From IMG/VR virus record IMGVR_UViG_3300035670_012130, positions 32,001 through 96,000 of that record: a stretch of 64,000 nt of DNA. One strand, given 5' to 3'. Below are positions 1 to 64,000 of this stretch, one piece after another. The translations under genes and the position numbers were made by a program. The stretch comes from a virus. How positions within the stretch are numbered: the stretch's first letter is position 1; each line of letters starts with the position of its first letter. The notes below the pieces were generated by a model. The model did no database searches, was not told where the DNA came from, and was given only the letters and a program-made list of their open reading frames with translations.

Positions 1-285
1 TGGAACTTTACCTCTAAGTATATCCCACAGCATTATCCAATCACTAATTTTTGCTTTCACTGGATCTTTGAATGCAGCTGGTTGATTTTTTTCAAAGAAA
101 TAATGACCAGACCATGCAAAAGGGTAAACAACAAATGGTGTTAGCAATAAGAACCAATAATATCCAAACTTCAAACAAAAAACAACCCACAAAATAGTCA
201 TGAATTGTCCTAATACATGTAATCTTCTGCAAATCTTATTTTGATGCAGAGTAAGATACATCTCATAATATTCTTTCATATTCAT
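1..285 (-). CDS. DUF962/Mpo1-like small membrane protein, 3' end runs off the window (not in ORF track)
   Basis: Manual translation from ATG 285, which overlaps the stop of the upstream gene (ATGA): MNMKEYYEMYLTLHQNKICRRLHVLGQ...YPFAWSGHYFFEKNQPAAFKDPVKAKISDWIMLWDILRGKVP. The YL..H.N...R.LH and AW.GH.FFEKN.PA motifs are typical of DUF962. Confidence 0.85.
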   Translation of the reverse strand, partial: MNMKEYYEMYLTLHQNKICRRLHVLGQFMTILWVVFCLKFGYYWFLLLTPFVVYPFAWSGHYFFEKNQPAAFKDPVKAKISDWIMLWDILRGKVP

Positions 286-1052
286 ATAGTACAAACTCCT
301 AATTTTTGAACAACTTTGGTAGCACATTCTTGAGCAAATTTAATTGCTAAGTCAATGTCATTAGTTCTTGAAAATTCACATGTCAATGCAGAGATGAATG
401 TATCTCCAGCGCCAGACATATCTTTGCAGTTGACTCTTTCAACTGGAAACATTTTACCTTGAAATTCACATCCTTTATCAGAATGAGTTATTATCAACTT
501 GTTATATAGATTTAAATTATCAATAGTGTGTTTGGTTTTATCGAATTCAACATGGTTTATCTTAATAAAATCACAAGAAGTGCACCATGTTCCTAAAATT
601 TTCTTAGTATCAAGAAAAACATTTTTATTATGATGACTGATTTCCCAAATATGATCTTCTGACAAAAACCCCTTACAATAATCACTTATTATTATAGAAT
701 CGTAATGTACTCCATCATAAAAATTGTCAATAATTTCTTCAATAACTTCAAAATTTAATGCAGAGACTTTTTGTTCTTCATCCACTCTTATCAGGAGACT
801 ATTAGTACGCTCATCTACTAATCTGGTCTTAACAATATTTTCTGGTTGAGTTATAAGAGTTACTTTTGCACCAATAGCTTCAATATTTGCTTTTACATTC
901 AGTGCCATACCACCATTTAATTTTGTTTCAATAGGATTGAATACTGGAGCTGGACCTTCTGGAGCTAATCTAGGTACATGTCCATATGTAAAAACATCAG
1001 TACAAGAATCTCCTATCACTAGAATGTTGATATGATTATATAATTCTTTCAT
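282..1052 (-). CDS. HldE/RfaE kinase-domain-like PfkB sugar kinase (heptose-7-phosphate kinase-like), no adenylyltransferase domain
   Basis: ILVIGDSCTD..YG...RLAPEGPAPV, GGMALNV, IISDYCKGFL and DMSGAGDTF motifs. Confidence 0.85.
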   Translation of the reverse strand: MKELYNHINILVIGDSCTDVFTYGHVPRLAPEGPAPVFNPIETKLNGGMALNVKANIEAIGAKVTLITQPENIVKTRLVDERTNSLLIRVDEEQKVSALNFEVIEEIIDNFYDGVHYDSIIISDYCKGFLSEDHIWEISHHNKNVFLDTKKILGTWCTSCDFIKINHVEFDKTKHTIDNLNLYNKLIITHSDKGCEFQGKMFPVERVNCKDMSGAGDTFISALTCEFSRTNDIDLAIKFAQECATKVVQKLGVCTI

Positions 1053-1558
1053 AATAATAGTGTATTTTTATCTCTTTCAGATAAAATTGGATTATCTGAT
1101 ATCCAATTTATACCTATTTTGGGATCAGACCAATAAACAGATTTTTGATCTTTCACATCAGGATAATCACCATCATAACTCCACTTATAGTGAAAAATAG
1201 CTTTATCACTCAGAACTAAATGGCCATTCAAAAATCCTGGAGGAACAAGTACGCTCAATTTTTCCTTACTATCAGCATCTAAAATAAAATCAGTCCAAGA
1301 TAAATATTCAGAACATTCTTTGTCAAAATTTACAATAACTAATTGAATTTTTCCATATAAACAAGTAATTAATTTCCACGATTTATCAGTATGCAAACCT
1401 CTCAATACATTTTTATTAGAAGTAGCTACCTTGTCATGATTGAAATTCAATGAAGCAGTGTCGCTGTCTTTCCATATGGTAAACAATTCACCACGTTCAT
1501 CAATAAATGAATCTTTGGTAAAAACTGTCACTCCGGAAAGACAATCAACTCTAGCCAT
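1049..1558 (-). CDS. rmlC: dTDP-4-dehydrorhamnose 3,5-epimerase family (cupin)
   Basis: DERG, NVLRGLH, VPPGFLNGH and W.DPKIGINW...NPILSERD motifs. Confidence 0.88.
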   Translation of the reverse strand: MARVDCLSGVTVFTKDSFIDERGELFTIWKDSDTASLNFNHDKVATSNKNVLRGLHTDKSWKLITCLYGKIQLVIVNFDKECSEYLSWTDFILDADSKEKLSVLVPPGFLNGHLVLSDKAIFHYKWSYDGDYPDVKDQKSVYWSDPKIGINWISDNPILSERDKNTLLL

Positions 1559-2720
1559 TTAATACCTCAAGAAGTTTGGTAATTTTTTCTTTTTCAAGCC
1601 CTGGATAATTGCCTATGTACCAAGAAAAATTATGTAAATGTTCAATATTTGGAAAGTTAGAAAAATCATTATAAATAGACTTGAAAAATGGTTGCCTCAT
1701 TTGATTTCCACCACCAGAAAGTCCACGTCTAAATTCAATTCCATTATTTCTAAGCTTTCTTTCAACTTCATTACGTTTTGTAAAATCAGCGTCTTTCAAG
1801 ATTACAATAAAAGCGTAGTTACAATTTCCTTCAGTATTTAAGGCGATATGATACTTTTCAGGATCTAAATTCGAGATAAATATATCAAAATTTTCTCTTC
1901 TTTCTTGATTTTTATTATCTAGTTTTTTGAGCTGTGAAAGTCCAATTACAGCATTAATTTCTGTGCTTCTAAAATTGTGTGCTGGACGTAAGAAAATAAA
2001 GTCAGGATTTAAATCAGGATTGTCCATTGCTATTGAAATCTTCATGGAATCACTAGTCATTTCTCTAGTCATTCCATGTGATCGTAATGCCCTGCAAATT
2101 TGATAAAACTCCCAATTATTAGTAGAAATCATCCCGCCTTCAATTGTGGACATATGGTGAGCAAAATAAAAACTGAAATTACTTGCGAATCCAAAATTAC
2201 CCACTTTACATCCTTGGAAAGTTGTGCCGTGAGATTCGCATACATCTTCAATTAGTAGAATATTTTTTTGTTCACAGATTTCTAAAAGCTCATCTGTAAG
2301 ACCATTGATACCTAACACATGTGTAAGAAAAATAGCTTTAGTATTTTCAGTAATTGCATCTTTCAACTTATCAATATCAAATGACAAATTGGTAAAATTA
2401 ACGTCAACAAAAACTAATTTATGACCAGCAAATAAGACGGAAGAAATGTCTGAAATCCAAGTTAAAGGTGGAACAATAATTTCACCTTCACCAATTAAAT
2501 GTGATATGGCAAGCATTGTTAATTCATTAGCTGATGCTCCTGAATTTACAAATAAATTATATTTTGTTCCAAGCCATTCGCCCCAAGACTTTTCAAATTC
2601 GGCAACCTTAGGTCCATTTGTCAATTTTGGAATTGCGTCTTGAGACAAAAAATCTATTACAGAATTTATATCTTCTTTGTCAATATTATCATTCATCAAT
2701 GGCAAGAAAAATTTATTCAT
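1551..2720 (-). CDS. DegT/DnrJ-fold PLP/PMP enzyme, ColD-type NDP-4-keto-6-deoxyhexose 3-dehydratase
   Basis: VNSGASAN, EDVCESHG, SFYFAHHMSTIEGGM (His at the Schiff-base Lys position) and RSHGMTR. Start placed at 2720, just after the upstream stop. Confidence 0.8.
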   Translation of the reverse strand: MNKFFLPLMNDNIDKEDINSVIDFLSQDAIPKLTNGPKVAEFEKSWGEWLGTKYNLFVNSGASANELTMLAISHLIGEGEIIVPPLTWISDISSVLFAGHKLVFVDVNFTNLSFDIDKLKDAITENTKAIFLTHVLGINGLTDELLEICEQKNILLIEDVCESHGTTFQGCKVGNFGFASNFSFYFAHHMSTIEGGMISTNNWEFYQICRALRSHGMTREMTSDSMKISIAMDNPDLNPDFIFLRPAHNFRSTEINAVIGLSQLKKLDNKNQERRENFDIFISNLDPEKYHIALNTEGNCNYAFIVILKDADFTKRNEVERKLRNNGIEFRRGLSGGGNQMRQPFFKSIYNDFSNFPNIEHLHNFSWYIGNYPGLEKEKITKLLEVLNG

Positions 2721-2721
2721 T

Positions 2722-3258
2722 TTATTTCTCGTTATAAAAATCGCCCCATTCAACTAAAATTGTCGGCCTATTGTCTGTACGCAAATATGCATATTGATAA
2801 GCTTCAAATATTTGATTAGGCTCATCCAATCTAATTATATCTACAAAATCACACATTGCTTTGAAACCACCTGTAAAATCAGCAATATGTTGATGTTGAG
2901 GATGTAATGGTCTTTGAGATCCAATCGATGTTCTTATGATGATTTTAGGCGTGTATCCACCATCAGACATAACTTTGATTTTATCTACATGATTTACAAG
3001 TTGATTAGCAGCAAGTAATAGAAAATTCCAACGAGGATATAGCGAAACTGGAACAGTGCCATTAAGTGCTATTCCCAATGTAATTCCCATTTGCATATCT
3101 TCATTTACAGGCATTTCTAAAAGTTTGCTTTTATCAATACCGCTAAGAGTATTTGTCATTGCAGTACCTGGATATTCAACAGCTTGACCAAGAAACAATG
3201 TGTCTTGTTGAGCACCAAGCCATTCCATAGATCTTTTTAATTCATCGAAATATTTCAT
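2722..3258 (-). CDS. Truncated TPP enzyme beta subunit (transketolase/PDH E1-beta pyrimidine-binding domain only)
   Basis: FLGQAV, EMPVNEDMQMG..LGIAL, FLLLAANQLVN, IIRT.IG....HPQHQH and PTILVE motifs; 178 aa with no C-terminal domain. Confidence 0.8.
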   Translation of the reverse strand: MKYFDELKRSMEWLGAQQDTLFLGQAVEYPGTAMTNTLSGIDKSKLLEMPVNEDMQMGITLGIALNGTVPVSLYPRWNFLLLAANQLVNHVDKIKVMSDGGYTPKIIIRTSIGSQRPLHPQHQHIADFTGGFKAMCDFVDIIRLDEPNQIFEAYQYAYLRTDNRPTILVEWGDFYNEK

Positions 3259-3863
3259 TAAAATTGGATCCTTTTTCCAGCTCCAGCATGTGGATATTTA
3301 GATTGATAACTGTAATAAATAATCTTTTTTTCGTTGCAATTGAATGCCAAAGTGTCAGAATTCCAAACTTTTCTAGTATCTGTGCAAACTGACTTGTTAT
3401 TGTCTTCAACTACAAATGTGATTGGTAAATCATGATTCAAGGCATATTTATAATTTTCAAAAAATGTACCTGTTTCTGAAGCCATATCACCAACAAAACA
3501 CCAAACATGATTTGTTTGATTTTTTCTTTTTATATCAAGTGCGACACCAGTGGCAATTGGGATGCTTCCAGTTACAATAGCTGAAGAATAAATGTTGTAA
3601 TCAGGATAGCAAAGTGTAATTGATTTTCCGCTAACTATATCTGCCATAAGGCGTTCTTGAGGAACGCCTTTGAGCAAACACTGGTAATGAGATCGCCAAG
3701 TGCAAAAAATCCAATCTTCATCTTTGACATTATTGAAAACTTCAATAATTTGCTTTTCATTACCATCGTAAAGATGAACTGGCGACTTGATTACTCCACT
3801 GTTGAATGTTTCAGCAACTTTTGTTTCAAAATCTACGAGTTCTTCGGGCGTATATTTTTTCAT
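3258..3863 (-). CDS. Short TPP enzyme alpha subunit (PDH E1-alpha-like)
   Basis: PVHLYDGNE, WRSHY..LLKG, SAIVTGSIPIATG and GDMA...FVVEDNN TPP-binding motif. Confidence 0.83.
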   Translation of the reverse strand: MKKYTPEELVDFETKVAETFNSGVIKSPVHLYDGNEKQIIEVFNNVKDEDWIFCTWRSHYQCLLKGVPQERLMADIVSGKSITLCYPDYNIYSSAIVTGSIPIATGVALDIKRKNQTNHVWCFVGDMASETGTFFENYKYALNHDLPITFVVEDNNKSVCTDTRKVWNSDTLAFNCNEKKIIYYSYQSKYPHAGAGKRIQF

Positions 3864-4819
3864 TTATTTAAGTAATTCTCTTGATACCATGCAACAGTTT
3901 TTTCAATACCTTCTTGAAAGGTAAATTGAGGCTGAAAACCCAATTCAGTTGTAATTCTTTCAGTGCTAACCATTCTAAAAGGAATGGTTGTAGGTTTAGA
4001 ATTATCCCAAACAATTTCAGGTGTTTTACCAGTAGCTAATAAAATCGAGTCTAAAATTTCACCAATTGTGATTGTTTTGCCCATTCCAACATTGTATGGT
4101 CTCATTGGAGTGCCTTTTTCAAGTACCAACAAAGCTGCATTAACAACATCTTCAACATACAAGAAATCTCTTACAACATCAGGACTACCCCAAGCTGTAA
4201 ATGGGTTTTCATCTGTAAGCACTCTGTTGATTAAAGCTGGAACAACATGACAGGTTTTGGTATCAAAATTATCATAAGGTCCAAAAATTGCTGTACCTCT
4301 AGTGAGCATAATTTCTAAGTCAGAAAATTTTGAAACATGCTCCATAAGCTTTTCACGGTATCTACGCATCCATCCATAGCCGTAATATGCTTTGTAAGGC
4401 TCATCGTCCCAATATTCTTCTTCAGTGATTGGATAACGTCTGTCTGGATATCCTGTTGAACTATTTAAGTCAAGGAATCTTTTTACGCCAGTCTTATTAC
4501 AAGCATCAAGCACATTTCCCAAAACATTAATGTTTTGAATAGAAATTTGTATATCAGTAGGGACAGTAGAAGGATGAGCAATATTTCCTCCACTGTGAAT
4601 GACATAATCAGCACCATCAACTAACTTGATACAATCATCCAAGTTTGTCAAATCACAAAATGGCATGACAGTAATATTTTCAACTTTTGTTTGCAAAGGT
4701 TTGTGATGAATGTGAGTAAAAACATTTGCACCACGCTTCACAAGCCCCTCAATATAATTGCTGCCTAAAAATCCACTACCACCAGTTACAACTACTTTTT
4801 TACCTTCAAAAAAACTCAT
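3860..4819 (-). CDS. Extended SDR, GDP-fucose synthase/ColC-like nucleotide-sugar reductase/epimerase
   Basis: TGGSGFLG, GPYDNF....HVVPALI, WG...VRDFLYVED; YGWMR at the YxxxK site. Confidence 0.8.
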   Translation of the reverse strand: MSFFEGKKVVVTGGSGFLGSNYIEGLVKRGANVFTHIHHKPLQTKVENITVMPFCDLTNLDDCIKLVDGADYVIHSGGNIAHPSTVPTDIQISIQNINVLGNVLDACNKTGVKRFLDLNSSTGYPDRRYPITEEEYWDDEPYKAYYGYGWMRRYREKLMEHVSKFSDLEIMLTRGTAIFGPYDNFDTKTCHVVPALINRVLTDENPFTAWGSPDVVRDFLYVEDVVNAALLVLEKGTPMRPYNVGMGKTITIGEILDSILLATGKTPEIVWDNSKPTTIPFRMVSTERITTELGFQPQFTFQEGIEKTVAWYQENYLNK

Positions 4820-4828
4820 TTTTTAACC

Positions 4829-5800
4829 TCAATGATTTACAAATACATTATAGCGCTGATCGATAGAATTTTTATTATTCTTAAACCATTCAGTTACTAT
4901 TTGAATTCCATCCGATAAAGATGTGCGAGACTTGATACCATAACTTTCTGCTCTTTCAGTAGACATGATTCTGATAGCATCTCCATTTGGTTTATCTGAC
5001 ATCCATTTGACTTCTAAATTTTTTCCTGAGTGTTTCACAACCATTTCAACCACCTCTTTGATTGTAAATCCTTTGCCAGATCCAAGATTAATAGGCTCAG
5101 TGACTCGTTTTTCAACACATTGAATCATAGCACTAGCTACGTCATCAGCAAAGATAAAATCTCTAATTGGAGTTCCATCTCCCCAAACTTCCAAAACATC
5201 ATTTTCTTGAGCTTTTCTAATTAGTGAAGGAACAACCATGGAATTAACTGGGTTGAAATTATCGTATTTTCCAAAAATATTAGCTGGTCTTACGATAGAA
5301 ATATTATTAGATCCATATTGAATTGCATATGCTTCAGCTTGCAATTCTCCTATTCTTTTAGCCCAGCCAGCAAACTTATCGTTTGGTGATGGAAAAGTTT
5401 TCCAAACGTCATCTTCGTAAAAAACATCTGCTGGAGAATACACACCAACCGAACTTGTATACAAATACCACTTTACATTAGTTTTTCTAGCAGCTTCCAT
5501 CATATTTGTGTTAAATTGAAGCATTGGAACCATAAAATCTGCTGGTTGCTCTGCGCAAGCTTTGGGTGATCCTTTGACTCCGATAATATTAAAAACATAA
5601 TCTTTATCTTTGCAAATTTCTTCACAAACATCCAAATATCTCAAGTCTCCTTTGGTGTACTTCACTTCAGGCTCAAGATCTGCAGGTTTATGCAAATCAG
5701 CAATTTCAACTTCTGCCCCAAGACTTAAGAGCTTTGAAACTAAAGCTCTTCCTACCATACCTGCTCCGCCAGTCACTAAAACTTTTTGGTTATTAAACAT
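4829..5800 (-). CDS. Extended SDR, GDP-fucose synthase-like paralog
   Basis: TGGAGMVG, RPANIFG.YDNF, VWGDGTPIRDFIF, KPNG; AGWAK lacks the catalytic Tyr. Confidence 0.8.
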   Translation of the reverse strand: MFNNQKVLVTGGAGMVGRALVSKLLSLGAEVEIADLHKPADLEPEVKYTKGDLRYLDVCEEICKDKDYVFNIIGVKGSPKACAEQPADFMVPMLQFNTNMMEAARKTNVKWYLYTSSVGVYSPADVFYEDDVWKTFPSPNDKFAGWAKRIGELQAEAYAIQYGSNNISIVRPANIFGKYDNFNPVNSMVVPSLIRKAQENDVLEVWGDGTPIRDFIFADDVASAMIQCVEKRVTEPINLGSGKGFTIKEVVEMVVKHSGKNLEVKWMSDKPNGDAIRIMSTERAESYGIKSRTSLSDGIQIVTEWFKNNKNSIDQRYNVFVNH

Positions 5801-5808
5801 TTTATTTC

Positions 5809-6747
5809 CTATAAATTGGTGAAATCTTTATTTTTGAAATTCGAAATCATTTTGTATGCGCTTAGAAGTTCTTGTATTCCAGCATCTAATGAATAATCGC
5901 AATACCATCCTGTTTTTTCAATCTTTTCATTTGAAACAATATAATTACGTTTATCAAAATCTTCTTTAAACTGTTCCTCAATGATAACTAAATTAGGAAC
6001 GTACTCTTTGACTTTTTGAGCGAGTTGAAGCTTTGACATATTTGCAGAAGTAAGGCCTACATTGAAAGCATTGTTGTTGCAAGTTTCATAATTTTCTATC
6101 AAATGAAGAAAAGCTTTTGCCACATCCCTGACATGAACATAGTTTCTCAAAAAATGTGATTCAAAAAGAACTAAAAATTCATCAGTGAAAGCTCTGTAAA
6201 CAAAGTCATTGACAAGTAGATCCATTCTTTGTCTGTAGGAAACTCCAAATACTGTAGCAAGTCTTAATGAAATTCCATTACCTGATTCTAAAACACGCTT
6301 TTCAGCATCGCATTTTGTTTTTGCATAAAGAGAAAGAGGATTGAATGGACTTTCTTCTGTGATGATTGTTTCAGAACTTCCATATTGAGAATTTGTATTA
6401 GGAACTAACAATTTCTGACTTGGCTGAATTATCTCAAGGATGTTTTTAATTTGTTGATAATTTACAGCAACTGTTAGATCTGGATCTTTTTTACACGCTG
6501 GCATTCCTACAATAGCAGCTAAAGGAATAACGATGTCATGAGTTTCTACCAGACCACTAAGAAGTTTGGTATCTCGCACATCGCCAACAATAAGATTGAA
6601 ATTTTTATTATGACAAAACTGAGTTAAGGATAACTGTTTGTATGTCAAGTTGTCTAAAACAGTAACTGAATAGTCTTTAGACAGTAAAACTTCAGTAAGA
6701 ATAGAACCAAGGTATCCAGCTCCACCTGTTATTAATACTTTTTTCAT
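5809..6747 (-). CDS. NAD-dependent nucleotide-sugar epimerase/dehydratase (extended SDR)
   Basis: TGGAGYLGS, LAAIVG.PAC, YAKTK and RLATVFG.S.R.R.DLLVN motifs. Confidence 0.85.
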   Translation of the reverse strand: MKKVLITGGAGYLGSILTEVLLSKDYSVTVLDNLTYKQLSLTQFCHNKNFNLIVGDVRDTKLLSGLVETHDIVIPLAAIVGMPACKKDPDLTVAVNYQQIKNILEIIQPSQKLLVPNTNSQYGSSETIITEESPFNPLSLYAKTKCDAEKRVLESGNGISLRLATVFGVSYRQRMDLLVNDFVYRAFTDEFLVLFESHFLRNYVHVRDVAKAFLHLIENYETCNNNAFNVGLTSANMSKLQLAQKVKEYVPNLVIIEEQFKEDFDKRNYIVSNEKIEKTGWYCDYSLDAGIQELLSAYKMISNFKNKDFTNL

Positions 6748-6755
6748 ATAAGATA

Positions 6756-6804
6756 ATTATACCAACGATTGATTTGCGATATAGTTTTATTTTGATGGTA
6801 TAAA
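6756..6804. promoter_or_regulatory. Divergent pair of -10-like boxes directly before two start codons
   Basis: Minus strand: TGG-TATAAT, 8 nt before ATG 6747. Plus strand: TGG-TATAAA (6799-6804), 6 nt before ATG 6811. Confidence 0.6.
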
Positions 6805-6810
6805 TTAGAT

Positions 6811-7599
6811 ATGAATGTGATAGTAAATTACAATTGGGGTGATAAACATACATTTTCTTTGTCCCACAAACTATATCTTGAAGGCCTTGCAAAGATCAAT
6901 TGTTATAAACTTATTATAGTTTATGATATGAGTGAAGAGACGATTGATAAACTAAAGACTATTTACGACCATGTTGAAGTCATACCAAAACCAGATTCAC
7001 ATTTCACTTCATTTTACACAATTTACAAAACTGTAGAAAAATATTGCTCTCATTGTGATTTGTTTTTATATACTGATTCACATGATGTTATTTTTCAATC
7101 AGATCCTTTTGAATATCTTTCTAAATTTGATGAAGAAATTTTCTTAACTTCTCCAGGTTTTAAAGTAAAGGATCAATGGCCAGACCGAAATTGGCATGAA
7201 TATTTTAATAAATCAACTAGCAAAAAAGTAGATTTCTGGGAAGATAAAGTTTTGAATGGTGGAATAACTGCTGGAAAAGTTCAAGCAATACTCAATTTCT
7301 ATGCATTTGCAACTGCTAATTTAAACAGAAATGGTTGTCATATTGTAGATCAAACCGTATATTTATATTTTTATCATCTGATGAAAGACAGAGGTAATGT
7401 TAGAATTTTTGATACCAGAAATGATAATTTTGTGTATCACTGTCAAAATGAGCATTTTTTTGATCGCCCAGAAAATCCCAATGTTATAAACGGAAAAATA
7501 TACACTGAGTCTGGTGAGTTATATTGTATTTGGCATCAATGGGATGATATTGGATACTCGGCTAATTTAGATGAGAAAGGTAATGTTTACATTAAATGA
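6811..7599 (+). CDS. Putative GT-A-fold glycosyltransferase (PLOD-GT-like D-x-x-D-V-x-F-Q-x-DPF family), paralog 1
   Basis: FLYTDSHDVIFQSDPF, VLNGGITAG, DQ and WHQWD motifs; sugar-cluster context. Confidence 0.6.
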   Translation: MNVIVNYNWGDKHTFSLSHKLYLEGLAKINCYKLIIVYDMSEETIDKLKTIYDHVEVIPKPDSHFTSFYTIYKTVEKYCSHCDLFLYTDSHDVIFQSDPFEYLSKFDEEIFLTSPGFKVKDQWPDRNWHEYFNKSTSKKVDFWEDKVLNGGITAGKVQAILNFYAFATANLNRNGCHIVDQTVYLYFYHLMKDRGNVRIFDTRNDNFVYHCQNEHFFDRPENPNVINGKIYTESGELYCIWHQWDDIGYSANLDEKGNVYIK

Positions 7600-8309
7600 A
7601 TATAATATTTGCGGTTATAAGAAATCCAGAATTTGTGATAAATAATAAATATACCTCATTCATTAATTCACTTAAAAATTTGTCTGAGACATCTAAAATT
7701 GTTTTAATAAATGCAAGTTCAAAAGAAATTAAACTAGATCGTGCTAATATTGAAGTTTTGAATACTACTGCAATGGCTTCAGATTTAAACATTTATGGAG
7801 CAATTTCAGGATACTTGAATCAGTACCAAAATGACGAAAATGATTATGTTGCGATCTGTAACGTAGAAAATATATTGTTTACTCGTGATCCTTTATTGTT
7901 TCTAAAGCATTTTGATAAAGATCTATATTTTTATAGTTTGAGCCATATCAATAACGAAAGTACTCAAATAAAATCAGATTATGAGAATTTTGTAAAAACC
8001 TGTAATTTTTATATGGGAAATGATTTCGATTCTTTATCAATTGGTACTCATTTCTTTGGCGGTAAATTATCAGCTATGAAAGCATTGTTATTAACATTGT
8101 TTTTGAATGTCAACAGAAACTCAGCCAATACAATTACCTCTCAAGCTGTTTTGTCTTATGTTCACAAGCACTTTTATAATTTATTCAAAGTTCAAATGTT
8201 TACAAATCAATTTTGCATGCTTGTAGATGATAAAAGCAAGGCTGAGTCTATTTTAGACGATGAAGAATTATCTAAAAAACAATATGCAGTAATATACTTT
8301 ACCAGCTAA
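7596..8309 (+). CDS. Degenerate paralog of the GT-A-like protein (probable pseudo-glycosyltransferase)
   Basis: CNVENILFTRDPL aligns with TDSHDVIFQSDPF, HFFGGK with GGITAGK, and SQAV with DQTV; HQWD is absent. Confidence 0.5.
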   Translation: MNIIFAVIRNPEFVINNKYTSFINSLKNLSETSKIVLINASSKEIKLDRANIEVLNTTAMASDLNIYGAISGYLNQYQNDENDYVAICNVENILFTRDPLLFLKHFDKDLYFYSLSHINNESTQIKSDYENFVKTCNFYMGNDFDSLSIGTHFFGGKLSAMKALLLTLFLNVNRNSANTITSQAVLSYVHKHFYNLFKVQMFTNQFCMLVDDKSKAESILDDEELSKKQYAVIYFTS

Positions 8310-8700
8310 TTTCCCAATCTTTGAAATCAGCTGCTAAACAATCAATTTTATAATCTTTTCTACCGCCAACGACTTCTTGAATTTTGTTTTTGGCGGTATT
8401 TCTTATTCCATTTAATCCATGTGTCAATTCGAGATTATTCCCATCTTTAATGCCTTTGCGATAATTGGTTTCATTATGCCAAATATGTAAATTCATCTGA
8501 GAAAGAACTACTATAGCTCTAATTACTTGAGCATCAACTATTGCGTTATTTTCGTCTAAATGTGCTTGTATATCATGAACTATAGATGCTATTTCTTCAG
8601 CATATTCACTTTTATGATCTGTAATAAAAACTTCCTTAAGTTGAACTATAGAAAGTCTGTCAATTAATTCCGAAAGAGTTGGTAAATATTTGCGATTCAT
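8299..8700 (-). CDS. DUF6165/DUF4254-like small helical protein
   Basis: LSELIDRLSIVQLK...NLHIWHNE...LNGIRNTAKNKI pattern. Confidence 0.6.
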   Translation of the reverse strand: MNRKYLPTLSELIDRLSIVQLKEVFITDHKSEYAEEIASIVHDIQAHLDENNAIVDAQVIRAIVVLSQMNLHIWHNETNYRKGIKDGNNLELTHGLNGIRNTAKNKIQEVVGGRKDYKIDCLAADFKDWEISW

Positions 8701-8707
8701 ATCTTGA

Positions 8708-8735
8708 ATTATACCTTGCTAAATGCACGTATAAT
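8708..8735. promoter_or_regulatory. Divergent pair of TATAAT boxes before starts 8700 (-) and 8742 (+)
   Basis: Minus-strand TATAAT at 8713-8708 is 7 nt from its ATG; plus-strand TATAAT at 8730-8735 is 6 nt from its ATG. Confidence 0.65.
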
Positions 8736-8741
8736 ATTTTT

Positions 8742-9695
8742 ATGAAAATTGTATACATAACAGGTTGTTTAGGATTTATTGGAAGACATGTGGCTCTATC
8801 TTGTCTGGAAAAGGGGTGGTATGTATATGGAATTGACAAATGTACTTACGCATCTGACATTAATTTATTGAGTGAATTTAATAAATATAAAAATTTCAAC
8901 TTTCAGCAAATTGATATCTGTTCTTTAGATAGGTTGGTAGATTGTGATTATTTCATAAACGTAGCAGCAGAAACGCATGTAGATAATTCTATTAGAAAAA
9001 GTGATGATTTTATTCATTCAAATATTAATGGAGTTTACAATATATTAGAATTACTTAAAAACTACAAAAAAGAAGGCTATGTAACACCTACATTTTTACA
9101 TTTTAGCACTGATGAAGTTTATGGTGATATTACTGATGGAGCGCATATAGAAACTGATTTATTAAGGCCTTCTAATCCTTATTCAGCTACCAAAGCAGCA
9201 GCTGATCAACTCATCACTGCTTGGTCTAGAACTTATGATTTGCCATATGTTATTGTTAGACCCACTAATAATTATGGATGCGGTCAATATGTTGAAAAGC
9301 TAATTCCCAAAGCCTGTAAATTTTTATCATTAGGAAGGAAAATTCCATTACACAACAATGGAACACCAACCCGAAATTGGCTGCATGCTAAAGATACAGC
9401 TAAAGCAGTAATGACTATAGTTGAATCAGATGTAAAAAATGAAATTTATAATATTGCTGGTGGATTTGAACAATCTAACCTTGATACTGTTCACAAAATT
9501 ATCAAAGAGTTTTACCCAGGCAGTGTCTTTGAAACAGAAGATTACATAAATTTCAATGTTCATAGACCAGGACAAGATGTAAGATATGCTCTTGATGATT
9601 CGAAGATAAGAGCATTGGGTTGGAAGCCTGAATGTGTGTTTGATGAAGAAATTAAAGAAATAGTAAAATACTATAAAGAAAATTTTGTATGGTAA
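8742..9695 (+). CDS. rmlB: dTDP-glucose 4,6-dehydratase
   Basis: TGCLGFIG, AAETHVDNS, STDEVYG, PSNPYSATKA, NNYG..Q..EKLIP and RPGQD.RY motifs; start moved to MKIVYITG. Confidence 0.9.
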   Translation: MKIVYITGCLGFIGRHVALSCLEKGWYVYGIDKCTYASDINLLSEFNKYKNFNFQQIDICSLDRLVDCDYFINVAAETHVDNSIRKSDDFIHSNINGVYNILELLKNYKKEGYVTPTFLHFSTDEVYGDITDGAHIETDLLRPSNPYSATKAAADQLITAWSRTYDLPYVIVRPTNNYGCGQYVEKLIPKACKFLSLGRKIPLHNNGTPTRNWLHAKDTAKAVMTIVESDVKNEIYNIAGGFEQSNLDTVHKIIKEFYPGSVFETEDYINFNVHRPGQDVRYALDDSKIRALGWKPECVFDEEIKEIVKYYKENFVW

Positions 9696-9702
9696 TTATC
9701 AA

Positions 9703-10719
9703 ATGAAAGTAAATGATTACATTGCTGAAAGATTGTATCAAGAGGGTATTAGACACGTTTTTGGCATAATGGGTGGTGGAGCTGCTGGTATAAATGATGG
9801 TTTTATCAGAAGCAAAATTGAATACATTTGTTTTCATCATGAACAAGGTGCTTCGAATGCAGCTTTGGCTTATAGCAAGTCCAAAAATCAGATTTCAGTT
9901 GTTAACCCTACCACTGGATGCGGAGGATTAAATTGTGTAACTTCTCTAGTGTCAGCCTTTCAAGATAGTGTGCCTTTATTATTTATATCAGGTAATTATC
10001 GACTTCAAGAGACTACCAGATATCTTAATAAAACTAAAAACATAAGCTTGAGAAAATTTGGTTTACAAGAGCATGATATTATTGAACATGTCAAGTATGC
10101 TACAAAGTTTTTTGCATTTATAGAAGACAAGAACGATGTTCCAATGGTCCTTGAAAAAGCAATTCAAAAATGTGTTAATGACAGACCTGGACCTTGCTGG
10201 ATTGATATTCCTTCTGATATTCAAACCCAAGAAATCGATAATAGTTTTTTATTTCCAAATATTGAAACTGAAAAAAAAATTTTAAACAAAACTTATATTG
10301 AAGAATTTTTCAGTATTTTAAATAATAGCAAGAGACCATTGATTTTGTTAGGTTCAGGGATAAATATTTCTGATTGTAAACAAGAAGTAATTGATTTTAT
10401 TGAATTGAATCAAATTCCAACAGTCAGTACATTTTCTGCAAAAAATATTTTGCCTTTTGATCACAAATTAAGTATTGGCACTATTGGAATAAAAGGAAGT
10501 AGAGCTGGAAATTTTGCTTTACAAAATTGTGATCTGTTAATTGCTTTAGGTTGTTCATTAAATTCATCACATACGGGATATGATAAAAAACTATTCTCAC
10601 CAAAATCCAAAAAAATCTTGGTAAATATTGATGAGAATGATTATTTGAAAAATAATGTAGATTTTGATCTATTTATAAAAAAAGACTTAAAAGGCTTCTT
10701 AAATGACATCAAGAATTGA
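9703..10719 (+). CDS. Acetolactate-synthase-like (YerE-like) TPP enzyme, N-terminal and central domains
   Basis: VFGIMGGG, HHEQGAS.AA, TTGCGGLN, QDSVPLLFISG, RPGPCWIDIP and GSRAGNFALQNCDLL motifs. Confidence 0.85.
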   Translation: MKVNDYIAERLYQEGIRHVFGIMGGGAAGINDGFIRSKIEYICFHHEQGASNAALAYSKSKNQISVVNPTTGCGGLNCVTSLVSAFQDSVPLLFISGNYRLQETTRYLNKTKNISLRKFGLQEHDIIEHVKYATKFFAFIEDKNDVPMVLEKAIQKCVNDRPGPCWIDIPSDIQTQEIDNSFLFPNIETEKKILNKTYIEEFFSILNNSKRPLILLGSGINISDCKQEVIDFIELNQIPTVSTFSAKNILPFDHKLSIGTIGIKGSRAGNFALQNCDLLIALGCSLNSSHTGYDKKLFSPKSKKILVNIDENDYLKNNVDFDLFIKKDLKGFLNDIKN

Positions 10720-11458
10720 CTGGATTGAAAAGTGTAATTATTGGAAAGAAAAATGGCCTTTGTATACAGATTGTTTCATTGATGACAATGATGGAATAAA
10801 TTTATATACAATAATTGAGACTATAAATAATTGCTCTAACACCAAAGACATTTTGATGACTGACGCTGGTTCTGCAAATTATGTTTGTTGCCAAAATTTA
10901 AAATTAAAAAAAGATCAAAAATTTATTTTTCCTGCAGCTCAAGGTGATATGGGATTTTGTATACCTGCTTGTGTTGGAGCCCAATTGGCAAATCCTGACC
11001 ATAATATAATTGCAATTATTGGAGATGGCAGTTTTCAAACAAATATTCAGGAACTTGCTTCTATAAAAGCAATAAAATCTAATTCTAAAATTGTAGTTTT
11101 GAACAATGAAGGCTATCTAAGTATTAGAAACACACAAAGTAAATTTTTTAATGGAAATGTCTATGGTGAATCTAAAAGTACAGGCTTATGGTTTCCTGAT
11201 CTTAAAAAAATTGCTACAGCATATGAATTCGAATATTTCAGAATCGAAAGTAATAAAGATTTAGTTGATATTTTTGAAAACGAACTTCACAGTGAAAAAC
11301 CAATTATTTTTGACATCAAATGCAAATATTCTCAAGATGTAATACCAACTTCAGCTTTAAAAATAGATAAAAATTCAGGTAAAAAAATTCAATGTGGCTT
11401 AGATGACATGTATCCTTTCATGAGCGATGAAGAGCATTCAAAAGAGATGTTATATTGA
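10703..11458 (+). CDS. Acetolactate-synthase-like TPP enzyme, C-terminal TPP-binding domain (split partner)
   Basis: DAGSA, QGDMGF..PA..GA and GDGSFQTNIQEL...LNNEGYLSIR.TQ motifs. Confidence 0.85.
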   Translation: MTSRIDWIEKCNYWKEKWPLYTDCFIDDNDGINLYTIIETINNCSNTKDILMTDAGSANYVCCQNLKLKKDQKFIFPAAQGDMGFCIPACVGAQLANPDHNIIAIIGDGSFQTNIQELASIKAIKSNSKIVVLNNEGYLSIRNTQSKFFNGNVYGESKSTGLWFPDLKKIATAYEFEYFRIESNKDLVDIFENELHSEKPIIFDIKCKYSQDVIPTSALKIDKNSGKKIQCGLDDMYPFMSDEEHSKEMLY

Positions 11459-12249
11459 TGAATATACTAATTACTGGTGGAGAAGGCTATGTTGCCTCAA
11501 ACTTATATAAGAACCTTGAATCAAGTTATAATTTAACTACAATTTCAAGAAAAGATTTAGATTTGACTATTTCTTCAGAGGTAAATGCTTTTTTTGAAAA
11601 TAAATTTTTCGACATTGTTTTTCATTGTGCTGTATGTGGAGGTAGCAGGTTAAAATTAGATAGTTATTATGAAATGGATAATAATTTGAAAATGTATTAT
11701 AATCTACATCAATTAAAAGATAAGCATTTCAAAAAATTTATCACATTTGGTTCAGGTGCAGAAACACACTCATCTCATACTCCTTATGGATTGAGCAAAC
11801 ATGTAATAGCTCAATCCATCTCTGAAACTGAGAACTTTTATAATCTTGTAATTTTTGCTCTTTTTGATTCAAGTGAATGGGAATCTAGATTTATAAAAGC
11901 AAATATTTTACGTTACATAAATAAAGATTCTATAATTATTCACCAAGATAAATACATGGATTTTTTTTACATGAATGATTTTATAAAAGTAATAAAATAC
12001 TATATTGAAAATCAAAGCTGCCCAAAATCAATTAATTTTTCATACGGTGAATCAACAAAACTTTCAGACATTGCAAAAAAAATCAACAATCTAAATAATT
12101 ATAAAGTTGATATTTGTATAGAAAATCAAGAAATTGCACCAAGCTATTGTGGAGATTATAATTTGGATGCATTGAATATTAATTTCGATGGCTTATACAA
12201 TGGCATTGAAAAAGTTTTTGATGAAATAAATTCTGCAAATTACAAATAA
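11458..12249 (+). CDS. Extended SDR nucleotide-sugar reductase (YerF/Abe-like candidate)
   Basis: TGGEGYVA, FGSGAE and YGLSK motifs; ATG overlaps the upstream TGA. Confidence 0.75.
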   Translation: MNILITGGEGYVASNLYKNLESSYNLTTISRKDLDLTISSEVNAFFENKFFDIVFHCAVCGGSRLKLDSYYEMDNNLKMYYNLHQLKDKHFKKFITFGSGAETHSSHTPYGLSKHVIAQSISETENFYNLVIFALFDSSEWESRFIKANILRYINKDSIIIHQDKYMDFFYMNDFIKVIKYYIENQSCPKSINFSYGESTKLSDIAKKINNLNNYKVDICIENQEIAPSYCGDYNLDALNINFDGLYNGIEKVFDEINSANYK

Positions 12250-12259
12250 TAAAAATAAG

Positions 12260-12265
12260 TATAAT
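12260..12265 (+). promoter_or_regulatory. -10 box 6 nt before ATG (leaderless-type)
   Basis: TATAAT-gtaaat-ATG at 12272. Confidence 0.6.
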
Positions 12266-12271
12266 GTAAAT

Positions 12272-12928
12272 ATGTCTAGATTTGATACAGATTTAATTTT
12301 CAAGATTGATGAAAAATGGTTTTGGCGTAAAGATGATTACAATTTGAAGACCTACAATGGCCTTTCAAGTGAGACAGATCTACTCAAAGTTGTTCAACCC
12401 TATCTCAAAGGTAAAAAAGTCGTAGTTCAAGCTGGTGGAAATTGTGGTATGCAAGTTGTTAAATTTGCAGAATTTTTTGATACAGTTTACACTTTTGAAC
12501 CTGATCCTATTAATTTTCATTGTTTAGTTAACAATTTGCCATATGATAATGTAATAAAATTCCAGTGTTGTCTGGGCGATTCTCATAAAATGGTTTCAAT
12601 GACTACTTTGCCCAATGAAATAGGTGGTTTTTATGTCAATGAAAATTTGGGTACAACTCCTACACTTAGAGTTGATGATTTGAATTTAACTTACTGTGAT
12701 TTTTTACAGCTTGATGTTGAGGGTTATCAACTTTATGCACTTAAAGGTGCTATAAACACAATCAAGAAATTCCATCCAGTTATTAGTGTTGAATTTGATT
12801 GGGCTTTTAGATATAATCACAGCACATCTGATATTAGAAATTTTTTAGCAAGCTTAGGCTACGAAAAAGTCGAGTCTTACACAACTGATCATATTTATAT
12901 TTATAAAAATCTTTCATTTAGTTTATGA
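12272..12928 (+). CDS. FkbM-family SAM-dependent methyltransferase
   Basis: VVVQAGGNCG, FEPDPINF and RVDDL...CDFLQLDVEGY...ALKGA..TI.K..PVI.VE motifs. Confidence 0.85.
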   Translation: MSRFDTDLIFKIDEKWFWRKDDYNLKTYNGLSSETDLLKVVQPYLKGKKVVVQAGGNCGMQVVKFAEFFDTVYTFEPDPINFHCLVNNLPYDNVIKFQCCLGDSHKMVSMTTLPNEIGGFYVNENLGTTPTLRVDDLNLTYCDFLQLDVEGYQLYALKGAINTIKKFHPVISVEFDWAFRYNHSTSDIRNFLASLGYEKVESYTTDHIYIYKNLSFSL

Positions 12929-13821
12929 AAATATTAATTACAGGTGCTGGTGGTTTTTTAGGATCAAATATTTGCAATTTGCTATCTAAAAAGCATGAAA
13001 TTTTAGCTATATCTAGAAATTTTGAAAAACTAAATAGAGAAAGTAATATAATCTGTCATAAATTAGATATGGCAGATTATAATCTTTTAAAAGAACAAGT
13101 GCAAAATTTTATTCCAGAAGTAGTAATTCATTGCGCATGGATGGGCGGAAATTCTTCTAGAGACATTAATGAACTGTGGCAAGCAGATAACATCATTTAC
13201 AGCAATGAACTTCTTAAGTTTTGCTCATCTCTAGGGATTAGACATTTTATAGGATTTGGATCTTCTGCTGAGTATGGAAATCATTTATGCAAACTAAATG
13301 AACTCACAGTTTGTAAACCTACAACCATGTACGGTATTACTAAGAATTCATTTAGACACATAGCAGAGAATTATTGTGAATCTAATAATATCAATTTCAG
13401 TTGGGTAAGACCAGTTTTTACTTATGGTCCAAGAGATGTTGAGACAAGACTAATTCCTAAAGCTATTATATCTTTTTTGAAAAACCAAGATCTTGTATTG
13501 AATAAATGTTCAGCCGTAGTAGATTATTTATTTGTTGAAGATTTTTGTAAAGCCATACAATGCATTGTTGAACAAGAAATAATTGGAGATTTTACCATAT
13601 CTTCTGATGATGAAATTAATATAAAAAAATTAGTTGAAATGATTTATGAAAAAATTAATTCTAAATCTAATTTAATTTTTGATGAAAGTAAACCTGATTA
13701 CAGCCATCAATATGTTTGTGGTTCATCAGAAAAATTAAAATCTTTGTCTGATTGGCGCCCGCTGATTTCTTTAGAGAATGGTTTAGATAAAACCATTTCC
13801 TACTTTGAAAAGTTCGTATAA
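12925..13821 (+). CDS. Extended SDR (CDP-abequose/paratose synthase-like reductase)
   Basis: TGAGGFLGS, HCAW, GSSAEYG, YGITK and DYLFVEDF motifs. Confidence 0.8.
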   Translation: MKILITGAGGFLGSNICNLLSKKHEILAISRNFEKLNRESNIICHKLDMADYNLLKEQVQNFIPEVVIHCAWMGGNSSRDINELWQADNIIYSNELLKFCSSLGIRHFIGFGSSAEYGNHLCKLNELTVCKPTTMYGITKNSFRHIAENYCESNNINFSWVRPVFTYGPRDVETRLIPKAIISFLKNQDLVLNKCSAVVDYLFVEDFCKAIQCIVEQEIIGDFTISSDDEINIKKLVEMIYEKINSKSNLIFDESKPDYSHQYVCGSSEKLKSLSDWRPLISLENGLDKTISYFEKFV

Positions 13822-13822
13822 T
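13817..13822 (+). promoter_or_regulatory. -10 box 6 nt before ATG 13829
   Basis: cgTATAATatttttATGaa is an identical 19-mer to 8728-8746. Confidence 0.65.
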
Positions 13823-13828
13823 ATTTTT

Positions 13829-14638
13829 ATGAATAATCTTTTGCTAAATTTTCTAGATGGTAATCGCATACTCGAATCAATTGATGCAGATATATACCTT
13901 GCATCATTATCAAAACACAAAACATTTAAAAAACTTGTATGTGTTTACAATGTTGATTCCGAGCAAATCAAAAAACTTGAGAAGTATTATGATTATGTAA
14001 TACCAGTTGAAAAAGGATTAACACCAATAAACTTTTGCTATTTAGCTTATTATAATTGGCTTTGTGAAAATGGCAAAGATTTCAAGTATGTAATGCATTG
14101 CGATATGCGTGATGTTGTAATTCAAAAAGATCCATTTGAATTTATGGAAAATCATCCAGATAAAGAACTATTTTTAGTTTGTGAAGGAATGAAAATTAAA
14201 GAGAATGATTGCAACAAAATGTGGCATGACTGGGTTTTAAATACAATAATTTACAATAAAGAAACCTACGATGATTCTTATGTTTTGAATGGAGGAACAT
14301 ATGGTGGGAAAACAAATGCTTTTCTAAATTACTGTACATTGATACTCACAGCAATGAATAGAAAGTTCCATTATATTATTCCAGATCAAGCTATGTTGGG
14401 TTATTTATATAGACAATTAAGTCAAAATCCAAATGTTATGCTAACTCATCCTATGACAGATACTTTTTGTGCAACTGGCGAGGCAATAAAAAGAGATAAC
14501 GTTGATGTTTATTTTGACGGTACAAATGTCTGCAATCAATTAGGGGAAAAGTATTGTTTATTCCATCAATGGGATAGAACTGAGGTGGCTGAACTGTTAA
14601 GAAATAAGTTTAAAAATACTTTGTCATTCAGCCTTTAA
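13829..14638 (+). CDS. Putative GT-A-fold glycosyltransferase, paralog 3
   Basis: HCDMRDVVIQKDPF, VLNGGTYGG, DQAM and FHQWDR motifs; clear paralog of 6811-7599. Confidence 0.62.
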   Translation: MNNLLLNFLDGNRILESIDADIYLASLSKHKTFKKLVCVYNVDSEQIKKLEKYYDYVIPVEKGLTPINFCYLAYYNWLCENGKDFKYVMHCDMRDVVIQKDPFEFMENHPDKELFLVCEGMKIKENDCNKMWHDWVLNTIIYNKETYDDSYVLNGGTYGGKTNAFLNYCTLILTAMNRKFHYIIPDQAMLGYLYRQLSQNPNVMLTHPMTDTFCATGEAIKRDNVDVYFDGTNVCNQLGEKYCLFHQWDRTEVAELLRNKFKNTLSFSL

Positions 14639-15222
14639 CCTAATTCTCGTTCTATATCAATATCAAGATCTGCAGCTGTTTCAGGTTTAGCTTCATTTTT
14701 AGTAGCTAAAATAAGTTGAATAGTTTCAAACTCTTTCATACTCAAGTTAGAAAATTCATCTTTACTCATAGAAACTAAACCTCGTGTCATATAGTCTATT
14801 TCAACAACTAGTGGTGGCACGGGGTAAGTTTCTGTATCATTTGGGTTGTAATATTTTTTTGTCGCAACATAATAAAAGTTAGCTTCATCAGCATTCAAAT
14901 ATAGATAATTCTGATATTCAACCCACAACTTTTCTACAATCTGATAGTCTAGCTTTTCTAATAATGAGATTTCGAATTCAGGCATATAATCTATGTTAGT
15001 ACTTGTGTCATACGCTCTTAATATTGCTAAATTTAAAATCTCTCTTTTTTCAAATTCAGAATTTTGATAAACTATATTATCTTTTTTTCTAAATGATTTG
15101 GCATCTATCAACAAGCCTTCTTTCCAAGTTATTTCTCTAACTATAAACTTTACAGTATCTATCGTGATGATATGAGTTCTGTTTGATTTAATTTTATCGT
15201 AAAATTCAATAAATTCTTTCAT
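14635..15222 (-). CDS. Hypothetical protein, possible tail assembly chaperone
   Basis: Follows a tube-like gene; F.VREITW N-terminal motif and acidic composition. Confidence 0.4.
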   Translation of the reverse strand: MKEFIEFYDKIKSNRTHIITIDTVKFIVREITWKEGLLIDAKSFRKKDNIVYQNSEFEKREILNLAILRAYDTSTNIDYMPEFEISLLEKLDYQIVEKLWVEYQNYLYLNADEANFYYVATKKYYNPNDTETYPVPPLVVEIDYMTRGLVSMSKDEFSNLSMKEFETIQLILATKNEAKPETAADLDIDIERELG

Positions 15223-16463
15223 TATAAAAATTCTGATACTCTAGTATTTGATAAACCATTAAAAGCTGTAAATTCTGTCAATCTTGCAGTAAAATTATAT
15301 TCAATAAAATATCCAGAACCAGGACTAATTGTTATTGTAGGTTGTTGCCAATCTACATTTTTCATACTGTAGAAAAATACACTTCCAAAGTACAAGGTCA
15401 AAGCAGATGCATTTGTTTGAATAAATCCATAATTTTGAGGACTAAATAGTTTTAATGATCCAGTAACTCTTCTATTGCTTAATGATGCAAATCTTGGTCC
15501 AGCAATATCATAAAATTCGTACAAATTATTTCCAAATGAGTAACCAGGATAGGTGAACGTAAAGTCTATAGATTGTTGAATTGACAAAGACATGTTGACG
15601 ATTTTATGCACTGGCATACTATTTGAATTGTAGGAATTTTGAACAGCTTTGGCAAAATCTTTAAAAGCATTATTTCCTGTAAATAAGCCTGGATAAAAGG
15701 CGCAATCAGAAAGATTTATTGCTCTATACTTGTCTTGAAAATTATTTGATTCATCAGTATTTAGTTGATTATCCAATTCGTTTATTGTCTTCATTTTTAT
15801 ATAATTGTTATTTAAAAATGGTCTATAAACAGTAATATTATCTGGAGATATGACAGATCTACCTCCGACTAACGAGCATGAAATTTCTACATCACCAAGT
15901 TGATTTAAGCCATCTACGCTTATTTGAAAATTACTTACAAAAGCAGGCCCAAAAGATTTGTGTGTTGGAATACTTGAGCAAAAAAGTAACGGATAAAGCG
16001 GTATATAAGAAGCTCTATACATTATAATTTCTGCAGAATATTGTTGATTTACATTAGTAGATAATATTGGGTTAAAAGAAAAGTTTCCTGAATATTGATA
16101 ATTTGTAAATGTTGGATGATTTAATGCAGCTAGACCTGAAAAATTTTGAATTGGTTGATATACATTGTCGCCAGCATTATCAGTGAAATTAGAACAATAT
16201 AATGGTTTATATTCGTTAGAAAATCTTTTAGTAAAATAAAACCCTTGTGAAGCTCGATTTGACATATTTGCGCTTAGCAAATATAAATCCCATAAATGAG
16301 ATCTTGAACCAGTGGTGTTTTTGGCAACTCTGTATCCACCAAATGATTTTAACTGTTGAGTATATAAACCTGTCGATGAAAAAGGAGCCAGTTCGCAAAC
16401 ATATATATTATGTCCTGATGCTGGGTAAACTCCATTTATGACATTGTTTATAATATCTGGCAT
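15222..16463 (-). CDS. Tail-tube-like protein
   Basis: beta-rich; VSNFQISV...VEISCSL, IVNMSLSIQQ, RRVTGSLKL and PTITI...IEYNFTA pattern typical of tail tube folds. Confidence 0.5.
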   Translation of the reverse strand: MPDIINNVINGVYPASGHNIYVCELAPFSSTGLYTQQLKSFGGYRVAKNTTGSRSHLWDLYLLSANMSNRASQGFYFTKRFSNEYKPLYCSNFTDNAGDNVYQPIQNFSGLAALNHPTFTNYQYSGNFSFNPILSTNVNQQYSAEIIMYRASYIPLYPLLFCSSIPTHKSFGPAFVSNFQISVDGLNQLGDVEISCSLVGGRSVISPDNITVYRPFLNNNYIKMKTINELDNQLNTDESNNFQDKYRAINLSDCAFYPGLFTGNNAFKDFAKAVQNSYNSNSMPVHKIVNMSLSIQQSIDFTFTYPGYSFGNNLYEFYDIAGPRFASLSNRRVTGSLKLFSPQNYGFIQTNASALTLYFGSVFFYSMKNVDWQQPTITISPGSGYFIEYNFTARLTEFTAFNGLSNTRVSEFL

Positions 16464-16850
16464 TTATTTTCCGCCTGTCATTTCCAACCATTTTTTTGAT
16501 AAGGCTTTCACTAATTCGTATCTAATCATATTTACATTATGGGGATCTGGATAATAAGTTTCTACATTTTCCCCTTCTATAATCTTAATTACAGAAAAGA
16601 AATTTGTAATGATGTTTTTGCAAAGCACTGATGTTCGCAATAAAGGATTACCAGTTACAGAATTGATAATTGTAGCTTCTTCTATAATATTCGACATATC
16701 GGAAAAGTTTCTTCCTTTGACATCACAAGAAATCAAACATTTTCCGTTCGGATCAATCTTATAACAAAGTATTTCACCATCTTCGTTTTTAATGATGTTA
16801 CAATTTAATTTTAATTCAAATCTTTTTCCAGCGTCTACAAAAATACTCAT
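16464..16850 (-). CDS. Hypothetical protein (tail module)
   Basis: 128-aa ORF tightly coupled between two tube-like genes. Confidence 0.6.
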   Translation of the reverse strand: MSIFVDAGKRFELKLNCNIIKNEDGEILCYKIDPNGKCLISCDVKGRNFSDMSNIIEEATIINSVTGNPLLRTSVLCKNIITNFFSVIKIIEGENVETYYPDPHNVNMIRYELVKALSKKWLEMTGGK

Positions 16851-18322
16851 TAATAAATTCCTGTTGATTTCAATACTGGGTCAAATGTATAATTCTGAGT
16901 AGCAACTGAAAAATTTACTTTATTTTTTTGGTATTCCATTCTAGAGTGTTCTTGAGAATCAGTTGACCATACAACTTCAGGTAGTTCTAACTTTATTGGC
17001 CCCATATCAAAAGTTATACCGTCATTATTGATGCTACTTGGTCCAGACAGAAATTCAACCATCGCCCAAGGTTTAATAGGACCTGTGTATGTAAGTGACC
17101 CTGATATTTTACGTCCTTCTGAATAGTACCCATATGGTAAAGAATTTTTAAAGAAGTTTTGTTTTGAATCACTACTTTTTGAATTTAATGTAAAAATAGG
17201 TTTCAAATTATTTTCTATACTTATATCCATCTCAGTGACATATATACTATCTAATTTTGATTGTTGAAATCCTCTGAATAACTTTGAGTCAATCATGGTT
17301 CCAAGACCAAACAACCCGTATTCTGGAGCACTTTTATAAACTCTTGTATTGAAACCATTTAATATATAACTTGGTTTTTTCTTAAAATAACTTTCAACGA
17401 TTGAAGTAAAATTATTATATAGTTGAACTTGATATGTTCGGTCAACATTCAAAACTTTCAAGTCAATGTAAGCTATTATTTGTTCTCCAGGCTTAAAATT
17501 AATAGCAAACTTATCAACAAGACAACCACTTAATAATCCTTGTTTCAATGTAAATAACGAAAATGATGCTTCTCTGCCAGTAGATTGAGGATAAGCTGAA
17601 ATATATGATGTATCTCTATTAAAAGAAGTATTTATTCCAGCCCCTATGGTAAGTAATCTATTTGTTTTATCAATACCAGTTATTTCGATTAAGTCATAAT
17701 ATGAATTATTGTCAGATTTAATTTTTGCTTCAAATGGTAAATCTAAACCCATAAATTCAGCTATATTATCAATATACAACTGCGTTGATCCAACTCCTAT
17801 AACTGAGGAGTTGTCTGTAGTAAATCTTCCTATAAATGAAGTTGGTGAACCCTTGAATGCTTGAATACAATAATCAAAAAAAGCAGCAAGAGAAAAATCT
17901 AAATATCCCCAACTATCTACTTTAAAAGGATAGGTAAAACTTACATTATATTCTTTGGGGCCTAATTGAAATGTATTAGGGTTTGCTCCTTCACCAGCAT
18001 ATCTCTGACCAGCATCTGCTTCTTGCGCTCCACGTATATTAAAGTTGTCAATTGAAAAAAGATAATTTGAATTTATATTACTGAAAGATAAATTAAAATC
18101 TGGATCTTCAGAATACTCTCTGGACAAAACAAACAAATCATAATAACCTGTTTCAAAAGCTGGAGCGTATAATTGCGAACTAAAGTTATTGTATGCTTCT
18201 TTATATAAATACTGGTTCGGAACAGATTCTGAGCTTCCAATACTAGAGGCTAATATTGTTTGATCAACAGCAAAAGAATTAACATTTGATTTTATTGAAC
18301 TTGCACGAATACTTTTTCTCAT
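16850..18322 (-). CDS. Tail-tube-like protein with an inserted domain
   Basis: GCLVDKFAINF, VTEMDISIENNL and GRKISGSLTY...LELPEVVW motifs; start placed at MRKSIR after the upstream TAG. Confidence 0.55.
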   Translation of the reverse strand: MRKSIRASSIKSNVNSFAVDQTILASSIGSSESVPNQYLYKEAYNNFSSQLYAPAFETGYYDLFVLSREYSEDPDFNLSFSNINSNYLFSIDNFNIRGAQEADAGQRYAGEGANPNTFQLGPKEYNVSFTYPFKVDSWGYLDFSLAAFFDYCIQAFKGSPTSFIGRFTTDNSSVIGVGSTQLYIDNIAEFMGLDLPFEAKIKSDNNSYYDLIEITGIDKTNRLLTIGAGINTSFNRDTSYISAYPQSTGREASFSLFTLKQGLLSGCLVDKFAINFKPGEQIIAYIDLKVLNVDRTYQVQLYNNFTSIVESYFKKKPSYILNGFNTRVYKSAPEYGLFGLGTMIDSKLFRGFQQSKLDSIYVTEMDISIENNLKPIFTLNSKSSDSKQNFFKNSLPYGYYSEGRKISGSLTYTGPIKPWAMVEFLSGPSSINNDGITFDMGPIKLELPEVVWSTDSQEHSRMEYQKNKVNFSVATQNYTFDPVLKSTGIY

Positions 18323-18329
18323 ATAAAAC

Positions 18330-20780
18330 CTATGGCGTAGTTTCAATAGTTATAAGATCATAAATATCCCATAAAATTGGACCGTTATTAATTCTTGTTA
18401 AGTTTGTACCTGGAGTGACATAAGCATCAATGACTCTATCAAATAACTGTAAATCATTTCCTAAGGCGAATCTTTGATTTCTAGAAGTTCCTTTTGGCAC
18501 TGTAGTCGTTAATGTTGTAGGTTCTCCATTTTCACCATTTTGTGCGATTACAGTTACTACCAAATCATTCTTTATAGTTTGATCGTCAGTTGTGGCAATT
18601 CCAGTGGTTGATCCGTTAAAAACTACATTAGAAGTAGATAAATCTTCAACATAAGGGACATATGCTGAAATTCTACTAGGCTGTAAAGCTATTCTGTTGG
18701 TTAACTTTATTCCACGTCTTAATATTTCGCCTGATATATTGCCATCATCAAGATAACCTCTAAATTTATAAAAAGCGGTTCCACCTGTTCCAGTCCAAGA
18801 TGTTCCATTATTGATGGATGTTAATCCTTGACCAGAACTGCCTGAAATTATTCTGGTATATAAACTTGTGGACCCAAGACCTGTAGTGAAATCTGATGGC
18901 TTGTCTATTACTAGCCAGTAGGATGAACCTTGTTCTAAGTTAGCTCCTGTTCTAAATTTTATAGTATATTCGTTAGTGCCTTGTTGTATATCAGAATTTC
19001 TTATAACTGATGCGCTAGTGAGCATTCCATTAGGAGTTGGTGTTGAGCCTGTTGCTGAAAATATTGATATAGATATGCCTGTTGTACCTGAGCCTGTTGT
19101 TTGACCTCCAGCAGTATACTTAAATTTAAGTGTTACTCCTCCGATGAAACAATCTTCATTAGGTGTAATTTTAAAAGCTGTAAGTCCATTATTTAATATC
19201 AAATCAGTATCATCTGTAACTGTTGTCATCGTGTTGTAAGATGGATATTGTATTTCGTTTATATTAGTTAATTTTCTTTCAATTATATCACTACTTAGTT
19301 GCGGTTTTTTGTAAACATTATAAAAAAGTGGATTTGTAATTCCTGCGCCAGTCCAAGTTAACTCTACAAGATAATTGTTTGATGTAAAATTAGATGATAC
19401 TAAATTACTGTAAACTGGTATACTTTCTACATACTCATCTGTAGATATATTGTAAACTATTGTCACTCCATAAATTTGAGTGCCCGATGAAAGCGAAGAT
19501 ATATAGTTAGAACAAGGTATGACTTGATTCGTTAATCCTGTGGCAGCTACTGAATTATCACTTCCTATAGCTGCATTGTAAGTTATCAAGTCTCCTCTAA
19601 AAATTGCAAATGTATGTTGAGTATCAGAACCTATTGTTTGATAGTAAGCTTTTGCGAAATTATATGGTAGCTCAAATCTTTCAAGTCCACTAAATGATGT
19701 GCCTTTAGAATAAAATTCAGTTTTTCTGAAAGGTTGTGTTGCTAAAAGCTCTCTATTTGTCAATCCTGAATTTGAAGATTCCGTGCTCAAGTATCTGTAA
19801 ACTGCAGAAACAGTATTTCTTATGTAATCATTTGATTTATATGTTGATAATGCGTCATTTGCTTCATTACAACTTTGAATTATCAAGCTTTTATCAGAAG
19901 AATCTCCTAGTATTTGATACGTTGATATATCAGTTGGCATATCTACAATCGTTCTGGTCAATCCCGTACCAGAATCTACTACTACTGGGTCTTCAGGGTT
20001 TTTAACCATTACTTTACTGATTGGCAACCAGCTTTGTGGTAATGGAGGAAAATAATCAAATGTATTGACATTTTCTGAACTTTCTAAAACTGGAAAACCA
20101 GTTATATATTTTACTCTTGGTTGAAAAAGAAATGTTACTGGATTGTCTAGATAGTATGTAGCTGGTAATGTTCCAAAAGAAGATCCATTGTAATATGATG
20201 GATCTACCACTAAACCTGTGAGATCATCAGTAACATTTGAAAAAGTAATTAAGTAATTTCCTACAAAAGCTTGTAGAGGAAATCCAAGATTTACAGCAAT
20301 TGATGCATCTTTTACTAGCAATATTGAAGTTCCAGCTAAGCAAGTGTCGCTAACTGTAGTTGCCCAAGTTTGAGTAGCTTTTTGTGCTTCTGAAATAGGC
20401 AATCCTAAAGTAACGCCATATTTATAACTTGCTCCAAAGCCTCCAGTAGAATAGTTTTTTGACCATTCTTTCCTTAGGGGTATTTTTTGTGGCTGTAAAC
20501 TAATTACTGATCCATTGTAAGCTAATTGTCCACTTCTTACAGTTACATAATAAGGGTCATATGTTATATCATAAGTTGTTTCGCAGCCTAATGGAGCTGT
20601 TTCTAAGATTCCAAAATATGGCAATCCTGTATTAGCCATAGATAGCAAGTTATTAATTTCAAAAATAGAAGAGCCAGGAGTTTCCACGTCTCCAATGCCA
20701 TAACTTAAAGCATCGTAAATATTGCCCACTGTTTTTGTTAATTCAAGAACTATTTCTTCTACTTTTGATGAAATTGCCAT
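18330..20780 (-). CDS. Virion structural protein with a beta-sandwich (choice-of-anchor-R-like) domain
   Basis: AFKITPNE...VTLK...YWLVI motif; Ser/Thr/Gly-rich. Confidence 0.55.
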   Translation of the reverse strand: MAISSKVEEIVLELTKTVGNIYDALSYGIGDVETPGSSIFEINNLLSMANTGLPYFGILETAPLGCETTYDITYDPYYVTVRSGQLAYNGSVISLQPQKIPLRKEWSKNYSTGGFGASYKYGVTLGLPISEAQKATQTWATTVSDTCLAGTSILLVKDASIAVNLGFPLQAFVGNYLITFSNVTDDLTGLVVDPSYYNGSSFGTLPATYYLDNPVTFLFQPRVKYITGFPVLESSENVNTFDYFPPLPQSWLPISKVMVKNPEDPVVVDSGTGLTRTIVDMPTDISTYQILGDSSDKSLIIQSCNEANDALSTYKSNDYIRNTVSAVYRYLSTESSNSGLTNRELLATQPFRKTEFYSKGTSFSGLERFELPYNFAKAYYQTIGSDTQHTFAIFRGDLITYNAAIGSDNSVAATGLTNQVIPCSNYISSLSSGTQIYGVTIVYNISTDEYVESIPVYSNLVSSNFTSNNYLVELTWTGAGITNPLFYNVYKKPQLSSDIIERKLTNINEIQYPSYNTMTTVTDDTDLILNNGLTAFKITPNEDCFIGGVTLKFKYTAGGQTTGSGTTGISISIFSATGSTPTPNGMLTSASVIRNSDIQQGTNEYTIKFRTGANLEQGSSYWLVIDKPSDFTTGLGSTSLYTRIISGSSGQGLTSINNGTSWTGTGGTAFYKFRGYLDDGNISGEILRRGIKLTNRIALQPSRISAYVPYVEDLSTSNVVFNGSTTGIATTDDQTIKNDLVVTVIAQNGENGEPTTLTTTVPKGTSRNQRFALGNDLQLFDRVIDAYVTPGTNLTRINNGPILWDIYDLITIETTP

Positions 20781-20781
20781 T

Positions 20782-21636
20782 TTATATATTTATACTCAAC
20801 TCTGTTGTTAGATAAGATAAAAGTCTGGTTGGTAATAAAATGCCCGTGCTTTGCCAATATGATGTAAAATCAGGCTCCCAAGTTGAACTACCAACCCAAT
20901 TTGAAATAATATCTTTGGTTAAATTTTTCTGTGTATTATATTGTTCTGAAATTAATGCATAATTTCTTATGATTGATGAAACTACTATTCTTGAAATATT
21001 CTCTTCTGTGTAGCCAAAATAACCTCTTGGCAATCTTTCGTCTATCAATTTGAAAAACACTCTTGAGTTTTTAATTGTCTGATCATAGTAAGAAACATCT
21101 GCAATAAATTTATATAATTCTAAATCATAAGTTTTATCTGTTGTGAAAGATAATTCTTGTGAAGTTCTAATAATTTCCTCAGCAGTATCGATATCTATGT
21201 CCTTACTGATAATCAAAGGGCTGCCATTTGGGTCATTTATGGGTCTAGCTAATGAAAAGATTAGTTCTTCTCCATCAACACTGTCCGAGGATAAAAATAC
21301 TTTTCCAAATATGTATCCATCAGACATTGTGTCAATATTTCCCAATACTTCTTGGACTGTATATCCTTGTTCATTTCCGGTGGGAAGCTCAACATTAGTA
21401 GTTGATAAAACTGTTTTAACTAATCCTTTCCCAAAACTCAAAACATCAAGAACCATATTGTAATTTTGAGATTTTATTGCTGATAGTCCGTAAAGCAATT
21501 GCAAATTACGTTCTACAGTATTATATGACAAAGCATATTCTTGTGAAGCTAATGCCATATCAACTGTTTTTTCTGTTTGATCAAGAGCAAGCACTAAATT
21601 ATTCATTGTGACTGCTGACGCATAATTCATTGCCAT
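20782..21636 (-). CDS. Hypothetical protein (structural module)
   Basis: 284-aa ORF coupled to both neighbours. Confidence 0.6.
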   Translation of the reverse strand: MAMNYASAVTMNNLVLALDQTEKTVDMALASQEYALSYNTVERNLQLLYGLSAIKSQNYNMVLDVLSFGKGLVKTVLSTTNVELPTGNEQGYTVQEVLGNIDTMSDGYIFGKVFLSSDSVDGEELIFSLARPINDPNGSPLIISKDIDIDTAEEIIRTSQELSFTTDKTYDLELYKFIADVSYYDQTIKNSRVFFKLIDERLPRGYFGYTEENISRIVVSSIIRNYALISEQYNTQKNLTKDIISNWVGSSTWEPDFTSYWQSTGILLPTRLLSYLTTELSINI

Positions 21637-24600
21637 TATTTGTTCCTAATCACAATCTTGTCAGTAATGGGGAAACCATAATATTGATCATTGATTTCTT
21701 CCAGAGATTTACCAACAACTAAGTATGTTATATTTTCAATTTTTTCACTATCAATAAGTATTGGGCTTACTGATACATCTTGATAGAAAGAATTATCAAC
21801 TTCTTGCCATGATGACGTACCAGTCTTTCTCCATTCTAATTTCAAATTGTGTAAATTTTGATAATTGTTAAATTGTAATTCTAATGTTATTGGCTGTGAA
21901 CTTCCTGTAGCAACGTAAGATGTTGTGAATGAAGTAGAAGAAGTATTATTCCAATCGCTTATGTATGGATTATCTTCATTATTTATATAAAATTTTACAC
22001 CACCATTTGTAGTCACTCTAAAGTCAAAAGTTGCGCCTAATGAGGAAAGGGCTGTAAAATCTCCGACTGAATACCCATTGAAATAATTTGTCTGTCCTAA
22101 TCCGCCAAAATTATCGAAATCAAGATTATGATGAGCTGATGTTAAATCACTCATTTCATTGCTGTCTAATTCGAGATAATTCCAGGAAGATTTCTTATAC
22201 CATTGAGTAATCCAAGTGGGCGATTTATCAAGCTTTATATAAGTAGTTTGAAGCTGATTGTCAACATTATATTTAAGATACAAGTGGATATCATTTGCTC
22301 TCTTGATAAATCTATTAGTGTTATCACCAAAGTAATGAGTATTAGCTGAACCTGACAAATTATTACTTAGATAAACTTTATATAAGCCATTTGTTGAATC
22401 ATATGTCAAATTAGTTATGGCTGTACCGCTTGATAAAACGCTTGAAGTAACTGCTATACCAACCATAACAGAAGGGTCAAAGTTTTCTTCTGGTATATAA
22501 AGTAAATTTGTTCCAGAAGTTCCAGTAGCTCCAACTGCAACCACTCTAGATACAAATGATCTAGGATAAATATAGAGTTGAGATGGAGTAAATAAATTTT
22601 GATTATTTACTGTCCAAAATTCATCTAAATAGTAATCAGTATCGTTTGATCTGGTTTTATTAGGTGCTGGCATAATAAGAGAAGAATAATTAAAATCTCT
22701 ATTGAATCCAGCATAAATTTCACTATCTAACCCGAAGAATTCTACAAATGGTGTGCCTGTAGAAGCAGTCCAAGAATATCCATCGTAAAAAGCCATATTG
22801 GATGCAGTTGGAGTGGAGGACTCTTGTATCTGCAATCTTAGGTCATATTTGATTACATAACTTTGATTATCACTTGTTCCAGCGCTTCCAGATAATGTCA
22901 TCACGGAAGAAGAACCTATAGAAGCAATCTCATACCAAGTAGAAATATCACCAGATAAAGTACTACCAAATCCTATAGAAGCATACTTTTGATATTTATT
23001 GAAATCAGCCATTGTATCTGTAGATGGATTGTAAAGTCCACTTACTGCTGTTCCACTTACACTAACTAATCCAAGTGTTTTAGCATCATAATTAGGTGGA
23101 TTTGTATTTGATTCAAACACAATCCAGTATGTTCTGTCTTTTGTAAGTGAATAGTTCACATAAAAATAAACATCATCTAGAACGTTCTTTATAGTTGTAT
23201 AGAAAACTTTAGAACCAGTAATGAGCTTTGCATTTGGAAGGCTATTGTAATTGTCCCAAATACTTATTTGAATATAAGCATCAGGATTATTGCAAATAGC
23301 TAAACTTTGTAATCTAATTTTTAAAGATTTTATATCTTGATATTCGTTTGGTGTAATTTTAAAAGCAAATTTATTGTAATTTAAACTCTTATAATTACCC
23401 TTAGTAGTTTGGTTTATATTTGTAGCATCAACTATTGATATTTGTTGTTTGTAGATGTTTTCAAGACTATTGATTGAAGAGTCTGAAGTTGAATATCCGG
23501 CAATTGAAACAACGAAAGAATCAGACCTTAAATCTAAAATATTTTGCGCTGTGAAAATTTTGTTATCTTTTTCAGCTCCAACTACTTCATCGTAATTAGA
23601 AATCCAATGTTTACTTCTGCTGTATGCATAATTAGAAACAGTCATACCCATTTCTTTGATAGTGGAGAATGTGTTTGGAAATTGACTAGAATCTGGAGTA
23701 TAGAAAGATTTAGTTAATTCATAATCACTAACACTGTCTTGAATTTCCGCTTCTGTGATATTAGGATTTGTTGATTTTAAGTTAGTTATAAAGTCTGATT
23801 TAGTTTGTTTTGTAGAATCTGTAGGCTGAACTTGCTTTGTTAATATTGCTCTGCTTTCGCCCATTTGCATATTAGGAATGATTGCAGCACTTCCATAAAG
23901 TCTGTATTCTTCCATTGAGTTGAAAGTACCAGGCGCATAATTATCTCTTTCTGTTTGTGTACCTTGCTTAAAATATCCAGAAGTTGTTAAATTTTTGTTT
24001 TGTCTGTTCAAATATTCGTCATCTGTAATTAAGAATTTTGAAGAATTTAACTTTATATTTTTAATTAATTTATCACTATTAGCATTTTGAAACACAATTG
24101 AAAAAGCATAATCTTTTGTCAATTTTGTTCCTGTTGTTTCTTGATCTAATAAATCTGGAATGTTTGACACTTCTTGGTAAAACTCAAATTCTGTATCACT
24201 TTCAAAATTGATGTCATTAAGTTTCATTCCATTTTCATCATATTTAAAAACGATTTTTGTTGGAGGAGTTGATAGCCAAGAAATCATTGCATTTGCGCCA
24301 GATTCTTCAACTTCAATATTGATAGGTTCAGTTTCTAATGGACTATTTTTAATACCATATGTTTGACTATCTACTGCAGCTTTATAATTTTCCTCAAGAG
24401 TCAAATAAGTATCTGTAATGATTGAAAGCACTTGACCATATAAAATTGTGCCATCAGAGCTATAAAGATAATCGCCCTCAGTTATTTCTTTTGTGAACTT
24501 AGAAGAACTACCAATTACAACATTATTACCTGAAGATATAGTAATTTTTCCAGAACCTTTTGTTGTTTGATAATTAGATTTTAATGCTGGAGCTATTGGA

Positions 24601-26339
24601 TATTTTAATAAATTATGTAGTAGCTTTGTTTTCTTGAAGCTATTGTTCTTGATATCTGCATAGCTACTTGTTCCATATGATTTGAAATTTGAGAATGGAG
24701 CAACTAAATCTGCACCTAATTTATCGTAAATATTTTTGTATTCATCGCTTCTGGTAAATGTAGTCATTGAAATAACATCTTGCAAGGTGTCATTGATCAA
24801 ATTACTATCACCTATTGGAGGAACAGCAAAATTATCCGCACTTCTTTTTATGTAAACAATAGATGCGCTGTTCAAATTGTATGTTGTATTTGATTTACTC
24901 TTTATTGTCCCAGAAGTTTTGAATGATGGATAAGAAAGAATCATCTTAGCAACAATGTCATAATCCTTGTCGATTGTTGGATAATTCTTGAAATCTTCCC
25001 AATCTACGGGAACAGATTCTTGAGGCATAGCTTTTCCAAAAAATAAATAAAAGTCTATGTCCCCGTTTTCATATTGATTCCCAGAAATAATGTTCTTAGT
25101 AGCTAATAAAACAGGCAGATACTCAAAAGAACTCAAAGACACATAGTTTGCTAAAGAATTTGTATCTCCGTATGCACTAAATGTTTCTGGATACAAATAT
25201 CTAAATGGCTCTACTGTTGTTATGTAATCACCATCATAATATTTCTGATTAGTCTTGCTTCTTGAAAAAAGATAAATATTAGTATCATTTACACCTGTTT
25301 TTTCAAATGCAATATAATTTTGAATATCTTTTTGTAAATAGGTCTTTCTTGGATAAATATTCCAATCAGATGACAAATTACTTGAGTTGAAAGTGATTGC
25401 AGTTCCAGAAGTATATGTTGGGTAAGATGTGAAGAAATTTGTATCGTGAGTATCCCAATAAAAGGCTAAATGATACCAATAATCTGCAGTCCAAGATGCT
25501 GGTGTTTTTACTTTAAATAAATAATGATCTTTGATTGTGTCTGTTGTTGAACCAGTAGAAGATACTTCAGATACATCATAAGCAAGGTAAGTAAGAGCTA
25601 ATCCTGCCATACTTCCTCCAAGTGAGAAAGTGGATCCTATACCTTGTGTTTTTAAGTAAATGTGAGAAGCAATACCAAGATCTTTTGGTGTGTTTGAAAG
25701 TGGATTTATAAATTGTGCGCCTTCAAAATAAGACTTTGGAATTAGGATATGCGCTTCGTTGTTTGATACTGTTCCTGTATTTTTGACAGAAATCCATCTT
25801 GAAGAATTAAATAAATTAACTCTTTGATATAAACTACCATCCCATCTTACAGGATAGTCGTAGTTTGTTCTTTCCGATCCATCCCCAGGCTCAGAATTGA
25901 TATTATAAATTATGTAAGATGTATTAGCATTACCAGCAGCATTGTAAGGAGGGACGAAATATTGCCAAGCATTGTAATCCCAAACGCCCCAACCTTCAGT
26001 CGATGGTGGGTTGTAATATTGAGGAGTCCAACCACCAGTATTGGCAAAACTGGCAACTTTTTGATCTACTATATATTGACCACCTTGAAAACCAAATGAA
26101 ATATTCTCTATAGCATCAAAAGTTTGATAAGGCTTGGTTGTTAATCCTTGCGGTGTTTTTCCAGCTAAATCATAATCGTGAAAAATTGTTGAGCCTCTAA
26201 ACTTGACAGCTATTCTTTCATAATCCAAATAATAACCGTGTTTCAGAGACAAATCACCAACCAAATCTTTGTAGGCATATTTAGCTTTGCCGATTTGATT
26301 GATGATAAATTCGAGACCTTTTTTGGATACGAGACTCAT
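21636..26339 (-). CDS. Large virion structural protein with a choice-of-anchor-R-like domain and C-terminal PA14-like domain
   Basis: FAFKITPNE...YWIVF; C-terminal FDFRVTTNGGVKFYIN...SDW...ITLELQF...LKLEW. Confidence 0.6.
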   Translation of the reverse strand: MSLVSKKGLEFIINQIGKAKYAYKDLVGDLSLKHGYYLDYERIAVKFRGSTIFHDYDLAGKTPQGLTTKPYQTFDAIENISFGFQGGQYIVDQKVASFANTGGWTPQYYNPPSTEGWGVWDYNAWQYFVPPYNAAGNANTSYIIYNINSEPGDGSERTNYDYPVRWDGSLYQRVNLFNSSRWISVKNTGTVSNNEAHILIPKSYFEGAQFINPLSNTPKDLGIASHIYLKTQGIGSTFSLGGSMAGLALTYLAYDVSEVSSTGSTTDTIKDHYLFKVKTPASWTADYWYHLAFYWDTHDTNFFTSYPTYTSGTAITFNSSNLSSDWNIYPRKTYLQKDIQNYIAFEKTGVNDTNIYLFSRSKTNQKYYDGDYITTVEPFRYLYPETFSAYGDTNSLANYVSLSSFEYLPVLLATKNIISGNQYENGDIDFYLFFGKAMPQESVPVDWEDFKNYPTIDKDYDIVAKMILSYPSFKTSGTIKSKSNTTYNLNSASIVYIKRSADNFAVPPIGDSNLINDTLQDVISMTTFTRSDEYKNIYDKLGADLVAPFSNFKSYGTSSYADIKNNSFKKTKLLHNLLKYPIAPALKSNYQTTKGSGKITISSGNNVVIGSSSKFTKEITEGDYLYSSDGTILYGQVLSIITDTYLTLEENYKAAVDSQTYGIKNSPLETEPINIEVEESGANAMISWLSTPPTKIVFKYDENGMKLNDINFESDTEFEFYQEVSNIPDLLDQETTGTKLTKDYAFSIVFQNANSDKLIKNIKLNSSKFLITDDEYLNRQNKNLTTSGYFKQGTQTERDNYAPGTFNSMEEYRLYGSAAIIPNMQMGESRAILTKQVQPTDSTKQTKSDFITNLKSTNPNITEAEIQDSVSDYELTKSFYTPDSSQFPNTFSTIKEMGMTVSNYAYSRSKHWISNYDEVVGAEKDNKIFTAQNILDLRSDSFVVSIAGYSTSDSSINSLENIYKQQISIVDATNINQTTKGNYKSLNYNKFAFKITPNEYQDIKSLKIRLQSLAICNNPDAYIQISIWDNYNSLPNAKLITGSKVFYTTIKNVLDDVYFYVNYSLTKDRTYWIVFESNTNPPNYDAKTLGLVSVSGTAVSGLYNPSTDTMADFNKYQKYASIGFGSTLSGDISTWYEIASIGSSSVMTLSGSAGTSDNQSYVIKYDLRLQIQESSTPTASNMAFYDGYSWTASTGTPFVEFFGLDSEIYAGFNRDFNYSSLIMPAPNKTRSNDTDYYLDEFWTVNNQNLFTPSQLYIYPRSFVSRVVAVGATGTSGTNLLYIPEENFDPSVMVGIAVTSSVLSSGTAITNLTYDSTNGLYKVYLSNNLSGSANTHYFGDNTNRFIKRANDIHLYLKYNVDNQLQTTYIKLDKSPTWITQWYKKSSWNYLELDSNEMSDLTSAHHNLDFDNFGGLGQTNYFNGYSVGDFTALSSLGATFDFRVTTNGGVKFYINNEDNPYISDWNNTSSTSFTTSYVATGSSQPITLELQFNNYQNLHNLKLEWRKTGTSSWQEVDNSFYQDVSVSPILIDSEKIENITYLVVGKSLEEINDQYYGFPITDKIVIRNK

Positions 26340-26341
26340 TT

Positions 26342-27118
26342 TTAATATGCAGTTGTTGGTACATTATCTGGACCAAAATAAATTTGTCTAACTAATTCTT
26401 TAGCACTAATTGTAATGGTGCCACTTCTGAAAAGTTGTTTTCCTGTAGCATCATCTGAAGATTTATTGTCATTGCAAAGTACATCGTAAAGCATTCTTAC
26501 GGGTTCTACATTATCTGCTTGCATTCTTAAAATGTTATTTTTTGCTTTAGTTGGTAAATTTGCAATAGTTGTGCCAGCTCCAACATCGTTATACATTCTG
26601 ATAAACGCTTCTGCTGCTTTACCTGAATCTGGTAAAGATGGGGCTGCCAAGTTTGCTGGATGAGTTTCTGACCAAAGGGTATTAAACTCATTTGTTACTG
26701 TTGATGCGTAAGAACTCAATATATCATTATGATCTACAGTAAAATGTGCTGGAGAAAGTGTAAACTTTTCGCAAATAGGGCAAATATCAACTACCCATAT
26801 TCTTCTATGCTTTCTCAATATTGATAAAATTATTCTTGTTGCTTCTTGCGTGACTCTCTCGGTAGTTTCTATATTATCAGCACCTACATTAATTTCTATA
26901 TTAACATTGTGTTCGAATTCTTGTAATCCAAAAGATATATCTTTGAGTGGAGAGCTTGCACCTTTAAAAACTATTGATATTGCATTAGGTCTTACAGCAG
27001 CTTCTCCAATAAAAAATCCAGTAACAGGTCTATCAAAAATTACTGCTTCACCTTTAGCATTTTTAGGCAACTCGTAGAATAAAATGCCTCTTAAGGTATC
27101 GTAAACTCGTTCAAGCAT
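26342..27118 (-). CDS. Putative neck/tail-terminator-like protein with CxxC insertion
   Basis: Directly after the adaptor gene; alpha/beta pattern ending FRSGTITISA; CPIC motif. Confidence 0.4.
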   Translation of the reverse strand: MLERVYDTLRGILFYELPKNAKGEAVIFDRPVTGFFIGEAAVRPNAISIVFKGASSPLKDISFGLQEFEHNVNIEINVGADNIETTERVTQEATRIILSILRKHRRIWVVDICPICEKFTLSPAHFTVDHNDILSSYASTVTNEFNTLWSETHPANLAAPSLPDSGKAAEAFIRMYNDVGAGTTIANLPTKAKNNILRMQADNVEPVRMLYDVLCNDNKSSDDATGKQLFRSGTITISAKELVRQIYFGPDNVPTTAY

Positions 27119-27127
27119 TTATTTCAC

Positions 27128-27622
27128 CTATTGACTTTGGCCTTTTGAACGCTTGCCTTCTGTTGGGTTATTTACCACTCCACGTAAGGTAGATCTAACA
27201 AATCTATCTCCACGAGTGTTTCTCTGACCGAATAATCTAATTTCACCATTTTGAATTCTTACAATTTCATTTTGAGCAAAATCAAATCTTACTTTTTGAG
27301 CTTCAGAATATTGTGGGTCTGCTCCTTGAAGTGCTTGCATGTAATACATTTGAGCAGCAAGAATAGCGCAAATTACAGGTACAGGGTGTGGATATGAAAC
27401 ATCACCACCAATATTTACTTGTTTCAAAGGAACATCATACATAGTGGCAAGATTAGCATCAATTTCAGCTGATGCTTGTTGAATGAAGAAGTCTAAGTTT
27501 ATATTTGAAGCTGATTCTGGAGTAGGATTTCTGAAGTTAGGAATAGGATTGTCACCCTCAGTTACAACGTTGGGCGGAAGATATTGCTTGACATCATTTG
27601 TTGTGCAGTAAGAACGTGGCAT
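27128..27622 (-). CDS. Head-tail adaptor, Mu gp36/DUF1320-like
   Basis: SYCTTNDV...IQQASAEIDANLA.MYDVPL...ICAILAA...I.NGEI.L motif. Confidence 0.75.
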   Translation of the reverse strand: MPRSYCTTNDVKQYLPPNVVTEGDNPIPNFRNPTPESASNINLDFFIQQASAEIDANLATMYDVPLKQVNIGGDVSYPHPVPVICAILAAQMYYMQALQGADPQYSEAQKVRFDFAQNEIVRIQNGEIRLFGQRNTRGDRFVRSTLRGVVNNPTEGKRSKGQSQ

Positions 27623-28302
27623 TATACTACTCCTGTGTTTGGCTTTAAATATTTTGGTGTATATTCGACACCTTGATCACCTTGTATCAATCCCATTTCT
27701 TGTGCGTCTTGTCTTCGAACTAGAGTAAAAACATTAGAATTATCAAGATCATTTGCTGAAGTTGCACCTGAGTTTACAAATCTTGGAAAGTCAATATCTA
27801 CATCTCTGTATCCACCTGATTTAGCATTGAAAATTTCAACACCATCAGGAGCAAATTTACTTCCTTGTAATCTGTTTAATGTTTGAGCTAATTTTGAGTT
27901 TACATTAGTTGCTAAAACAAAACCATTATTATCATGAACAAATCCACAAGCTTTATCAATGGATAAATTTCTAGGCACAGGTTTGGACAGATTATAGATA
28001 TACAACTCTTCTTTACCAGTACAAATATAAGTCTGACCAGAAGCAACAACAATATCCATTTGTTGCTCTTGAGCCATTTGTTTAGCCCTTAATCCGACAA
28101 CTGGAGTATCAGGTGAAAGAATTCCAACGATATCCAAACCGTTAATGATAGCTGATGTGAGAATTGATTTGATAGTAGAGTTTAAATAATCTTCGTTTGA
28201 AAAAGCTTCTTCTTTGTCAATAAAAACGCACAAATCTATCCTTAACACATTTTTTCTTAGAGCTGTGCATTCTTTTGCTATGTGATACCAAGAGCGTTCC
28301 AT
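27622..28302 (-). CDS. Degenerate PHP-fold protein
   Basis: LRIDL, A...GLDIVGI, VHDNNGFV and DGVEIFNA framework, with the metal-binding His residues absent. Confidence 0.6.
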   Translation of the reverse strand: MERSWYHIAKECTALRKNVLRIDLCVFIDKEEAFSNEDYLNSTIKSILTSAIINGLDIVGILSPDTPVVGLRAKQMAQEQQMDIVVASGQTYICTGKEELYIYNLSKPVPRNLSIDKACGFVHDNNGFVLATNVNSKLAQTLNRLQGSKFAPDGVEIFNAKSGGYRDVDIDFPRFVNSGATSANDLDNSNVFTLVRRQDAQEMGLIQGDQGVEYTPKYLKPNTGVV

Positions 28303-28336
28303 AATAAAGAAAATACTAGGTATCGAGCTTCTTTAC

Positions 28337-28873
28337 CTATCTTTTGTTTCCGCAGTCAGGGCAGAACTTTTCCAATCCAAGGAACTTGAAGCCACATTCA
28401 ATACAGAATTTTGCTAGTTGTGCTGTTCCACACTTGAGACAAAATTTAGCATCAAGTGGCAAAACATATAAGCATTCAGAATTAGAACATTCTTTGTGAT
28501 GCTTTTCAATTCTATTACGTTCAGTGGTGCCATCCATTTCATCAAGCTCAGAGATTAAGTTTGCAATATTAACTGCGTTGGGGGTAACTGATGGCTGATG
28601 TTGTACTTCCTCTTGCATTTCAGGTTCAGATGGCTTCAATATAGGTTGTTTTTCTGCCCATTTTTGAAATTCTGGGCTATCGAAAAGACTTTGCTTTGGT
28701 TCTGCGCTAACATCCCCAAATTCATTGATTTTTAGGTCAATTTCACGTTCAGTCATTTCCATCTCATCCCCAAGCACTGTATGTCCAAACTTATTGACTT
28801 TTGGCTTGGGGAGATCTTCACGATGGGGATTGGTGAAAGAATGTCGTAAAGCTTTGATCTGATCGTCGTCCAT
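28337..28873 (-). CDS. Protein with C-terminal double zinc ribbon (DZR)
   Basis: CSNSEC...KFCLKCG...KFCIECG...KFCPDCG. Confidence 0.8.
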   Translation of the reverse strand: MDDDQIKALRHSFTNPHREDLPKPKVNKFGHTVLGDEMEMTEREIDLKINEFGDVSAEPKQSLFDSPEFQKWAEKQPILKPSEPEMQEEVQHQPSVTPNAVNIANLISELDEMDGTTERNRIEKHHKECSNSECLYVLPLDAKFCLKCGTAQLAKFCIECGFKFLGLEKFCPDCGNKR

Positions 28874-28889
28874 AAACTAATTTTACAGT

Positions 28890-29345
28890 CTATTGCTTCT
28901 TTTTGTCATCTCTTCTTTCGTATTTGAAGCTAACAACCTCGAATGAATTTGATTCTGGTTCGTCTCCAGCAGCAAATTCTTTAGCGGTGTCTGAATGATT
29001 TTCAATTGCTTGTAAGATCTTGCTCATCAATTGTGTGTCTGGAATTGGTCCATTGTGCTTAGCCTTAATTTCCACCGCAAAGCTGTGTACTGTTCCATCA
29101 TCGCTTACTACATTTACGTTTGGACGTGGTTTTGCAAATGTTTCTATTTTTGGATGCATTCCGTTGTCGATGGTTGAATTCTCTGATTCCATAGGTGTAC
29201 TACTTCCCATATCAAAAACAGCATCGTTAATTTTTTCTCCCATCTCTGGGTTTATTTGTGCTACTTTAGTCCTAATGTCGTCCAAAACTCTTATCACTCT
29301 GTTCATTTCTTTCATCCTTCTAGCTTTCTCTTTTTTTACACCCAT
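28890..29345 (-). CDS. Hypothetical protein
   Basis: 151-aa ORF co-oriented with the module. Confidence 0.6.
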   Translation of the reverse strand: MGVKKEKARRMKEMNRVIRVLDDIRTKVAQINPEMGEKINDAVFDMGSSTPMESENSTIDNGMHPKIETFAKPRPNVNVVSDDGTVHSFAVEIKAKHNGPIPDTQLMSKILQAIENHSDTAKEFAAGDEPESNSFEVVSFKYERRDDKKKQ

Positions 29346-29455
29346 TAATAATGGGAATTAATATTTAATATTAAAATGATTATTAACGTTAATCTTTAAA
29401 AGAAAATTATTAATTTTAAAATTTTAAGTTTAATTGTTGCTTTATTAAGCAGCAG
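29341..29455. repeat. Very AT-rich intergenic chain of short palindromes plus a small hairpin
   Basis: cccatta-a-taatggg, ttaatatt-t-aatattaa, attaacgttaat, tcttt-a-aaaga, aaaatta-t-taatttt, ttaaaattttaa, tgctt-tatt-aagca. Confidence 0.6.
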
Positions 29456-29461
29456 AACAAT

Positions 29462-30571
29462 TTATCCTCCAGTACCAATATTCCAGATATATCTGAAAAA
29501 TCTACTTCTTCCTCCAGGCATGTTAAATTCTGGTACAACTACTGATCTAATTCCAGGATAAGTAGCAATTGGTAATTTTTCTAACATTTTTTCAAAATCT
29601 TCTTTGTACATGGTTGCTGATTGTCTTATATCATCTGTAATTCTTGCATCTGGATCTTCAATAAGTAGTCTTCTTTGTCTATTTGTAAGACTTGTAAGCA
29701 AGCTTCTGAGAATGTAATATGCAGCACCGTACACTAATGCAGGATCATAATAGTAAGGAGCTGAGGAAACCGTTTGATATTTACTTGCACCAGGTTGAGA
29801 ATTTATTGTTTGTAATGCCATGTACAAACTGCTATTCATATGGTCATTTGTAATCATTTTTATGCTGTAAGATACTAAAACATTATCATAACTATGAATT
29901 TCAACAGGATCACCATTATTATCAATAAAATAGATATTTCCCATAAAATCATATTTCACCATTAAACCATCTGGATAGTTGTTTCCATCTGTGTATTGCG
30001 ACTCATAGCCATCTCTATTTTTGATAATTGGATCATATGTGGTATTGATGGTTGAATAAATAGGAACGGTTTCTGACAATTGAATTAATGGATCTCTATC
30101 TCCTTGATTAGATGGACCTGAAATTCTCACTTCTGGTTTTGGTACAGAATTCCAAAAAGAAAATGCTACAGAACCCACACTTCTATTTCTTCTAAAAATA
30201 ACTTCTTCGTCGTAAATAGGAATGTTCAAAAGATGCTCTAATTCATATCTTAAACTGCTTTTTACAAGTAATTCATCCCCTAGCATTGGAGATGAAGTAT
30301 TTAGTACATTTCCGTTCGAATCTACTTCTTGAATCCTATAGTAGTCTGAAGGAGACCCATTACCATCAACGCCTTCATTTGTTGGAAATGGCACTGTTGC
30401 TATAGTTGTGTAAGTGCCTTCAAAATTAGAGCTTTTTTGAATTTTATAAAAGGCAACATTTTGTGCTCCAGATCTTTCCCATTCAATAAAGATTCCTGGA
30501 TATGATGGCTGAGTATTGTAATAAACTAAAGTACTATTAGTAAAAGATTGAGCTGAAAAATCGTTTGCCAT
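29462..30571 (-). CDS. Putative neck/adaptor protein with N-terminal Fn3-like domain
   Basis: IEW....NVAFYKIQKS...YTTIATV...YYRIQEVD is Fn3-like; helical C-terminus ALQTINSQP...LVYGAAYY is adaptor-like. Confidence 0.5.
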   Translation of the reverse strand: MANDFSAQSFTNSTLVYYNTQPSYPGIFIEWERSGAQNVAFYKIQKSSNFEGTYTTIATVPFPTNEGVDGNGSPSDYYRIQEVDSNGNVLNTSSPMLGDELLVKSSLRYELEHLLNIPIYDEEVIFRRNRSVGSVAFSFWNSVPKPEVRISGPSNQGDRDPLIQLSETVPIYSTINTTYDPIIKNRDGYESQYTDGNNYPDGLMVKYDFMGNIYFIDNNGDPVEIHSYDNVLVSYSIKMITNDHMNSSLYMALQTINSQPGASKYQTVSSAPYYYDPALVYGAAYYILRSLLTSLTNRQRRLLIEDPDARITDDIRQSATMYKEDFEKMLEKLPIATYPGIRSVVVPEFNMPGGRSRFFRYIWNIGTGG

Positions 30572-30582
30572 ATTTTCTCCCC

Positions 30583-30619
30583 AAAAAAATAAAGGCCACC
30601 CGACTGGATAGCCTTTATT
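30583..30619 (-). terminator. Intrinsic terminator
   Basis: Minus strand aataaaggctatcc-agtc-gggtggcctttatt followed by a T tract, just after the stop at 30638. Confidence 0.75.
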
Positions 30620-30637
30620 CAGTCTAGATTAAACTTT

Positions 30638-31420
30638 CTAAACTCTTCTAATTGAGCCCTCTTCTCCATCACCCATATCAGCTTCTAAATCAATTGCATC
30701 GGCAATTGCATCATAGCCATCATCACCATTATCATCATAATTGAAGTCTGCCCCTGCTACTCTTCTATCACGATTATAATTTGTCATTTCAACTTCTCTG
30801 ACTGAGGATCCCTTGATTGCATCACTTGGAGGTTCTGCTACGAATGCTCTTCCTCTTGTTTCTACGCCAGATACTGAACTATTTGCATCAAGATTTTTTT
30901 GTTGAGCTAGCAACTGATTGATAATTCCTGGGTTTCTCTGCACTCTTTCAGCAAATTGCTCTACTGATAAGTCTTCACCTTGTAATTCTGCTTGTGTTTG
31001 AGCAATATCCAAAGCCATTGCGTAAGAGAGTGAATCATTAGCATATCCAGCTGTTGTTACGTTATTTTTATTCGAATAAGCTTTTTCGGCATCAATACTT
31101 TCAGCTTCAATAGTCTTTCCTTCAACATCTACAGTTCGAAGATTGTTAGTGCTTTGTTGTTTGAGTAGCTCTTTTTTGCCCTTAATAGCTGCTCTTTCTT
31201 CAATAGAATCAAATTGGTCTGGAGTTATTTTTCTTAACAAGCCAAGTCTGAGAGAATTTCTTAAGTCTTTTGATGCTTTAACAACTTTAGGATCTTCCCA
31301 AGTTAAGTCAATAGCTTGAAGAGGACCAAAGTTCAATCTAATATCGCTTACATAATGTGGTCCAAGAGTAACATTTTGCACGATAAATGATTCTGGTTCT
31401 TGATTTACACTTTCATTCAT
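30638..31420 (-). CDS. Hypothetical acidic protein (possible head-associated)
   Basis: 260-aa ORF followed by a strong terminator. Confidence 0.6.
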   Translation of the reverse strand: MNESVNQEPESFIVQNVTLGPHYVSDIRLNFGPLQAIDLTWEDPKVVKASKDLRNSLRLGLLRKITPDQFDSIEERAAIKGKKELLKQQSTNNLRTVDVEGKTIEAESIDAEKAYSNKNNVTTAGYANDSLSYAMALDIAQTQAELQGEDLSVEQFAERVQRNPGIINQLLAQQKNLDANSSVSGVETRGRAFVAEPPSDAIKGSSVREVEMTNYNRDRRVAGADFNYDDNGDDGYDAIADAIDLEADMGDGEEGSIRRV

Positions 31421-31423
31421 ATT

Positions 31424-31768
31424 TTAATCCTTTTTATTCACAGGTAAAGATGTTATACCGTCCAATCCTTCTTTTCCGGTCCAATACTCGTTTGATTTAG
31501 CTTCTCTTGAATTTGGATCATAAGAATTTTTCCTAACAGATTTTTGATCTTTGACAAATTCTGTCATTTGTTTTCTTTTGACTGTGGTGCCAAATTGTTT
31601 TTCTTTTGCAGTTAGTCCCTCTTGAACATTAAAACTGTTAAAAACTCTTTTAGCTTCTCCTACACCACAAGGGCAAGGAATTTTAGGTTGATATTCACTA
31701 AAAGAAAGAGATATTGTGAATGTTTTAGGTTCAGATGAGCATTCACATAAGTATTCGTATCTAGGCAT
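31424..31768 (-). CDS. FmdB-family zinc-ribbon protein
   Basis: MPRYEYLCEC...CPCG...KRVF. Confidence 0.8.
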   Translation of the reverse strand: MPRYEYLCECSSEPKTFTISLSFSEYQPKIPCPCGVGEAKRVFNSFNVQEGLTAKEKQFGTTVKRKQMTEFVKDQKSVRKNSYDPNSREAKSNEYWTGKEGLDGITSLPVNKKD

Positions 31769-31846
31769 ATTTTATTTTTAATTGGTTGAGATATACAGGT
31801 ATTTGTACAATATCTTACGAAATCTTATAAAAGGAGTACTCAAAAA

Positions 31847-32023
31847 ATGAGTTCAGAAATTACAGACGCAGGAACAACCCATCATATGTATTGTGTTAAG
31901 TGCAGAACTATGGTTATGGTTTCCGCTCCTAAAAAAATTGTTATGAAGAGTAGCAGACACGCACTTCAAGGCAAATGTCCTCACTGTTCAACATCTACTT
32001 TCAAAATTACAAAAGCAGAATAA
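31847..32023 (+). CDS. DUF5679-like small basic zinc-ribbon protein, 58 aa (not in ORF track)
   Basis: SD AAGGAG at 31831; MSSEITDAGTTHHMYCVKCRTMVMVSAPKKIVMKSSRHALQGKCPHCSTSTFKITKAE. Confidence 0.8.
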   Translation: MSSEITDAGTTHHMYCVKCRTMVMVSAPKKIVMKSSRHALQGKCPHCSTSTFKITKAE

Positions 32024-32028
32024 ATCTT

Positions 32029-34833
32029 ATGAAATTTGTATTCAATGATAGCTTGGCAACTTCTATGTCAGATGATAAAATAGATTCATCTGATGTTCGT
32101 TTTGTACCTAGTAGCATAATTATTGAGAAAAAAATTGTTACTTCAGCAACCATCAATACAATGGATGAATTGTTTGATGCTGTTAAAGGTTTTAAAAGTG
32201 AAGCAGAATTAGAAAGATTTATATCTTCCAATTCTGATGCTCAAGCATTATTGAAAGATCCTAAAAATCTTATTAAGTTTACAAAAAAAATGTCAGGCGC
32301 ATTTGGTGGAAGCTCTAGTTCTGGTGCTTCTTCATCTGCCGATAGGATTCAAAGCACATTGCTAGGAGGAGCAGAACAAGTTGGACAACCAGCTGAAGCT
32401 TATGCTCCTTTCTTAGAATCTAAAGATCAAATTATATCCAGACTTAAAGCATCAATGTCTGAAAAAGAAATTGGTGAAACTTTTGACAGATTAGAAAAGT
32501 TAATCCCATTCACTGAAGTTATCGGTTTACTTGAGTACTTAATACAGAAATCAAGATCTTGTTTTACTAGTGTTTCAGAGCTTATAAACTTTTTCGTTGA
32601 ATATTATGGACAAAAGTTTCAGTACGCTAGAGCTAAGAATATAATTGATTTAGCATGTGAATATCAGAAATTAAATCCTTCAGTTGATATTTTTTCTGTA
32701 TTGAGAGATGCTGTTGCTGGAAATCAACCAAAAGTTGGTTTGGGATATTTATCAAAAGATCCTGAGTCTCAGTTGACTTTCAATAACCTTCTTGAATTAG
32801 CTCAATCTAATTTACCAGAACAATCAGAAGAAATTAGAAGAAGATACCAAGCAAGTAGAGATTCTTTGCGCATTCAACAACAAAAAGTCAATATGCAAAG
32901 AGCTATTTATGACATGATGAAGACTGAAGAAATGAATCTTCAGCTTACAAAAATGATCAAATTTTTGGGTCAATCTTTTGAGTTTTTACTGACACAACCA
33001 ATGTATAGGGCTTTACGTGATATTTATTATGACTTATCTGCATCTAAAATATTATTAAATCAAGCTTCAAGTATATTCTTGGGCGATACTTCTCCTGAAA
33101 CTCAAAATTATTCACCTTTTGAAGAGCAACAACAAAGAGATGAAACATTTACTTCTATTCCTAACAAAAGACAACAATTCTCTGGATTAGAGCCAAAATT
33201 TCTCAAACTTGCAAGCCCTGAAGTTACAAGACATATTTTTGCTCAAACAGCACCAACAACTCCTGTAGCAACTCAAGAACAGAAAAATCAAGCTAAAGTT
33301 TCATTGCAACAAATATATAATTCCGTTGGAATCAGCTCTAACAATGTTATAGAAAAGATAAAGAGCGGTTTGAGTGCATTTGGCAAAGATATCCAAGAAA
33401 AGTGGAGCCAAGAATTCATTCCAAAAATTATAGCTATTTATGATGCTATTAAGAATTTGATTAGCAAATTAATTAATTCTATTGGTTCTAAATCTTTCAA
33501 TGCTGAAACAATATCTCAAGAATTCAATAAATTAATACAAGCAATTAGTGGCACTAGCCCAAATGCTACATTTGCAGAAACTATGAATTCGCCTTTAGCA
33601 ACTGGAGTGTTAGGACCAGCTCCAGCTTTTGGAGCTGCTGGAGCAGCTATGGGTGTTAATTTAGTTTCCCCAAATAATGGAAGCCAAAGAAGATCTAGCT
33701 CAAGTTTTTCAAAAATGGCTCAAAGGACTCCTCAGCAAGGAACAACACGGCCTGGTGATGATAAAACCAAAGCTTATATGTTGAATGCATTAGGAATTAT
33801 ATCTTCAATAGGTACTTTTATTGTTGGTGCAATATTCGCTAAAGATGTAGTTGCTTCACTATTGAGAGATCCTAAAGAGTGGTCAACAATAGTCACAGGC
33901 GTAATAGCTCTTCTGCTTGGTTTTAAAAATAATGTAATTGAATTATTTATGCAACTTAATCTTGTGGGTGGGAATGCACCTCAAAGTGCTCAGTTTTTTG
34001 ATAATGCTGGAAATTTGACAGCATTAGGTGCACAAAGAGCTGCAAACTTCCAGGAAGCTATGATTGCATTAGGAGTTTCTGACCAAGATGCAATGGCTTT
34101 GGGTAAGTTTAGGGTTCAAAAGACTTATCTTATGGAGCAATTATCTACTAAAGAAAGAAATCTTCAAGCTGCTGAAACACAAGCAGTTCAAGTAGGTGGA
34201 GGATCTCAGGTTAATACTGTAGGAGATTTGCCACAAGATTTTCAAAACAAATTAAAAGATTTTTTAGATTTCACCACTAAAGTTGAAACACAATTCAAAG
34301 CAATTTTGAATATTTATAGAAATGCTATAAACAACAATATGCAAAATTTCAATGAAGTTCAAAAAACTCAAGCTATGGGTGAACTAGCAGAATTTCAAAA
34401 AGACTTGATAGAAGTACAGCAAAAAAAATCTCAATGGTCTAGCATGAAAAATATTGCAGGTCATATGATGAGAAAAAGAATTTTACTCCAAAAGCTCAAG
34501 CCTCTTGAAAAACAATTGGATACTATGAAAAAATTAGGAATACCTATGGCTAATATCATAGCATCTCCAAACGGAATTCTTTCTCAAGTCAGCAGAATTA
34601 GAAATGAAGAACAACAAGCATTAGATAAATTACGTAAAGAATATTATGAAAAAATGGAATTGTTGAAAAATCCTGACAAAATTGCACCTTTAGTAAAATT
34701 ACCTACTGATACTGGAGTGACAAAATTGCCGCAAAGTTCTGATCAATCAGAATCTAAGAATTCTCCGTTTGATTTACCTGAAGATTCTCAATTTAATCCT
34801 AATGAAGATAATTCTAAACTTGGAGAAAGATAA
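32029..34833 (+). CDS. Large helical/coiled-coil protein with two hydrophobic segments (internal virion, ejection or tape-measure-like)
   Basis: Q/K/L-rich helices; ALGIISSIGTFIVGAIFA and WSTIVTGVIALLLGF segments; start moved to 32029 after the DUF5679-like stop. Confidence 0.5.
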   Translation: MKFVFNDSLATSMSDDKIDSSDVRFVPSSIIIEKKIVTSATINTMDELFDAVKGFKSEAELERFISSNSDAQALLKDPKNLIKFTKKMSGAFGGSSSSGASSSADRIQSTLLGGAEQVGQPAEAYAPFLESKDQIISRLKASMSEKEIGETFDRLEKLIPFTEVIGLLEYLIQKSRSCFTSVSELINFFVEYYGQKFQYARAKNIIDLACEYQKLNPSVDIFSVLRDAVAGNQPKVGLGYLSKDPESQLTFNNLLELAQSNLPEQSEEIRRRYQASRDSLRIQQQKVNMQRAIYDMMKTEEMNLQLTKMIKFLGQSFEFLLTQPMYRALRDIYYDLSASKILLNQASSIFLGDTSPETQNYSPFEEQQQRDETFTSIPNKRQQFSGLEPKFLKLASPEVTRHIFAQTAPTTPVATQEQKNQAKVSLQQIYNSVGISSNNVIEKIKSGLSAFGKDIQEKWSQEFIPKIIAIYDAIKNLISKLINSIGSKSFNAETISQEFNKLIQAISGTSPNATFAETMNSPLATGVLGPAPAFGAAGAAMGVNLVSPNNGSQRRSSSSFSKMAQRTPQQGTTRPGDDKTKAYMLNALGIISSIGTFIVGAIFAKDVVASLLRDPKEWSTIVTGVIALLLGFKNNVIELFMQLNLVGGNAPQSAQFFDNAGNLTALGAQRAANFQEAMIALGVSDQDAMALGKFRVQKTYLMEQLSTKERNLQAAETQAVQVGGGSQVNTVGDLPQDFQNKLKDFLDFTTKVETQFKAILNIYRNAINNNMQNFNEVQKTQAMGELAEFQKDLIEVQQKKSQWSSMKNIAGHMMRKRILLQKLKPLEKQLDTMKKLGIPMANIIASPNGILSQVSRIRNEEQQALDKLRKEYYEKMELLKNPDKIAPLVKLPTDTGVTKLPQSSDQSESKNSPFDLPEDSQFNPNEDNSKLGER

Positions 34834-35477
34834 TGTTCAAGAAAGTTATTGCACAAGTAAACGATTATATTCCCAAACTTACAAAAGCTGATTTTGATAA
34901 TAATTTGTCAAAAGTAGAGCAAGAAATTCTTGAAATTGAAAAAAAATATAAGTTTGATCAACAAATTGCAACTAATGTAAAATTTGATAATAAAAAATTT
35001 ACATTAGATCAATTTTTGAAAAAGCTCAAACAGCAAGCGTTTGCTTTAAAAGATAAGAAAAATACTAGCCAGATGTACGATACATCTCTCTTTCAAAATA
35101 TTGGGGGTAAAAACGTCGATATTTCAAGTGATGATGCTCAAGAAGGTTTAAAAAGAGATATTGCAGCTTTAGAAAGACAAATTCAAGAAAGAGAGCAGAC
35201 ATTAGCTGAGATTGACAATTATGTAGTTACATTATTGTCTGGAGAAATGAGCCAATTGAATATAGCACATACTAATGCAAAATTTGTAAAAATTGCAGAC
35301 AAGCCATCAGAAGAAGAAGTATTAGAGCCTGTTGAAGAATATTTTGATAAGCTTTATGACAATACTCCTGGAAGTCCTAATTATGGTAAATTAATGACTC
35401 ATCCAGAAAAACACAGAGATGAATTATCAACTGAAGCTCAGGTGAAAAGTTCTAAACCTAAATTTAAAAAGAAATAA
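34833..35477 (+). CDS. Hypothetical coiled-coil protein
   Basis: TAATG coupling; GGAG SD; heptad-like segments. Confidence 0.6.
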   Translation: MFKKVIAQVNDYIPKLTKADFDNNLSKVEQEILEIEKKYKFDQQIATNVKFDNKKFTLDQFLKKLKQQAFALKDKKNTSQMYDTSLFQNIGGKNVDISSDDAQEGLKRDIAALERQIQEREQTLAEIDNYVVTLLSGEMSQLNIAHTNAKFVKIADKPSEEEVLEPVEEYFDKLYDNTPGSPNYGKLMTHPEKHRDELSTEAQVKSSKPKFKKK

Positions 35478-35496
35478 TCTTCTTTACAATTAATTT

Positions 35497-38400
35497 ATGC
35501 CAGATATTGATTTTATCGAATATGATAAAATTTCAATTCAGTCAGATGCTTTTATTACATCTGCAGAATTAAATTGTTATTTTCAATATATACCATCTAC
35601 AAAAGCTATTTCTTACAATATAAAGAAAGAGCTTCATACTGCTGGTACAACCACAGATCCTAACGATTATAAAATTCCAGATGTATCTGATAAAATTCTT
35701 CCAAGAAAACTTTACAGAATAAATCCTTTTCATTCAAATTATTCTGAAAATTTAGAACTAAATAAAGTCAATGTTGATCCAGATATCATATATCCTACAA
35801 AAATAAAAGAGCAAAAGCAAAAAAATATCGATTATAGTGTTTTGGGACTAAATTCTGATCAAATAGAATTTATGATGGCTCTTCAAAATTTAAAATCTCT
35901 AAAGTCAGACGATTCTATAAAAAAACTTGATATTGAACAATTTGAAGCAATTGATGAAATTGTATCTAATGGTTTTTTCCAATTATATCCAAGATATATG
36001 GAAATGCTTACTACAGTTGTATCAGGTGGTTTTAATCAATTTTTTGAAGACACAGAATCTACTGAGACAATAAATGAGAATGAAGCCCTTGTAAATGATG
36101 CTATCAAAAAACTCGGCCTCAATCCTTCTGAAGTTAGAGTAAAAAAAAAATTTGAAGTAAGGTCTGGTAATTCGAAAAAAGATGAAGTTAATGCGTATCT
36201 TCAAGATATATCTTTTTCTAACAATGTTGCAAACAACACCAGATCTATAAACAATAATTCAGTATCTAATATAAATCAAATTAATTTACAAAACAATAAC
36301 AAAATCGATATACAAGTTAGATCATCTAGGGTTGTAAATAATCTTAATAGCATCAATAGTACAGATTTCAATTTTATTAATAATACAAATAGAACTGTTA
36401 GTCAGCTAGTCACAAACGTAAATAAATTTTCTGAATCTGCAAAATTAGATTTTGATAATTTATTTAAATCTATGTTAAAGGACTTGAATCTTACTCCGAA
36501 TATTGAAAACCAGTATTATAAAATTGTAAACCAACACAGCAAGAATTTGAGCGTAGAATTTAACAGAATTTTAAATCATTCTGAAAAAACTGTTTATGAG
36601 ACTAATCTTAAGAATTTGTCATCTTCATACAATTTTTATAGACATATCGAAAATAGATACAGAGAATTTATCCAAAACTTGAATTTTTTCAATGATACGG
36701 TTCAGCAAATTAAACAAACTGAAATAAACTTAAAGAATACTTATGAAAATATTCATAGGCACAGTGTGACGCATAAAAATAATCATTACAAAAATATTAT
36801 TAATTTAACCAAAAATGTTAATTATGAATACACTGCCAACGATTATGAATTTCAATATGCAGTTTTAAAGACAATAAAAAATAGCAATCAATATGTTGAA
36901 AATAAAATCTCAAAAATTAAGAATGATTTAAATATTGCTCAACAAAATATTTCTTTTGTTCATCACAGAATGGTTCATATCCAAGAAAAAACAAGTAATT
37001 TTGTAGTAAAAGAAATAAAGAATGTTCTAAATAATACAGACTACATTGATGAATATTCTAATATTATTGTCAATAAAATAAGCAACATATCTAATAATCA
37101 GACAGTAAGAGCATTATTATCATTAGTCACTAATGAAGAACAATTGAGTAGTATTTACACAGTATTGAGGCAAAGCAATATCAATACTTCTAACATTAAG
37201 AATTTAGTTGATGTAATAAACTATTCTAAAAATAATAATTTTGAAATTACTAAAGTTTCAAGTTCCACAGTAGAGAACATCAAAAGTTTAGTAAGTCTTT
37301 CGAAAAATATTGTTGATTTAAATAACACTGAAAATAAGATAATTCAGAATGTTGATAAGAATATTGTCAACAAATTATCTTCTATAAATGTCGAAGAGTT
37401 TAAATCTTTTGTAAATTTATCTGAATCAAAATCTTTCACAAAAATAGCGCAAAGTTATAAAAATATTTCAAATGTTATAGAAAATCTAAATACAATTTCT
37501 ATAAATCCAAAGATATCTTCAATTCGTGTTGATCAGAATAAAGTAGATAATTTTAATCAAACAATAAATCAATCTAATATTGGTTTTGTTGTTGAAAAGC
37601 TATCAAATTTTAACACGGAAAATATTACAGAAAAAATTAATTTACTCAAGAATATCAACATCACACAAGATATTAAAAAAACTGAAAATTTTGTAAGAAA
37701 AATTACAAGATTGGCAAGATATAATAATGTCAATAAAATTACAGAAAACATTGATGAAATAAGCAATTTACAAAGCAATGTCAACACTGCAGAATTTAAG
37801 ACAGAAATCCAGAACTTAAAAAATCTTATCAATGTTTCCAAAAATGTAAATATTTCTAATATTGAAAATTTAAAAGTATCTGAATTAAATCTTGTTTCTG
37901 ATAACATTGAAAAGTTGAGCAAAATTAGTCAGATAAATAACCTAACTCAAGAACAAGTAAATGTTGTCAAGCAGATAAGTCAAATAGAAAATATTAACCA
38001 GATTAATAAAATTATTAATCTAACAAAAACCAATGATATTTCTAATATAAAGTTATCTAATGTCAACCAAATCACAGAAGTTGTTCAGAAGATTTCTAAT
38101 ATTGAAAATAAAGATTTACTAAAAGTTGTAAATCTAACTAAAACTGTTCAAGAAAGAAAAATTTATAATAGAATTTCAAATCTTGTAAAAAATGTTGAGA
38201 TTCTGGATACTGTAAATGTCACTCAAGAAACTGCTCAAAATATCTCTAAAATTTCTAATACTAATAATATCAATCAGATTACTAAAGATTTGAATTTGAT
38301 TTCGCAAAACTATCAGGAATTCAAGACAAGTGTTCAGCAAATAAAGAATATTGCTCAAGTTAAAAATGTTGACCAAATAGTAAAGAATTTGAATTATGTA

Positions 38401-39417
38401 AACAATATAATTCAAGAAAACAATATTGTCAATCGTGTCAGTAAAATTGACCAAAAAGATTTTATCACTGCCATAAACTTGAGTAAAAATTATATTCAAT
38501 CGTTTAATAGATTTGAAAGTAAAATTAGCAGCATCTCTCAAAGACAAAGAATAAGAGAAACTTTACAAGATATCAACATTACAAATAATGAGATAAATAA
38601 TTCAACTGTTCAAATTACAAATAAAACACAAAAAGTTCAATTGCAAGAGTTTATTCAGAATCTTAATTTGTTGGAGACTGAGAAAAATACAACTATCTTA
38701 AATCGTTTTAGTTTTGAGAGTAATAAAAATAATATTTCTAATTTATTTAATGAACTAAACCTGACACAACAAATCAAGCAAGAAAAGCGAACTGAAAGAG
38801 AATTTGCCCGTATATCTAAACGATTAGATAGGATGAATAAAGAAACTATCAAAGTCCAGGGTAATTCGTACAAAGTTGAACAAAATTTCTTCGATATGAT
38901 GAATTTTTACAATGAGCAGAAAGTAACAAAGACAAGTAAAGACAGAAAGGTGAATAATTTCTTTCAATTGTTGGATGTACTAAATGTTCAGAAAACCACT
39001 AACGAAAGAAAAGTTACTCAAAAAATTCAGAAAATTGAACAAGTTCAAAACCGTATTGTAAATAACACTTCTCAGATCAAGATCGATGTTTACAAAGAAA
39101 AGAAAGATAATTATTACAAGGTAGATAATCGTCAAACTTTCACCACAAACAATTATCATCAAGAGAAAGAAGAACAGAAAAAAACAGAAAAGATAGTTGA
39201 AAACAAAGTAGAGGAGTTGCTTGTCAAGAAAATTGAAAATGTAACAAATAATTTAGTGACTAATGTAATCACTAAAAATGAATTCAACACTATCAAAAAA
39301 GAAATAATCCAAGAAATTTACAACATAGAAATGAAGACAGAAGAACGAATCAAAGAGCTGCGTAAAGAAACCCAGCAGACTGTACAAACTATGTTAGAAA
39401 GATTCTTAAGAAGTTAA
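35497..39417 (+). CDS. 1306-aa Asn/Ile/Lys-rich fibrous protein
   Basis: Long ORF preceded by TACAAT-6nt-ATG; extreme composition bias. Confidence 0.65.
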   Translation: MPDIDFIEYDKISIQSDAFITSAELNCYFQYIPSTKAISYNIKKELHTAGTTTDPNDYKIPDVSDKILPRKLYRINPFHSNYSENLELNKVNVDPDIIYPTKIKEQKQKNIDYSVLGLNSDQIEFMMALQNLKSLKSDDSIKKLDIEQFEAIDEIVSNGFFQLYPRYMEMLTTVVSGGFNQFFEDTESTETINENEALVNDAIKKLGLNPSEVRVKKKFEVRSGNSKKDEVNAYLQDISFSNNVANNTRSINNNSVSNINQINLQNNNKIDIQVRSSRVVNNLNSINSTDFNFINNTNRTVSQLVTNVNKFSESAKLDFDNLFKSMLKDLNLTPNIENQYYKIVNQHSKNLSVEFNRILNHSEKTVYETNLKNLSSSYNFYRHIENRYREFIQNLNFFNDTVQQIKQTEINLKNTYENIHRHSVTHKNNHYKNIINLTKNVNYEYTANDYEFQYAVLKTIKNSNQYVENKISKIKNDLNIAQQNISFVHHRMVHIQEKTSNFVVKEIKNVLNNTDYIDEYSNIIVNKISNISNNQTVRALLSLVTNEEQLSSIYTVLRQSNINTSNIKNLVDVINYSKNNNFEITKVSSSTVENIKSLVSLSKNIVDLNNTENKIIQNVDKNIVNKLSSINVEEFKSFVNLSESKSFTKIAQSYKNISNVIENLNTISINPKISSIRVDQNKVDNFNQTINQSNIGFVVEKLSNFNTENITEKINLLKNINITQDIKKTENFVRKITRLARYNNVNKITENIDEISNLQSNVNTAEFKTEIQNLKNLINVSKNVNISNIENLKVSELNLVSDNIEKLSKISQINNLTQEQVNVVKQISQIENINQINKIINLTKTNDISNIKLSNVNQITEVVQKISNIENKDLLKVVNLTKTVQERKIYNRISNLVKNVEILDTVNVTQETAQNISKISNTNNINQITKDLNLISQNYQEFKTSVQQIKNIAQVKNVDQIVKNLNYVNNIIQENNIVNRVSKIDQKDFITAINLSKNYIQSFNRFESKISSISQRQRIRETLQDINITNNEINNSTVQITNKTQKVQLQEFIQNLNLLETEKNTTILNRFSFESNKNNISNLFNELNLTQQIKQEKRTEREFARISKRLDRMNKETIKVQGNSYKVEQNFFDMMNFYNEQKVTKTSKDRKVNNFFQLLDVLNVQKTTNERKVTQKIQKIEQVQNRIVNNTSQIKIDVYKEKKDNYYKVDNRQTFTTNNYHQEKEEQKKTEKIVENKVEELLVKKIENVTNNLVTNVITKNEFNTIKKEIIQEIYNIEMKTEERIKELRKETQQTVQTMLERFLRS

Positions 39418-39419
39418 AA

Positions 39420-42400
39420 ATGGCCACTTATAAAATAGATAGATCAAGCAGTTTACAATCAACTGGTAAATTTAAATTTGATTATCAAATTAATGTAATT
39501 GGAGATGATTTATTTGCTGGATTTTCTAATATTTATAATACTATATCAGCTGGAGCATTTCCAAAGTTCACACTAAAAGGTACTACTTTTTCCTTGTATG
39601 TTGGCGATACACCACCAAATACTGTTGGTGGGGATGCTAAGCCAGAAGGACATCCCTGGGCAGACAGAGGAGGATTCTACGGGTTTGGAAATTTTTTAGA
39701 TAGTGGAAGAAAATTATTAAAAATACCAATAACATTTCAAATACAATGTGAAGGCGCTATTTTACTTCCAAATGGCTCTGCTGACAAAGATTATTATGAA
39801 ACAATAATTTTGTATACTGAACCATATGATTTTATTAATAAACCAAATAAAAGTGCTTCTGGATCTATAGAAGGAGAATTTTTTGTAGGTTTAGGGACAA
39901 ATGAATTTGTTGACATAGATGAATATTATCCTTCAGAAAATTATTTTATAGGATCACCCGTATGTCCTGATAATGAAGATGAATTTTGGAAGAACAAAGA
40001 TTTAACACAAGAAACTGTTAGACAATGGCCTAAATATACGAGTTTGAACTGGTATGAATCAGTAGACCCAAAAACTAAATCATATGTTGGAATAAAAATA
40101 AAATTTACTAATCCAAAAGGGCAATTAACAACATATACAAAAACTTTTTTGATACAAAATCCTTTATTATTAGATATAGAATCTCAAGATAAAAAATTTA
40201 TTAATGCTTGGACGACAGTAAGCTCAAATTCAGGTTATATAAGTATATCAAGTAATATTCCTGTTGATTCTGGAGACCAAGATTTTGTCAAGAAAGAACA
40301 TTCTCAATGTGATACACAAAATTATAATTTGACTGCTTTTCCTGGAGCTTCTGCATCTGATAATCCAAAATGTACAGCCACAATAGATTTAGAGTCTGAT
40401 CCTCCTAGAAAAGTAACCTTTGAGTCGAAAACTTTCGATTGGAATAATACACATACTGATCCATTGACTGCATATATAGTTGGTTTTAATTCAGATGGTA
40501 AAAACAGAAAAAAGTTTAGAAATACAAACAGACTTATACCATTACCTACATATGCGACAATTACAACAAATTCTGGGAATGTTGGATTAATAGAACAAAC
40601 ATACAGATATAATTTTGGATCAATTCAAGTTAGAGAAGCTGATGGATTGTCAGCTTCTTCTAAAGTAATAGATTTTAATAATCAACAAAAATGGATTTAT
40701 GGTTTAGTTGACACAGTAAAATCCAAAGAACCATTAGACGATTTGGAAAGCCCACCAAAAAACTACGATTTTCCTATTAAGTTTGTAAGATCAGCTGATG
40801 GCTGTTATGATATTAATGAAACCAATAGAGAATTAACTTTAGATAAATATGATTTTCCAGGTTCGGTACCTTTGCCTTTAAGAGGTTGGAAATTCAACTC
40901 AATGTCTTTAACACAAAATAAAGAATTTATCATTGAAGGCACTGGGAATGTTAGATTTTACAATGGGTCTAAAGGCGAACCTCATTTTTATGGAAATCAA
41001 AATCTTTCTGGATATAGATATTTAGAGATTGAATTAAAATCTTTGGGTCAATTGCAAAGTGGCAATTTGATAATTACAGAAACATCAAAAGGTCCAACAT
41101 TACAATCAAGTTCAAAAATCGAATCTACTAAATCTTTTAAAATACAAACAGACTCATCTACATACAAAACATTACGAATTGATCTATGTAATCCTGACAA
41201 CAAGATAGATAATGTTGATAATCAAGATTCACCTTACCCAAGACTTAATACATACACTACATCTAAGCCACAAACTACTAGTCCATTTGGATATTTATCT
41301 AAAGAAAACAATCCAAAAGACAATTTTATAATAACCAAGCCTAATATTAATTCTGAATCATTAAATTGGATCACTGATGATATAAAACAAAAAATTAAGA
41401 ATTCTGGAATTGTGTATCTTACCGATTCCAATGATAATACTGTAGATTATTTTGAAGTAAATACAAGTGCATTTCCAAAAACTGGAATTGGTACCAATGT
41501 CATATTTGGCAAACCAAGGGTCAACAATGGCAAAATTAAATTAGCAAAACCTTGGAATGGAAATATACCAGATATTTCTCGTAAAGAATTATTTGTCTAT
41601 ATAGTAAAAAATGACCTTACAAATGGCAAAACAATAGATGATTTATTAAATCGAAGTTCTGATGGCACTTATCCTGATGAATTTGAAGTATATGACTTTG
41701 ACCCAGGTTTACCAGATATTTCAGAAGTAGTTTCTAAGACAACTTTTGATTTTACCGATGGTGCTGGAATTATTTATATAAATCCAATACCTTCTTATGA
41801 AAACAATCAAATAACACCTTATGATGGAATTGAAGTTGAAGATAAAACTAAAAACTTAGTAAAATCATACAAAATTGTCGATTATGTAAATGATATTGCA
41901 AATACTGGAAAAGCTTATTTTACAGTACAAATTCCTAATGATTACAATACAAATAACAAGTTTTCTATAGGTTCAACAATAAAATTAAAATTTTTAGATA
42001 ATTTTTCAGATGACAGATTCAATAGTATAATTGTGAAATTTAATAAAGTAGAAAAATATCAAAATTTTTACAGAGCACAAATTGAGTATGCTAAGTTAGA
42101 CAAAAATAGCCCACCTGATTATGAAGGCATACCAAAACTCAAGAACAATCAAACTTTCATTTTATCAGCAAATGCACCAATCATTACAGTCAAGCCAGTA
42201 AGACTAGTAGAAAAAACTTTCCCAATTAGTACTATCTTAAATACTAACTTGATTGCAAATTCACCATCTGGTCCCGAAATTAATGCTATTGATGATGCTC
42301 CTGAAGATGAAGCTTCTAACGGTCCTTATTATGGTATTTCTAGAATATCAAAAATTGAAATTGATAATGAACAATTGGTATTGGGACAGGCAAAATTAAT

Positions 42401-45400
42401 TCGAAATAATTCTTTGAGTAACTTTGTCGCATCTGGAAACAATAATACTTTTGTTGAAAAAACCAAATACCAAGCTTCAAGCACATCTGAAACTCAGTAT
42501 TACACAAGAAGATTTTGGCAACAAAACACTGATGGAAGGGATGAAGAAGAAGGCGATATAACTTGGCAAAATATTATCACATCTAATTTAGATTACTGGA
42601 CTTTGTCTCCAAAATCTATATCAGGTTTGTGTGATGATATTACAAAGATTGATTCTTATGTCAATCCAAGGTGGTTAGATCCAAATAATTCTGAAGCAAA
42701 AATTATAAGACATCCAGGATGGCAAGCTAAAAAATTTGATAAAAGCTATCCTACAGATCCAATTACTGGAAATAGAATATATGGAAATAAGTTAGATCCA
42801 GAATATTTAAATTCAGATACAGGCTATGCTACTTGGGTTTATGGTAATGGACTTTTAGCATTGCCTAGTGGTAAAAACAGTGGCTCTGGAACTTCATATG
42901 TCAATGCAATAAATATTTCTTTTAATGATTTACAAACAATTTTAGCACAAACTATCTTCCATAGAATTAATGGAAATTTTCCACCAGGTAAACCAGATTT
43001 ATTTGGGAATTCTTCTTTAAGAAATGAAGATGGAACAGTTCAAGAATCTACATTGCATTTGCGTGGGGGTTTTATTGCAAGAGGACCAGGATATGGACTA
43101 ATCCTACCTCCTCAAAAAAGTACCGCTGACAACTTAAGAAAAGCAAACTTAATTGAAGTTTCATCAAAACTAAATAAAGGATCATCTGAATCTGATGCAA
43201 AGGGTTATTTTGAAACTGGTTCTGTTTATGGGAAAAATAAAATTGACCATTATATAGAATTAGAAAAGTCCAAAAACTTTACAACGCCATCGGATTTTAG
43301 AAGTTCTACACGAAATTTTTCTCAAGCAAAAAGAGAACGAGCAGCTTATAAGGGTGGAAAACAAAGTGTTGCTACAAATATTTCTGCTTGTGAATCAGGT
43401 TTTGAAAAATCTATAGTAATAGCATATACCATCCCTACTACAAAGCCTGGTGAAGAAAATCAAACAGCAATCATTCAAACTGATTCATTCTTCACTCAAC
43501 AATATGAAAAGTATCCTGTTGGATATAATACAATTACTGGTTCTGGAGTAACAATCAAGGGTGAATTTCCATTTGTATTAGGCTCAGAAACGCATATAAA
43601 TCAAGCATTTAGAGTAAATACTTTTTTATTGACTGAAAGAAACTCAAATACAAAAGCTACAAGTTCTCACGATTACGAATCCTTAATTGCTGCAAATACC
43701 GATATGAGAAATAAACTTTCTTGGTATCCATTTATTGACGGACAATCAAAGATAGATGCAAATTTTTCTACTCTATCGAAAGCTTTTAAGGGAACGAAAT
43801 ATAATTCTTATGCAATTTCAGATCAAGCCCCTCAATTATTTAATGTAGGTTATGCTGATCCTGGTGCAATTGTTTTTAGATCAATCTCTTTAAGTACCAC
43901 TAATATTAATGCTCCAGTCACTGATAAAACAATTTTTATTGATGGTGTTGCTCCAACATATATTTCTGATTTTAGATTGATAGAACCAATCACATCATCT
44001 GGAATTGCATATTCATCATTTCCAACAGTGGCACAAATATCTTCTAGAGAATATATTGTCGCTTATTCAATGAATGCAAATCCAAGGCAGATTAATTTTA
44101 AGATAATTTCAAATTATCAAGCACAAAATAAAAATACGCTTTTTGATTTGGATGCTCTTACTGGAAATACTCTGTCTGACCAATATAATATCTATGGATT
44201 AACTTCTGATTATGATGAAAGATTAGGATTACATAGATCAGTATTTTGGTGCAATGGTGGAATTTATTATTTTGAATATGCACTTTCATCTAGTAATTTG
44301 GGGCAAAAAAGATCTGATAAATTACATCTAATTAAAGGTAAGTTAGATGAAGCTCTAGTTACAGAATTAAGTAACAGAAACAATATTGTCACTTATTATG
44401 ATGCTAATAGTGAACTCAACGCTGAAGTGCCCAAACAAAAACCTGCCTTAATTACTTGCAAAAAACAAGAGTATAATGGAAAAGTTTTTGTAGCTTATGA
44501 TACGGGCAAATGTTATATAGAAGCAGTTTTATTTCATCCTTTTTCAAAGATATTAGGTACTAGAAAGTTTGACATTGAATGTGTTAATGATTCAGGTTCA
44601 AATTTAAAAGATACAACCCCAATAGCAGATATTCAAGCAGATCCTACAAGCGGACAATCAGCATTATTAGTAAACTTTTTGTCAACAAATTCGTATGATC
44701 CTGGTGGTAGTACTCTTACTTATGCTTGGAACTTTGGTGATGAAACTCAATCTACTGAAGAAAATCCATCACATACTTTTGTAAATAATACAACAACACC
44801 AATTGAATTCAAGGTAACTCTTATCGTTACGAACACAAGTGGTGTAAGTAGTGATCCAGCTACAATCACAATTACAGTAAATCCAGCTCCAGTAAATAAT
44901 CTTTCTCCACAAGCTAAATTTTCTGCAACACCTACTTCTGGGGATGTAATCTTAACTGTTTCATTCTCAGACCAATCTAACCCAGCAAACGATGGTTCTT
45001 TCATACAGATATATGAATGGGATTTTGGAGATGGAAACACAGCAATCAAATTTGATAACGTGCCATTTACCTATGATTACACAAAAGTAGGTTCATTCAC
45101 TCCAACTCTTTTTGTCAAAGATAATTTAGCAAGATTGTCAAGCAAATATTTTGGTCCTACAATCAATGTGAATGGTGTACCTAACAATCCACCATCACCA
45201 GATTTTAAGTGGGCTCAAACATCATTTACACCAACATTAAAAGTGCAGTTTACGGACACTTCTAGTGATGTTGAAGGTTCTTTAGTTGCTTGGCATTGGG
45301 ATTTTGGAGATAGTCAAACCGCCGATGTGCAGAATCCAGAGCACATATATGCTTCTGCTGGCACATATCTAGTAGTTCTTACTGTGACAGATTCTGGAGG

Positions 45401-48400
45401 ATTGAAAGAATCAGTTGCAATTCAAATTACTGTAGTTCCACCAGGTAATAATCCACCTATAGCTAACTTCTCATTTTCACAACAGAATAGAAAATTGGTT
45501 ATTGACTTTGTTGATACGTCTTTAGATACAGATGGAACAATAACTACTTGGAATTGGAATTTTGGTGATAATTCTACTGACACTGTGCAAAATCCATCTC
45601 ACACTTATTTGTCAGCTGGAACATATCAAGTTACTCTTACGGTCACTGACAATGGCGGAAAATCAGGTTCTATAACAAAAAATGTAATTGTCAATCCATT
45701 AATTAATCAATCACCAACTATTTCAAATATTACAGGTACCCAGACAAGCTTCAAACCTTTAATTGGTAAATTTACTGAAACATCTTCTGACCCTGATGGA
45801 TTTATAACTAAATGGGATTGGAATTTTGGAGATGGTCATACATTCTCAACTACAGATTCTGCGCTCAAGAATCCATCAAATACTTATTTATTCCCGGGCA
45901 CATATACAGTTTCTTTAACAGTTACTGATGATGGCTTGCCTGATGGAACAAATAAAAAAACTGCAACTTCATCAATTCAATTTGTTGTTGAACCACCTCC
46001 AGCTAATCAACCACCTGTAGCTTTGTTTACAGTTGATGCTAATAATGTTTTGGCGCCAGCAACAATCTTGTTTACAGATCTGTCTACTGATTCAGACGGG
46101 CAAATAATAAGTTGGCTTTGGGAGTTTGAGTCTGGAAGCACTTTATTCTACAATTCTCAAACATATCAGAAAACCGTATCTCATACTTTCACAAGATCAG
46201 GTACTTATCCAATTAGATTGACTGTAACCGATGATGGCAATTTAAAGAACACATATATTTTAGATGTAGTAGTTAAAAATAATGCTCCGGTTGCAATAAT
46301 TTCAGCTTTTCCAAATCCAGTATTGTCTAAAACCCAAGTAAATTTCTTTGGAAATACTTCTTATGATTCTGACGGAAATATCACAAAATATGCTTGGAAC
46401 TTTGGTGATGGTACAGTTATATCTCAAGGAAGAACAACTGAATCTCATACATATCTTAAACCAGGAACATATCAAGCTTCACTAACTGTCACTGATAATA
46501 CAGGCGACAGTTCAACAGCCAATTTGTTGATCAATGTTGCTAATAGAAATCCTGTAGCGAGAATAACTTACACCACTTTGACTGTAAAAGCACCAGGAAG
46601 TCTAACATTCAACGGAGATACTTCCACAGACGAAGATGGAATAATAGCTTCTTATAGTTGGAGTGTAGCTGGTTCCGTTGTTGCATCAACTCCTAACACA
46701 ACAATCAATTTTGCTACAGAAGGGACATATGTAGTTTCCCTCACTGTAACTGATGATTTTGGCGCTACTAACACTTCAAGCTTTTCAGTTAGTGTTACCC
46801 CACCTGACAATATACTACCACTTGCTGTTCTTTCAGTAGATAAAAATTCTGGAGTGATAAATGATACATTTGTTTTTAATGTATCGGAATCAAGAGACCC
46901 AGACGGTTCTATCATTTTGTATCAATTGGATTTTGGTGATGGCACTTCTACACAGTTTGTAAATTCTGCACCAATTTCTCACGTTTATAAAACAGTAGGT
47001 TCTTACACAGCTAAATTAACTGTAACTGACAATAGGAATGGAATCAGCTTAGAAACTACCAATTCTATCAAAATTATCACTATCAATAATCAACCTCCTG
47101 TAGCAAGTTTTTCATATAGTCCTGTAGGCGCATTTACATTTGATCCTATTACATTCACAGATAATTCAAGTGATCCAGAAAATGCTTTATCTAGATGGTC
47201 CTGGGATTATGGCGATGGAACTAATTTTACAACCACCGATCCATTGCAAAAAAACCCAACCAAGTCTTACAATAAAGGCAACAGAAATTACACTGTATCT
47301 CTTACTGTGTATGATAACTTTGGATTATCAAATACAATATCTCAAATTGTAAGCATAAATAATAGAAAACCATTTGCTGTAATTTCAACTAACAGCACCC
47401 CAAGAAATAATGTAATTACAGGTATTGCTCCATTCACTGTAATATTTGATTCAAATTCTTATGATCTTGATGGCACAGTTGTAAATTATGAATGGTATAT
47501 AAATGGTTTAGTAGGAACACCTTTTACTACCAAATCTTTCACTTATACTTTCAGTACAGCAAGATTCACTCCATATTCTGTGACATTAAGAGTACAAGAT
47601 GATGATGGTGTTTGGAGTGACTTGACCAATATTGGTGTGAAAGTAAATGCTCCAAACGTTCCACCAGTTGCAGTTATATCAGCGAACCCTCAATCAAATA
47701 CAAGTTTTGCTCCGATTTCTGTAACTTTCTCTGCTGCTGGAAGTTATGATCCTGATAATATCGGAGGACCATTAATTTATTCTTGGGATTTTGGAAATGG
47801 AAATGTTTCAGATCAAACTATTGCTGCAACAACTTATAATAATCCAGGAACATACAAAGTTTATCTTACTGTTACAGATAATTTAGGTGCAACAAATACT
47901 GCAACTCTTGATTATATTGTCAAAAATAATAAACCAGTGGCATTATTGGATACATTACCATCTGGAATAGTATCAATAAGAGTAAACACACCTATAGTTT
48001 TTACTTCTTCTGGAAGTTATGATTCTGATGCAAATCAATTCATCAATGGATATAAATGGCTGAAAGATGGTATCAATCAAAATTCTAATACTCCAACTTT
48101 TGAAACATCATTTGATAGTATAGGCAATCACACAATTACTTTAAGTGTGTTTGATAATTTAGGTTTGGAATCTAATACAGTTAACAAAACTATATTTGTA
48201 TTCCAAGATCCTGCACCTCCACCACCAAATCAAAACCCAATAGCAATACTAGGAAATGAGCCTAGTGTTTCAGGATACATTGAACTTAAGGTAGGAGACA
48301 GTTTTACTTTCAATGGCTCTAATTCTTATGACCCAGAAGATGGATCAGATATAACATTTGAATGGTCAATTGATGGTGTAAAGTCAGGATACAATTCAAC

Positions 48401-49805
48401 TTTTGTCAATAAATTTAATACAATTGGAATATTTGCTGTAAGTTTGGTTGTTTATGATACGCAAAAATTATCTTCAACTCCGGCAACTAATTTAGGAAAT
48501 AGATATTCTGTAAATGTAAATGTTTCTGCTGCTCAAAATCCTTTAGCAAATAAATTATTCTCATCAGGACAAGCGTTAAATGGAGCGATAGCAAGTGGTT
48601 CTAATACACCAAATAGATATGGTTTTGAACTAGTTGATGATACAAAACAATACACTATAATTGAAAGTGGTCTTTACCATACATTTGCTGTTGATGTAGA
48701 TGGAAAACTTTATGCAAGTGGGTCAAATAGTAATGGTCAACTTGGTTTCCCATCAAATATTACTCAATTAAATTCTTTGACTTTAGTACCTTTAGCATCC
48801 AAATACAAAGTCATCAAAGTTTCTGCTGGAGATTATTGCTCGGCTATAATTGTAGAAGATACAACTATTAGCAAAAGAGTTTTATTGGTTTGTGGTTCTA
48901 ATATAAATGGAATTTTTGGTCAAGCATTACCAAAAACAAATATATATAGTTTTCAGCCTATTATTGAAAGAGGTTATAATTTTATCGGACCAAGTTACAC
49001 ATCAAATAATGGCTTACTTGATGTATCTTGCAATTCTTATATTCTTGCCTTTACTGATAATAAACAAGTATGGGTAGCTGGAAATCATGGATATACAAAC
49101 AAAAATGGAATAGTTGATACTGGCTTTTTCCCTATTAATATAGATCCTAATCCAGATTTGCAACTTGTAAGTACAAATTATCTCAACCCATTCAAATTAG
49201 AAGTTGGATTTAATAATGAGTCAGGTTTTGTAACTGGACTTGGATACGATATTGATAGTCAAATAGTATGGTTCTCAGGATTATCTACTTTGAGAGGTTG
49301 GGGATATGCTTATGATATATCAACATATGAAAATAGCATTGTAGTGATTACAGCATCACAAGATCCATATTATGATCACGCAATTTACCTGTATTTCTTT
49401 TCATCAAGTGAAGTTCCTCAATTTAACGTTAGCGCAGGATTAGCATCTGACTTAAATCCTGGTGAAAATTTCTTAAGAGTATCAACGGGTAAATTTGGAT
49501 ATTTAGCTTTATCTGAAAGACTTTTTTATCCTTATGGTCTTAATGATTTTGGACAACTCGGATATGTTCAATCGGTTTCAAGCTCAAATTCTTTAAATTT
49601 ACAATATGGTCATGGCTCTGGAATAGTTCTGCCTAATATGAGTGTAAAAGAAATATCTGATATTTCTGCTGGTGGAAATCATTCAATAATCTTAGCATCT
49701 AATGTAAGACCATCATCATATTCATTTACAATCACTAAACCAGGTGGATATGCTACAGATCCTCAATATCCAACTGCTTATCCAATTAATCAAATAGCCC
49801 AGTAA
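39420..49805 (+). CDS. Giant virion/adhesion protein: unique N-terminal half, 14 PKD repeats, C-terminal RCC1/BLIP-II-like propeller
   Basis: Repeated P.A.F...W.W[DN]FGDG...P.H.Y...G.Y.V.LTVTD..G units; SGSNSNGQLG, ISAGGNHS and ESGLYHT RCC1 motifs. Confidence 0.85.
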   Translation: MATYKIDRSSSLQSTGKFKFDYQINVIGDDLFAGFSNIYNTISAGAFPKFTLKGTTFSLYVGDTPPNTVGGDAKPEGHPWADRGGFYGFGNFLDSGRKLLKIPITFQIQCEGAILLPNGSADKDYYETIILYTEPYDFINKPNKSASGSIEGEFFVGLGTNEFVDIDEYYPSENYFIGSPVCPDNEDEFWKNKDLTQETVRQWPKYTSLNWYESVDPKTKSYVGIKIKFTNPKGQLTTYTKTFLIQNPLLLDIESQDKKFINAWTTVSSNSGYISISSNIPVDSGDQDFVKKEHSQCDTQNYNLTAFPGASASDNPKCTATIDLESDPPRKVTFESKTFDWNNTHTDPLTAYIVGFNSDGKNRKKFRNTNRLIPLPTYATITTNSGNVGLIEQTYRYNFGSIQVREADGLSASSKVIDFNNQQKWIYGLVDTVKSKEPLDDLESPPKNYDFPIKFVRSADGCYDINETNRELTLDKYDFPGSVPLPLRGWKFNSMSLTQNKEFIIEGTGNVRFYNGSKGEPHFYGNQNLSGYRYLEIELKSLGQLQSGNLIITETSKGPTLQSSSKIESTKSFKIQTDSSTYKTLRIDLCNPDNKIDNVDNQDSPYPRLNTYTTSKPQTTSPFGYLSKENNPKDNFIITKPNINSESLNWITDDIKQKIKNSGIVYLTDSNDNTVDYFEVNTSAFPKTGIGTNVIFGKPRVNNGKIKLAKPWNGNIPDISRKELFVYIVKNDLTNGKTIDDLLNRSSDGTYPDEFEVYDFDPGLPDISEVVSKTTFDFTDGAGIIYINPIPSYENNQITPYDGIEVEDKTKNLVKSYKIVDYVNDIANTGKAYFTVQIPNDYNTNNKFSIGSTIKLKFLDNFSDDRFNSIIVKFNKVEKYQNFYRAQIEYAKLDKNSPPDYEGIPKLKNNQTFILSANAPIITVKPVRLVEKTFPISTILNTNLIANSPSGPEINAIDDAPEDEASNGPYYGISRISKIEIDNEQLVLGQAKLIRNNSLSNFVASGNNNTFVEKTKYQASSTSETQYYTRRFWQQNTDGRDEEEGDITWQNIITSNLDYWTLSPKSISGLCDDITKIDSYVNPRWLDPNNSEAKIIRHPGWQAKKFDKSYPTDPITGNRIYGNKLDPEYLNSDTGYATWVYGNGLLALPSGKNSGSGTSYVNAINISFNDLQTILAQTIFHRINGNFPPGKPDLFGNSSLRNEDGTVQESTLHLRGGFIARGPGYGLILPPQKSTADNLRKANLIEVSSKLNKGSSESDAKGYFETGSVYGKNKIDHYIELEKSKNFTTPSDFRSSTRNFSQAKRERAAYKGGKQSVATNISACESGFEKSIVIAYTIPTTKPGEENQTAIIQTDSFFTQQYEKYPVGYNTITGSGVTIKGEFPFVLGSETHINQAFRVNTFLLTERNSNTKATSSHDYESLIAANTDMRNKLSWYPFIDGQSKIDANFSTLSKAFKGTKYNSYAISDQAPQLFNVGYADPGAIVFRSISLSTTNINAPVTDKTIFIDGVAPTYISDFRLIEPITSSGIAYSSFPTVAQISSREYIVAYSMNANPRQINFKIISNYQAQNKNTLFDLDALTGNTLSDQYNIYGLTSDYDERLGLHRSVFWCNGGIYYFEYALSSSNLGQKRSDKLHLIKGKLDEALVTELSNRNNIVTYYDANSELNAEVPKQKPALITCKKQEYNGKVFVAYDTGKCYIEAVLFHPFSKILGTRKFDIECVNDSGSNLKDTTPIADIQADPTSGQSALLVNFLSTNSYDPGGSTLTYAWNFGDETQSTEENPSHTFVNNTTTPIEFKVTLIVTNTSGVSSDPATITITVNPAPVNNLSPQAKFSATPTSGDVILTVSFSDQSNPANDGSFIQIYEWDFGDGNTAIKFDNVPFTYDYTKVGSFTPTLFVKDNLARLSSKYFGPTINVNGVPNNPPSPDFKWAQTSFTPTLKVQFTDTSSDVEGSLVAWHWDFGDSQTADVQNPEHIYASAGTYLVVLTVTDSGGLKESVAIQITVVPPGNNPPIANFSFSQQNRKLVIDFVDTSLDTDGTITTWNWNFGDNSTDTVQNPSHTYLSAGTYQVTLTVTDNGGKSGSITKNVIVNPLINQSPTISNITGTQTSFKPLIGKFTETSSDPDGFITKWDWNFGDGHTFSTTDSALKNPSNTYLFPGTYTVSLTVTDDGLPDGTNKKTATSSIQFVVEPPPANQPPVALFTVDANNVLAPATILFTDLSTDSDGQIISWLWEFESGSTLFYNSQTYQKTVSHTFTRSGTYPIRLTVTDDGNLKNTYILDVVVKNNAPVAIISAFPNPVLSKTQVNFFGNTSYDSDGNITKYAWNFGDGTVISQGRTTESHTYLKPGTYQASLTVTDNTGDSSTANLLINVANRNPVARITYTTLTVKAPGSLTFNGDTSTDEDGIIASYSWSVAGSVVASTPNTTINFATEGTYVVSLTVTDDFGATNTSSFSVSVTPPDNILPLAVLSVDKNSGVINDTFVFNVSESRDPDGSIILYQLDFGDGTSTQFVNSAPISHVYKTVGSYTAKLTVTDNRNGISLETTNSIKIITINNQPPVASFSYSPVGAFTFDPITFTDNSSDPENALSRWSWDYGDGTNFTTTDPLQKNPTKSYNKGNRNYTVSLTVYDNFGLSNTISQIVSINNRKPFAVISTNSTPRNNVITGIAPFTVIFDSNSYDLDGTVVNYEWYINGLVGTPFTTKSFTYTFSTARFTPYSVTLRVQDDDGVWSDLTNIGVKVNAPNVPPVAVISANPQSNTSFAPISVTFSAAGSYDPDNIGGPLIYSWDFGNGNVSDQTIAATTYNNPGTYKVYLTVTDNLGATNTATLDYIVKNNKPVALLDTLPSGIVSIRVNTPIVFTSSGSYDSDANQFINGYKWLKDGINQNSNTPTFETSFDSIGNHTITLSVFDNLGLESNTVNKTIFVFQDPAPPPPNQNPIAILGNEPSVSGYIELKVGDSFTFNGSNSYDPEDGSDITFEWSIDGVKSGYNSTFVNKFNTIGIFAVSLVVYDTQKLSSTPATNLGNRYSVNVNVSAAQNPLANKLFSSGQALNGAIASGSNTPNRYGFELVDDTKQYTIIESGLYHTFAVDVDGKLYASGSNSNGQLGFPSNITQLNSLTLVPLASKYKVIKVSAGDYCSAIIVEDTTISKRVLLVCGSNINGIFGQALPKTNIYSFQPIIERGYNFIGPSYTSNNGLLDVSCNSYILAFTDNKQVWVAGNHGYTNKNGIVDTGFFPINIDPNPDLQLVSTNYLNPFKLEVGFNNESGFVTGLGYDIDSQIVWFSGLSTLRGWGYAYDISTYENSIVVITASQDPYYDHAIYLYFFSSSEVPQFNVSAGLASDLNPGENFLRVSTGKFGYLALSERLFYPYGLNDFGQLGYVQSVSSSNSLNLQYGHGSGIVLPNMSVKEISDISAGGNHSIILASNVRPSSYSFTITKPGGYATDPQYPTAYPINQIAQ
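44614..48530 (+). repeat. Tandem array of 14 PKD (Ig-like) domains
   Basis: Counted manually from W[DN]FGD-type cores; boundaries approximate. Confidence 0.8.
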
Positions 49806-49840
49806 AGGTGTAAACCCTTTTTATTTTTTATAATATTAAT

Positions 49841-52723
49841 ATGAACCTTTCCCCAGACCCAAGACAACTAAAAACAAAAGTCACTTTGAGTATTATGAAT
49901 GCTCCTGAAAGTGGATTTTTTTCTGGGGAATATACTGCTAGTACTGCTACAAAGTCACAAGACAACTTAAATGTTTTGAATTATGATTTTGAACCAACTT
50001 ATACTTATGCAGATGGCACAACAGAACCAAAATATAGTAGCAGATTAAAGGTAATTTCTTCTTTACAAAATGCTAGAATTCCAGAGATCAATACAGCTAT
50101 AAGTGCATCATCTTGTACATTTGCATTTGGTGCTATTGTTCCCGGAGAAGTGGATCCTGTGCTAAATAAGTTGAAAGGTCCAGCAGAAGGATATAACCCA
50201 AATTTTGTTGATAGTCCAATTCAAGGTAGTGTGCAGTCACAACCTGAAAAATTTGATGATTTTACTCAACACGTACCTAAAATTCCATTTACTAATAATG
50301 GAAATGTATTAACTACTTACAATATTTGGCATTTAGTTGATGGTGCCAGGGATGCATATAAATATATAGGACCAGCTATCTCTGGAGTAAATACTGGCAC
50401 TCTAAGAACTGTTAAAGATCCTGTCAATGGTGCGCAAGTTGAAGTTACTTCTGAGAAAACGAATACAACAATCAAAAGAATTTTTCCTACTTCTTATGAC
50501 GCTGTTTATCAAAATGATGCTGTAATTTACAATCCTGATGGTACTTCAGAGCCTATAAAAGCAAGAGGAAACTATGGCAATAATGGTTTTCATATTAACT
50601 TTTCAGCAAGCAATATGCAACAAAATTCTTCAGCCATAAAAATCGCAATAAGACCACAAGTTGCAAATAATAATTATATCAATGATTTTTTTATTGAATT
50701 TAAAATAGATAGCAAGCCTGTTTTAAAAATATTTGATCCATATAGCCAGTCTTACATAGTTCAAACAGATTTGATAGCTCCTGTTTTAGACAAGACTAAT
50801 ATGAATTCTTATGACGTGTATGTACATTTTGTTGGGCCAAATCTGTTAGTTGGTTTTAGTCCAGACATTACAAGATGGAATACAGTTATCAATTTAAGTG
50901 GCAGAGAAGTGTTTTGCCCACCTTTAACTGATATTTTTATATCCTTGTCAAATACTAATGTGAAGTTCAGATATTCTGCAATAATTTTTAATAATTTCAA
51001 TAATAATCAGCCCAAAAATTCAACTAAAAATTATATAACAGCAGAATTTAAATATTCAAAGAAAAAAATTCCAACAATCTCAACATTTCTAGAAAAAGTT
51101 CAAGATTCTTTCGAAAAATCATCATATAGAATAAATGGCTTTCCACAAAACACTGGATATAATTCTGCCAACCCATTAGATAAAAATATTTCATATTTTG
51201 CAGATTTGCGCTTAAATCAAGCCCAATTTGCAAAAATAACTGAATATACAACACCACCTCTGACAAGTGCAGATCCTGATAAACAAACCCTTTATTTCAA
51301 AATTAGATATAATTGTACGATTGAAGGTCCAGCATTTTTACAAATTGAAATTCCACATCCAGGAGTATTAGCAACGGTATTTCCTGATTTGGGAAGTGGC
51401 AGTGCAAACGCAGGTGATTATAAATTTATCAATCCTCAGCTGAATCAATTGTTTTACGATGTGGGAGACATAACATCTTGGGTCGAAAGTTGGTCTGTAA
51501 ACTGCACAGCAGAGCTTTCCAATTTATCAAAAATTAGTAAAACTGCAAACATTGTCTTAAAAAATATTGATTCTTTAGAAGGTCAAAAGTTTATCAACGC
51601 AATTGAAAATAACTTGTTGTGTGTATCTATAGACGCAGGTTATGTACAGGGTAATTTGTATCCATACTTTCAAGGTTTTATCACAAGCACATCATATTCT
51701 AGGAAAGGTAACGATAGTACATTTACCTTAACTTGCCAAGATATAGCATCTTTTGTTTTAGAGAATTTATATTTTGATAAAAATATGATGATAGCTGGTA
51801 TGAGACATGACTTAGCAATTGATTCTATAATGGCTACTTCAGGATTTTGGTCATACTATATAAGAAATAATTCTGATTTACAAAATGGAGGTTCAATTTA
51901 TGGAATTGATTTAAGATTGAATAGTAATTCAACAAATAATCAAGATCTTATAAAATTAAATCCTCTTGATAAGATTTATGAAAAATTAGGTAAGCTTTTA
52001 GAAAGATTGAATAATCCTTATTCTCTTCCAACATTCAGATGGGCGGAAAGATATGGGTTTAAATTAGAATGTAGAAACAACTATATAGATAATGATTTGA
52101 AATTTACTGGATTAAATGCAGCTGGCACAGCTTACATTTTTAACAGTAACGCATCAAACACAAATAATTATATAAATAATTTTCAATCAGATATACACGG
52201 CTTACTTGTTGATGATTACACAATTAAAACAGATGTTAAAGGCCTTGCTGCAGGAGTTAGAGTTTTTGGCACAGCTATGACTGGTTTTTTAGCTGACGAA
52301 AGATATTCTCCAGGATCTGTATCTATTCAAAATTTACCAATCCAATCTCAAATAGATTTATTGGGATATTTGCAAAATGCTCCATTCAATTCAGCACAAG
52401 CTCCTTATGTTGGGTTCAAGAAATATTTGATGTGGTCTATGCAAAGAAATGAAATTCCTGATCAGCAAGTGCTAAAGAGAGTTACAGATAGTATAGAGTT
52501 AGTTTCTAAAACACCAATAAGTTCAATTAATTTCCAGTGCTATGTTGCTAAGCCCCTAAGTTTTCACGGTAAATTTTTGATTAATGTTTTCCAAGGGCAG
52601 ACAGTTAATTCAACTGATCAATATGTATATACAAATGTTGATTACAGTTATAATAAATCCAACAATCTTATCACAGCAAGCGTTCAGGGAACTAACATGC
52701 CAATATCATTAGGAGGAGTATAA
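49841..52723 (+). CDS. Baseplate hub/Tal-like protein
   Basis: C-terminal half DITSWVESWSV...ANIVLKN...IDAGY...YFQGFITS..YSR...FTLTCQD resembles gp27/gpD-type hubs; TATAAT-6nt-ATG upstream. Confidence 0.6.
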   Translation: MNLSPDPRQLKTKVTLSIMNAPESGFFSGEYTASTATKSQDNLNVLNYDFEPTYTYADGTTEPKYSSRLKVISSLQNARIPEINTAISASSCTFAFGAIVPGEVDPVLNKLKGPAEGYNPNFVDSPIQGSVQSQPEKFDDFTQHVPKIPFTNNGNVLTTYNIWHLVDGARDAYKYIGPAISGVNTGTLRTVKDPVNGAQVEVTSEKTNTTIKRIFPTSYDAVYQNDAVIYNPDGTSEPIKARGNYGNNGFHINFSASNMQQNSSAIKIAIRPQVANNNYINDFFIEFKIDSKPVLKIFDPYSQSYIVQTDLIAPVLDKTNMNSYDVYVHFVGPNLLVGFSPDITRWNTVINLSGREVFCPPLTDIFISLSNTNVKFRYSAIIFNNFNNNQPKNSTKNYITAEFKYSKKKIPTISTFLEKVQDSFEKSSYRINGFPQNTGYNSANPLDKNISYFADLRLNQAQFAKITEYTTPPLTSADPDKQTLYFKIRYNCTIEGPAFLQIEIPHPGVLATVFPDLGSGSANAGDYKFINPQLNQLFYDVGDITSWVESWSVNCTAELSNLSKISKTANIVLKNIDSLEGQKFINAIENNLLCVSIDAGYVQGNLYPYFQGFITSTSYSRKGNDSTFTLTCQDIASFVLENLYFDKNMMIAGMRHDLAIDSIMATSGFWSYYIRNNSDLQNGGSIYGIDLRLNSNSTNNQDLIKLNPLDKIYEKLGKLLERLNNPYSLPTFRWAERYGFKLECRNNYIDNDLKFTGLNAAGTAYIFNSNASNTNNYINNFQSDIHGLLVDDYTIKTDVKGLAAGVRVFGTAMTGFLADERYSPGSVSIQNLPIQSQIDLLGYLQNAPFNSAQAPYVGFKKYLMWSMQRNEIPDQQVLKRVTDSIELVSKTPISSINFQCYVAKPLSFHGKFLINVFQGQTVNSTDQYVYTNVDYSYNKSNNLITASVQGTNMPISLGGV

Positions 52724-52724
52724 A

Positions 52725-52952
52725 ATGCCTTTATTTCAATCTCTTTCATTTGTAATAAATGATCAAATTAGACAAAATACAATAAATATGCAAAGTGGTT
52801 TGACTTTAAGATCTAATGTCACGCAAGCTTTACAAGTCATTAATGTTAATAAAAATAATATAATAGAAGAACAAGATGTTTTACGCTGGGGATATGCTAA
52901 CTGGGGCGTAGAAAAAGTAACATCAGAATATAAACCACAAGAAATTAAATAA
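52725..52952 (+). CDS. Small baseplate-region protein
   Basis: Strong SD AGGAGG; coupled to both neighbours. Confidence 0.65.
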   Translation: MPLFQSLSFVINDQIRQNTINMQSGLTLRSNVTQALQVINVNKNNIIEEQDVLRWGYANWGVEKVTSEYKPQEIK

Positions 52953-55900
52953 TGGGAAATACACCAATTTATGGGTTTGGATATATTGAACCAAACCAAG
53001 ACCTTTCAGAAAATATTGATTTAGATGAGCTTCGCTTTAAGGCCATTGAAAATCAAATGTATAATCTTTATCAAATTTTTAAGAATGGCATTATTGAAGA
53101 AGATCCATTAGTTCCATCTTGGCGTATTCAAACTTTCTCAAATGAATTTAAATTAACAAAAATTACAATCACTTCTGGAAAAGGCTTTGTTTCTTATAAA
53201 GCTGCAAACACAACAGCATCTAAAGATATATCTTTACCAACAATTCCTACAACAGTTGGAACTTCAAAAGTTTATGTTTATGCATACGAAAATGCAAACA
53301 CAGCTATAAATGGTGATGTTGATTTTGTCGCATCATTGACTCAAATAAATGACACAGTAAATTATATTTCATTAGGTTATCTTGAAATTGATGTTGCCAA
53401 CAATCTTATAAGTTTATTTGAAACAACTAGACAGGATATAACTTTATTTTCTTCTCTTTCATATTTGATAAAAAATCATAAACATATTGGTGGAACTGGT
53501 AATCCTTCTCCAATTGATTTATCTTTAGAAGTAAAAAATCAATTAACAAGTGAAAATATAAATTCTGTTGATGCTGCAAAAATTACAACAGGTATTTTGG
53601 ATTCAGCAAGACTTCCAACAATCAACCATAGTAATTTAGAGAATAAAGGCAATCTTACTCATGATCAATTAGAAACAGCTTTGTTGGCTGTCGTTAATAA
53701 TGATGCTAATGACAAGATGTCTGATCTTTCTATAGCAAATAGATTACAGATGTTGGTTGCTTTGAAAAAATCTGGTGGAGTAGGATTTACATTTATTGAT
53801 TCAACACAAATCAATACTCTTACATATGTTCCAGGCATTTTTCCAAACACTTCGACAAATTCTTCTACTGGTAATTCTGCCAATTTTGCTCAAACTACAT
53901 CAGTTCCAAGTCAATATACATTGGCAACAATATACGATACAGATCCAAATACATCAGGCTCAGGAATTAGTGGATCTGTTACTTCAAGCAGTTTTGTAGG
54001 AGATAAATCTTTTGTAGTTCAGAATGATTTCTTGCAAGCAAAAACAGTAGCATCTTCTCTTGGATCTACAAATAATACATTCTTTAGCAATATTAGTATT
54101 TCAGGCTCAGCAACAACAGGAAGTTTCACGATTGACACTCCTTTGAATTACCTGACCCTTTCACAGCCAGTATCGAGTATTTTCGACACAACTGGATCTT
54201 GGGATACTGGATTAGTTTTCACAACCACTTATGTTTCTAATAAAGTCAAGGTTGATACAAGTTTATATGCATACACTTTATTCAATCAACCAGTTTCATT
54301 AGACTTTGATTCTAAAGTTGGGTTTGGTTTCTCTGCAGGTCTTGGAGAAACAGGAGCAGCTTTAGGTAAAATTTATATGTTCTTGGTTGTTGGAAATGGA
54401 AGTACAGATCCTAATTTACAATATGATCAAAAGATTGATTTTGCTCCTAATACTGGCACTGGCTCATCTGCAATTTACATATCCCCAGCCACTAACGTAA
54501 AGATATTTGATGATACTACTTATGGATTTACAGGTTCAACTGCAACTTATTCCTCTGTAAACTTATCGGATTTTGGTGATAGTAGCTTAAAATCTTCTGT
54601 GTTAGGATTTGGTTTTTACTTTTCAACAGATCAGGGTTGGAATGCTGAAAAGCAAACCAAGTTTGAATTACTTACTCCAACAGATGCACAAATCAATACT
54701 TTAGGCAACAATGATAGTCTAGTTCTTGCTAGACGCAACCCAACCGATCAAACATCAGCTGTATTTACGTGGAATGATCAATACAGATATAAGAATGCTA
54801 ATTTCTTATTAAGATTTGATTCTGGAGATTCAAATACTCAATACAATCAAATTCAATATGACATAAATATACCTTCTGGCACTAAATATACTGTTCAAAG
54901 CAGATCAAATGTAAGTTCTGATTTATTTTATAATTTGAAAACTCTTTCTGAGACAGATGTAATTATTGCAACACCCAATACAAACTCAAGCACTGGTAGA
55001 TATTTTGATGTTTTATTTTCTTTGTATGCAAATGAATTACAAAGTTTAGCTCCTACCGTAAATAGCTTGAGAGTAAATTATTCAACAGTAGGAAGTGCTA
55101 CAACTAGATCTTATGATAGAAATTTCACTGACACTACTATTTCAAAGTTCGGTTGGGTAAGTGATGTTTATTACAATAAAAACGCTGGATATGGAGTTAC
55201 AAACCCAGATGATACAAATTATTTAAAAATTTATGATACTTCCAATGTTGGAAATTGGGTTTACTTAAGAAACAACAACTTAATATCAGCATCAAGTAAT
55301 GTTCTAGAGACAACTGTAGAAGATGGGATAGATTCTGGTACATTAAGAAATTATCTTACTCCAAATCAAATATTTTTAAAGTCTACAAATTATGGATTAG
55401 ATACTCCTACTGATTATCAAACTTTGTCTACAGGGGGCAATATAATTTGCGACAGTAAAAATGACAGAATTATAATCACTGATATAGATGGAGTTTTTAC
55501 AAAAGTAATTCAAGGCAATATACGACTTAAGCTTACATCAAAAGATTTTGTTGCACTTTCTGCTTCTTTCAACCCTAACACAAGGAAGATTTATATTGCT
55601 TTTTCGCAAAATATATCATTTGTAGATCTTACAAAAATTTACATCACATATGATAATATTTCTGTAAGAGGAGATGACACTAGACTCTCTAGTGAGTACC
55701 TTGAACCAATATTTGATTTTTCTGCTACTTATGTGTTTACTATCAAAGACACAGTAGAAGGTATTACCTTAAATACAGCTATTAGCAATGCTCTTACTAA
55801 AAAAGTTAGACTAGATAATGGATGTTTTACAAATGCAGGTAATTCTATAAATACCAACACATCACTATCGGCAACTGTACCAACTTCATCAGTATCTTCA

Positions 55901-56617
55901 GTAAACAGAACTCAACAATATGTTTCTGGTATTAGCACGTCCATTACAGGCACATCAACAGTTACAACAGGCCTACCTACAACTACAGCAACTGTAAATT
56001 CTGTATCAGATTATAATGGTGATGGTATAGTTTCCACATCTACTATGTATGGACCTAATTCACAAGTAGATAACATAATTTTGGATATGTGGCAAGGACC
56101 TATATATTTTGCCAATATTTACAATCCAGTTTCAGTTCAATATGATGATACAAATTCACTCATTGTAATTGCTCAACCACATTCAAAATCAGTATTATGT
56201 TATTCGAACGATACAGATTTGACACTAAAATGGGCAATTACATCAGATATTGTTAACTATTATGATAACAAACTTGGCTCTGCATATTTGCTTCCTAACG
56301 GAAATGTTCTTTTGGGTAGTCCAGCATTAGATTCAACAGACACTGGTAAATTACAAGTTTACAATATTTCTAATGGATATATTGAAACAAAGCTTACATT
56401 TAACAATGATGTAGTAAAAGCTCTTCCTGGACCATCTACAGATTATTCTGATTTTTATGTATTGACTGATGATGTCATAAATTATGGCGAAAATTCAAGA
56501 TTACATCTAGTAAATAATTCTGGAACAATATTATCAACTTGGGGTGACAATAACGAGCTATTTCACCCTAAAGGTATGCGTATTATTTCAAATGACAATA
56601 TTTTAGTATCGGAATAA
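52952..56617 (+). CDS. Baseplate/fibre structural protein with C-terminal beta-propeller-like repeats
   Basis: TPIYGFGY, HKHIGG..PSPIDL and DAAKITTGILDSARLP (fibre-type motif); IICDSKNDRII and LFHPKG NHL-like repeats. Confidence 0.6.
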   Translation: MGNTPIYGFGYIEPNQDLSENIDLDELRFKAIENQMYNLYQIFKNGIIEEDPLVPSWRIQTFSNEFKLTKITITSGKGFVSYKAANTTASKDISLPTIPTTVGTSKVYVYAYENANTAINGDVDFVASLTQINDTVNYISLGYLEIDVANNLISLFETTRQDITLFSSLSYLIKNHKHIGGTGNPSPIDLSLEVKNQLTSENINSVDAAKITTGILDSARLPTINHSNLENKGNLTHDQLETALLAVVNNDANDKMSDLSIANRLQMLVALKKSGGVGFTFIDSTQINTLTYVPGIFPNTSTNSSTGNSANFAQTTSVPSQYTLATIYDTDPNTSGSGISGSVTSSSFVGDKSFVVQNDFLQAKTVASSLGSTNNTFFSNISISGSATTGSFTIDTPLNYLTLSQPVSSIFDTTGSWDTGLVFTTTYVSNKVKVDTSLYAYTLFNQPVSLDFDSKVGFGFSAGLGETGAALGKIYMFLVVGNGSTDPNLQYDQKIDFAPNTGTGSSAIYISPATNVKIFDDTTYGFTGSTATYSSVNLSDFGDSSLKSSVLGFGFYFSTDQGWNAEKQTKFELLTPTDAQINTLGNNDSLVLARRNPTDQTSAVFTWNDQYRYKNANFLLRFDSGDSNTQYNQIQYDINIPSGTKYTVQSRSNVSSDLFYNLKTLSETDVIIATPNTNSSTGRYFDVLFSLYANELQSLAPTVNSLRVNYSTVGSATTRSYDRNFTDTTISKFGWVSDVYYNKNAGYGVTNPDDTNYLKIYDTSNVGNWVYLRNNNLISASSNVLETTVEDGIDSGTLRNYLTPNQIFLKSTNYGLDTPTDYQTLSTGGNIICDSKNDRIIITDIDGVFTKVIQGNIRLKLTSKDFVALSASFNPNTRKIYIAFSQNISFVDLTKIYITYDNISVRGDDTRLSSEYLEPIFDFSATYVFTIKDTVEGITLNTAISNALTKKVRLDNGCFTNAGNSINTNTSLSATVPTSSVSSVNRTQQYVSGISTSITGTSTVTTGLPTTTATVNSVSDYNGDGIVSTSTMYGPNSQVDNIILDMWQGPIYFANIYNPVSVQYDDTNSLIVIAQPHSKSVLCYSNDTDLTLKWAITSDIVNYYDNKLGSAYLLPNGNVLLGSPALDSTDTGKLQVYNISNGYIETKLTFNNDVVKALPGPSTDYSDFYVLTDDVINYGENSRLHLVNNSGTILSTWGDNNELFHPKGMRIISNDNILVSE

Positions 56618-56620
56618 ATT

Positions 56621-57586
56621 ATGAATTTACAAATTGAAAACAATATACCAAAAGTAAATATAATTGATGATGAGAATGTTTTATCATTCGAGTTTACATC
56701 ATATGATAAAAACTATCTCATAAATCAAAATGATAACAACATAAGATTATTGCTTAAAAAACAAACTGTTGCAAACTTAAATATTTTAGAAAATTTTATC
56801 GAAATAAATTTTGAAAAAGTAATTTCATATATTCAATTTGTATCTATTAAGTTCAAGTTTGATTCTATTGTAGAAATTGACCCAAATTATATAATTTTTT
56901 CAAGAGGCGATAAAGATTATGTAATAGATTTTCAAAACACGAAATATAGTTTTGAATCAAATGATACTTTGCTTGTTATTCTTGACAGACCTGACAATAG
57001 TTTAAAAATTTCAGAATTGAACTTTTTTGCAAAAAATTTCAGTGCTCAAAACTTTGAGGCTTTAAATACTAGCAATCCATTTGTAATAGATGACACTTGT
57101 AAAATGCCTGAATTTTCAATTGGAAGTTATGATGATTCTTCATTATCTATTCCAAGACCAGTAAGGCAAGGAAACCCTGTTATTTCCACTGTTCCAGCAT
57201 TAATAAACTCAAACTCTTCAACAGATGATATTGAATATTATAATAATGGAAATGGAGCAGTTTCAAAAACAATTTATTTTAAGATAATTTGCAATACAAT
57301 TATTGAAAGTACATTATCAGCTGGGGATCTTTCACCAAGTTTGCAACTAAAAGTCTATCTTCCCAATGGATTAGACACAGTTAAAGCACCAGTGTATGCT
57401 GATATGTATTTTGTTTCTGCTGACATTACAAATGATATTTCAGTATATTCTGCTTCATATACTTTCTATAAACAGGGCAGATATAACAATATTGATTATG
57501 TAGATGGATTTATGTATTTTGATGTACATTGCCCATTAACTGTACAAAAATCAATACCTTTCCAGTTTGATTTTCAACTTTTATAG
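56621..57586 (+). CDS. Hypothetical protein
   Basis: 321-aa ORF in the structural operon. Confidence 0.6.
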   Translation: MNLQIENNIPKVNIIDDENVLSFEFTSYDKNYLINQNDNNIRLLLKKQTVANLNILENFIEINFEKVISYIQFVSIKFKFDSIVEIDPNYIIFSRGDKDYVIDFQNTKYSFESNDTLLVILDRPDNSLKISELNFFAKNFSAQNFEALNTSNPFVIDDTCKMPEFSIGSYDDSSLSIPRPVRQGNPVISTVPALINSNSSTDDIEYYNNGNGAVSKTIYFKIICNTIIESTLSAGDLSPSLQLKVYLPNGLDTVKAPVYADMYFVSADITNDISVYSASYTFYKQGRYNNIDYVDGFMYFDVHCPLTVQKSIPFQFDFQLL

Positions 57587-57592
57587 GGGTCG

Positions 57593-57636
57593 CATCGGCT
57601 GGCAAAGAATATTTTAATATTCCCTGTTTAGCGGTG
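57593..57636 (+). promoter_or_regulatory. Stem-loop in the leader of the GTG-start gene
   Basis: catc(g)gctggca-aa-gaatatt-tt-aatattc-cc-tg(t)ttagcggtg; unusually GC-rich for this window. Confidence 0.45.
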
Positions 57637-57643
57637 GTTAAAA

Positions 57644-60600
57644 GTGCCATATAACGTTTCAATAATTTTACCCAACAATCTTACAAGTGGATATCTACAA
57701 TCTGAATTTATAAATCTGGGAGAACCTTATTCTAGTAATTCATATTCTAAAGATCCAACCCTTGACGATAATCAAAATACTCTTACTTTTAGTTTTGAAG
57801 TAAGAGATAGTGGCACTCGTGAGCTTACTTACTTACGAAGAATAAAAACTCTTTATCTTTCAAATGATCCAGAATTTGATCCAACTTCAACCATAGCTAT
57901 TACAAACTGGCCTTCAAGTTCCTATGTTTATGATCCAGATTTTGATTATGAATATACATTAAATCCACTTTACTTTTTTGATAGCACATTAACTCAAGGC
58001 ACCATGGCAACTCCAGTGGCAGGTACTGGATTATTTAAAGTATATAATTGGCCACTTAGTGCTTCAGGTGGTCTTTCTACAGTTTATATGAAAGCTGTCT
58101 TGGAAGGACCTAATAGTTCAGATATAGAGTATCCTATGGGTTATGGAATTTTTGATCAAATTAGATGGGAAGGTCAAATTCCAGTAAATCCTGATTTTCC
58201 AGAAATTCCAAGCGCAAAATCTGGATATGTTGGTAAAAATACTTTACTTTCTTTCGTAAGTGGTAATCAAGTAGCAGCACAAACGGAATCTTCAGGAATT
58301 GGCAGATATATTGCTAGTGTTTATGAAATTTCTAACACTGGTGGAACATACGATGCTTATTCCGCACATAACAATGTCAAAAGAACACTTATACCGTCAG
58401 CATCGATAGCATCTACTACTTTATCTACATACAGATATTATGATGGAAATTATTCGTCATCATCACTTTCTTTAGGCGCAAATATTGGTCTTACAAGTGC
58501 TAGTTATGGGAAAGGTGCATTTTTCTATAGCAAAACAAAATTAACACCAAACACAAATAATACTGACTTTTACACACAAGCTGGTTTTTCATTTACAACT
58601 TCTGGAGTTGCTGTAACTTCACAAGCGTTTATGAAGTTGTATGCTGCCCCAGATACAAGTGCCAATGGAAATGAAATTGTTTGTAGAATCGATATTCCAA
58701 ACAACTCCAACCCAACTACATATCTCTACACAAGAATTAATGGTACAGATAGCGTAAGCAAACAAACTACAACATTGCCACATAGTGTATTACCATTATT
58801 ACAATCTGGTGGCGTTATGGAAATGTATTACTCATCAATGGGTACTACAAATCTTTGTATGGTAGAAGCTTATTACACACCATATTTAGATCAATCTTTA
58901 GCATCAAAGAAAAGTTATTTGCTGGGTAATGCAATACTTACTTCTTTTGGCAGTTCATCTGTTGGTAGCGCTTTCGGTTATCAAATTTCACAAGCTACAG
59001 GTTCTACTTTTTCTGGTGGATTAGTTGTTGAAGAATTATTTTTAGCTCAAGGTAAATCAAAACTATCTATTGATATTGGAGACTGTACTAATGATGATAT
59101 AGCAATCATTAATTCTCCAGTAACAGAAATAGAATATGGATGGAGTGATTCTGTAAATGAAGACTTTATTGTTCTCACTGATGCTCCTTCTGCGCTAGCG
59201 TTCACAACAAATATCACTTCTGAATTGTATGAGATAGATAAATTAGATAGTACAGGCTTATATACAGTTCCTTTACATTATGAACTTCAACTATACAAAC
59301 CGTCTCTGAGCAATAGATGTAGATTTGAGTTAGCTTTTAAACACGGATCTGATGACATGTATGTTGCTTTTAGCTCGGTATCTTCATTCAGATCTCACAC
59401 TCAAAACAACCTTACTGTAAATTGGGACAGACCTTTTGGAGTAAGATGTGATGATGGTTTTGCTTATTCTGATGCTCCACTCAATGCTCCAACTATTTTA
59501 GTAAAGTTTAGCGGGGAAAAGAACGAAATTTCAGTTGCTTACAGAACTGAAGATAACAAATTAAGAAGACAAGTTTTAAGATCTTACCAACCACAAACTG
59601 AAGTTACTAAATTTTTATTTGAAATAACAGATCAACTACCAACTTCTTACACTGGTAGATATAAAAATAAAACCGCCACTGGGACATATTTATTAGTCAA
59701 AGAAATTACTGGAAGCGGAATCAATGTGGTTGGTGTTACTGATATGCTTTTGCCTATCAATTCCAACACTTCTAATTTAGGATATTTTGTAGGATTTGGA
59801 GTTAGAAAAAGCTCATATGACAGTGATGGTTCAACTTATTTCCAAGATTTAAAATGGTCAGGAATTCCTAATGTTTACAAAGAGCAATTTGATAATGATA
59901 GTACTATTAAGACTACACTTTTGTCAGATGAAGGTTTTACAAATAGCAAACATTATCTCGGGCAAAAATTATTAAGTGGACTTACTGACTTAATTGATTA
60001 TCAATACGAAACAGCAAACACATTACCAAAACTAACACTTGATGCACAACATTATAGTTTCACTGCATTACCAAACTCTCCAACCTATTCATCAAATCGT
60101 TTGACTGCTGGAACTGCTGGCACATTACTTTTGAATGAAAATTATGTAACATCAACTACAGATTATATTCTTGTAGCTGGTCAAGCAACAACATCTCAAA
60201 ATGGTGTTTATTATCAAACGAGAGTTGGAACTGCTTCAACTACCTGGAGATTAGAAAGAGTGCCTGAAATGGACTCAAGTGAAGAAATCTTTTCAGGTAT
60301 GGTAGTAAGAACACCAATGGATTATGATTATGCAAGTACAAAATGGTATTTGACAACACCAGATCCAATTGTTCTTGGCACTTCTAATTTGTCTTTTTCT
60401 GCAACACAACCAGTTGTAGAACAAATTTCACTAGCAACAACTGGCACAAATATTTCTATTGCCAACATTACTTCATTAACTATTGACGGCACTTCACTTT
60501 CCTCTTTAGCAGTTGGTAGCAAAATTTTAGTCAAAGATCAAATAGAAAATACCGAAAATGGTGTTTATATAAAATCAGTATCCGGATTTGCTATAACCAC

Positions 60601-61996
60601 AACAGACTATAATGTGCCTTTAAGAATTACTGGCGGAACAATCAATGCTAATACAAATTGGTACAAGTCCGAAGTCACTTTCAATGGTAATTTAGTTGAT
60701 AGATTTGTAAGCACCACATTCTTCAAATCTATAACAGTTGGAGAAATATCAAGCTTTGTATCATCGACAAAGCCAAAGTTATTTGAATTCAAATTACATT
60801 GGAATGGAAACGATAAATCTTTCCCAATGGAAGAACTAAAAATAAGATTCTTTGGTAATATTGGGTCATTACCAGATTACAACAATCCATTAACATCTTG
60901 GAAATCTGTTTCTTACAATCCTTTCGTTGCAGGTTTCACTAATAGTCCAAATAATAATTTGGTTCAAGTTAAATTAGAGGACTCAGATTGGAATAGTAAT
61001 GTATCTCAATCTGATATTGTTTGGGTAGCAATTACAGTTCCATTTAATTCAGCACTTGGAAGAGCTAATGGCATAGAACTTTCTGATGTAGATTATATCC
61101 AAAATGGTGAATTTTCAGGATATAGAAGAGCAAATAATCTATGGCATAAACTTCACACAAGATATGAAGAAAAAGCAGCAAATGCCACACAAAACAATGC
61201 TATTCAATATAGAGTTAGAGCTTTGTCTCACGGAAATATCTCAAGCTATCCAACTACATTGAGCACTCCATCAAGAATAGATATCAACGCCCCATCATAT
61301 CTTGGGGATGTGCCTAACATTTTAGTTGCCACAGAATCTACTTTGAGAATGGTGCAATTATCAATACAAGCAGAAGATAGTGATTCTGGAATTCTAGCGT
61401 TTAGAGTTGGAAAAGAAATAGACAATTCTTTTATCAATTACACACCTTGGCTTCCTTGGGGCAAATTTATAGTTAGCGGTGAGAATGAATATTATTTATA
61501 TCTCTATGGTCATTTAAACTACTATGCTTTAGGTCCACAAAACACAGCTTTTCAAAATCAAAATATTGGATTTTCTGGTCAAAGAAAAATCTGGGTTCAA
61601 TTGATGGACTATATGGGCAATGTTTCTGAATCAAACCCTATTAGTTTTGTTGCTACTTCTCAAGCTTTAGTAGATACACAAGAGCCTTTTGGAACTGTTG
61701 CTTTCTTTGATCCTAAAACAAATCAAGAAACCACAATATCTAACTTGCCCGAATCTTGGATGAAAATTGATGGTTTTGATTTAGTCACTGGTATTAAGGA
61801 TTTTCAAATAAGAAGATTGTTAGACTCTGGAAATGGCTCTTGGTCAGAATGGATACCTTATTCTCCATATGTAAAGGTTAATTTTACAGGCGAAAGTGAT
61901 GGAGTTAAGAAAGTTGAAATTAAATTCAGAGACTTTGGAAATAATATAACTCAACCTGAAGTTAAGTGGAATGCAATTAGGAGACCAAAAGTATAA
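57644..61996 (+). CDS. Large virion structural/fibre protein
   Basis: Two copies of the fibre-associated motif (ILVAGQATTSQNGVY; ILVKDQIENTENGVY); C-terminal Ig-like W..W.PY...GVKKVEIKFRD.GN. Confidence 0.6.
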   Translation: MPYNVSIILPNNLTSGYLQSEFINLGEPYSSNSYSKDPTLDDNQNTLTFSFEVRDSGTRELTYLRRIKTLYLSNDPEFDPTSTIAITNWPSSSYVYDPDFDYEYTLNPLYFFDSTLTQGTMATPVAGTGLFKVYNWPLSASGGLSTVYMKAVLEGPNSSDIEYPMGYGIFDQIRWEGQIPVNPDFPEIPSAKSGYVGKNTLLSFVSGNQVAAQTESSGIGRYIASVYEISNTGGTYDAYSAHNNVKRTLIPSASIASTTLSTYRYYDGNYSSSSLSLGANIGLTSASYGKGAFFYSKTKLTPNTNNTDFYTQAGFSFTTSGVAVTSQAFMKLYAAPDTSANGNEIVCRIDIPNNSNPTTYLYTRINGTDSVSKQTTTLPHSVLPLLQSGGVMEMYYSSMGTTNLCMVEAYYTPYLDQSLASKKSYLLGNAILTSFGSSSVGSAFGYQISQATGSTFSGGLVVEELFLAQGKSKLSIDIGDCTNDDIAIINSPVTEIEYGWSDSVNEDFIVLTDAPSALAFTTNITSELYEIDKLDSTGLYTVPLHYELQLYKPSLSNRCRFELAFKHGSDDMYVAFSSVSSFRSHTQNNLTVNWDRPFGVRCDDGFAYSDAPLNAPTILVKFSGEKNEISVAYRTEDNKLRRQVLRSYQPQTEVTKFLFEITDQLPTSYTGRYKNKTATGTYLLVKEITGSGINVVGVTDMLLPINSNTSNLGYFVGFGVRKSSYDSDGSTYFQDLKWSGIPNVYKEQFDNDSTIKTTLLSDEGFTNSKHYLGQKLLSGLTDLIDYQYETANTLPKLTLDAQHYSFTALPNSPTYSSNRLTAGTAGTLLLNENYVTSTTDYILVAGQATTSQNGVYYQTRVGTASTTWRLERVPEMDSSEEIFSGMVVRTPMDYDYASTKWYLTTPDPIVLGTSNLSFSATQPVVEQISLATTGTNISIANITSLTIDGTSLSSLAVGSKILVKDQIENTENGVYIKSVSGFAITTTDYNVPLRITGGTINANTNWYKSEVTFNGNLVDRFVSTTFFKSITVGEISSFVSSTKPKLFEFKLHWNGNDKSFPMEELKIRFFGNIGSLPDYNNPLTSWKSVSYNPFVAGFTNSPNNNLVQVKLEDSDWNSNVSQSDIVWVAITVPFNSALGRANGIELSDVDYIQNGEFSGYRRANNLWHKLHTRYEEKAANATQNNAIQYRVRALSHGNISSYPTTLSTPSRIDINAPSYLGDVPNILVATESTLRMVQLSIQAEDSDSGILAFRVGKEIDNSFINYTPWLPWGKFIVSGENEYYLYLYGHLNYYALGPQNTAFQNQNIGFSGQRKIWVQLMDYMGNVSESNPISFVATSQALVDTQEPFGTVAFFDPKTNQETTISNLPESWMKIDGFDLVTGIKDFQIRRLLDSGNGSWSEWIPYSPYVKVNFTGESDGVKKVEIKFRDFGNNITQPEVKWNAIRRPKV

Positions 61997-64000
61997 TGGT
62001 GCCAACAATTTTTACAGCTAGTTGTTCTTGGAAAGGTCCTAACGATAGCGAAAAAATATTATACTTTTCTGGTATCACAAAGAAAAGATTTACTAACATA
62101 TCTTTAGTTGATAGTTTAGATCCTGCTTATGCTGCTGGAACTGCTTTTAAATTAGTTGGCACCAATCCAGAAGATTTAGGAAGAGTCTATAAAGTAAATT
62201 CACAAGATGAACTTACTGTAAACTCTTCTGTAAATTATGGCGTTGATGATTACAAGAACTATCTTATTTTTGAAACTCCAATCACTGCTTCAACTATCAA
62301 TGTGGTTTTAGAAAAATATTATGCTTCAATTCACACAGCTAATCTTGTGTCATTTGAGAAGATAATTGATTTTTCTAATCAAGGTGAAAGAGCAATCACA
62401 TCAATGGTTGCTTCTGATGATGGTATTTATTTAGCTGGTGTGTCAGGAAAAATTTGGTTCTATAATGGTGAATATATTAGTGGGCCAATTTTTATTCTTC
62501 AAGAAAACAGTGTAAATTTATCTGCTTCTACGATGATTACACACAAATTTGAACACGAAACTGAGCCTTATTTGTATGTTGCTTCTGACCAACTACCAAG
62601 ATTGTTTAGAGCAAAATTAAGTACAGCATATAGTGGCAGTCAATGGGAACAGGTATATCCTTTTGGAGAATTAGCTGCAGCATCTGGTGGAATTCTTTCA
62701 ATGGTTTCTGCTTATAATAAATTGTTTTTGGGAAGCTTTAATAAAAAAGTACACAGATATTCCAGAACTCTCACACTCTCATTATCAGAACCAACAAATT
62801 TAATCACAGAAGAAGTGATTGTCAAAGAAACTGAAACTGAAACTTTAGAAACTTCAACAATTATTTCGAACAACATCACTGATTATGAAGCTTCTGATTT
62901 TGGGATTAGATGTTTAGCAGTGGGCAAGAATCAAGTTTTAGCTGGTATTGATAAGAAGCCAGAAGTTTGGGCATACAGTGAAATACCATTATCAAACCCA
63001 GAAACTGATGAAAGTTGGACTTCGATCGTATTTGACGAATTGTTTATGAACGATCCAGCTCCAGCACAGTTTTATTCATATGATAGCAACACCTTGTCAA
63101 GAAATGATGATAATGTTGGTATTGCTAGATTTCCAAAAGAAAACAATCATCAACAATATAATGAATTTCTTGTCATCAAGGGTAATACAGTTTCTTCCAC
63201 TGGTGCTACTGCTTATGGCTCAAGACTTTATGAAATTTCTGAAGGTTCTGATTGGGAACAACTCTTACGTGAAAATTTACCAAGTCAAGATTTTATCAAT
63301 GTAAAATGTGCATCTTGGGAAGCGATATCAAGTTGGAATAATTTTACTTCTCTTGATGGACATGATTTGGTAATTAATGACTTGTTCTTACTTAAAGATC
63401 AAACAGTATCTGGTACTAATGGAATTTACAATGGTATTTATGTTTACAATGGAGTTAACAACACTCCGTCGTTAGTAAATATTACTCAGTATATTGTTTC
63501 AGGAAGTTCAGTTTTAGGATTTTATATAGAAACAGGATATATAAATACAGGCAATAGATATTTATTGAATTATTCTAACTATTTATCATCTGGTAATTTT
63601 GTAGTGAATAAGCCTAGCTACACTTTTGAAGCTAAAGTTATAAACTTAAATACAAGTCAAGCAGCAACATCTTCTGATTTGCGAAACGAAACAACCTTAA
63701 ATAGTTTAGAACAAATTCCCATAAATTCTCTCGCTGGTTATCAAGGTTTTCAAATAGCAGATCTTTATGGTCAATATTCTATAGAATTCAATTCCACAAC
63801 ATTGAAATTATCTAGTGGTATGAATTCTGTGGAAAAAACTTTGACAACTACAGGTTTAGTGGCGGATTGGCAATTTTACTCTGTCAATAATGGAACAATT
63901 TCTTCAGACGAACAATCTTGGACAATTGGTAAATTCATTACAGAACTAACAGCAACAACAGAAACTAATTATGATATTTTCAATGACCCTTATGATAAAT
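61996..64000 (+). CDS. Large virion structural protein with beta-propeller-like repeats, runs off the window (not in ORF track)
   Basis: TAATG-coupled ATG at 61996; reads MVPTIFTASCSWKGPND..., ITSMVASDDGIYLAG, ILSMVSAYNKLFLG, LLKDQTVSGTNGIYNGIY. Confidence 0.75.
   Translation, partial: MVPTIFTASCSWKGPNDSEKILYFSGITKKRFTNISLVDSLDPAYAAGTAFKLVGTNPEDLGRVYKVNSQDELTVNSSVNYGVDDYKNYLIFETPITASTINVVLEKYYASIHTANLVSFEKIIDFSNQGERAITSMVASDDGIYLAGVSGKIWFYNGEYISGPIFILQENSVNLSASTMITHKFEHETEPYLYVASDQLPRLFRAKLSTAYSGSQWEQVYPFGELAAASGGILSMVSAYNKLFLGSFNKKVHRYSRTLTLSLSEPTNLITEEVIVKETETETLETSTIISNNITDYEASDFGIRCLAVGKNQVLAGIDKKPEVWAYSEIPLSNPETDESWTSIVFDELFMNDPAPAQFYSYDSNTLSRNDDNVGIARFPKENNHQQYNEFLVIKGNTVSSTGATAYGSRLYEISEGSDWEQLLRENLPSQDFINVKCASWEAISSWNNFTSLDGHDLVINDLFLLKDQTVSGTNGIYNGIYVYNGVNNTPSLVNITQYIVSGSSVLGFYIETGYINTGNRYLLNYSNYLSSGNFVVNKPSYTFEAKVINLNTSQAATSSDLRNETTLNSLEQIPINSLAGYQGFQIADLYGQYSIEFNSTTLKLSSGMNSVEKTLTTTGLVADWQFYSVNNGTISSDEQSWTIGKFITELTATTETNYDIFNDPYDK

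Follow-up and report, generated by a model that had tools for sequence, protein, structure and literature searches.

Sugar branching is the known chemistry of two kinds of thiamine enzyme, the YerE-like and the E1-like (alphaKADH2) enzymes (PMC12247030), with JanthE a characterised ketone-branching member of the former (PMC12188165, PMC12247030). YerE-like enzymes join DdhB, DdhC, DdhD and a reductase in the yersiniose, erwiniose and caryophyllose LPS pathways, alphaKADH2 enzymes belong to actinomycete antibiotics (aldgamycin, kibdelomycin KbDH and avilamycin type), and colitose is made through ColD and ColC. Among phages, those of mycobacterial Cluster O have three glycosyltransferase genes in tandem behind one for an O-methyltransferase, and the enzymes are reported, where PMC11600133 cites Freeman 2023, to modify capsid and tail tube proteins; cyanomyovirus P-SSM2 carries 'LPS gene clusters' (PMC1079782). 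Here, we describe a locus that, on balance, is best read as a hypervariable nucleotide-sugar tailoring island for rare branched deoxysugars, inside the virion gene block of a jumbo phage related to Bacillus phage G.

The window, by which we mean the whole 64,000-nucleotide stretch of DNA analysed, lies within a 106-kb phage contig that encodes TerL, portal, protease and major capsid protein (MCP), as identified by PHROG matches; the sugar genes are phage-encoded, as the initial annotation had held. The contig MCP shares 48% identity with that of Bacillus phage G; on sequence evidence, the genome hosting the island is that of a jumbo phage related to this virus. As the contig is only ~14% complete, missing pathway partners could be encoded elsewhere in the genome. 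The ~14.4-kb cluster first delimited at 282–14638 is real, and its listed gene classes were all recovered in place by profile and structure matches, but the island is larger: it starts with the gene directly after the MCP gene, ~6.1 kb upstream of the window, and ends at 14638, a total span of ~20.8 kb. GC content is even, at about 0.28–0.35. The window genes and their convergent neighbours are as follows:

1–327, minus strand: Mpo1-like (DUF962) small membrane protein (Pfam PF06127, E 7e-29)
282–1052, minus: PfkB-family sugar kinase (Pfam PfkB, E 3e-13)
1049–1558, minus: RmlC-type NDP-4-keto-6-deoxysugar 3,5-epimerase, cupin fold (Pfam PF00908, E 6e-34)
1551–2753, minus: ColD-type PMP-dependent NDP-4-keto-6-deoxysugar 3-dehydratase (DegT)
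2722–3258, minus: miniature E1 beta-like subunit, 178 aa (Pfam PF02779; conserved Glu motif)
3258–3863, minus: miniature E1 alpha-like subunit, 201 aa (Pfam PF00676, E 2e-18; thiamine-diphosphate-binding GDM-X26-NN motif)
3860–4819, minus: extended SDR nearest GDP-fucose synthase (Fcl), candidate epimerase/4-reductase (Pfam Epimerase, E 4e-42; NF047922, 128 bits, below cut-off)
4829–5800, minus: extended SDR, second Fcl-like copy (Pfam Epimerase, E 4e-43; NF047922, 156 bits, below cut-off)
5809–6747, minus: extended SDR, GalE/4,6-dehydratase-like (Pfam Epimerase, E 9e-34)
6811–7599, plus: GT-A-fold glycosyltransferase paralog 1, 262 aa (30% identity to 13805–14638, E 7e-31; weak GT_PLOD match)
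7596–8309, plus: GT-A-fold glycosyltransferase paralog 2, 237 aa, more divergent (25% identity to 13805–14638, E 5e-8)
8299–8700, minus: 133-aa protein with no assigned function (83–94% identity in L012, L032, L086 and L088)
8679–9695, plus: RmlB-type NDP-glucose 4,6-dehydratase (best match TIGR01181, 301 bits, below the cut-off of 365)
9685–10719, plus: split ALS/YerE-like thiamine enzyme, N-terminal and middle domains (Pfam TPP_enzyme_N and _M)
10703–11458, plus: C-terminal thiamine-binding domain of the split enzyme (Pfam TPP_enzyme_C, E 3e-31; GDG...NN motif)
11455–12249, plus: short SDR, candidate side-chain or 4-keto reductase with a YerF-like role (Pfam Epimerase, E 4e-16)
12272–12928, plus: FkbM-family methyltransferase (Pfam PF05050, E 4.5e-13; TIGR01444 above cut-off)
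12925–13821, plus: extended SDR, dehydratase/reductase-like (Pfam Epimerase, E 2e-38)
13805–14638, plus: GT-A-fold glycosyltransferase, right-end anchor of the island (AF2 model pLDDT 89.9)
14635–16463, minus: convergent neighbours t195 and t413, the latter with a duplicated tail-tube fold

The island sits within the virion (late) gene block, with the MCP gene on one side and a convergent gene of tail-tube fold on the other; its right end overlaps the t195 gene by 4 nt. An AF2 model of t413 (pLDDT 63, low confidence in places) matched T5 pb6 and p140 in a Foldseek search (E 3e-8), and the sequence weakly matched Pfam Baseplate_Tube_p140. The proposed convergence on a tail module stands as regards gene orientation; the immediate downstream neighbours returned no family matches and their label as tail genes is supported solely at the level of fold, by the modelled likeness to tail tube proteins. 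Head-tail adaptor and baseplate hub genes are located further downstream.

Three thiamine systems are present in the island, one more than the two originally counted: a full-length YerE/JanthE-like enzyme upstream of the window, an ALS-like enzyme split over two genes and an E1 alpha/beta pair of miniature size. The YerE-like chemistry proposed for the cluster is clear in the upstream enzyme (501 bits to JanthE vs 257 bits to AHAS), which lies outside the cluster as first drawn, whereas the split pair within it is barely nearer to JanthE than to AHAS (PDB matches of 152.7 vs 143.5 bits). The split, with a 17-nt overlap between the C-domain ATG and the upstream stop, is kept in two relatives (L017 and L020; 49–60% identity). 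The predicted PDH-E1-like pair is there in a truncated, miniature form; the beta-like subunit comprises the pyrimidine-binding domain only, without the C-terminal transketolase_C domain, and its length is kept in relatives, while the best 120 of 7,979 environmental homologs of the alpha-like subunit span 199–210 aa. As in the alphaKADH2 systems, the pair is E1-like, two-subunit, without E2/E3 and placed among NDP-deoxysugar genes, and it adjoins a 3-dehydratase; it differs in lacking the alpha C-terminal part and the entire beta C-terminal domain, and in its viral setting rather than a natural-product cluster. In agreement with the reported lack of PDH/ILV partners, E2 and KARI (IlvC) were not found on the contig or in four relatives, three of them 88–100% complete, and thiamine enzymes are confined to the sugar island in this lineage. 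These enzymes probably act on keto-sugars, a sugar-branching reading for which homology and context give good support.

Six SDR enzymes are encoded in the island, the RmlB-type dehydratase included; all top PDB matches of the latter are dTDP-glucose 4,6-dehydratases (best, 2hun at 232 bits). Two separate 3-deoxygenation routes are predicted to be encoded, ColD-type and E1/DdhC-type. The ColD assignment made earlier held up: the top PDB matches of the DegT protein are ColD entries 2gms, the best, and 3gr9 (E 1e-52), the catalytic His is aligned (AHH in the query vs SHH in ColD, the residue marked by the H188N mutant entry), and the sequence contains no Cys cluster. The minus-strand cassette resembles the colitose pathway in its ColD-type PMP enzyme, with His replacing Lys, and its two Fcl/ColC-like SDRs. 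Unlike in that pathway, no Gmd or ManC was recognised, and the cassette adds a thiamine branching enzyme, the RmlC-type cupin (94 bits to TIGR01221, under cut-off) and a heptose-kinase-like protein, so that its product would not be plain colitose. The kinase is closest to the HldE heptose-7-phosphate kinase domain (NCBIfam rfaE_dom_I, 119 bits, below the cut-off of 345) and is neighboured in 16 related loci by the Mpo1-like protein, whose gene closes the cassette and which alone among the island proteins showed TM-like segments in a TM scan. The cassette opens with the SDR at 5809–6747 (88–93% identical in relatives), and the 133-aa protein, whose Atlas relatives are viral, moves together with it.

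The second route lies upstream of the window, where an E1/DdhC 3-dehydrase and the full-length thiamine enzyme are accompanied in the island by two HpcH aldolase-like genes, an Fe-S protein resembling LdpA and a small HAD protein. The E1/DdhC protein passes the RfbH model cut-off (440.9 vs 423) and retains the His and Fe-S Cys motif of Yersinia E1. No E3-type reductase is present, and neither relatives nor bacteria show a linkage between the LdpA-like protein and DdhC. Classical E1/DdhC works on CDP-sugars, with which the RmlB-type island 4,6-dehydratase is mismatched. A nucleotidyltransferase gene was not found on the contig or in a relative with a similar island (G001, 89% complete), so the NDP-hexoses are most likely host-made. 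The likeness to yersiniose-type pathways extends to the combination of a 4,6-dehydratase with an E1-type Fe-S/PMP 3-dehydrase, to the YerE-like carboligase gene directly adjoining the E1 gene, with reductases thereafter, and to the neighbouring aldolases, which could produce 4-hydroxy-2-oxo-acid donors such as ErwE and MMAR_2332 use. The island departs from these pathways in being viral, in having an RmlB-type and not a CDP-type dehydratase, in its second, split ALS-like enzyme, and in lacking DdhA nucleotidyltransferase, DdhD/E3 reductase and Wzx/Wzy-type assembly genes.

In every full island, the short SDR at 11455–12249 comes after the thiamine enzyme, and the order thiamine enzyme, SDR, glycosyltransferase is kept in G001 and G004. 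The three paralogous GT-A glycosyltransferases are soluble, with no TM segments; in Foldseek, the modelled right-end enzyme best matches GT6/GT8 retaining transferases (E ~1e-9). Its family is ~95% viral, and it is retained even in minimal islands; in L016, its homolog is the sole gene between the MCP and t195 genes. Soluble GT-A enzymes could also serve lipid-linked or other host acceptors.

We infer all functional steps from homology and context. Host NDP-hexoses would be converted to 4-keto-6-deoxy intermediates by the RmlB-type dehydratase and deoxygenated at C3 by either the Fe-S/PMP E1 (DdhC-type) enzyme or the ColD-type enzyme, the latter needing no reductase. Carbon branches would be added to the 4-keto-3,6-dideoxy sugars by the three thiamine-diphosphate carboligases, for which the two adjacent HpcH-type aldolases may provide longer 4-hydroxy-2-oxo-acid donors. 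Epimerisation, ketoreduction and O-methylation would finish the sugars, and the three GT-A paralogs would move them onto a cytoplasmic acceptor. Virion proteins (capsid and/or tail tube) are the most likely acceptors, by analogy with mycobacteriophage virion glycosylation, and have perhaps an even chance of being the true ones; the host surface and DNA are less likely. The mycobacteriophage system, as Freeman et al. 2023 is cited in PMC11600133 and PMC12619734, shares the O-methyltransferase and tandem glycosyltransferase genes; the island differs in its ~20-gene donor-sugar pathway and its hypervariability, and glycosylation here is a prediction.

The sugars might instead remodel the host surface during infection, being placed on LPS, capsule, S-layer or teichoic-acid precursors, which could block superinfection or the sticking of progeny to debris. 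The large sugar-gene clusters of the lytic phage P-SSM2 were read in this way (PMC1079782), LPS sugars are the usual role of YerE-like enzymes (PMC12247030), and one cassette includes the Mpo1-like membrane protein. However, membrane machinery such as a flippase, polymerase or polyprenyl-phosphate transferase is absent from the island, the island lies within the structural block and not among early or lysogeny genes, and its transferase family is overwhelmingly viral; we consider host-surface remodelling unlikely. The P-SSM2 clusters themselves belong to another phage lineage and are not placed between capsid and tail genes, and the island differs from them in its branched-chain and 3,6-dideoxy chemistry and in its proposed target. 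A soluble or small-molecule product, such as unusual NDP-sugars or a glycosylated metabolite disturbing host metabolism or defence, would suit the E1-like branching enzymes, otherwise known from antibiotic sugar pathways, and the DHQS-like sugar-phosphate cyclase and B12 radical SAM genes of related islands, typical of natural-product pathways. It is rendered distinctly improbable by the retention of a GT-A transferase as sole gene in minimal islands and by the lack of aglycone-forming genes (PKS, NRPS etc.) among the island ORFs examined.

Virion proteins, DNA and the host surface had all been put forward as acceptors in the initial annotation, and it is DNA that loses most ground. Phage glycosyltransferases often hypermodify DNA (PMC12619734), the island transferases are soluble, and sugars on modified bases could act against restriction, as in T4 and other phages. 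Yet a ThyA-family dNMP hydroxymethylase (PF00303) was not found on the contig or in the 88–100% complete relatives, which disfavours a DNA acceptor; the location is a structural and not a nucleotide-metabolism module, and the transferase fold matches GT6/GT8 rather than T4 DNA glucosyltransferases, leaving DNA glycosylation highly improbable. It is scarcely credible that the cluster is chimeric, misassembled with a bacterial polysaccharide locus, or that the thiamine enzymes represent PDH/ALS auxiliary metabolic genes of the ordinary kind: the gene content is like that of bacterial O-antigen loci and automatic names label the E1 subunits pyruvate dehydrogenase E1, but GC is uniform, E2 and KARI are missing, and the E1 pair is without E2-docking domains. 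A chimera is excluded by the capsid-island-tail layout, which is repeated on >20 independent IMG/VR contigs from different metagenomes, 358-kb and 169-kb ones included. Overall, the original observation is confirmed and its interpretation partly supported, with virion glycosylation by branched deoxysugars as the preferred reading.

In the literature searched, we found no earlier description of such a phage island. Behind MCPs that are 96–100% identical lie islands that range from about 1 to 22 kb in size and differ in their cassettes; the alternative cassettes feature HAD-NTP-transferase fusions, B12 radical SAM, NeuB and DHQS-like genes, among others. We infer that cassettes are swapped among phages with an almost unchanged capsid protein, and that the island would behave as a phage counterpart of O-antigen serotype loci.

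The 106,125-bp viral contig that contains the window (32001–96000) is ~14% complete as estimated by CheckV and carries, upstream of the window, four phage hallmarks: the large terminase, the portal, a head-maturation protease domain, and the major capsid protein (MCP). The MCP matches phrog_2522 (E 3.6e-68); the closest cultured relative is Bacillus phage G, with which it shares 48% MCP identity. Relatives of this MCP are encoded on 156 IMG/VR stretches, many of them 95–100% identical, and the contigs reach 358 kb in length; judged from these sequences, the lineage is that of a common environmental jumbo phage. The protease domain (L001:3416-7552, L001 being a stretch of this contig that covers the genes upstream of the window) forms the N-terminus of a protein of 1,378 aa, the other ~1,100 residues of which have no family match. 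At 39420–49805 of the window lies a single ORF of 3,461 aa, with several others of 950–1,570 aa on its flanks; five of these large neighbours have no Pfam match and weak PHROG matches only (49841–52723: baseplate hub).

The initial annotation had placed a cluster of sugar genes at 282–14638. Its right end stands, and all listed gene classes exist there as tightly packed ORFs whose family assignments hold in family profile searches. The left end does not: the first gene of the cluster is the next one after the MCP gene, ~6.1 kb ahead of the window start, and the whole island spans ~20.8 kb. Two thiamine diphosphate (TPP) systems had likewise been counted; both are present, and an upstream 595-aa JanthE-like enzyme brings the number in the island to three. 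The genes are as follows.

L001:11877-13190, upstream gene 1: E1/DdhC 3-dehydrase, above the RfbH (NCBIfam) cut-off
Upstream gene 2: full-length thiamine enzyme, 595 aa
Upstream genes 3 and 4: two HpcH/HpaI aldolase-like proteins
Upstream gene 5: LdpA-like protein with two 4Fe-4S motifs
Upstream gene 6: HAD-like protein, 127 aa
Spanning the window start, opposite strand: Mpo1-like small membrane protein
In the window: PfkB kinase, nearest to the HldE heptose kinase domain
In the window: RmlC-type epimerase
1551–2753 (-): DegT-family enzyme (ColD-type)
2722–3258 and 3258–3863: E1 beta-like and E1 alpha-like subunits
In the window: five SDRs plus an RmlB-type 4,6-dehydratase
9685–10719 and 10703–11458: ALS-like enzyme as an N+M part and a C part
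Ending at 12928: FkbM methyltransferase
13805–14638 (+): last of three candidate GT-A genes

Among the island proteins, membrane-spanning segments are found in the Mpo1-like protein only. Near-identical peptides form the C-termini of the FkbM methyltransferase (KNLSFSL, 12905–12928) and of the last GT-A protein (KNTLSFSL, 14612–14638); the consensus of the GT family likewise terminates in KNTLxFSI, and the peptide occurs in no other protein of this island. It could be a docking or targeting tag.

The three thiamine systems differ in architecture. Pfam recognises N, M, and C domains in the upstream 595-aa enzyme and, likewise, across the split ALS-like pair, and both carry GDG motifs of the GDG...NN thiamine-diphosphate type. 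The upstream enzyme, whose gene adjoins that for E1/DdhC, aligns to JanthE (PDB 8rph), a YerE-like enzyme characterised as joining 2-oxo acids to ketones (PMC12188165), with 501 bits versus 257 bits for the best AHAS; for the split pair the difference is marginal (152.7 versus 143.5 bits). In the split pair, the ATG of the second ORF lies 17 nt ahead of the stop of the first. A frameshift artefact is ruled out, and the split enzyme is a real two-subunit form, because the arrangement as two overlapping ORFs is conserved in two other phages at 49–60% identity. A 4,6-dehydratase gene immediately precedes the pair in this phage and in the related loci L017 and L020.

The third system, a miniature E1 pair, comprises an alpha subunit of 201 aa, in which the thiamine motif reads GDM-X26-NN, and a beta subunit of 178 aa that consists of the Pyr domain only (PF02779) and bears the activating Glu within NEDMQMG. 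The alpha subunit covers positions 6–179 of a 300-position profile, falling short of the ~300-aa domain of full-length alphaKADH2 enzymes, and the beta subunit lacks the C-terminal transketolase_C domain. These lengths are conserved in relatives; the best 120 of 7,979 environmental homologs listed measure 199–210 aa. The pair thus appears to work like the alphaKADH2 family yet is truncated, and because of this truncation we do not count it as an ordinary representative. A second, longer E1 alpha-like type of 276–277 aa, 26–29% identical to the miniature form, occurs in related islands (L088:10965-11798; L018:15044-15874), and the kinds of thiamine enzymes in the lineage therefore number four or more. 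TPP-domain genes are restricted to the islands in these records. The initially noted lack of E2 and IlvC partners was confirmed: PF00198 (E2) and PF01450 (KARI) are absent from this contig and from four relatives, three of which are 88–100% complete.

The two DegT-family proteins point to different 3-deoxygenation chemistries. The ColD-type protein in the window has ColD as its best match (E 1e-52), places a His at the position of the aminotransferase Schiff-base Lys (aligned to 2gms, with the H188N mutant structure 3b8x fixing the position), and has no Fe-S cysteine cluster. The upstream protein aligns over its full length to Yersinia E1 (3bcx, 321 bits), keeps the catalytic His (AHH) and the CxC...CxxC of the [2Fe-2S] site, and scores 440.9 bits with the RfbH equivalog model, above its cut-off of 423. 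No E3 (DdhD)-like reductase gene was seen, and an LdpA-like Fe-S protein is encoded nearby. We considered this protein as an E3 substitute and rejected it: the related record G004 has DdhC without LdpA, and the bacterial homologs (32–42% identity) have HpcH aldolases or general sugar genes as neighbours, in no case DdhC. The LdpA-like protein adjoins an HpcH-type aldolase in Omnitrophota and Bdellovibrionales MAGs as well (L090:10001-11573; L092:9404-11012), which suggests a functional pair separate from the circadian role behind the name of LdpA. NTP_transferase was found neither in this contig nor in G001, G003, G004, and G005; a nucleotidyltransferase is present in the G002 island, and HAD-NTP-transferase fusions occur in related islands. 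Given its absence here and in G001, a similar island on an 89% complete record, the pathway probably starts from host NDP-sugars.

For the three GT-like genes, Pfam gave sub-threshold hints only, and their products are mutual paralogs at 30% and 25% identity. Modelled with AlphaFold (pLDDT 89.9), the last of them has a GT-A Rossmann-like fold whose top Foldseek matches are all GT6/GT8 retaining transferases (E ~1e-9, TM ~0.5). Asp100 and Asp103, following the strand at residues 95–99, are nearly invariant and form a DxxD rather than the textbook DXD. The sequence family is ~95% viral, with no names and no Pfam domains. On the strength of the model, we regard the three paralogs as candidate GT-A retaining glycosyltransferases of the GT6/GT8-like kind.

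That the cluster abuts virion genes proved right on both sides, with the capsid gene to the left and, to the right, a gene for a tail-tube fold followed farther downstream by a head-tail adaptor (Mu gp36/phrog_195) and a baseplate hub (phrog_196). The ten genes directly downstream of the island have no PHROGs or Pfam match, and a tblastn search with one downstream gene against 50,697 phage records returned no match. The t413 product was identified by fold search only; its model (pLDDT 63) shows a duplicated tail-tube fold matching T5 pb6 and p140 (E 3e-8). Together with t195, t413 occupies 14635–16463 (-), converging on the island.

The synteny check proposed at the outset was carried out, and the order of MCP, sugar genes, and GT-A gene, converging on t195-t413-t128-t498-t816, recurs on many independent contigs; it was traced to both ends in G001 (17.7-kb island) and G004 (22.4-kb island). 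This recurrence of the layout excludes a chimera with a bacterial locus. GC content is uniform from one flank through the island to the other. Island content varies among phages with 96–100% identical capsid proteins: in L027 the island is nearly missing, in L016 it is reduced to the GT-A gene, and some other islands are without DdhC. Cassettes found elsewhere and absent here include HAD-nucleotidyltransferase fusions, B12-binding radical SAM enzymes, a NeuB-family synthase, a dehydroquinate-synthase-like cyclase, extra methyltransferases, and a LAGLIDADG endonuclease. The last of these, a homing-endonuclease-like gene (L004:10904-12115), sits right after an MCP gene whose product is 100% identical, on the island's left edge, and may drive cassette exchange. 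In L017 the order DdhC, methyltransferase, RmlB-like, split ALS-like, HpcH, LdpA-like, HAD, SDR reads like one pathway, which in the present phage appears to be interrupted by the ColD/mini-E1 cassette. The tail-side neighbours are much more divergent than the MCP (t413, for example, 31–78% identity), and the hypervariable zone therefore extends from the sugar island into the tail-side genes next to it. Compared with L027, L043, L086, and L089, t195–t816 (14635–20780) are 25–89% identical; the MCPs are 72–100% identical, and those of the closest relatives 96–100%.

Taking the enzymes together, a pathway can be proposed. In the formation of yersiniose, pyruvate supplies the acetyl-derived branch that YerE attaches to CDP-3,6-dideoxy-4-keto-glucose; the donors of ErwE and MMAR_2332, en route to erwiniose and caryophyllose, are 4-hydroxy-2-oxo acids; and the acetyl branches of antibiotic sugars are added by E1-like alphaKADH2 enzymes (PMC12247030). 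By analogy, keto-sugar acceptors would be made by two routes, E1-type and ColD-type, for which all needed upstream steps are encoded; the thiamine carboligases would move an acyl anion from a 2-oxo acid onto the keto-sugar, and reductases, the epimerase, and the methyltransferase would finish the products. We infer that the HpcH-type aldolases beside the JanthE-like enzyme could make 4-hydroxy-2-oxo-acid donors. Homology and gene context support the sugar-branching reading well, a reading that stays short of proof.

As for what the sugars would decorate, virion proteins are our best guess, from position and analogy: structural genes surround the island, with the capsid gene on one side and the tail-tube-fold gene on the other; the soluble transferases belong to an almost exclusively viral family; and there is a precedent in cluster O mycobacteriophages, where an O-methyltransferase gene is followed by three tandem GT genes and these enzymes are reported to modify capsid and tail tube proteins (PMC11600133, citing Freeman 2023). 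The enzymes might instead remodel the host surface, a possible alternative of the kind proposed for the "LPS" clusters of P-SSM2 (PMC1079782). Glycosylation of the phage DNA is disfavoured because a ThyA-family hydroxymethylase is absent. Keeping virion proteins as the presumed acceptor, we tentatively suggest, as a possibility falling somewhat short of probable, that phage-G-related environmental jumbo phages carry a serotype-like glycan locus. Through interchangeable cassettes that encode, among others, virus-specific miniature thiamine enzymes, virions sharing one capsid protein would then differ in the rare branched, deoxy, methylated sugars on their surface.

Glycosyltransferases encoded by phages and a small number of phage sugar clusters have been described before, as has thiamine-dependent sugar branching in bacterial LPS and antibiotics. 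The literature searches run found no prior description of such a locus; the "moraphage" paper (PMC12619734) covers another lineage, and a 2025 review lists viruses as unexplored for sugar-branching thiamine enzymes (PMC12247030). The present locus combines in one virus three kinds of thiamine enzymes with two 3-deoxygenation routes, and it is exchanged like an O-antigen locus between phages of nearly identical capsids. For the biocatalytic synthesis of tertiary alcohols it offers two compact candidates, the mini E1 pair and the split ALS-like enzyme. If the serotype-like reading is true, the virion glycan, and not the tail fibre alone, would be under diversifying selection in nature; if the glycans are on the virion, they would add a hidden level of diversity to phage surfaces, with a bearing on adsorption, host-defence recognition, and phage therapeutics.

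Follow-up and report, generated by a model that had tools for sequence, protein, structure and literature searches.

The window analysed here is a 64,000-nucleotide stretch (positions 32,001 to 96,000) of the virus record IMGVR_UViG_3300035670_012130, a 106-kb contig from an uncultured freshwater jumbo phage whose lineage has no cultured member. According to its Pfam content, the first part of the window (1..14638) belongs to a nucleotide-sugar island of about 21 kb (genome 25877-46638), which extends from just past the major capsid gene (phrog_2522, major head protein, 3.6e-68) to a glycosyltransferase gene. The island encodes an RmlB-like dehydratase, RmlC, DegT aminotransferases, ThDP enzymes, SDRs, a PfkB kinase and HpcH aldolases. 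Its content varies among related phages, and the glycosyltransferase described below is always its last gene. The island is flanked by the capsid gene on one side and, in most of the related phages, by phage tail genes on the other; in one relative (G003) the tail module does not come after it.

Two proteins encoded at the end of the island terminate in the same five residues, LSFSL. One is a methyltransferase of 218 amino acids (12272..12928, plus strand) ending in YKNLSFSL, and the other is the last gene product of the island, a glycosyltransferase of 269 amino acids (13829..14638, plus strand) ending in KNTLSFSL. The gene between them encodes an NAD-dependent epimerase/dehydratase (12925..13821, plus strand; PF01370, E = 2e-38), which ends in ...YFEKFV and has no such tail. 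The tail is also lacking in a GT-A-like protein encoded further upstream (6811..7599, plus strand) that ends in ...KGNVYIK, shows weak matches to the Pfam families GT_PLOD and Nucleotid_trans and is 30% identical to the tagged glycosyltransferase in BLASTP, so that the label of 'GT paralog' used in the preliminary description is justified. Apart from this GT-A paralogue, the enzymes of the island that have no tail belong to the precursor pathway. The stop of the tagged glycosyltransferase gene overlaps by four bases the end of the first gene of a conserved convergent module (14635..15222, minus strand), which encodes a protein of 195 amino acids with no match in Pfam or PHROG. This convergent arrangement at the 3' end of the glycosyltransferase gene recurs in most of the related contigs.

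The methyltransferase is a SAM-dependent enzyme of the FkbM family by two measures, since its PF05050 score of 50.1 bits exceeds the gathering threshold of 22.7 and its AF2 model (pLDDT 90) has the FkbM fold, with the FkbM structure 2py6 as the best PDB match. Assignment of the glycosyltransferase comes mainly from its AF2 model (pLDDT 88.8), and structural alignments of this model place it in the GT-A, Rossmann-like fold of the retaining type. Foldseek matched it to BoGT6a, alpha-1,3-GalT, glycogenin and PBCV-1 A64R with E-values of about 1e-7, and VIA-align gave Z-scores of 16-17 (rmsd 3.3-3.7 over 205-216 residues) with the glycosyltransferase domain of LH3 and with alpha-1,3-GalT. At the sequence level, it matches the glycosyltransferase family phrog_1579 weakly, and we found no Pfam glycosyltransferase family above cut-off, no relatives of its profile in the PDB and no match in the annotated phage collection. 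Two aspartates, D92 and D95 (D-x-R-D), are invariant across 30 glycosyltransferase sequences and form a candidate DxD-type donor or metal motif. The preliminary description had started this gene at a TTG (13805); the ATG at 13829 is the most likely start, and it gives the length of 269 residues seen in homologues.

Both endings could be read directly in the DNA, as the preliminary description had claimed. The methyltransferase gene closes with aaa aat ctt tca ttt agt tta TGA (pentapeptide at 12911..12925, plus strand), and the glycosyltransferase gene with aaa aat act ttg tca ttc agc ctt TAA (pentapeptide at 14621..14635, plus strand). BLASTP finds no similarity between the two proteins outside the tail, and they are thus as unrelated as had been stated. 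A coincidence can be ruled out because only 0.0023 protein pairs with an identical C-terminal pentapeptide are expected. A repeat or regulatory element at the DNA level is likewise ruled out, given that four of the five codons differ between the two genes and that 21 DNA versions of the tail exist among the glycosyltransferase genes and 15 among the methyltransferase genes of relatives; the match therefore lies in the peptide, as proposed, and not in a duplicated stretch of DNA. Nor are the tails dictated by overlapping genes: only the stop codons overlap the neighbours, and the ATGA formed by the methyltransferase TGA and the ATG of the next gene demands merely that the final codon ends in A. 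The separate -10 boxes that had been assigned to the two genes carry no weight, as the region 11300-15400 holds 26 sigma-70-like sites where shuffled sequences hold 26.4.

The tail is strongly conserved among relatives: of the 106 full-length cluster representatives of the glycosyltransferase, 99 carry it. For the methyltransferase, it occurs in 41 of the 56 relatives with at least 52% identity and in one of 60 more distant ones. The resulting consensus is hydrophobic-x-Phe-x-(Leu/Ile)-COOH. Counted back from the terminal residue (position 0, Ile or Leu), the Phe at -2 is invariant (141/141 tails) and position -4 is Leu or Met, while the residue between the Phe and the terminal Leu/Ile is Ser, Val, Asn or Lys and never Gly. 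At -5 and -6, the glycosyltransferases have T/K/G and N/S, and the methyltransferases E/S/N/K and K/E/Q. Most members have no basic residue within the tail, and basic residues stand just upstream of it (RNKFKN-TLSFSL in the glycosyltransferase and YK-NLSFSL in the methyltransferase). The codons turn over freely: Phe is encoded by both TTT and TTC, Leu by four codons and Ser by both TCN and AGY. Since so many DNA versions preserve the same residues, selection acts on the peptide. The constraint is perhaps not common to both tails, because the methyltransferase tail is occasionally degenerate (SLTSVL, SLNSSL) while the glycosyltransferase tail remains intact; the two may thus be under unequal constraint.

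Comparison with more distant homologues shows that the tail is a clade-specific, modular add-on in both enzyme families. A few members of the tagged glycosyltransferase clade lack it, namely P0106-P0109 and L035, the last of which ends in NSFSLF. The wider glycosyltransferase family (1994 representatives) ends directly after the HQWDRT...helix, and the tail is restricted to the top clusters. Similarly, four methyltransferase relatives with 62-71% identity (P0142, P0149, P0152 and P0155) end about six residues short of the tail, and so do all more distant FkbM proteins. In the AF2 models, the tail is predicted to be an unstructured, low-confidence extension on a confident fold in both enzymes: residues 212-218 of the methyltransferase are coil with pLDDT below 50 at 216-218, and in the glycosyltransferase, whose last helix spans 252-263, the tail beyond it drops below pLDDT 50 at 267-269. 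Moreover, the tailed methyltransferase is found only on contigs that also encode a tailed glycosyltransferase, barring contigs that end too soon, and about 70 other phage loci with an FkbM gene have neither. In 11 pairs encoded on the same contig, the variable positions (-3 and -1) of the two tails show no co-variation, which is neutral and not supportive for docking.

One explanation for such an extension is that it acts in cis, folding back as an active-site lid or acceptor-binding strand, with the two tails being alike since both enzymes handle the same acceptor. The C-terminal segment of GT6 enzymes is a mobile catalytic lid. Residues 1-250 of the glycosyltransferase model align with residues 127-360 of alpha-1,3-GalT and 114-346 of GTA/GTB, so the last helix and the tail fall at the structural position of this flexible lid, and both tails are predicted to be flexible. 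In other respects the two differ. The GT6 lid is basic and polar, family-wide and cis-acting, and its basic residues close over the donor and contact the donor diphosphate, whereas the tail has no such residues, is hydrophobic and clade-specific, and is also present on a methyltransferase. Neither the close methyltransferase relatives nor the glycosyltransferase family at large need the extension to function, the 30% identical paralogue within the same island has none, and intramolecular packing poorly explains one five-residue pattern in two unrelated folds. We therefore regard a cis-acting element as rather improbable.

Scanning the C-termini of the whole 106-kb contig revealed LSFSL-type endings in two ORFs only, those of the methyltransferase and glycosyltransferase. 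In a 316-kb relative, the pattern is found on the glycosyltransferase and on two more ORFs, one a hydrophobic protein of 101 amino acids and the other a protein of 315 amino acids ending in IEIDFSL with no Pfam match, where about 1.2 are expected by chance. A second FkbM family, represented by L024:5438-6334, ends in LPLVQFTL. Its homologues in the phage lineage end in LPL[LI]EF[TSY][ILM]-COOH and bacterial homologues continue as LPLLEC.P..., and this family could be a third client, although its tail-like pattern overlaps the last strand of the fold.

The tail might also control protein stability, as a C-terminal degron or a protective signal through which a host protease or adaptor would degrade or spare both enzymes together. 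Such degrons typically occupy the extreme C-terminus and finish in a hydrophobic residue, and the tail shares both features; it also fits the pattern of class II PDZ ligands (hydrophobic-x-hydrophobic-COOH). Against this, no PDZ_2 or PDZ_6 domain was detected in four phage records, the polar residues at -1 and -3 are unlike LAA-type tags, and a degron gives no reason why just these two enzymes should need it. Of all the functions weighed here we consider this a very improbable one.

Conservation despite codon turnover, the presence on two unrelated folds, the predicted disorder, the restriction to one phage lineage and the fusions seen in distant relatives (below) lead us to read the tail as a tag at the peptide level, and we infer that it binds in trans. 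We consider it somewhat more probable than not that the tail is a short docking motif by which enzymes directed at the acceptor are tethered to one partner; the most plausible partner is the glycan acceptor on the virion. According to this proposal, a flexible tail of 5-7 residues was added to two unrelated enzymes in this jumbo-phage lineage, namely the terminal GT-A glycosyltransferase of the island and, where present, the FkbM methyltransferase. Both would work at the level of the completed glycan or its acceptor and not on nucleotide-sugar precursors. A groove of the common partner would receive the free carboxylate and the side chains of the three conserved hydrophobic residues, with the tail probably joining as an added beta-strand, and docking on the same partner would bring transfer and methylation to one place. 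The preliminary description had already suggested a tag that recruits transfer enzymes to a common platform; the conserved, modular, disordered and lineage-restricted nature of the tail and the fusions fit such a tag.

The fusions occur in three distant relatives of the glycosyltransferase (P0361, P0362 and P0393), where the enzyme is covalently joined to a SAM methyltransferase domain, which shows that glycosyltransferase and methyltransferase activities work together. A comparable case is A064R of PBCV-1, a multidomain protein whose glycosyltransferase and methyltransferase tailor the same capsid glycan. It is likewise a virus-encoded retaining GT-A enzyme, and its first domain A64R (PDB 2p72, 2p73 and 2p6w) is among the fold matches of our protein. 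A064R combines the activities in a single polypeptide, like the three distant relatives, whereas here they reside in separate proteins with a common tail.

As partner, our first though tentative choice is a protein encoded next to the island, either the acceptor of the glycan or a component of the virion. Lineage-conserved candidates include the major capsid protein (genome 24946-25800), two paralogues of 217/218 amino acids from the head module (genome 23412-24911) and the convergent-module proteins of 195, 413, 128, 498 and 816 amino acids (window 14635-20780). Docking on the glycosyltransferase itself or on an enzyme complex seems doubtful, and a host protein is an improbable partner. The preliminary description had also named a sliding clamp, by way of the T4 proteins gp43, gp33 and gp55, which dock on gp45 through C-terminal motifs. 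The tail would then dock both enzymes on the beta clamp of the phage or host, and a methylated glycan would be put on newly replicated DNA. A clamp is available, as the contig encodes a DnaN-like protein (genome 804-1961; PF02768 1.3e-6, PF00712 2e-4) with homologues in the records of three of five relatives, and phage enzymes of GT-A fold that glycosylate DNA have been reported (bioRxiv 10.1101/2023.12.21.572611). Clamp-binding motifs (QL[SD]LF, QLVLGL; PMC3716654) are likewise short, often C-terminal hydrophobic peptides through which unrelated proteins use one docking site, and the C-terminal L-x-F-x-L is loosely like the Pol IV-type QLVLGL (PMC3716654). However, the conserved Gln at the first position of these motifs, which contacts subsite 2 (PMC3716654), is missing from the tail, where positions -5 and -6 hold T/K/E/S/N. 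For the hydrophobic subsite 1, clamp motifs offer adjacent Leu-Phe or L-G-L; in the tail one non-Gly residue separates the Phe (-2) from the Leu/Ile (0), a spacing that might or might not fit the subsite, and there is neither the adjacent Leu-Phe nor the Gly for a Pol IV-type bend.

Furthermore, the proteins of this lineage that would be expected on the clamp carry another ending. The DnaE-like polymerase (LLSDELFD, LISDDLFD) and a sigma-like factor (GKDFLFD, LLGDDFLLD) end in ...D-x-L-F-D, which has the adjacent Leu-Phe of QL[SD]LF and is closer to the clamp motif than LSFSL; in the 316-kb relative, these two are the only ones of 334 ORFs with an ending of this type. Clamp docking is disfavoured because the DnaE-like polymerase and sigma-like factor of the lineage have this different, more clamp-like tail and not LSFSL. 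The carriers of LSFSL are sugar-tailoring and not DNA enzymes, and the island lies among late structural genes and makes sugars of the branched or deoxy type that are characteristic of surface glycans. For the hydroxymethyl-pyrimidine route to DNA glycosylation, no thymidylate-synthase-family (ThyA) hydroxymethylase was matched in four phage records, one of them 88% complete; a Tet/JBP search gave no match either but is uninformative, its control being equally silent. Taken together with the missing Gln, these results weaken the clamp as the platform, and we hold both docking on the clamp and the ensuing DNA modification to be unlikely.

A further possibility is targeting to the membrane or a lipid carrier, in which the basic stretch and the hydrophobic tail would hold the transferases at the inner membrane face for assembly of a lipid-linked glycan. 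The basic residues upstream of the tail and the limitation of carriers to enzymes expected to act on the acceptor agree with this. Yet the invariant Phe and the strict C-terminal position point to a specific pocket instead of generic insertion, five residues are too short for an amphipathic anchor, the GT-A paralogue has no tail, and no polyprenyl-phosphate transferase, flippase or polymerase was matched in the scanned ORFs of the island (all but a few small ones). Membrane targeting accordingly appears improbable to us.

The virion or acceptor version of the docking platform seems the most plausible from gene position and analogy. It is suggested by the place of the island, which has the capsid gene on one side and, in most relatives, phage tail genes on the other and is closed by the tagged glycosyltransferase, and by fold relatives that include the protein glycosyltransferases LH3, glycogenin and PBCV-1 A64R; from gene position and fold analogy we infer that the island may serve virion glycosylation. 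We know of no common tail on the glycosyltransferases of mycobacteriophages, which are a different phage group with a different sugar pathway. There, the subunits of capsid and tail tube are glycosylated by enzymes that the phage itself encodes (Freeman et al. 2023, as cited in PMC12619734).

A more specific and less probable form of the virion reading likens the tail to encapsulin peptides: it would load or dock the enzymes onto the capsid by binding the presumed HK97-type major capsid protein of the phage or another head protein encoded close by. In that case the head under assembly would be the scaffold on which the variable glycan encoded by the island is attached and methylated, and the enzymes might even travel in the virion. 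Encapsulin cargo-loading peptides are short, C-terminal, present on unrelated enzymes, and bind an HK97-fold shell encoded alongside (PMC8346489). Here too a common short C-terminal peptide is carried by two unrelated folds near a shell gene, with the island starting directly past the major capsid gene called by phrog_2522. In contrast, the tail, L-x-F-x-[LI]-COOH, does not match the encapsulin consensus (SDGSLGIGSLKRS / TVGSL; PMC8346489). We regard this specific form as a speculative possibility.

Terminal peptides bring unrelated enzymes together in several systems, such as clamps, SSB tails, encapsulins and microcompartments. A docking tail would be a variant of a known principle, and its carriers appear to be what is new. 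In the literature we found no paper on this motif and no description of such a peptide on phage glycan-tailoring enzymes; the 'moraphage' paper (PMC12619734) deals with a different, T4-like lineage. If the partner is a clamp, a new kind of DNA hypermodification would be indicated. Should the partner prove to be a virion protein, the tail would provide a five-residue tag for recruiting enzymes to the capsid, and direct access to the way in which large aquatic phages decorate their virions with highly variable sugars, which are a likely route past adsorption blocks or grazing. In either case, the motif is a testable bait for a lineage that has so far been met only outside culture.

The contig is 106,125 bp long, with the window (G+C 32.7%) at 32001-96000. 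An FkbM-family methyltransferase of 218 aa (window 12272-12928, plus strand; Pfam PF05050, 50 bits, with the cut-off at 22.7) has the C-terminus ...HIYIYKNLSFSL, and the ORF following the intervening NAD-dependent epimerase gene (12925-13821), which encodes a GT-A glycosyltransferase ending at 14638 on the plus strand, has the C-terminus ...RNKFKNTLSFSL. The glycosyltransferase most likely starts at ATG 13829 rather than TTG 13805, because its homologues are 266-269 aa long and begin with MNNLL or MKNLL. Both endings were read as the preliminary description had given them, on proteins that share no further similarity, and the match lies, as it had also proposed, in the peptide and not in the DNA (only one of the five tail codons is shared by the two genes). 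No other ORF with such an ending was found in a scan of the contig's C-termini; from the amino-acid composition of the contig, 0.0023 protein pairs with an identical C-terminal pentapeptide would be expected. The remark that each gene has its own -10 box is uninformative, since promoter-like sites are no commoner around the genes (26) than in shuffled sequence (26.4).

Among cluster representatives of a 5.8-billion-protein collection, taken as full-length relatives down to ~42% identity, 99 of 106 glycosyltransferase homologues end in [LIMFV]-x-F-x-[LIVMF]-COOH. Counting the last residue as 0, Phe occupies position -2 of these tails without exception, position -4 is L (88), M (8) or F (3), position 0 is I in 59 and L in 37, and positions -3 and -1 are varied and for the most part polar. 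Methyltransferase homologues of at least 52% identity keep the tail in 41 of 56 cases, compared with one of 60 further-off relatives. Four methyltransferase relatives of 62-71% identity (P0142, P0149, P0152 and P0155) are ~6 residues shorter and end, tailless, directly behind the conserved ...SYTSDxIFxY strand. In the wider glycosyltransferase family (1994 members, retrieved by profile from 1.84 billion representatives), proteins outside the top clusters likewise terminate straight after the HQWDRT...helix. Across the fetched loci the tail has 21 DNA versions in the glycosyltransferase and 15 in the methyltransferase, with Phe encoded by TTT or TTC, Leu by TTA, TTG, CTT or CTA, and Ser by both TCN and AGY. 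Because untailed relatives end earlier and many DNA versions encode the tail, it is one short peptide that was added onto two unrelated folds and is maintained by protein-level selection. The methyltransferase tail is degenerate in some contigs (SLTSVL, SLNSSL) with the glycosyltransferase tail intact, and no co-variation of the variable tail positions between the two enzymes was seen in 11 same-contig pairs.

C-terminal patterns were also noticed in two other proteins. A second FkbM family from another island variant (L024:5438-6334, 298 aa) ends in LPLVQFTL; its phage-lineage homologues end in LPL[LI]EF[TSY][ILM]-COOH and the bacterial ones continue as LPLLEC.P..., and it is possibly a third tail carrier or merely shows the last strand of the fold. 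Most relatives of a 413-aa protein from the conserved module that converges on the island (window 15222-16463, minus strand) have V-S-E-F within the last 4-8 residues (RVSEFL, LVSEFHIS, LVSEFFI, RVSEFIL).

An AlphaFold2 model of the glycosyltransferase (269 aa, from 30 homologues; mean pLDDT 88.8) has a GT-A fold. The closest solved structures by Foldseek (E ~1e-7) are BoGT6a, alpha-1,3-galactosyltransferase, glycogenin and PBCV-1 A64R, all retaining enzymes of GT6/GT8 type, and by VIA-align the human LH3 glycosyltransferase domain and alpha-1,3-GalT (Z 16-17, rmsd 3.3-3.7, 205-216 residues). D92 and D95 (D-x-R-D) are invariant among homologues. Sequence matches were sub-threshold only (DUF7780 and the glycosyltransferase phrog_1579), and a search for sequence relatives in the PDB found none. 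The methyltransferase model (pLDDT 90) best matches the FkbM structure 2py6. The tail lies outside the fold in both models, beyond a last helix at 252-263 in the glycosyltransferase and a last strand at 206-211 in the methyltransferase, and pLDDT falls below 50 at residues 267-269 and 216-218, respectively. Since the glycosyltransferase tail sits at the position of the mobile C-terminus of GT6 enzymes, the model makes it structurally possible that it acts as a lid in cis; however, a lid would leave the methyltransferase tail unexplained and is at odds with wider families that have no such tail. Membrane targeting is unlikely, given the invariant Phe, the shortness of the motif and the finding of no lipid-carrier enzyme among the scanned island ORFs. 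A role as degron seems very improbable; a search of four phage records for a phage PDZ domain found none.

Judging by contig names, most of the relatives, all of them uncultured phages, come from freshwater metagenomes; they reach 316 kb (CheckV 88% complete), so the 106-kb contig is a jumbo-phage fragment. The tailed genes lie at the end of a ~21-kb sugar island (genome 25877-46638) that starts directly after the major capsid gene (24946-25800; phrog_2522, 3.6e-68). A Mu-like portal protein at genome 14918-17290 carries a C-terminal DUF559/REase_MTES_1575 nuclease-like domain (Pfam). The island contains an RmlB-like dehydratase, RmlC, two DegT-type enzymes, three ThDP systems, HpcH aldolases, several SDRs and a PfkB kinase, and is evidently a nucleotide-sugar factory. 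At window 9685-11458 (plus strand), two overlapping ORFs of 344 aa (N and M domains) and 251 aa (C domain) make up one ThDP enzyme of acetolactate-synthase type; the island has an unsplit copy of 595 aa further upstream (L046:10223-12010). Across ~20 related contigs the island content varies, the tailed glycosyltransferase is the last gene every time, and for the majority of these contigs it is convergent with a conserved module of proteins of 195, ~413, 128, ~498 and 816 aa, for which PHROGs and Pfam gave no name. Wherever a contig with the tailed methyltransferase extends far enough, the tailed glycosyltransferase lies beside it, and ~70 further phage loci that encode FkbM relatives lack both tailed enzymes. 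The island also contains a GT-A paralogue of 30% identity (window 6811-7599), which lacks the tail. Moreover, three distant glycosyltransferase relatives (P0361, P0362 and P0393) carry a fused N-terminal class I SAM methyltransferase (Methyltransf_23/11/25), and these fusions independently indicate that the two activities work in concert.

The tail was previously proposed to dock both enzymes on a common platform, either a sliding clamp or a virion scaffold. A DnaN-like clamp is indeed encoded on the contig (genome 804-1961) and conserved in relatives, but a different tail, ...ILGKDFLFD, is found on a sigma-like factor (phrog_351; genome 2972-3538, outside the window) two genes downstream. In relatives, the ending is ...LLSDELFD or ...LISDDLFD for a DnaE-like polymerase and ...LLGDDFLLD for the sigma factor (further loci L054:2460-5714, L055:2809-6105 and L216:1495-2058), and in the 316-kb relative just these two of 334 ORFs have such an ending. 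Polymerase and sigma-type proteins are clamp users in T4. The clamp motif QL[S/D]LF has adjacent Leu-Phe and a conserved Gln, and the Pol IV motif QLVLGL bends via Gly (PMC3716654). The LSFSL tail has neither the conserved Gln nor this Gly. As the DnaE/sigma tail has the adjacent Leu-Phe and carriers of the kinds that use the clamp in T4, it is the better clamp-motif candidate, and looks like a T4-style clamp-binding tail of polymerase and late sigma factor on a bacterial-type beta clamp. In addition, no thymidylate-synthase-family enzyme for hydroxymethyl-pyrimidines was found in four records. Docking of the tailed enzymes on the clamp thus seems improbable, and is retained because GT-A enzymes that glycosylate phage DNA exist (bioRxiv 10.1101/2023.12.21.572611). 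Upstream of the clamp, an ORF cut at the contig start (genome 283-867; phrog_1211, labelled 2-aminooxy adenylosuccinate synthetase, PurZ-like, 2e-26) has 331-aa full-length homologues in the same position in relatives and hints at 2-aminoadenine DNA. The clamp matches in two relatives' records (G002 and G003; L049 and L050) each contain one in-frame TGA, which may be only a start-site effect because the annotated ORFs begin with TTG shortly after.

Of the earlier proposal, then, a motif that is real, selected and confined to this lineage stands, and its clamp version has become less likely. Given the strict C-terminal placement, the alternating hydrophobics, the invariant Phe, the flexible linker and the presence on two unrelated enzymes of a single lineage, we infer that the tail is a short linear motif binding in trans, and docking is a well-motivated hypothesis. 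The tail would probably add a strand to its partner, with L/M, F and I/L entering a groove. Virion glycosylation is known in chloroviruses. It is also reported for mycobacteriophages in work cited within PMC12619734. Together with the position of the island between head genes and, for most relatives, tail genes, and with protein-glycosylating enzymes among the fold relatives (LH3, glycogenin and A64R), this leads us to favour a virion or acceptor protein as the putative partner. Encapsulin targeting peptides, C-terminal peptides by which unrelated enzymes attach to an HK97-type shell, offer a precedent, although their consensus is unlike that of the LSFSL tail (PMC8346489). The greater dispensability of the methyltransferase tail relative to that of the glycosyltransferase would make sense if the partner were instead an enzyme complex or the glycosyltransferase itself; a host protein is a further candidate.

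A shared terminal docking peptide is a principle already known, and the literature searched yielded none on phage glycan-tailoring enzymes. Because the tail carriers should act on the glycan acceptor, in contrast to the enzymes of soluble precursors, the tail may serve as a tether that would unite glycosyl transfer and methylation at one site.
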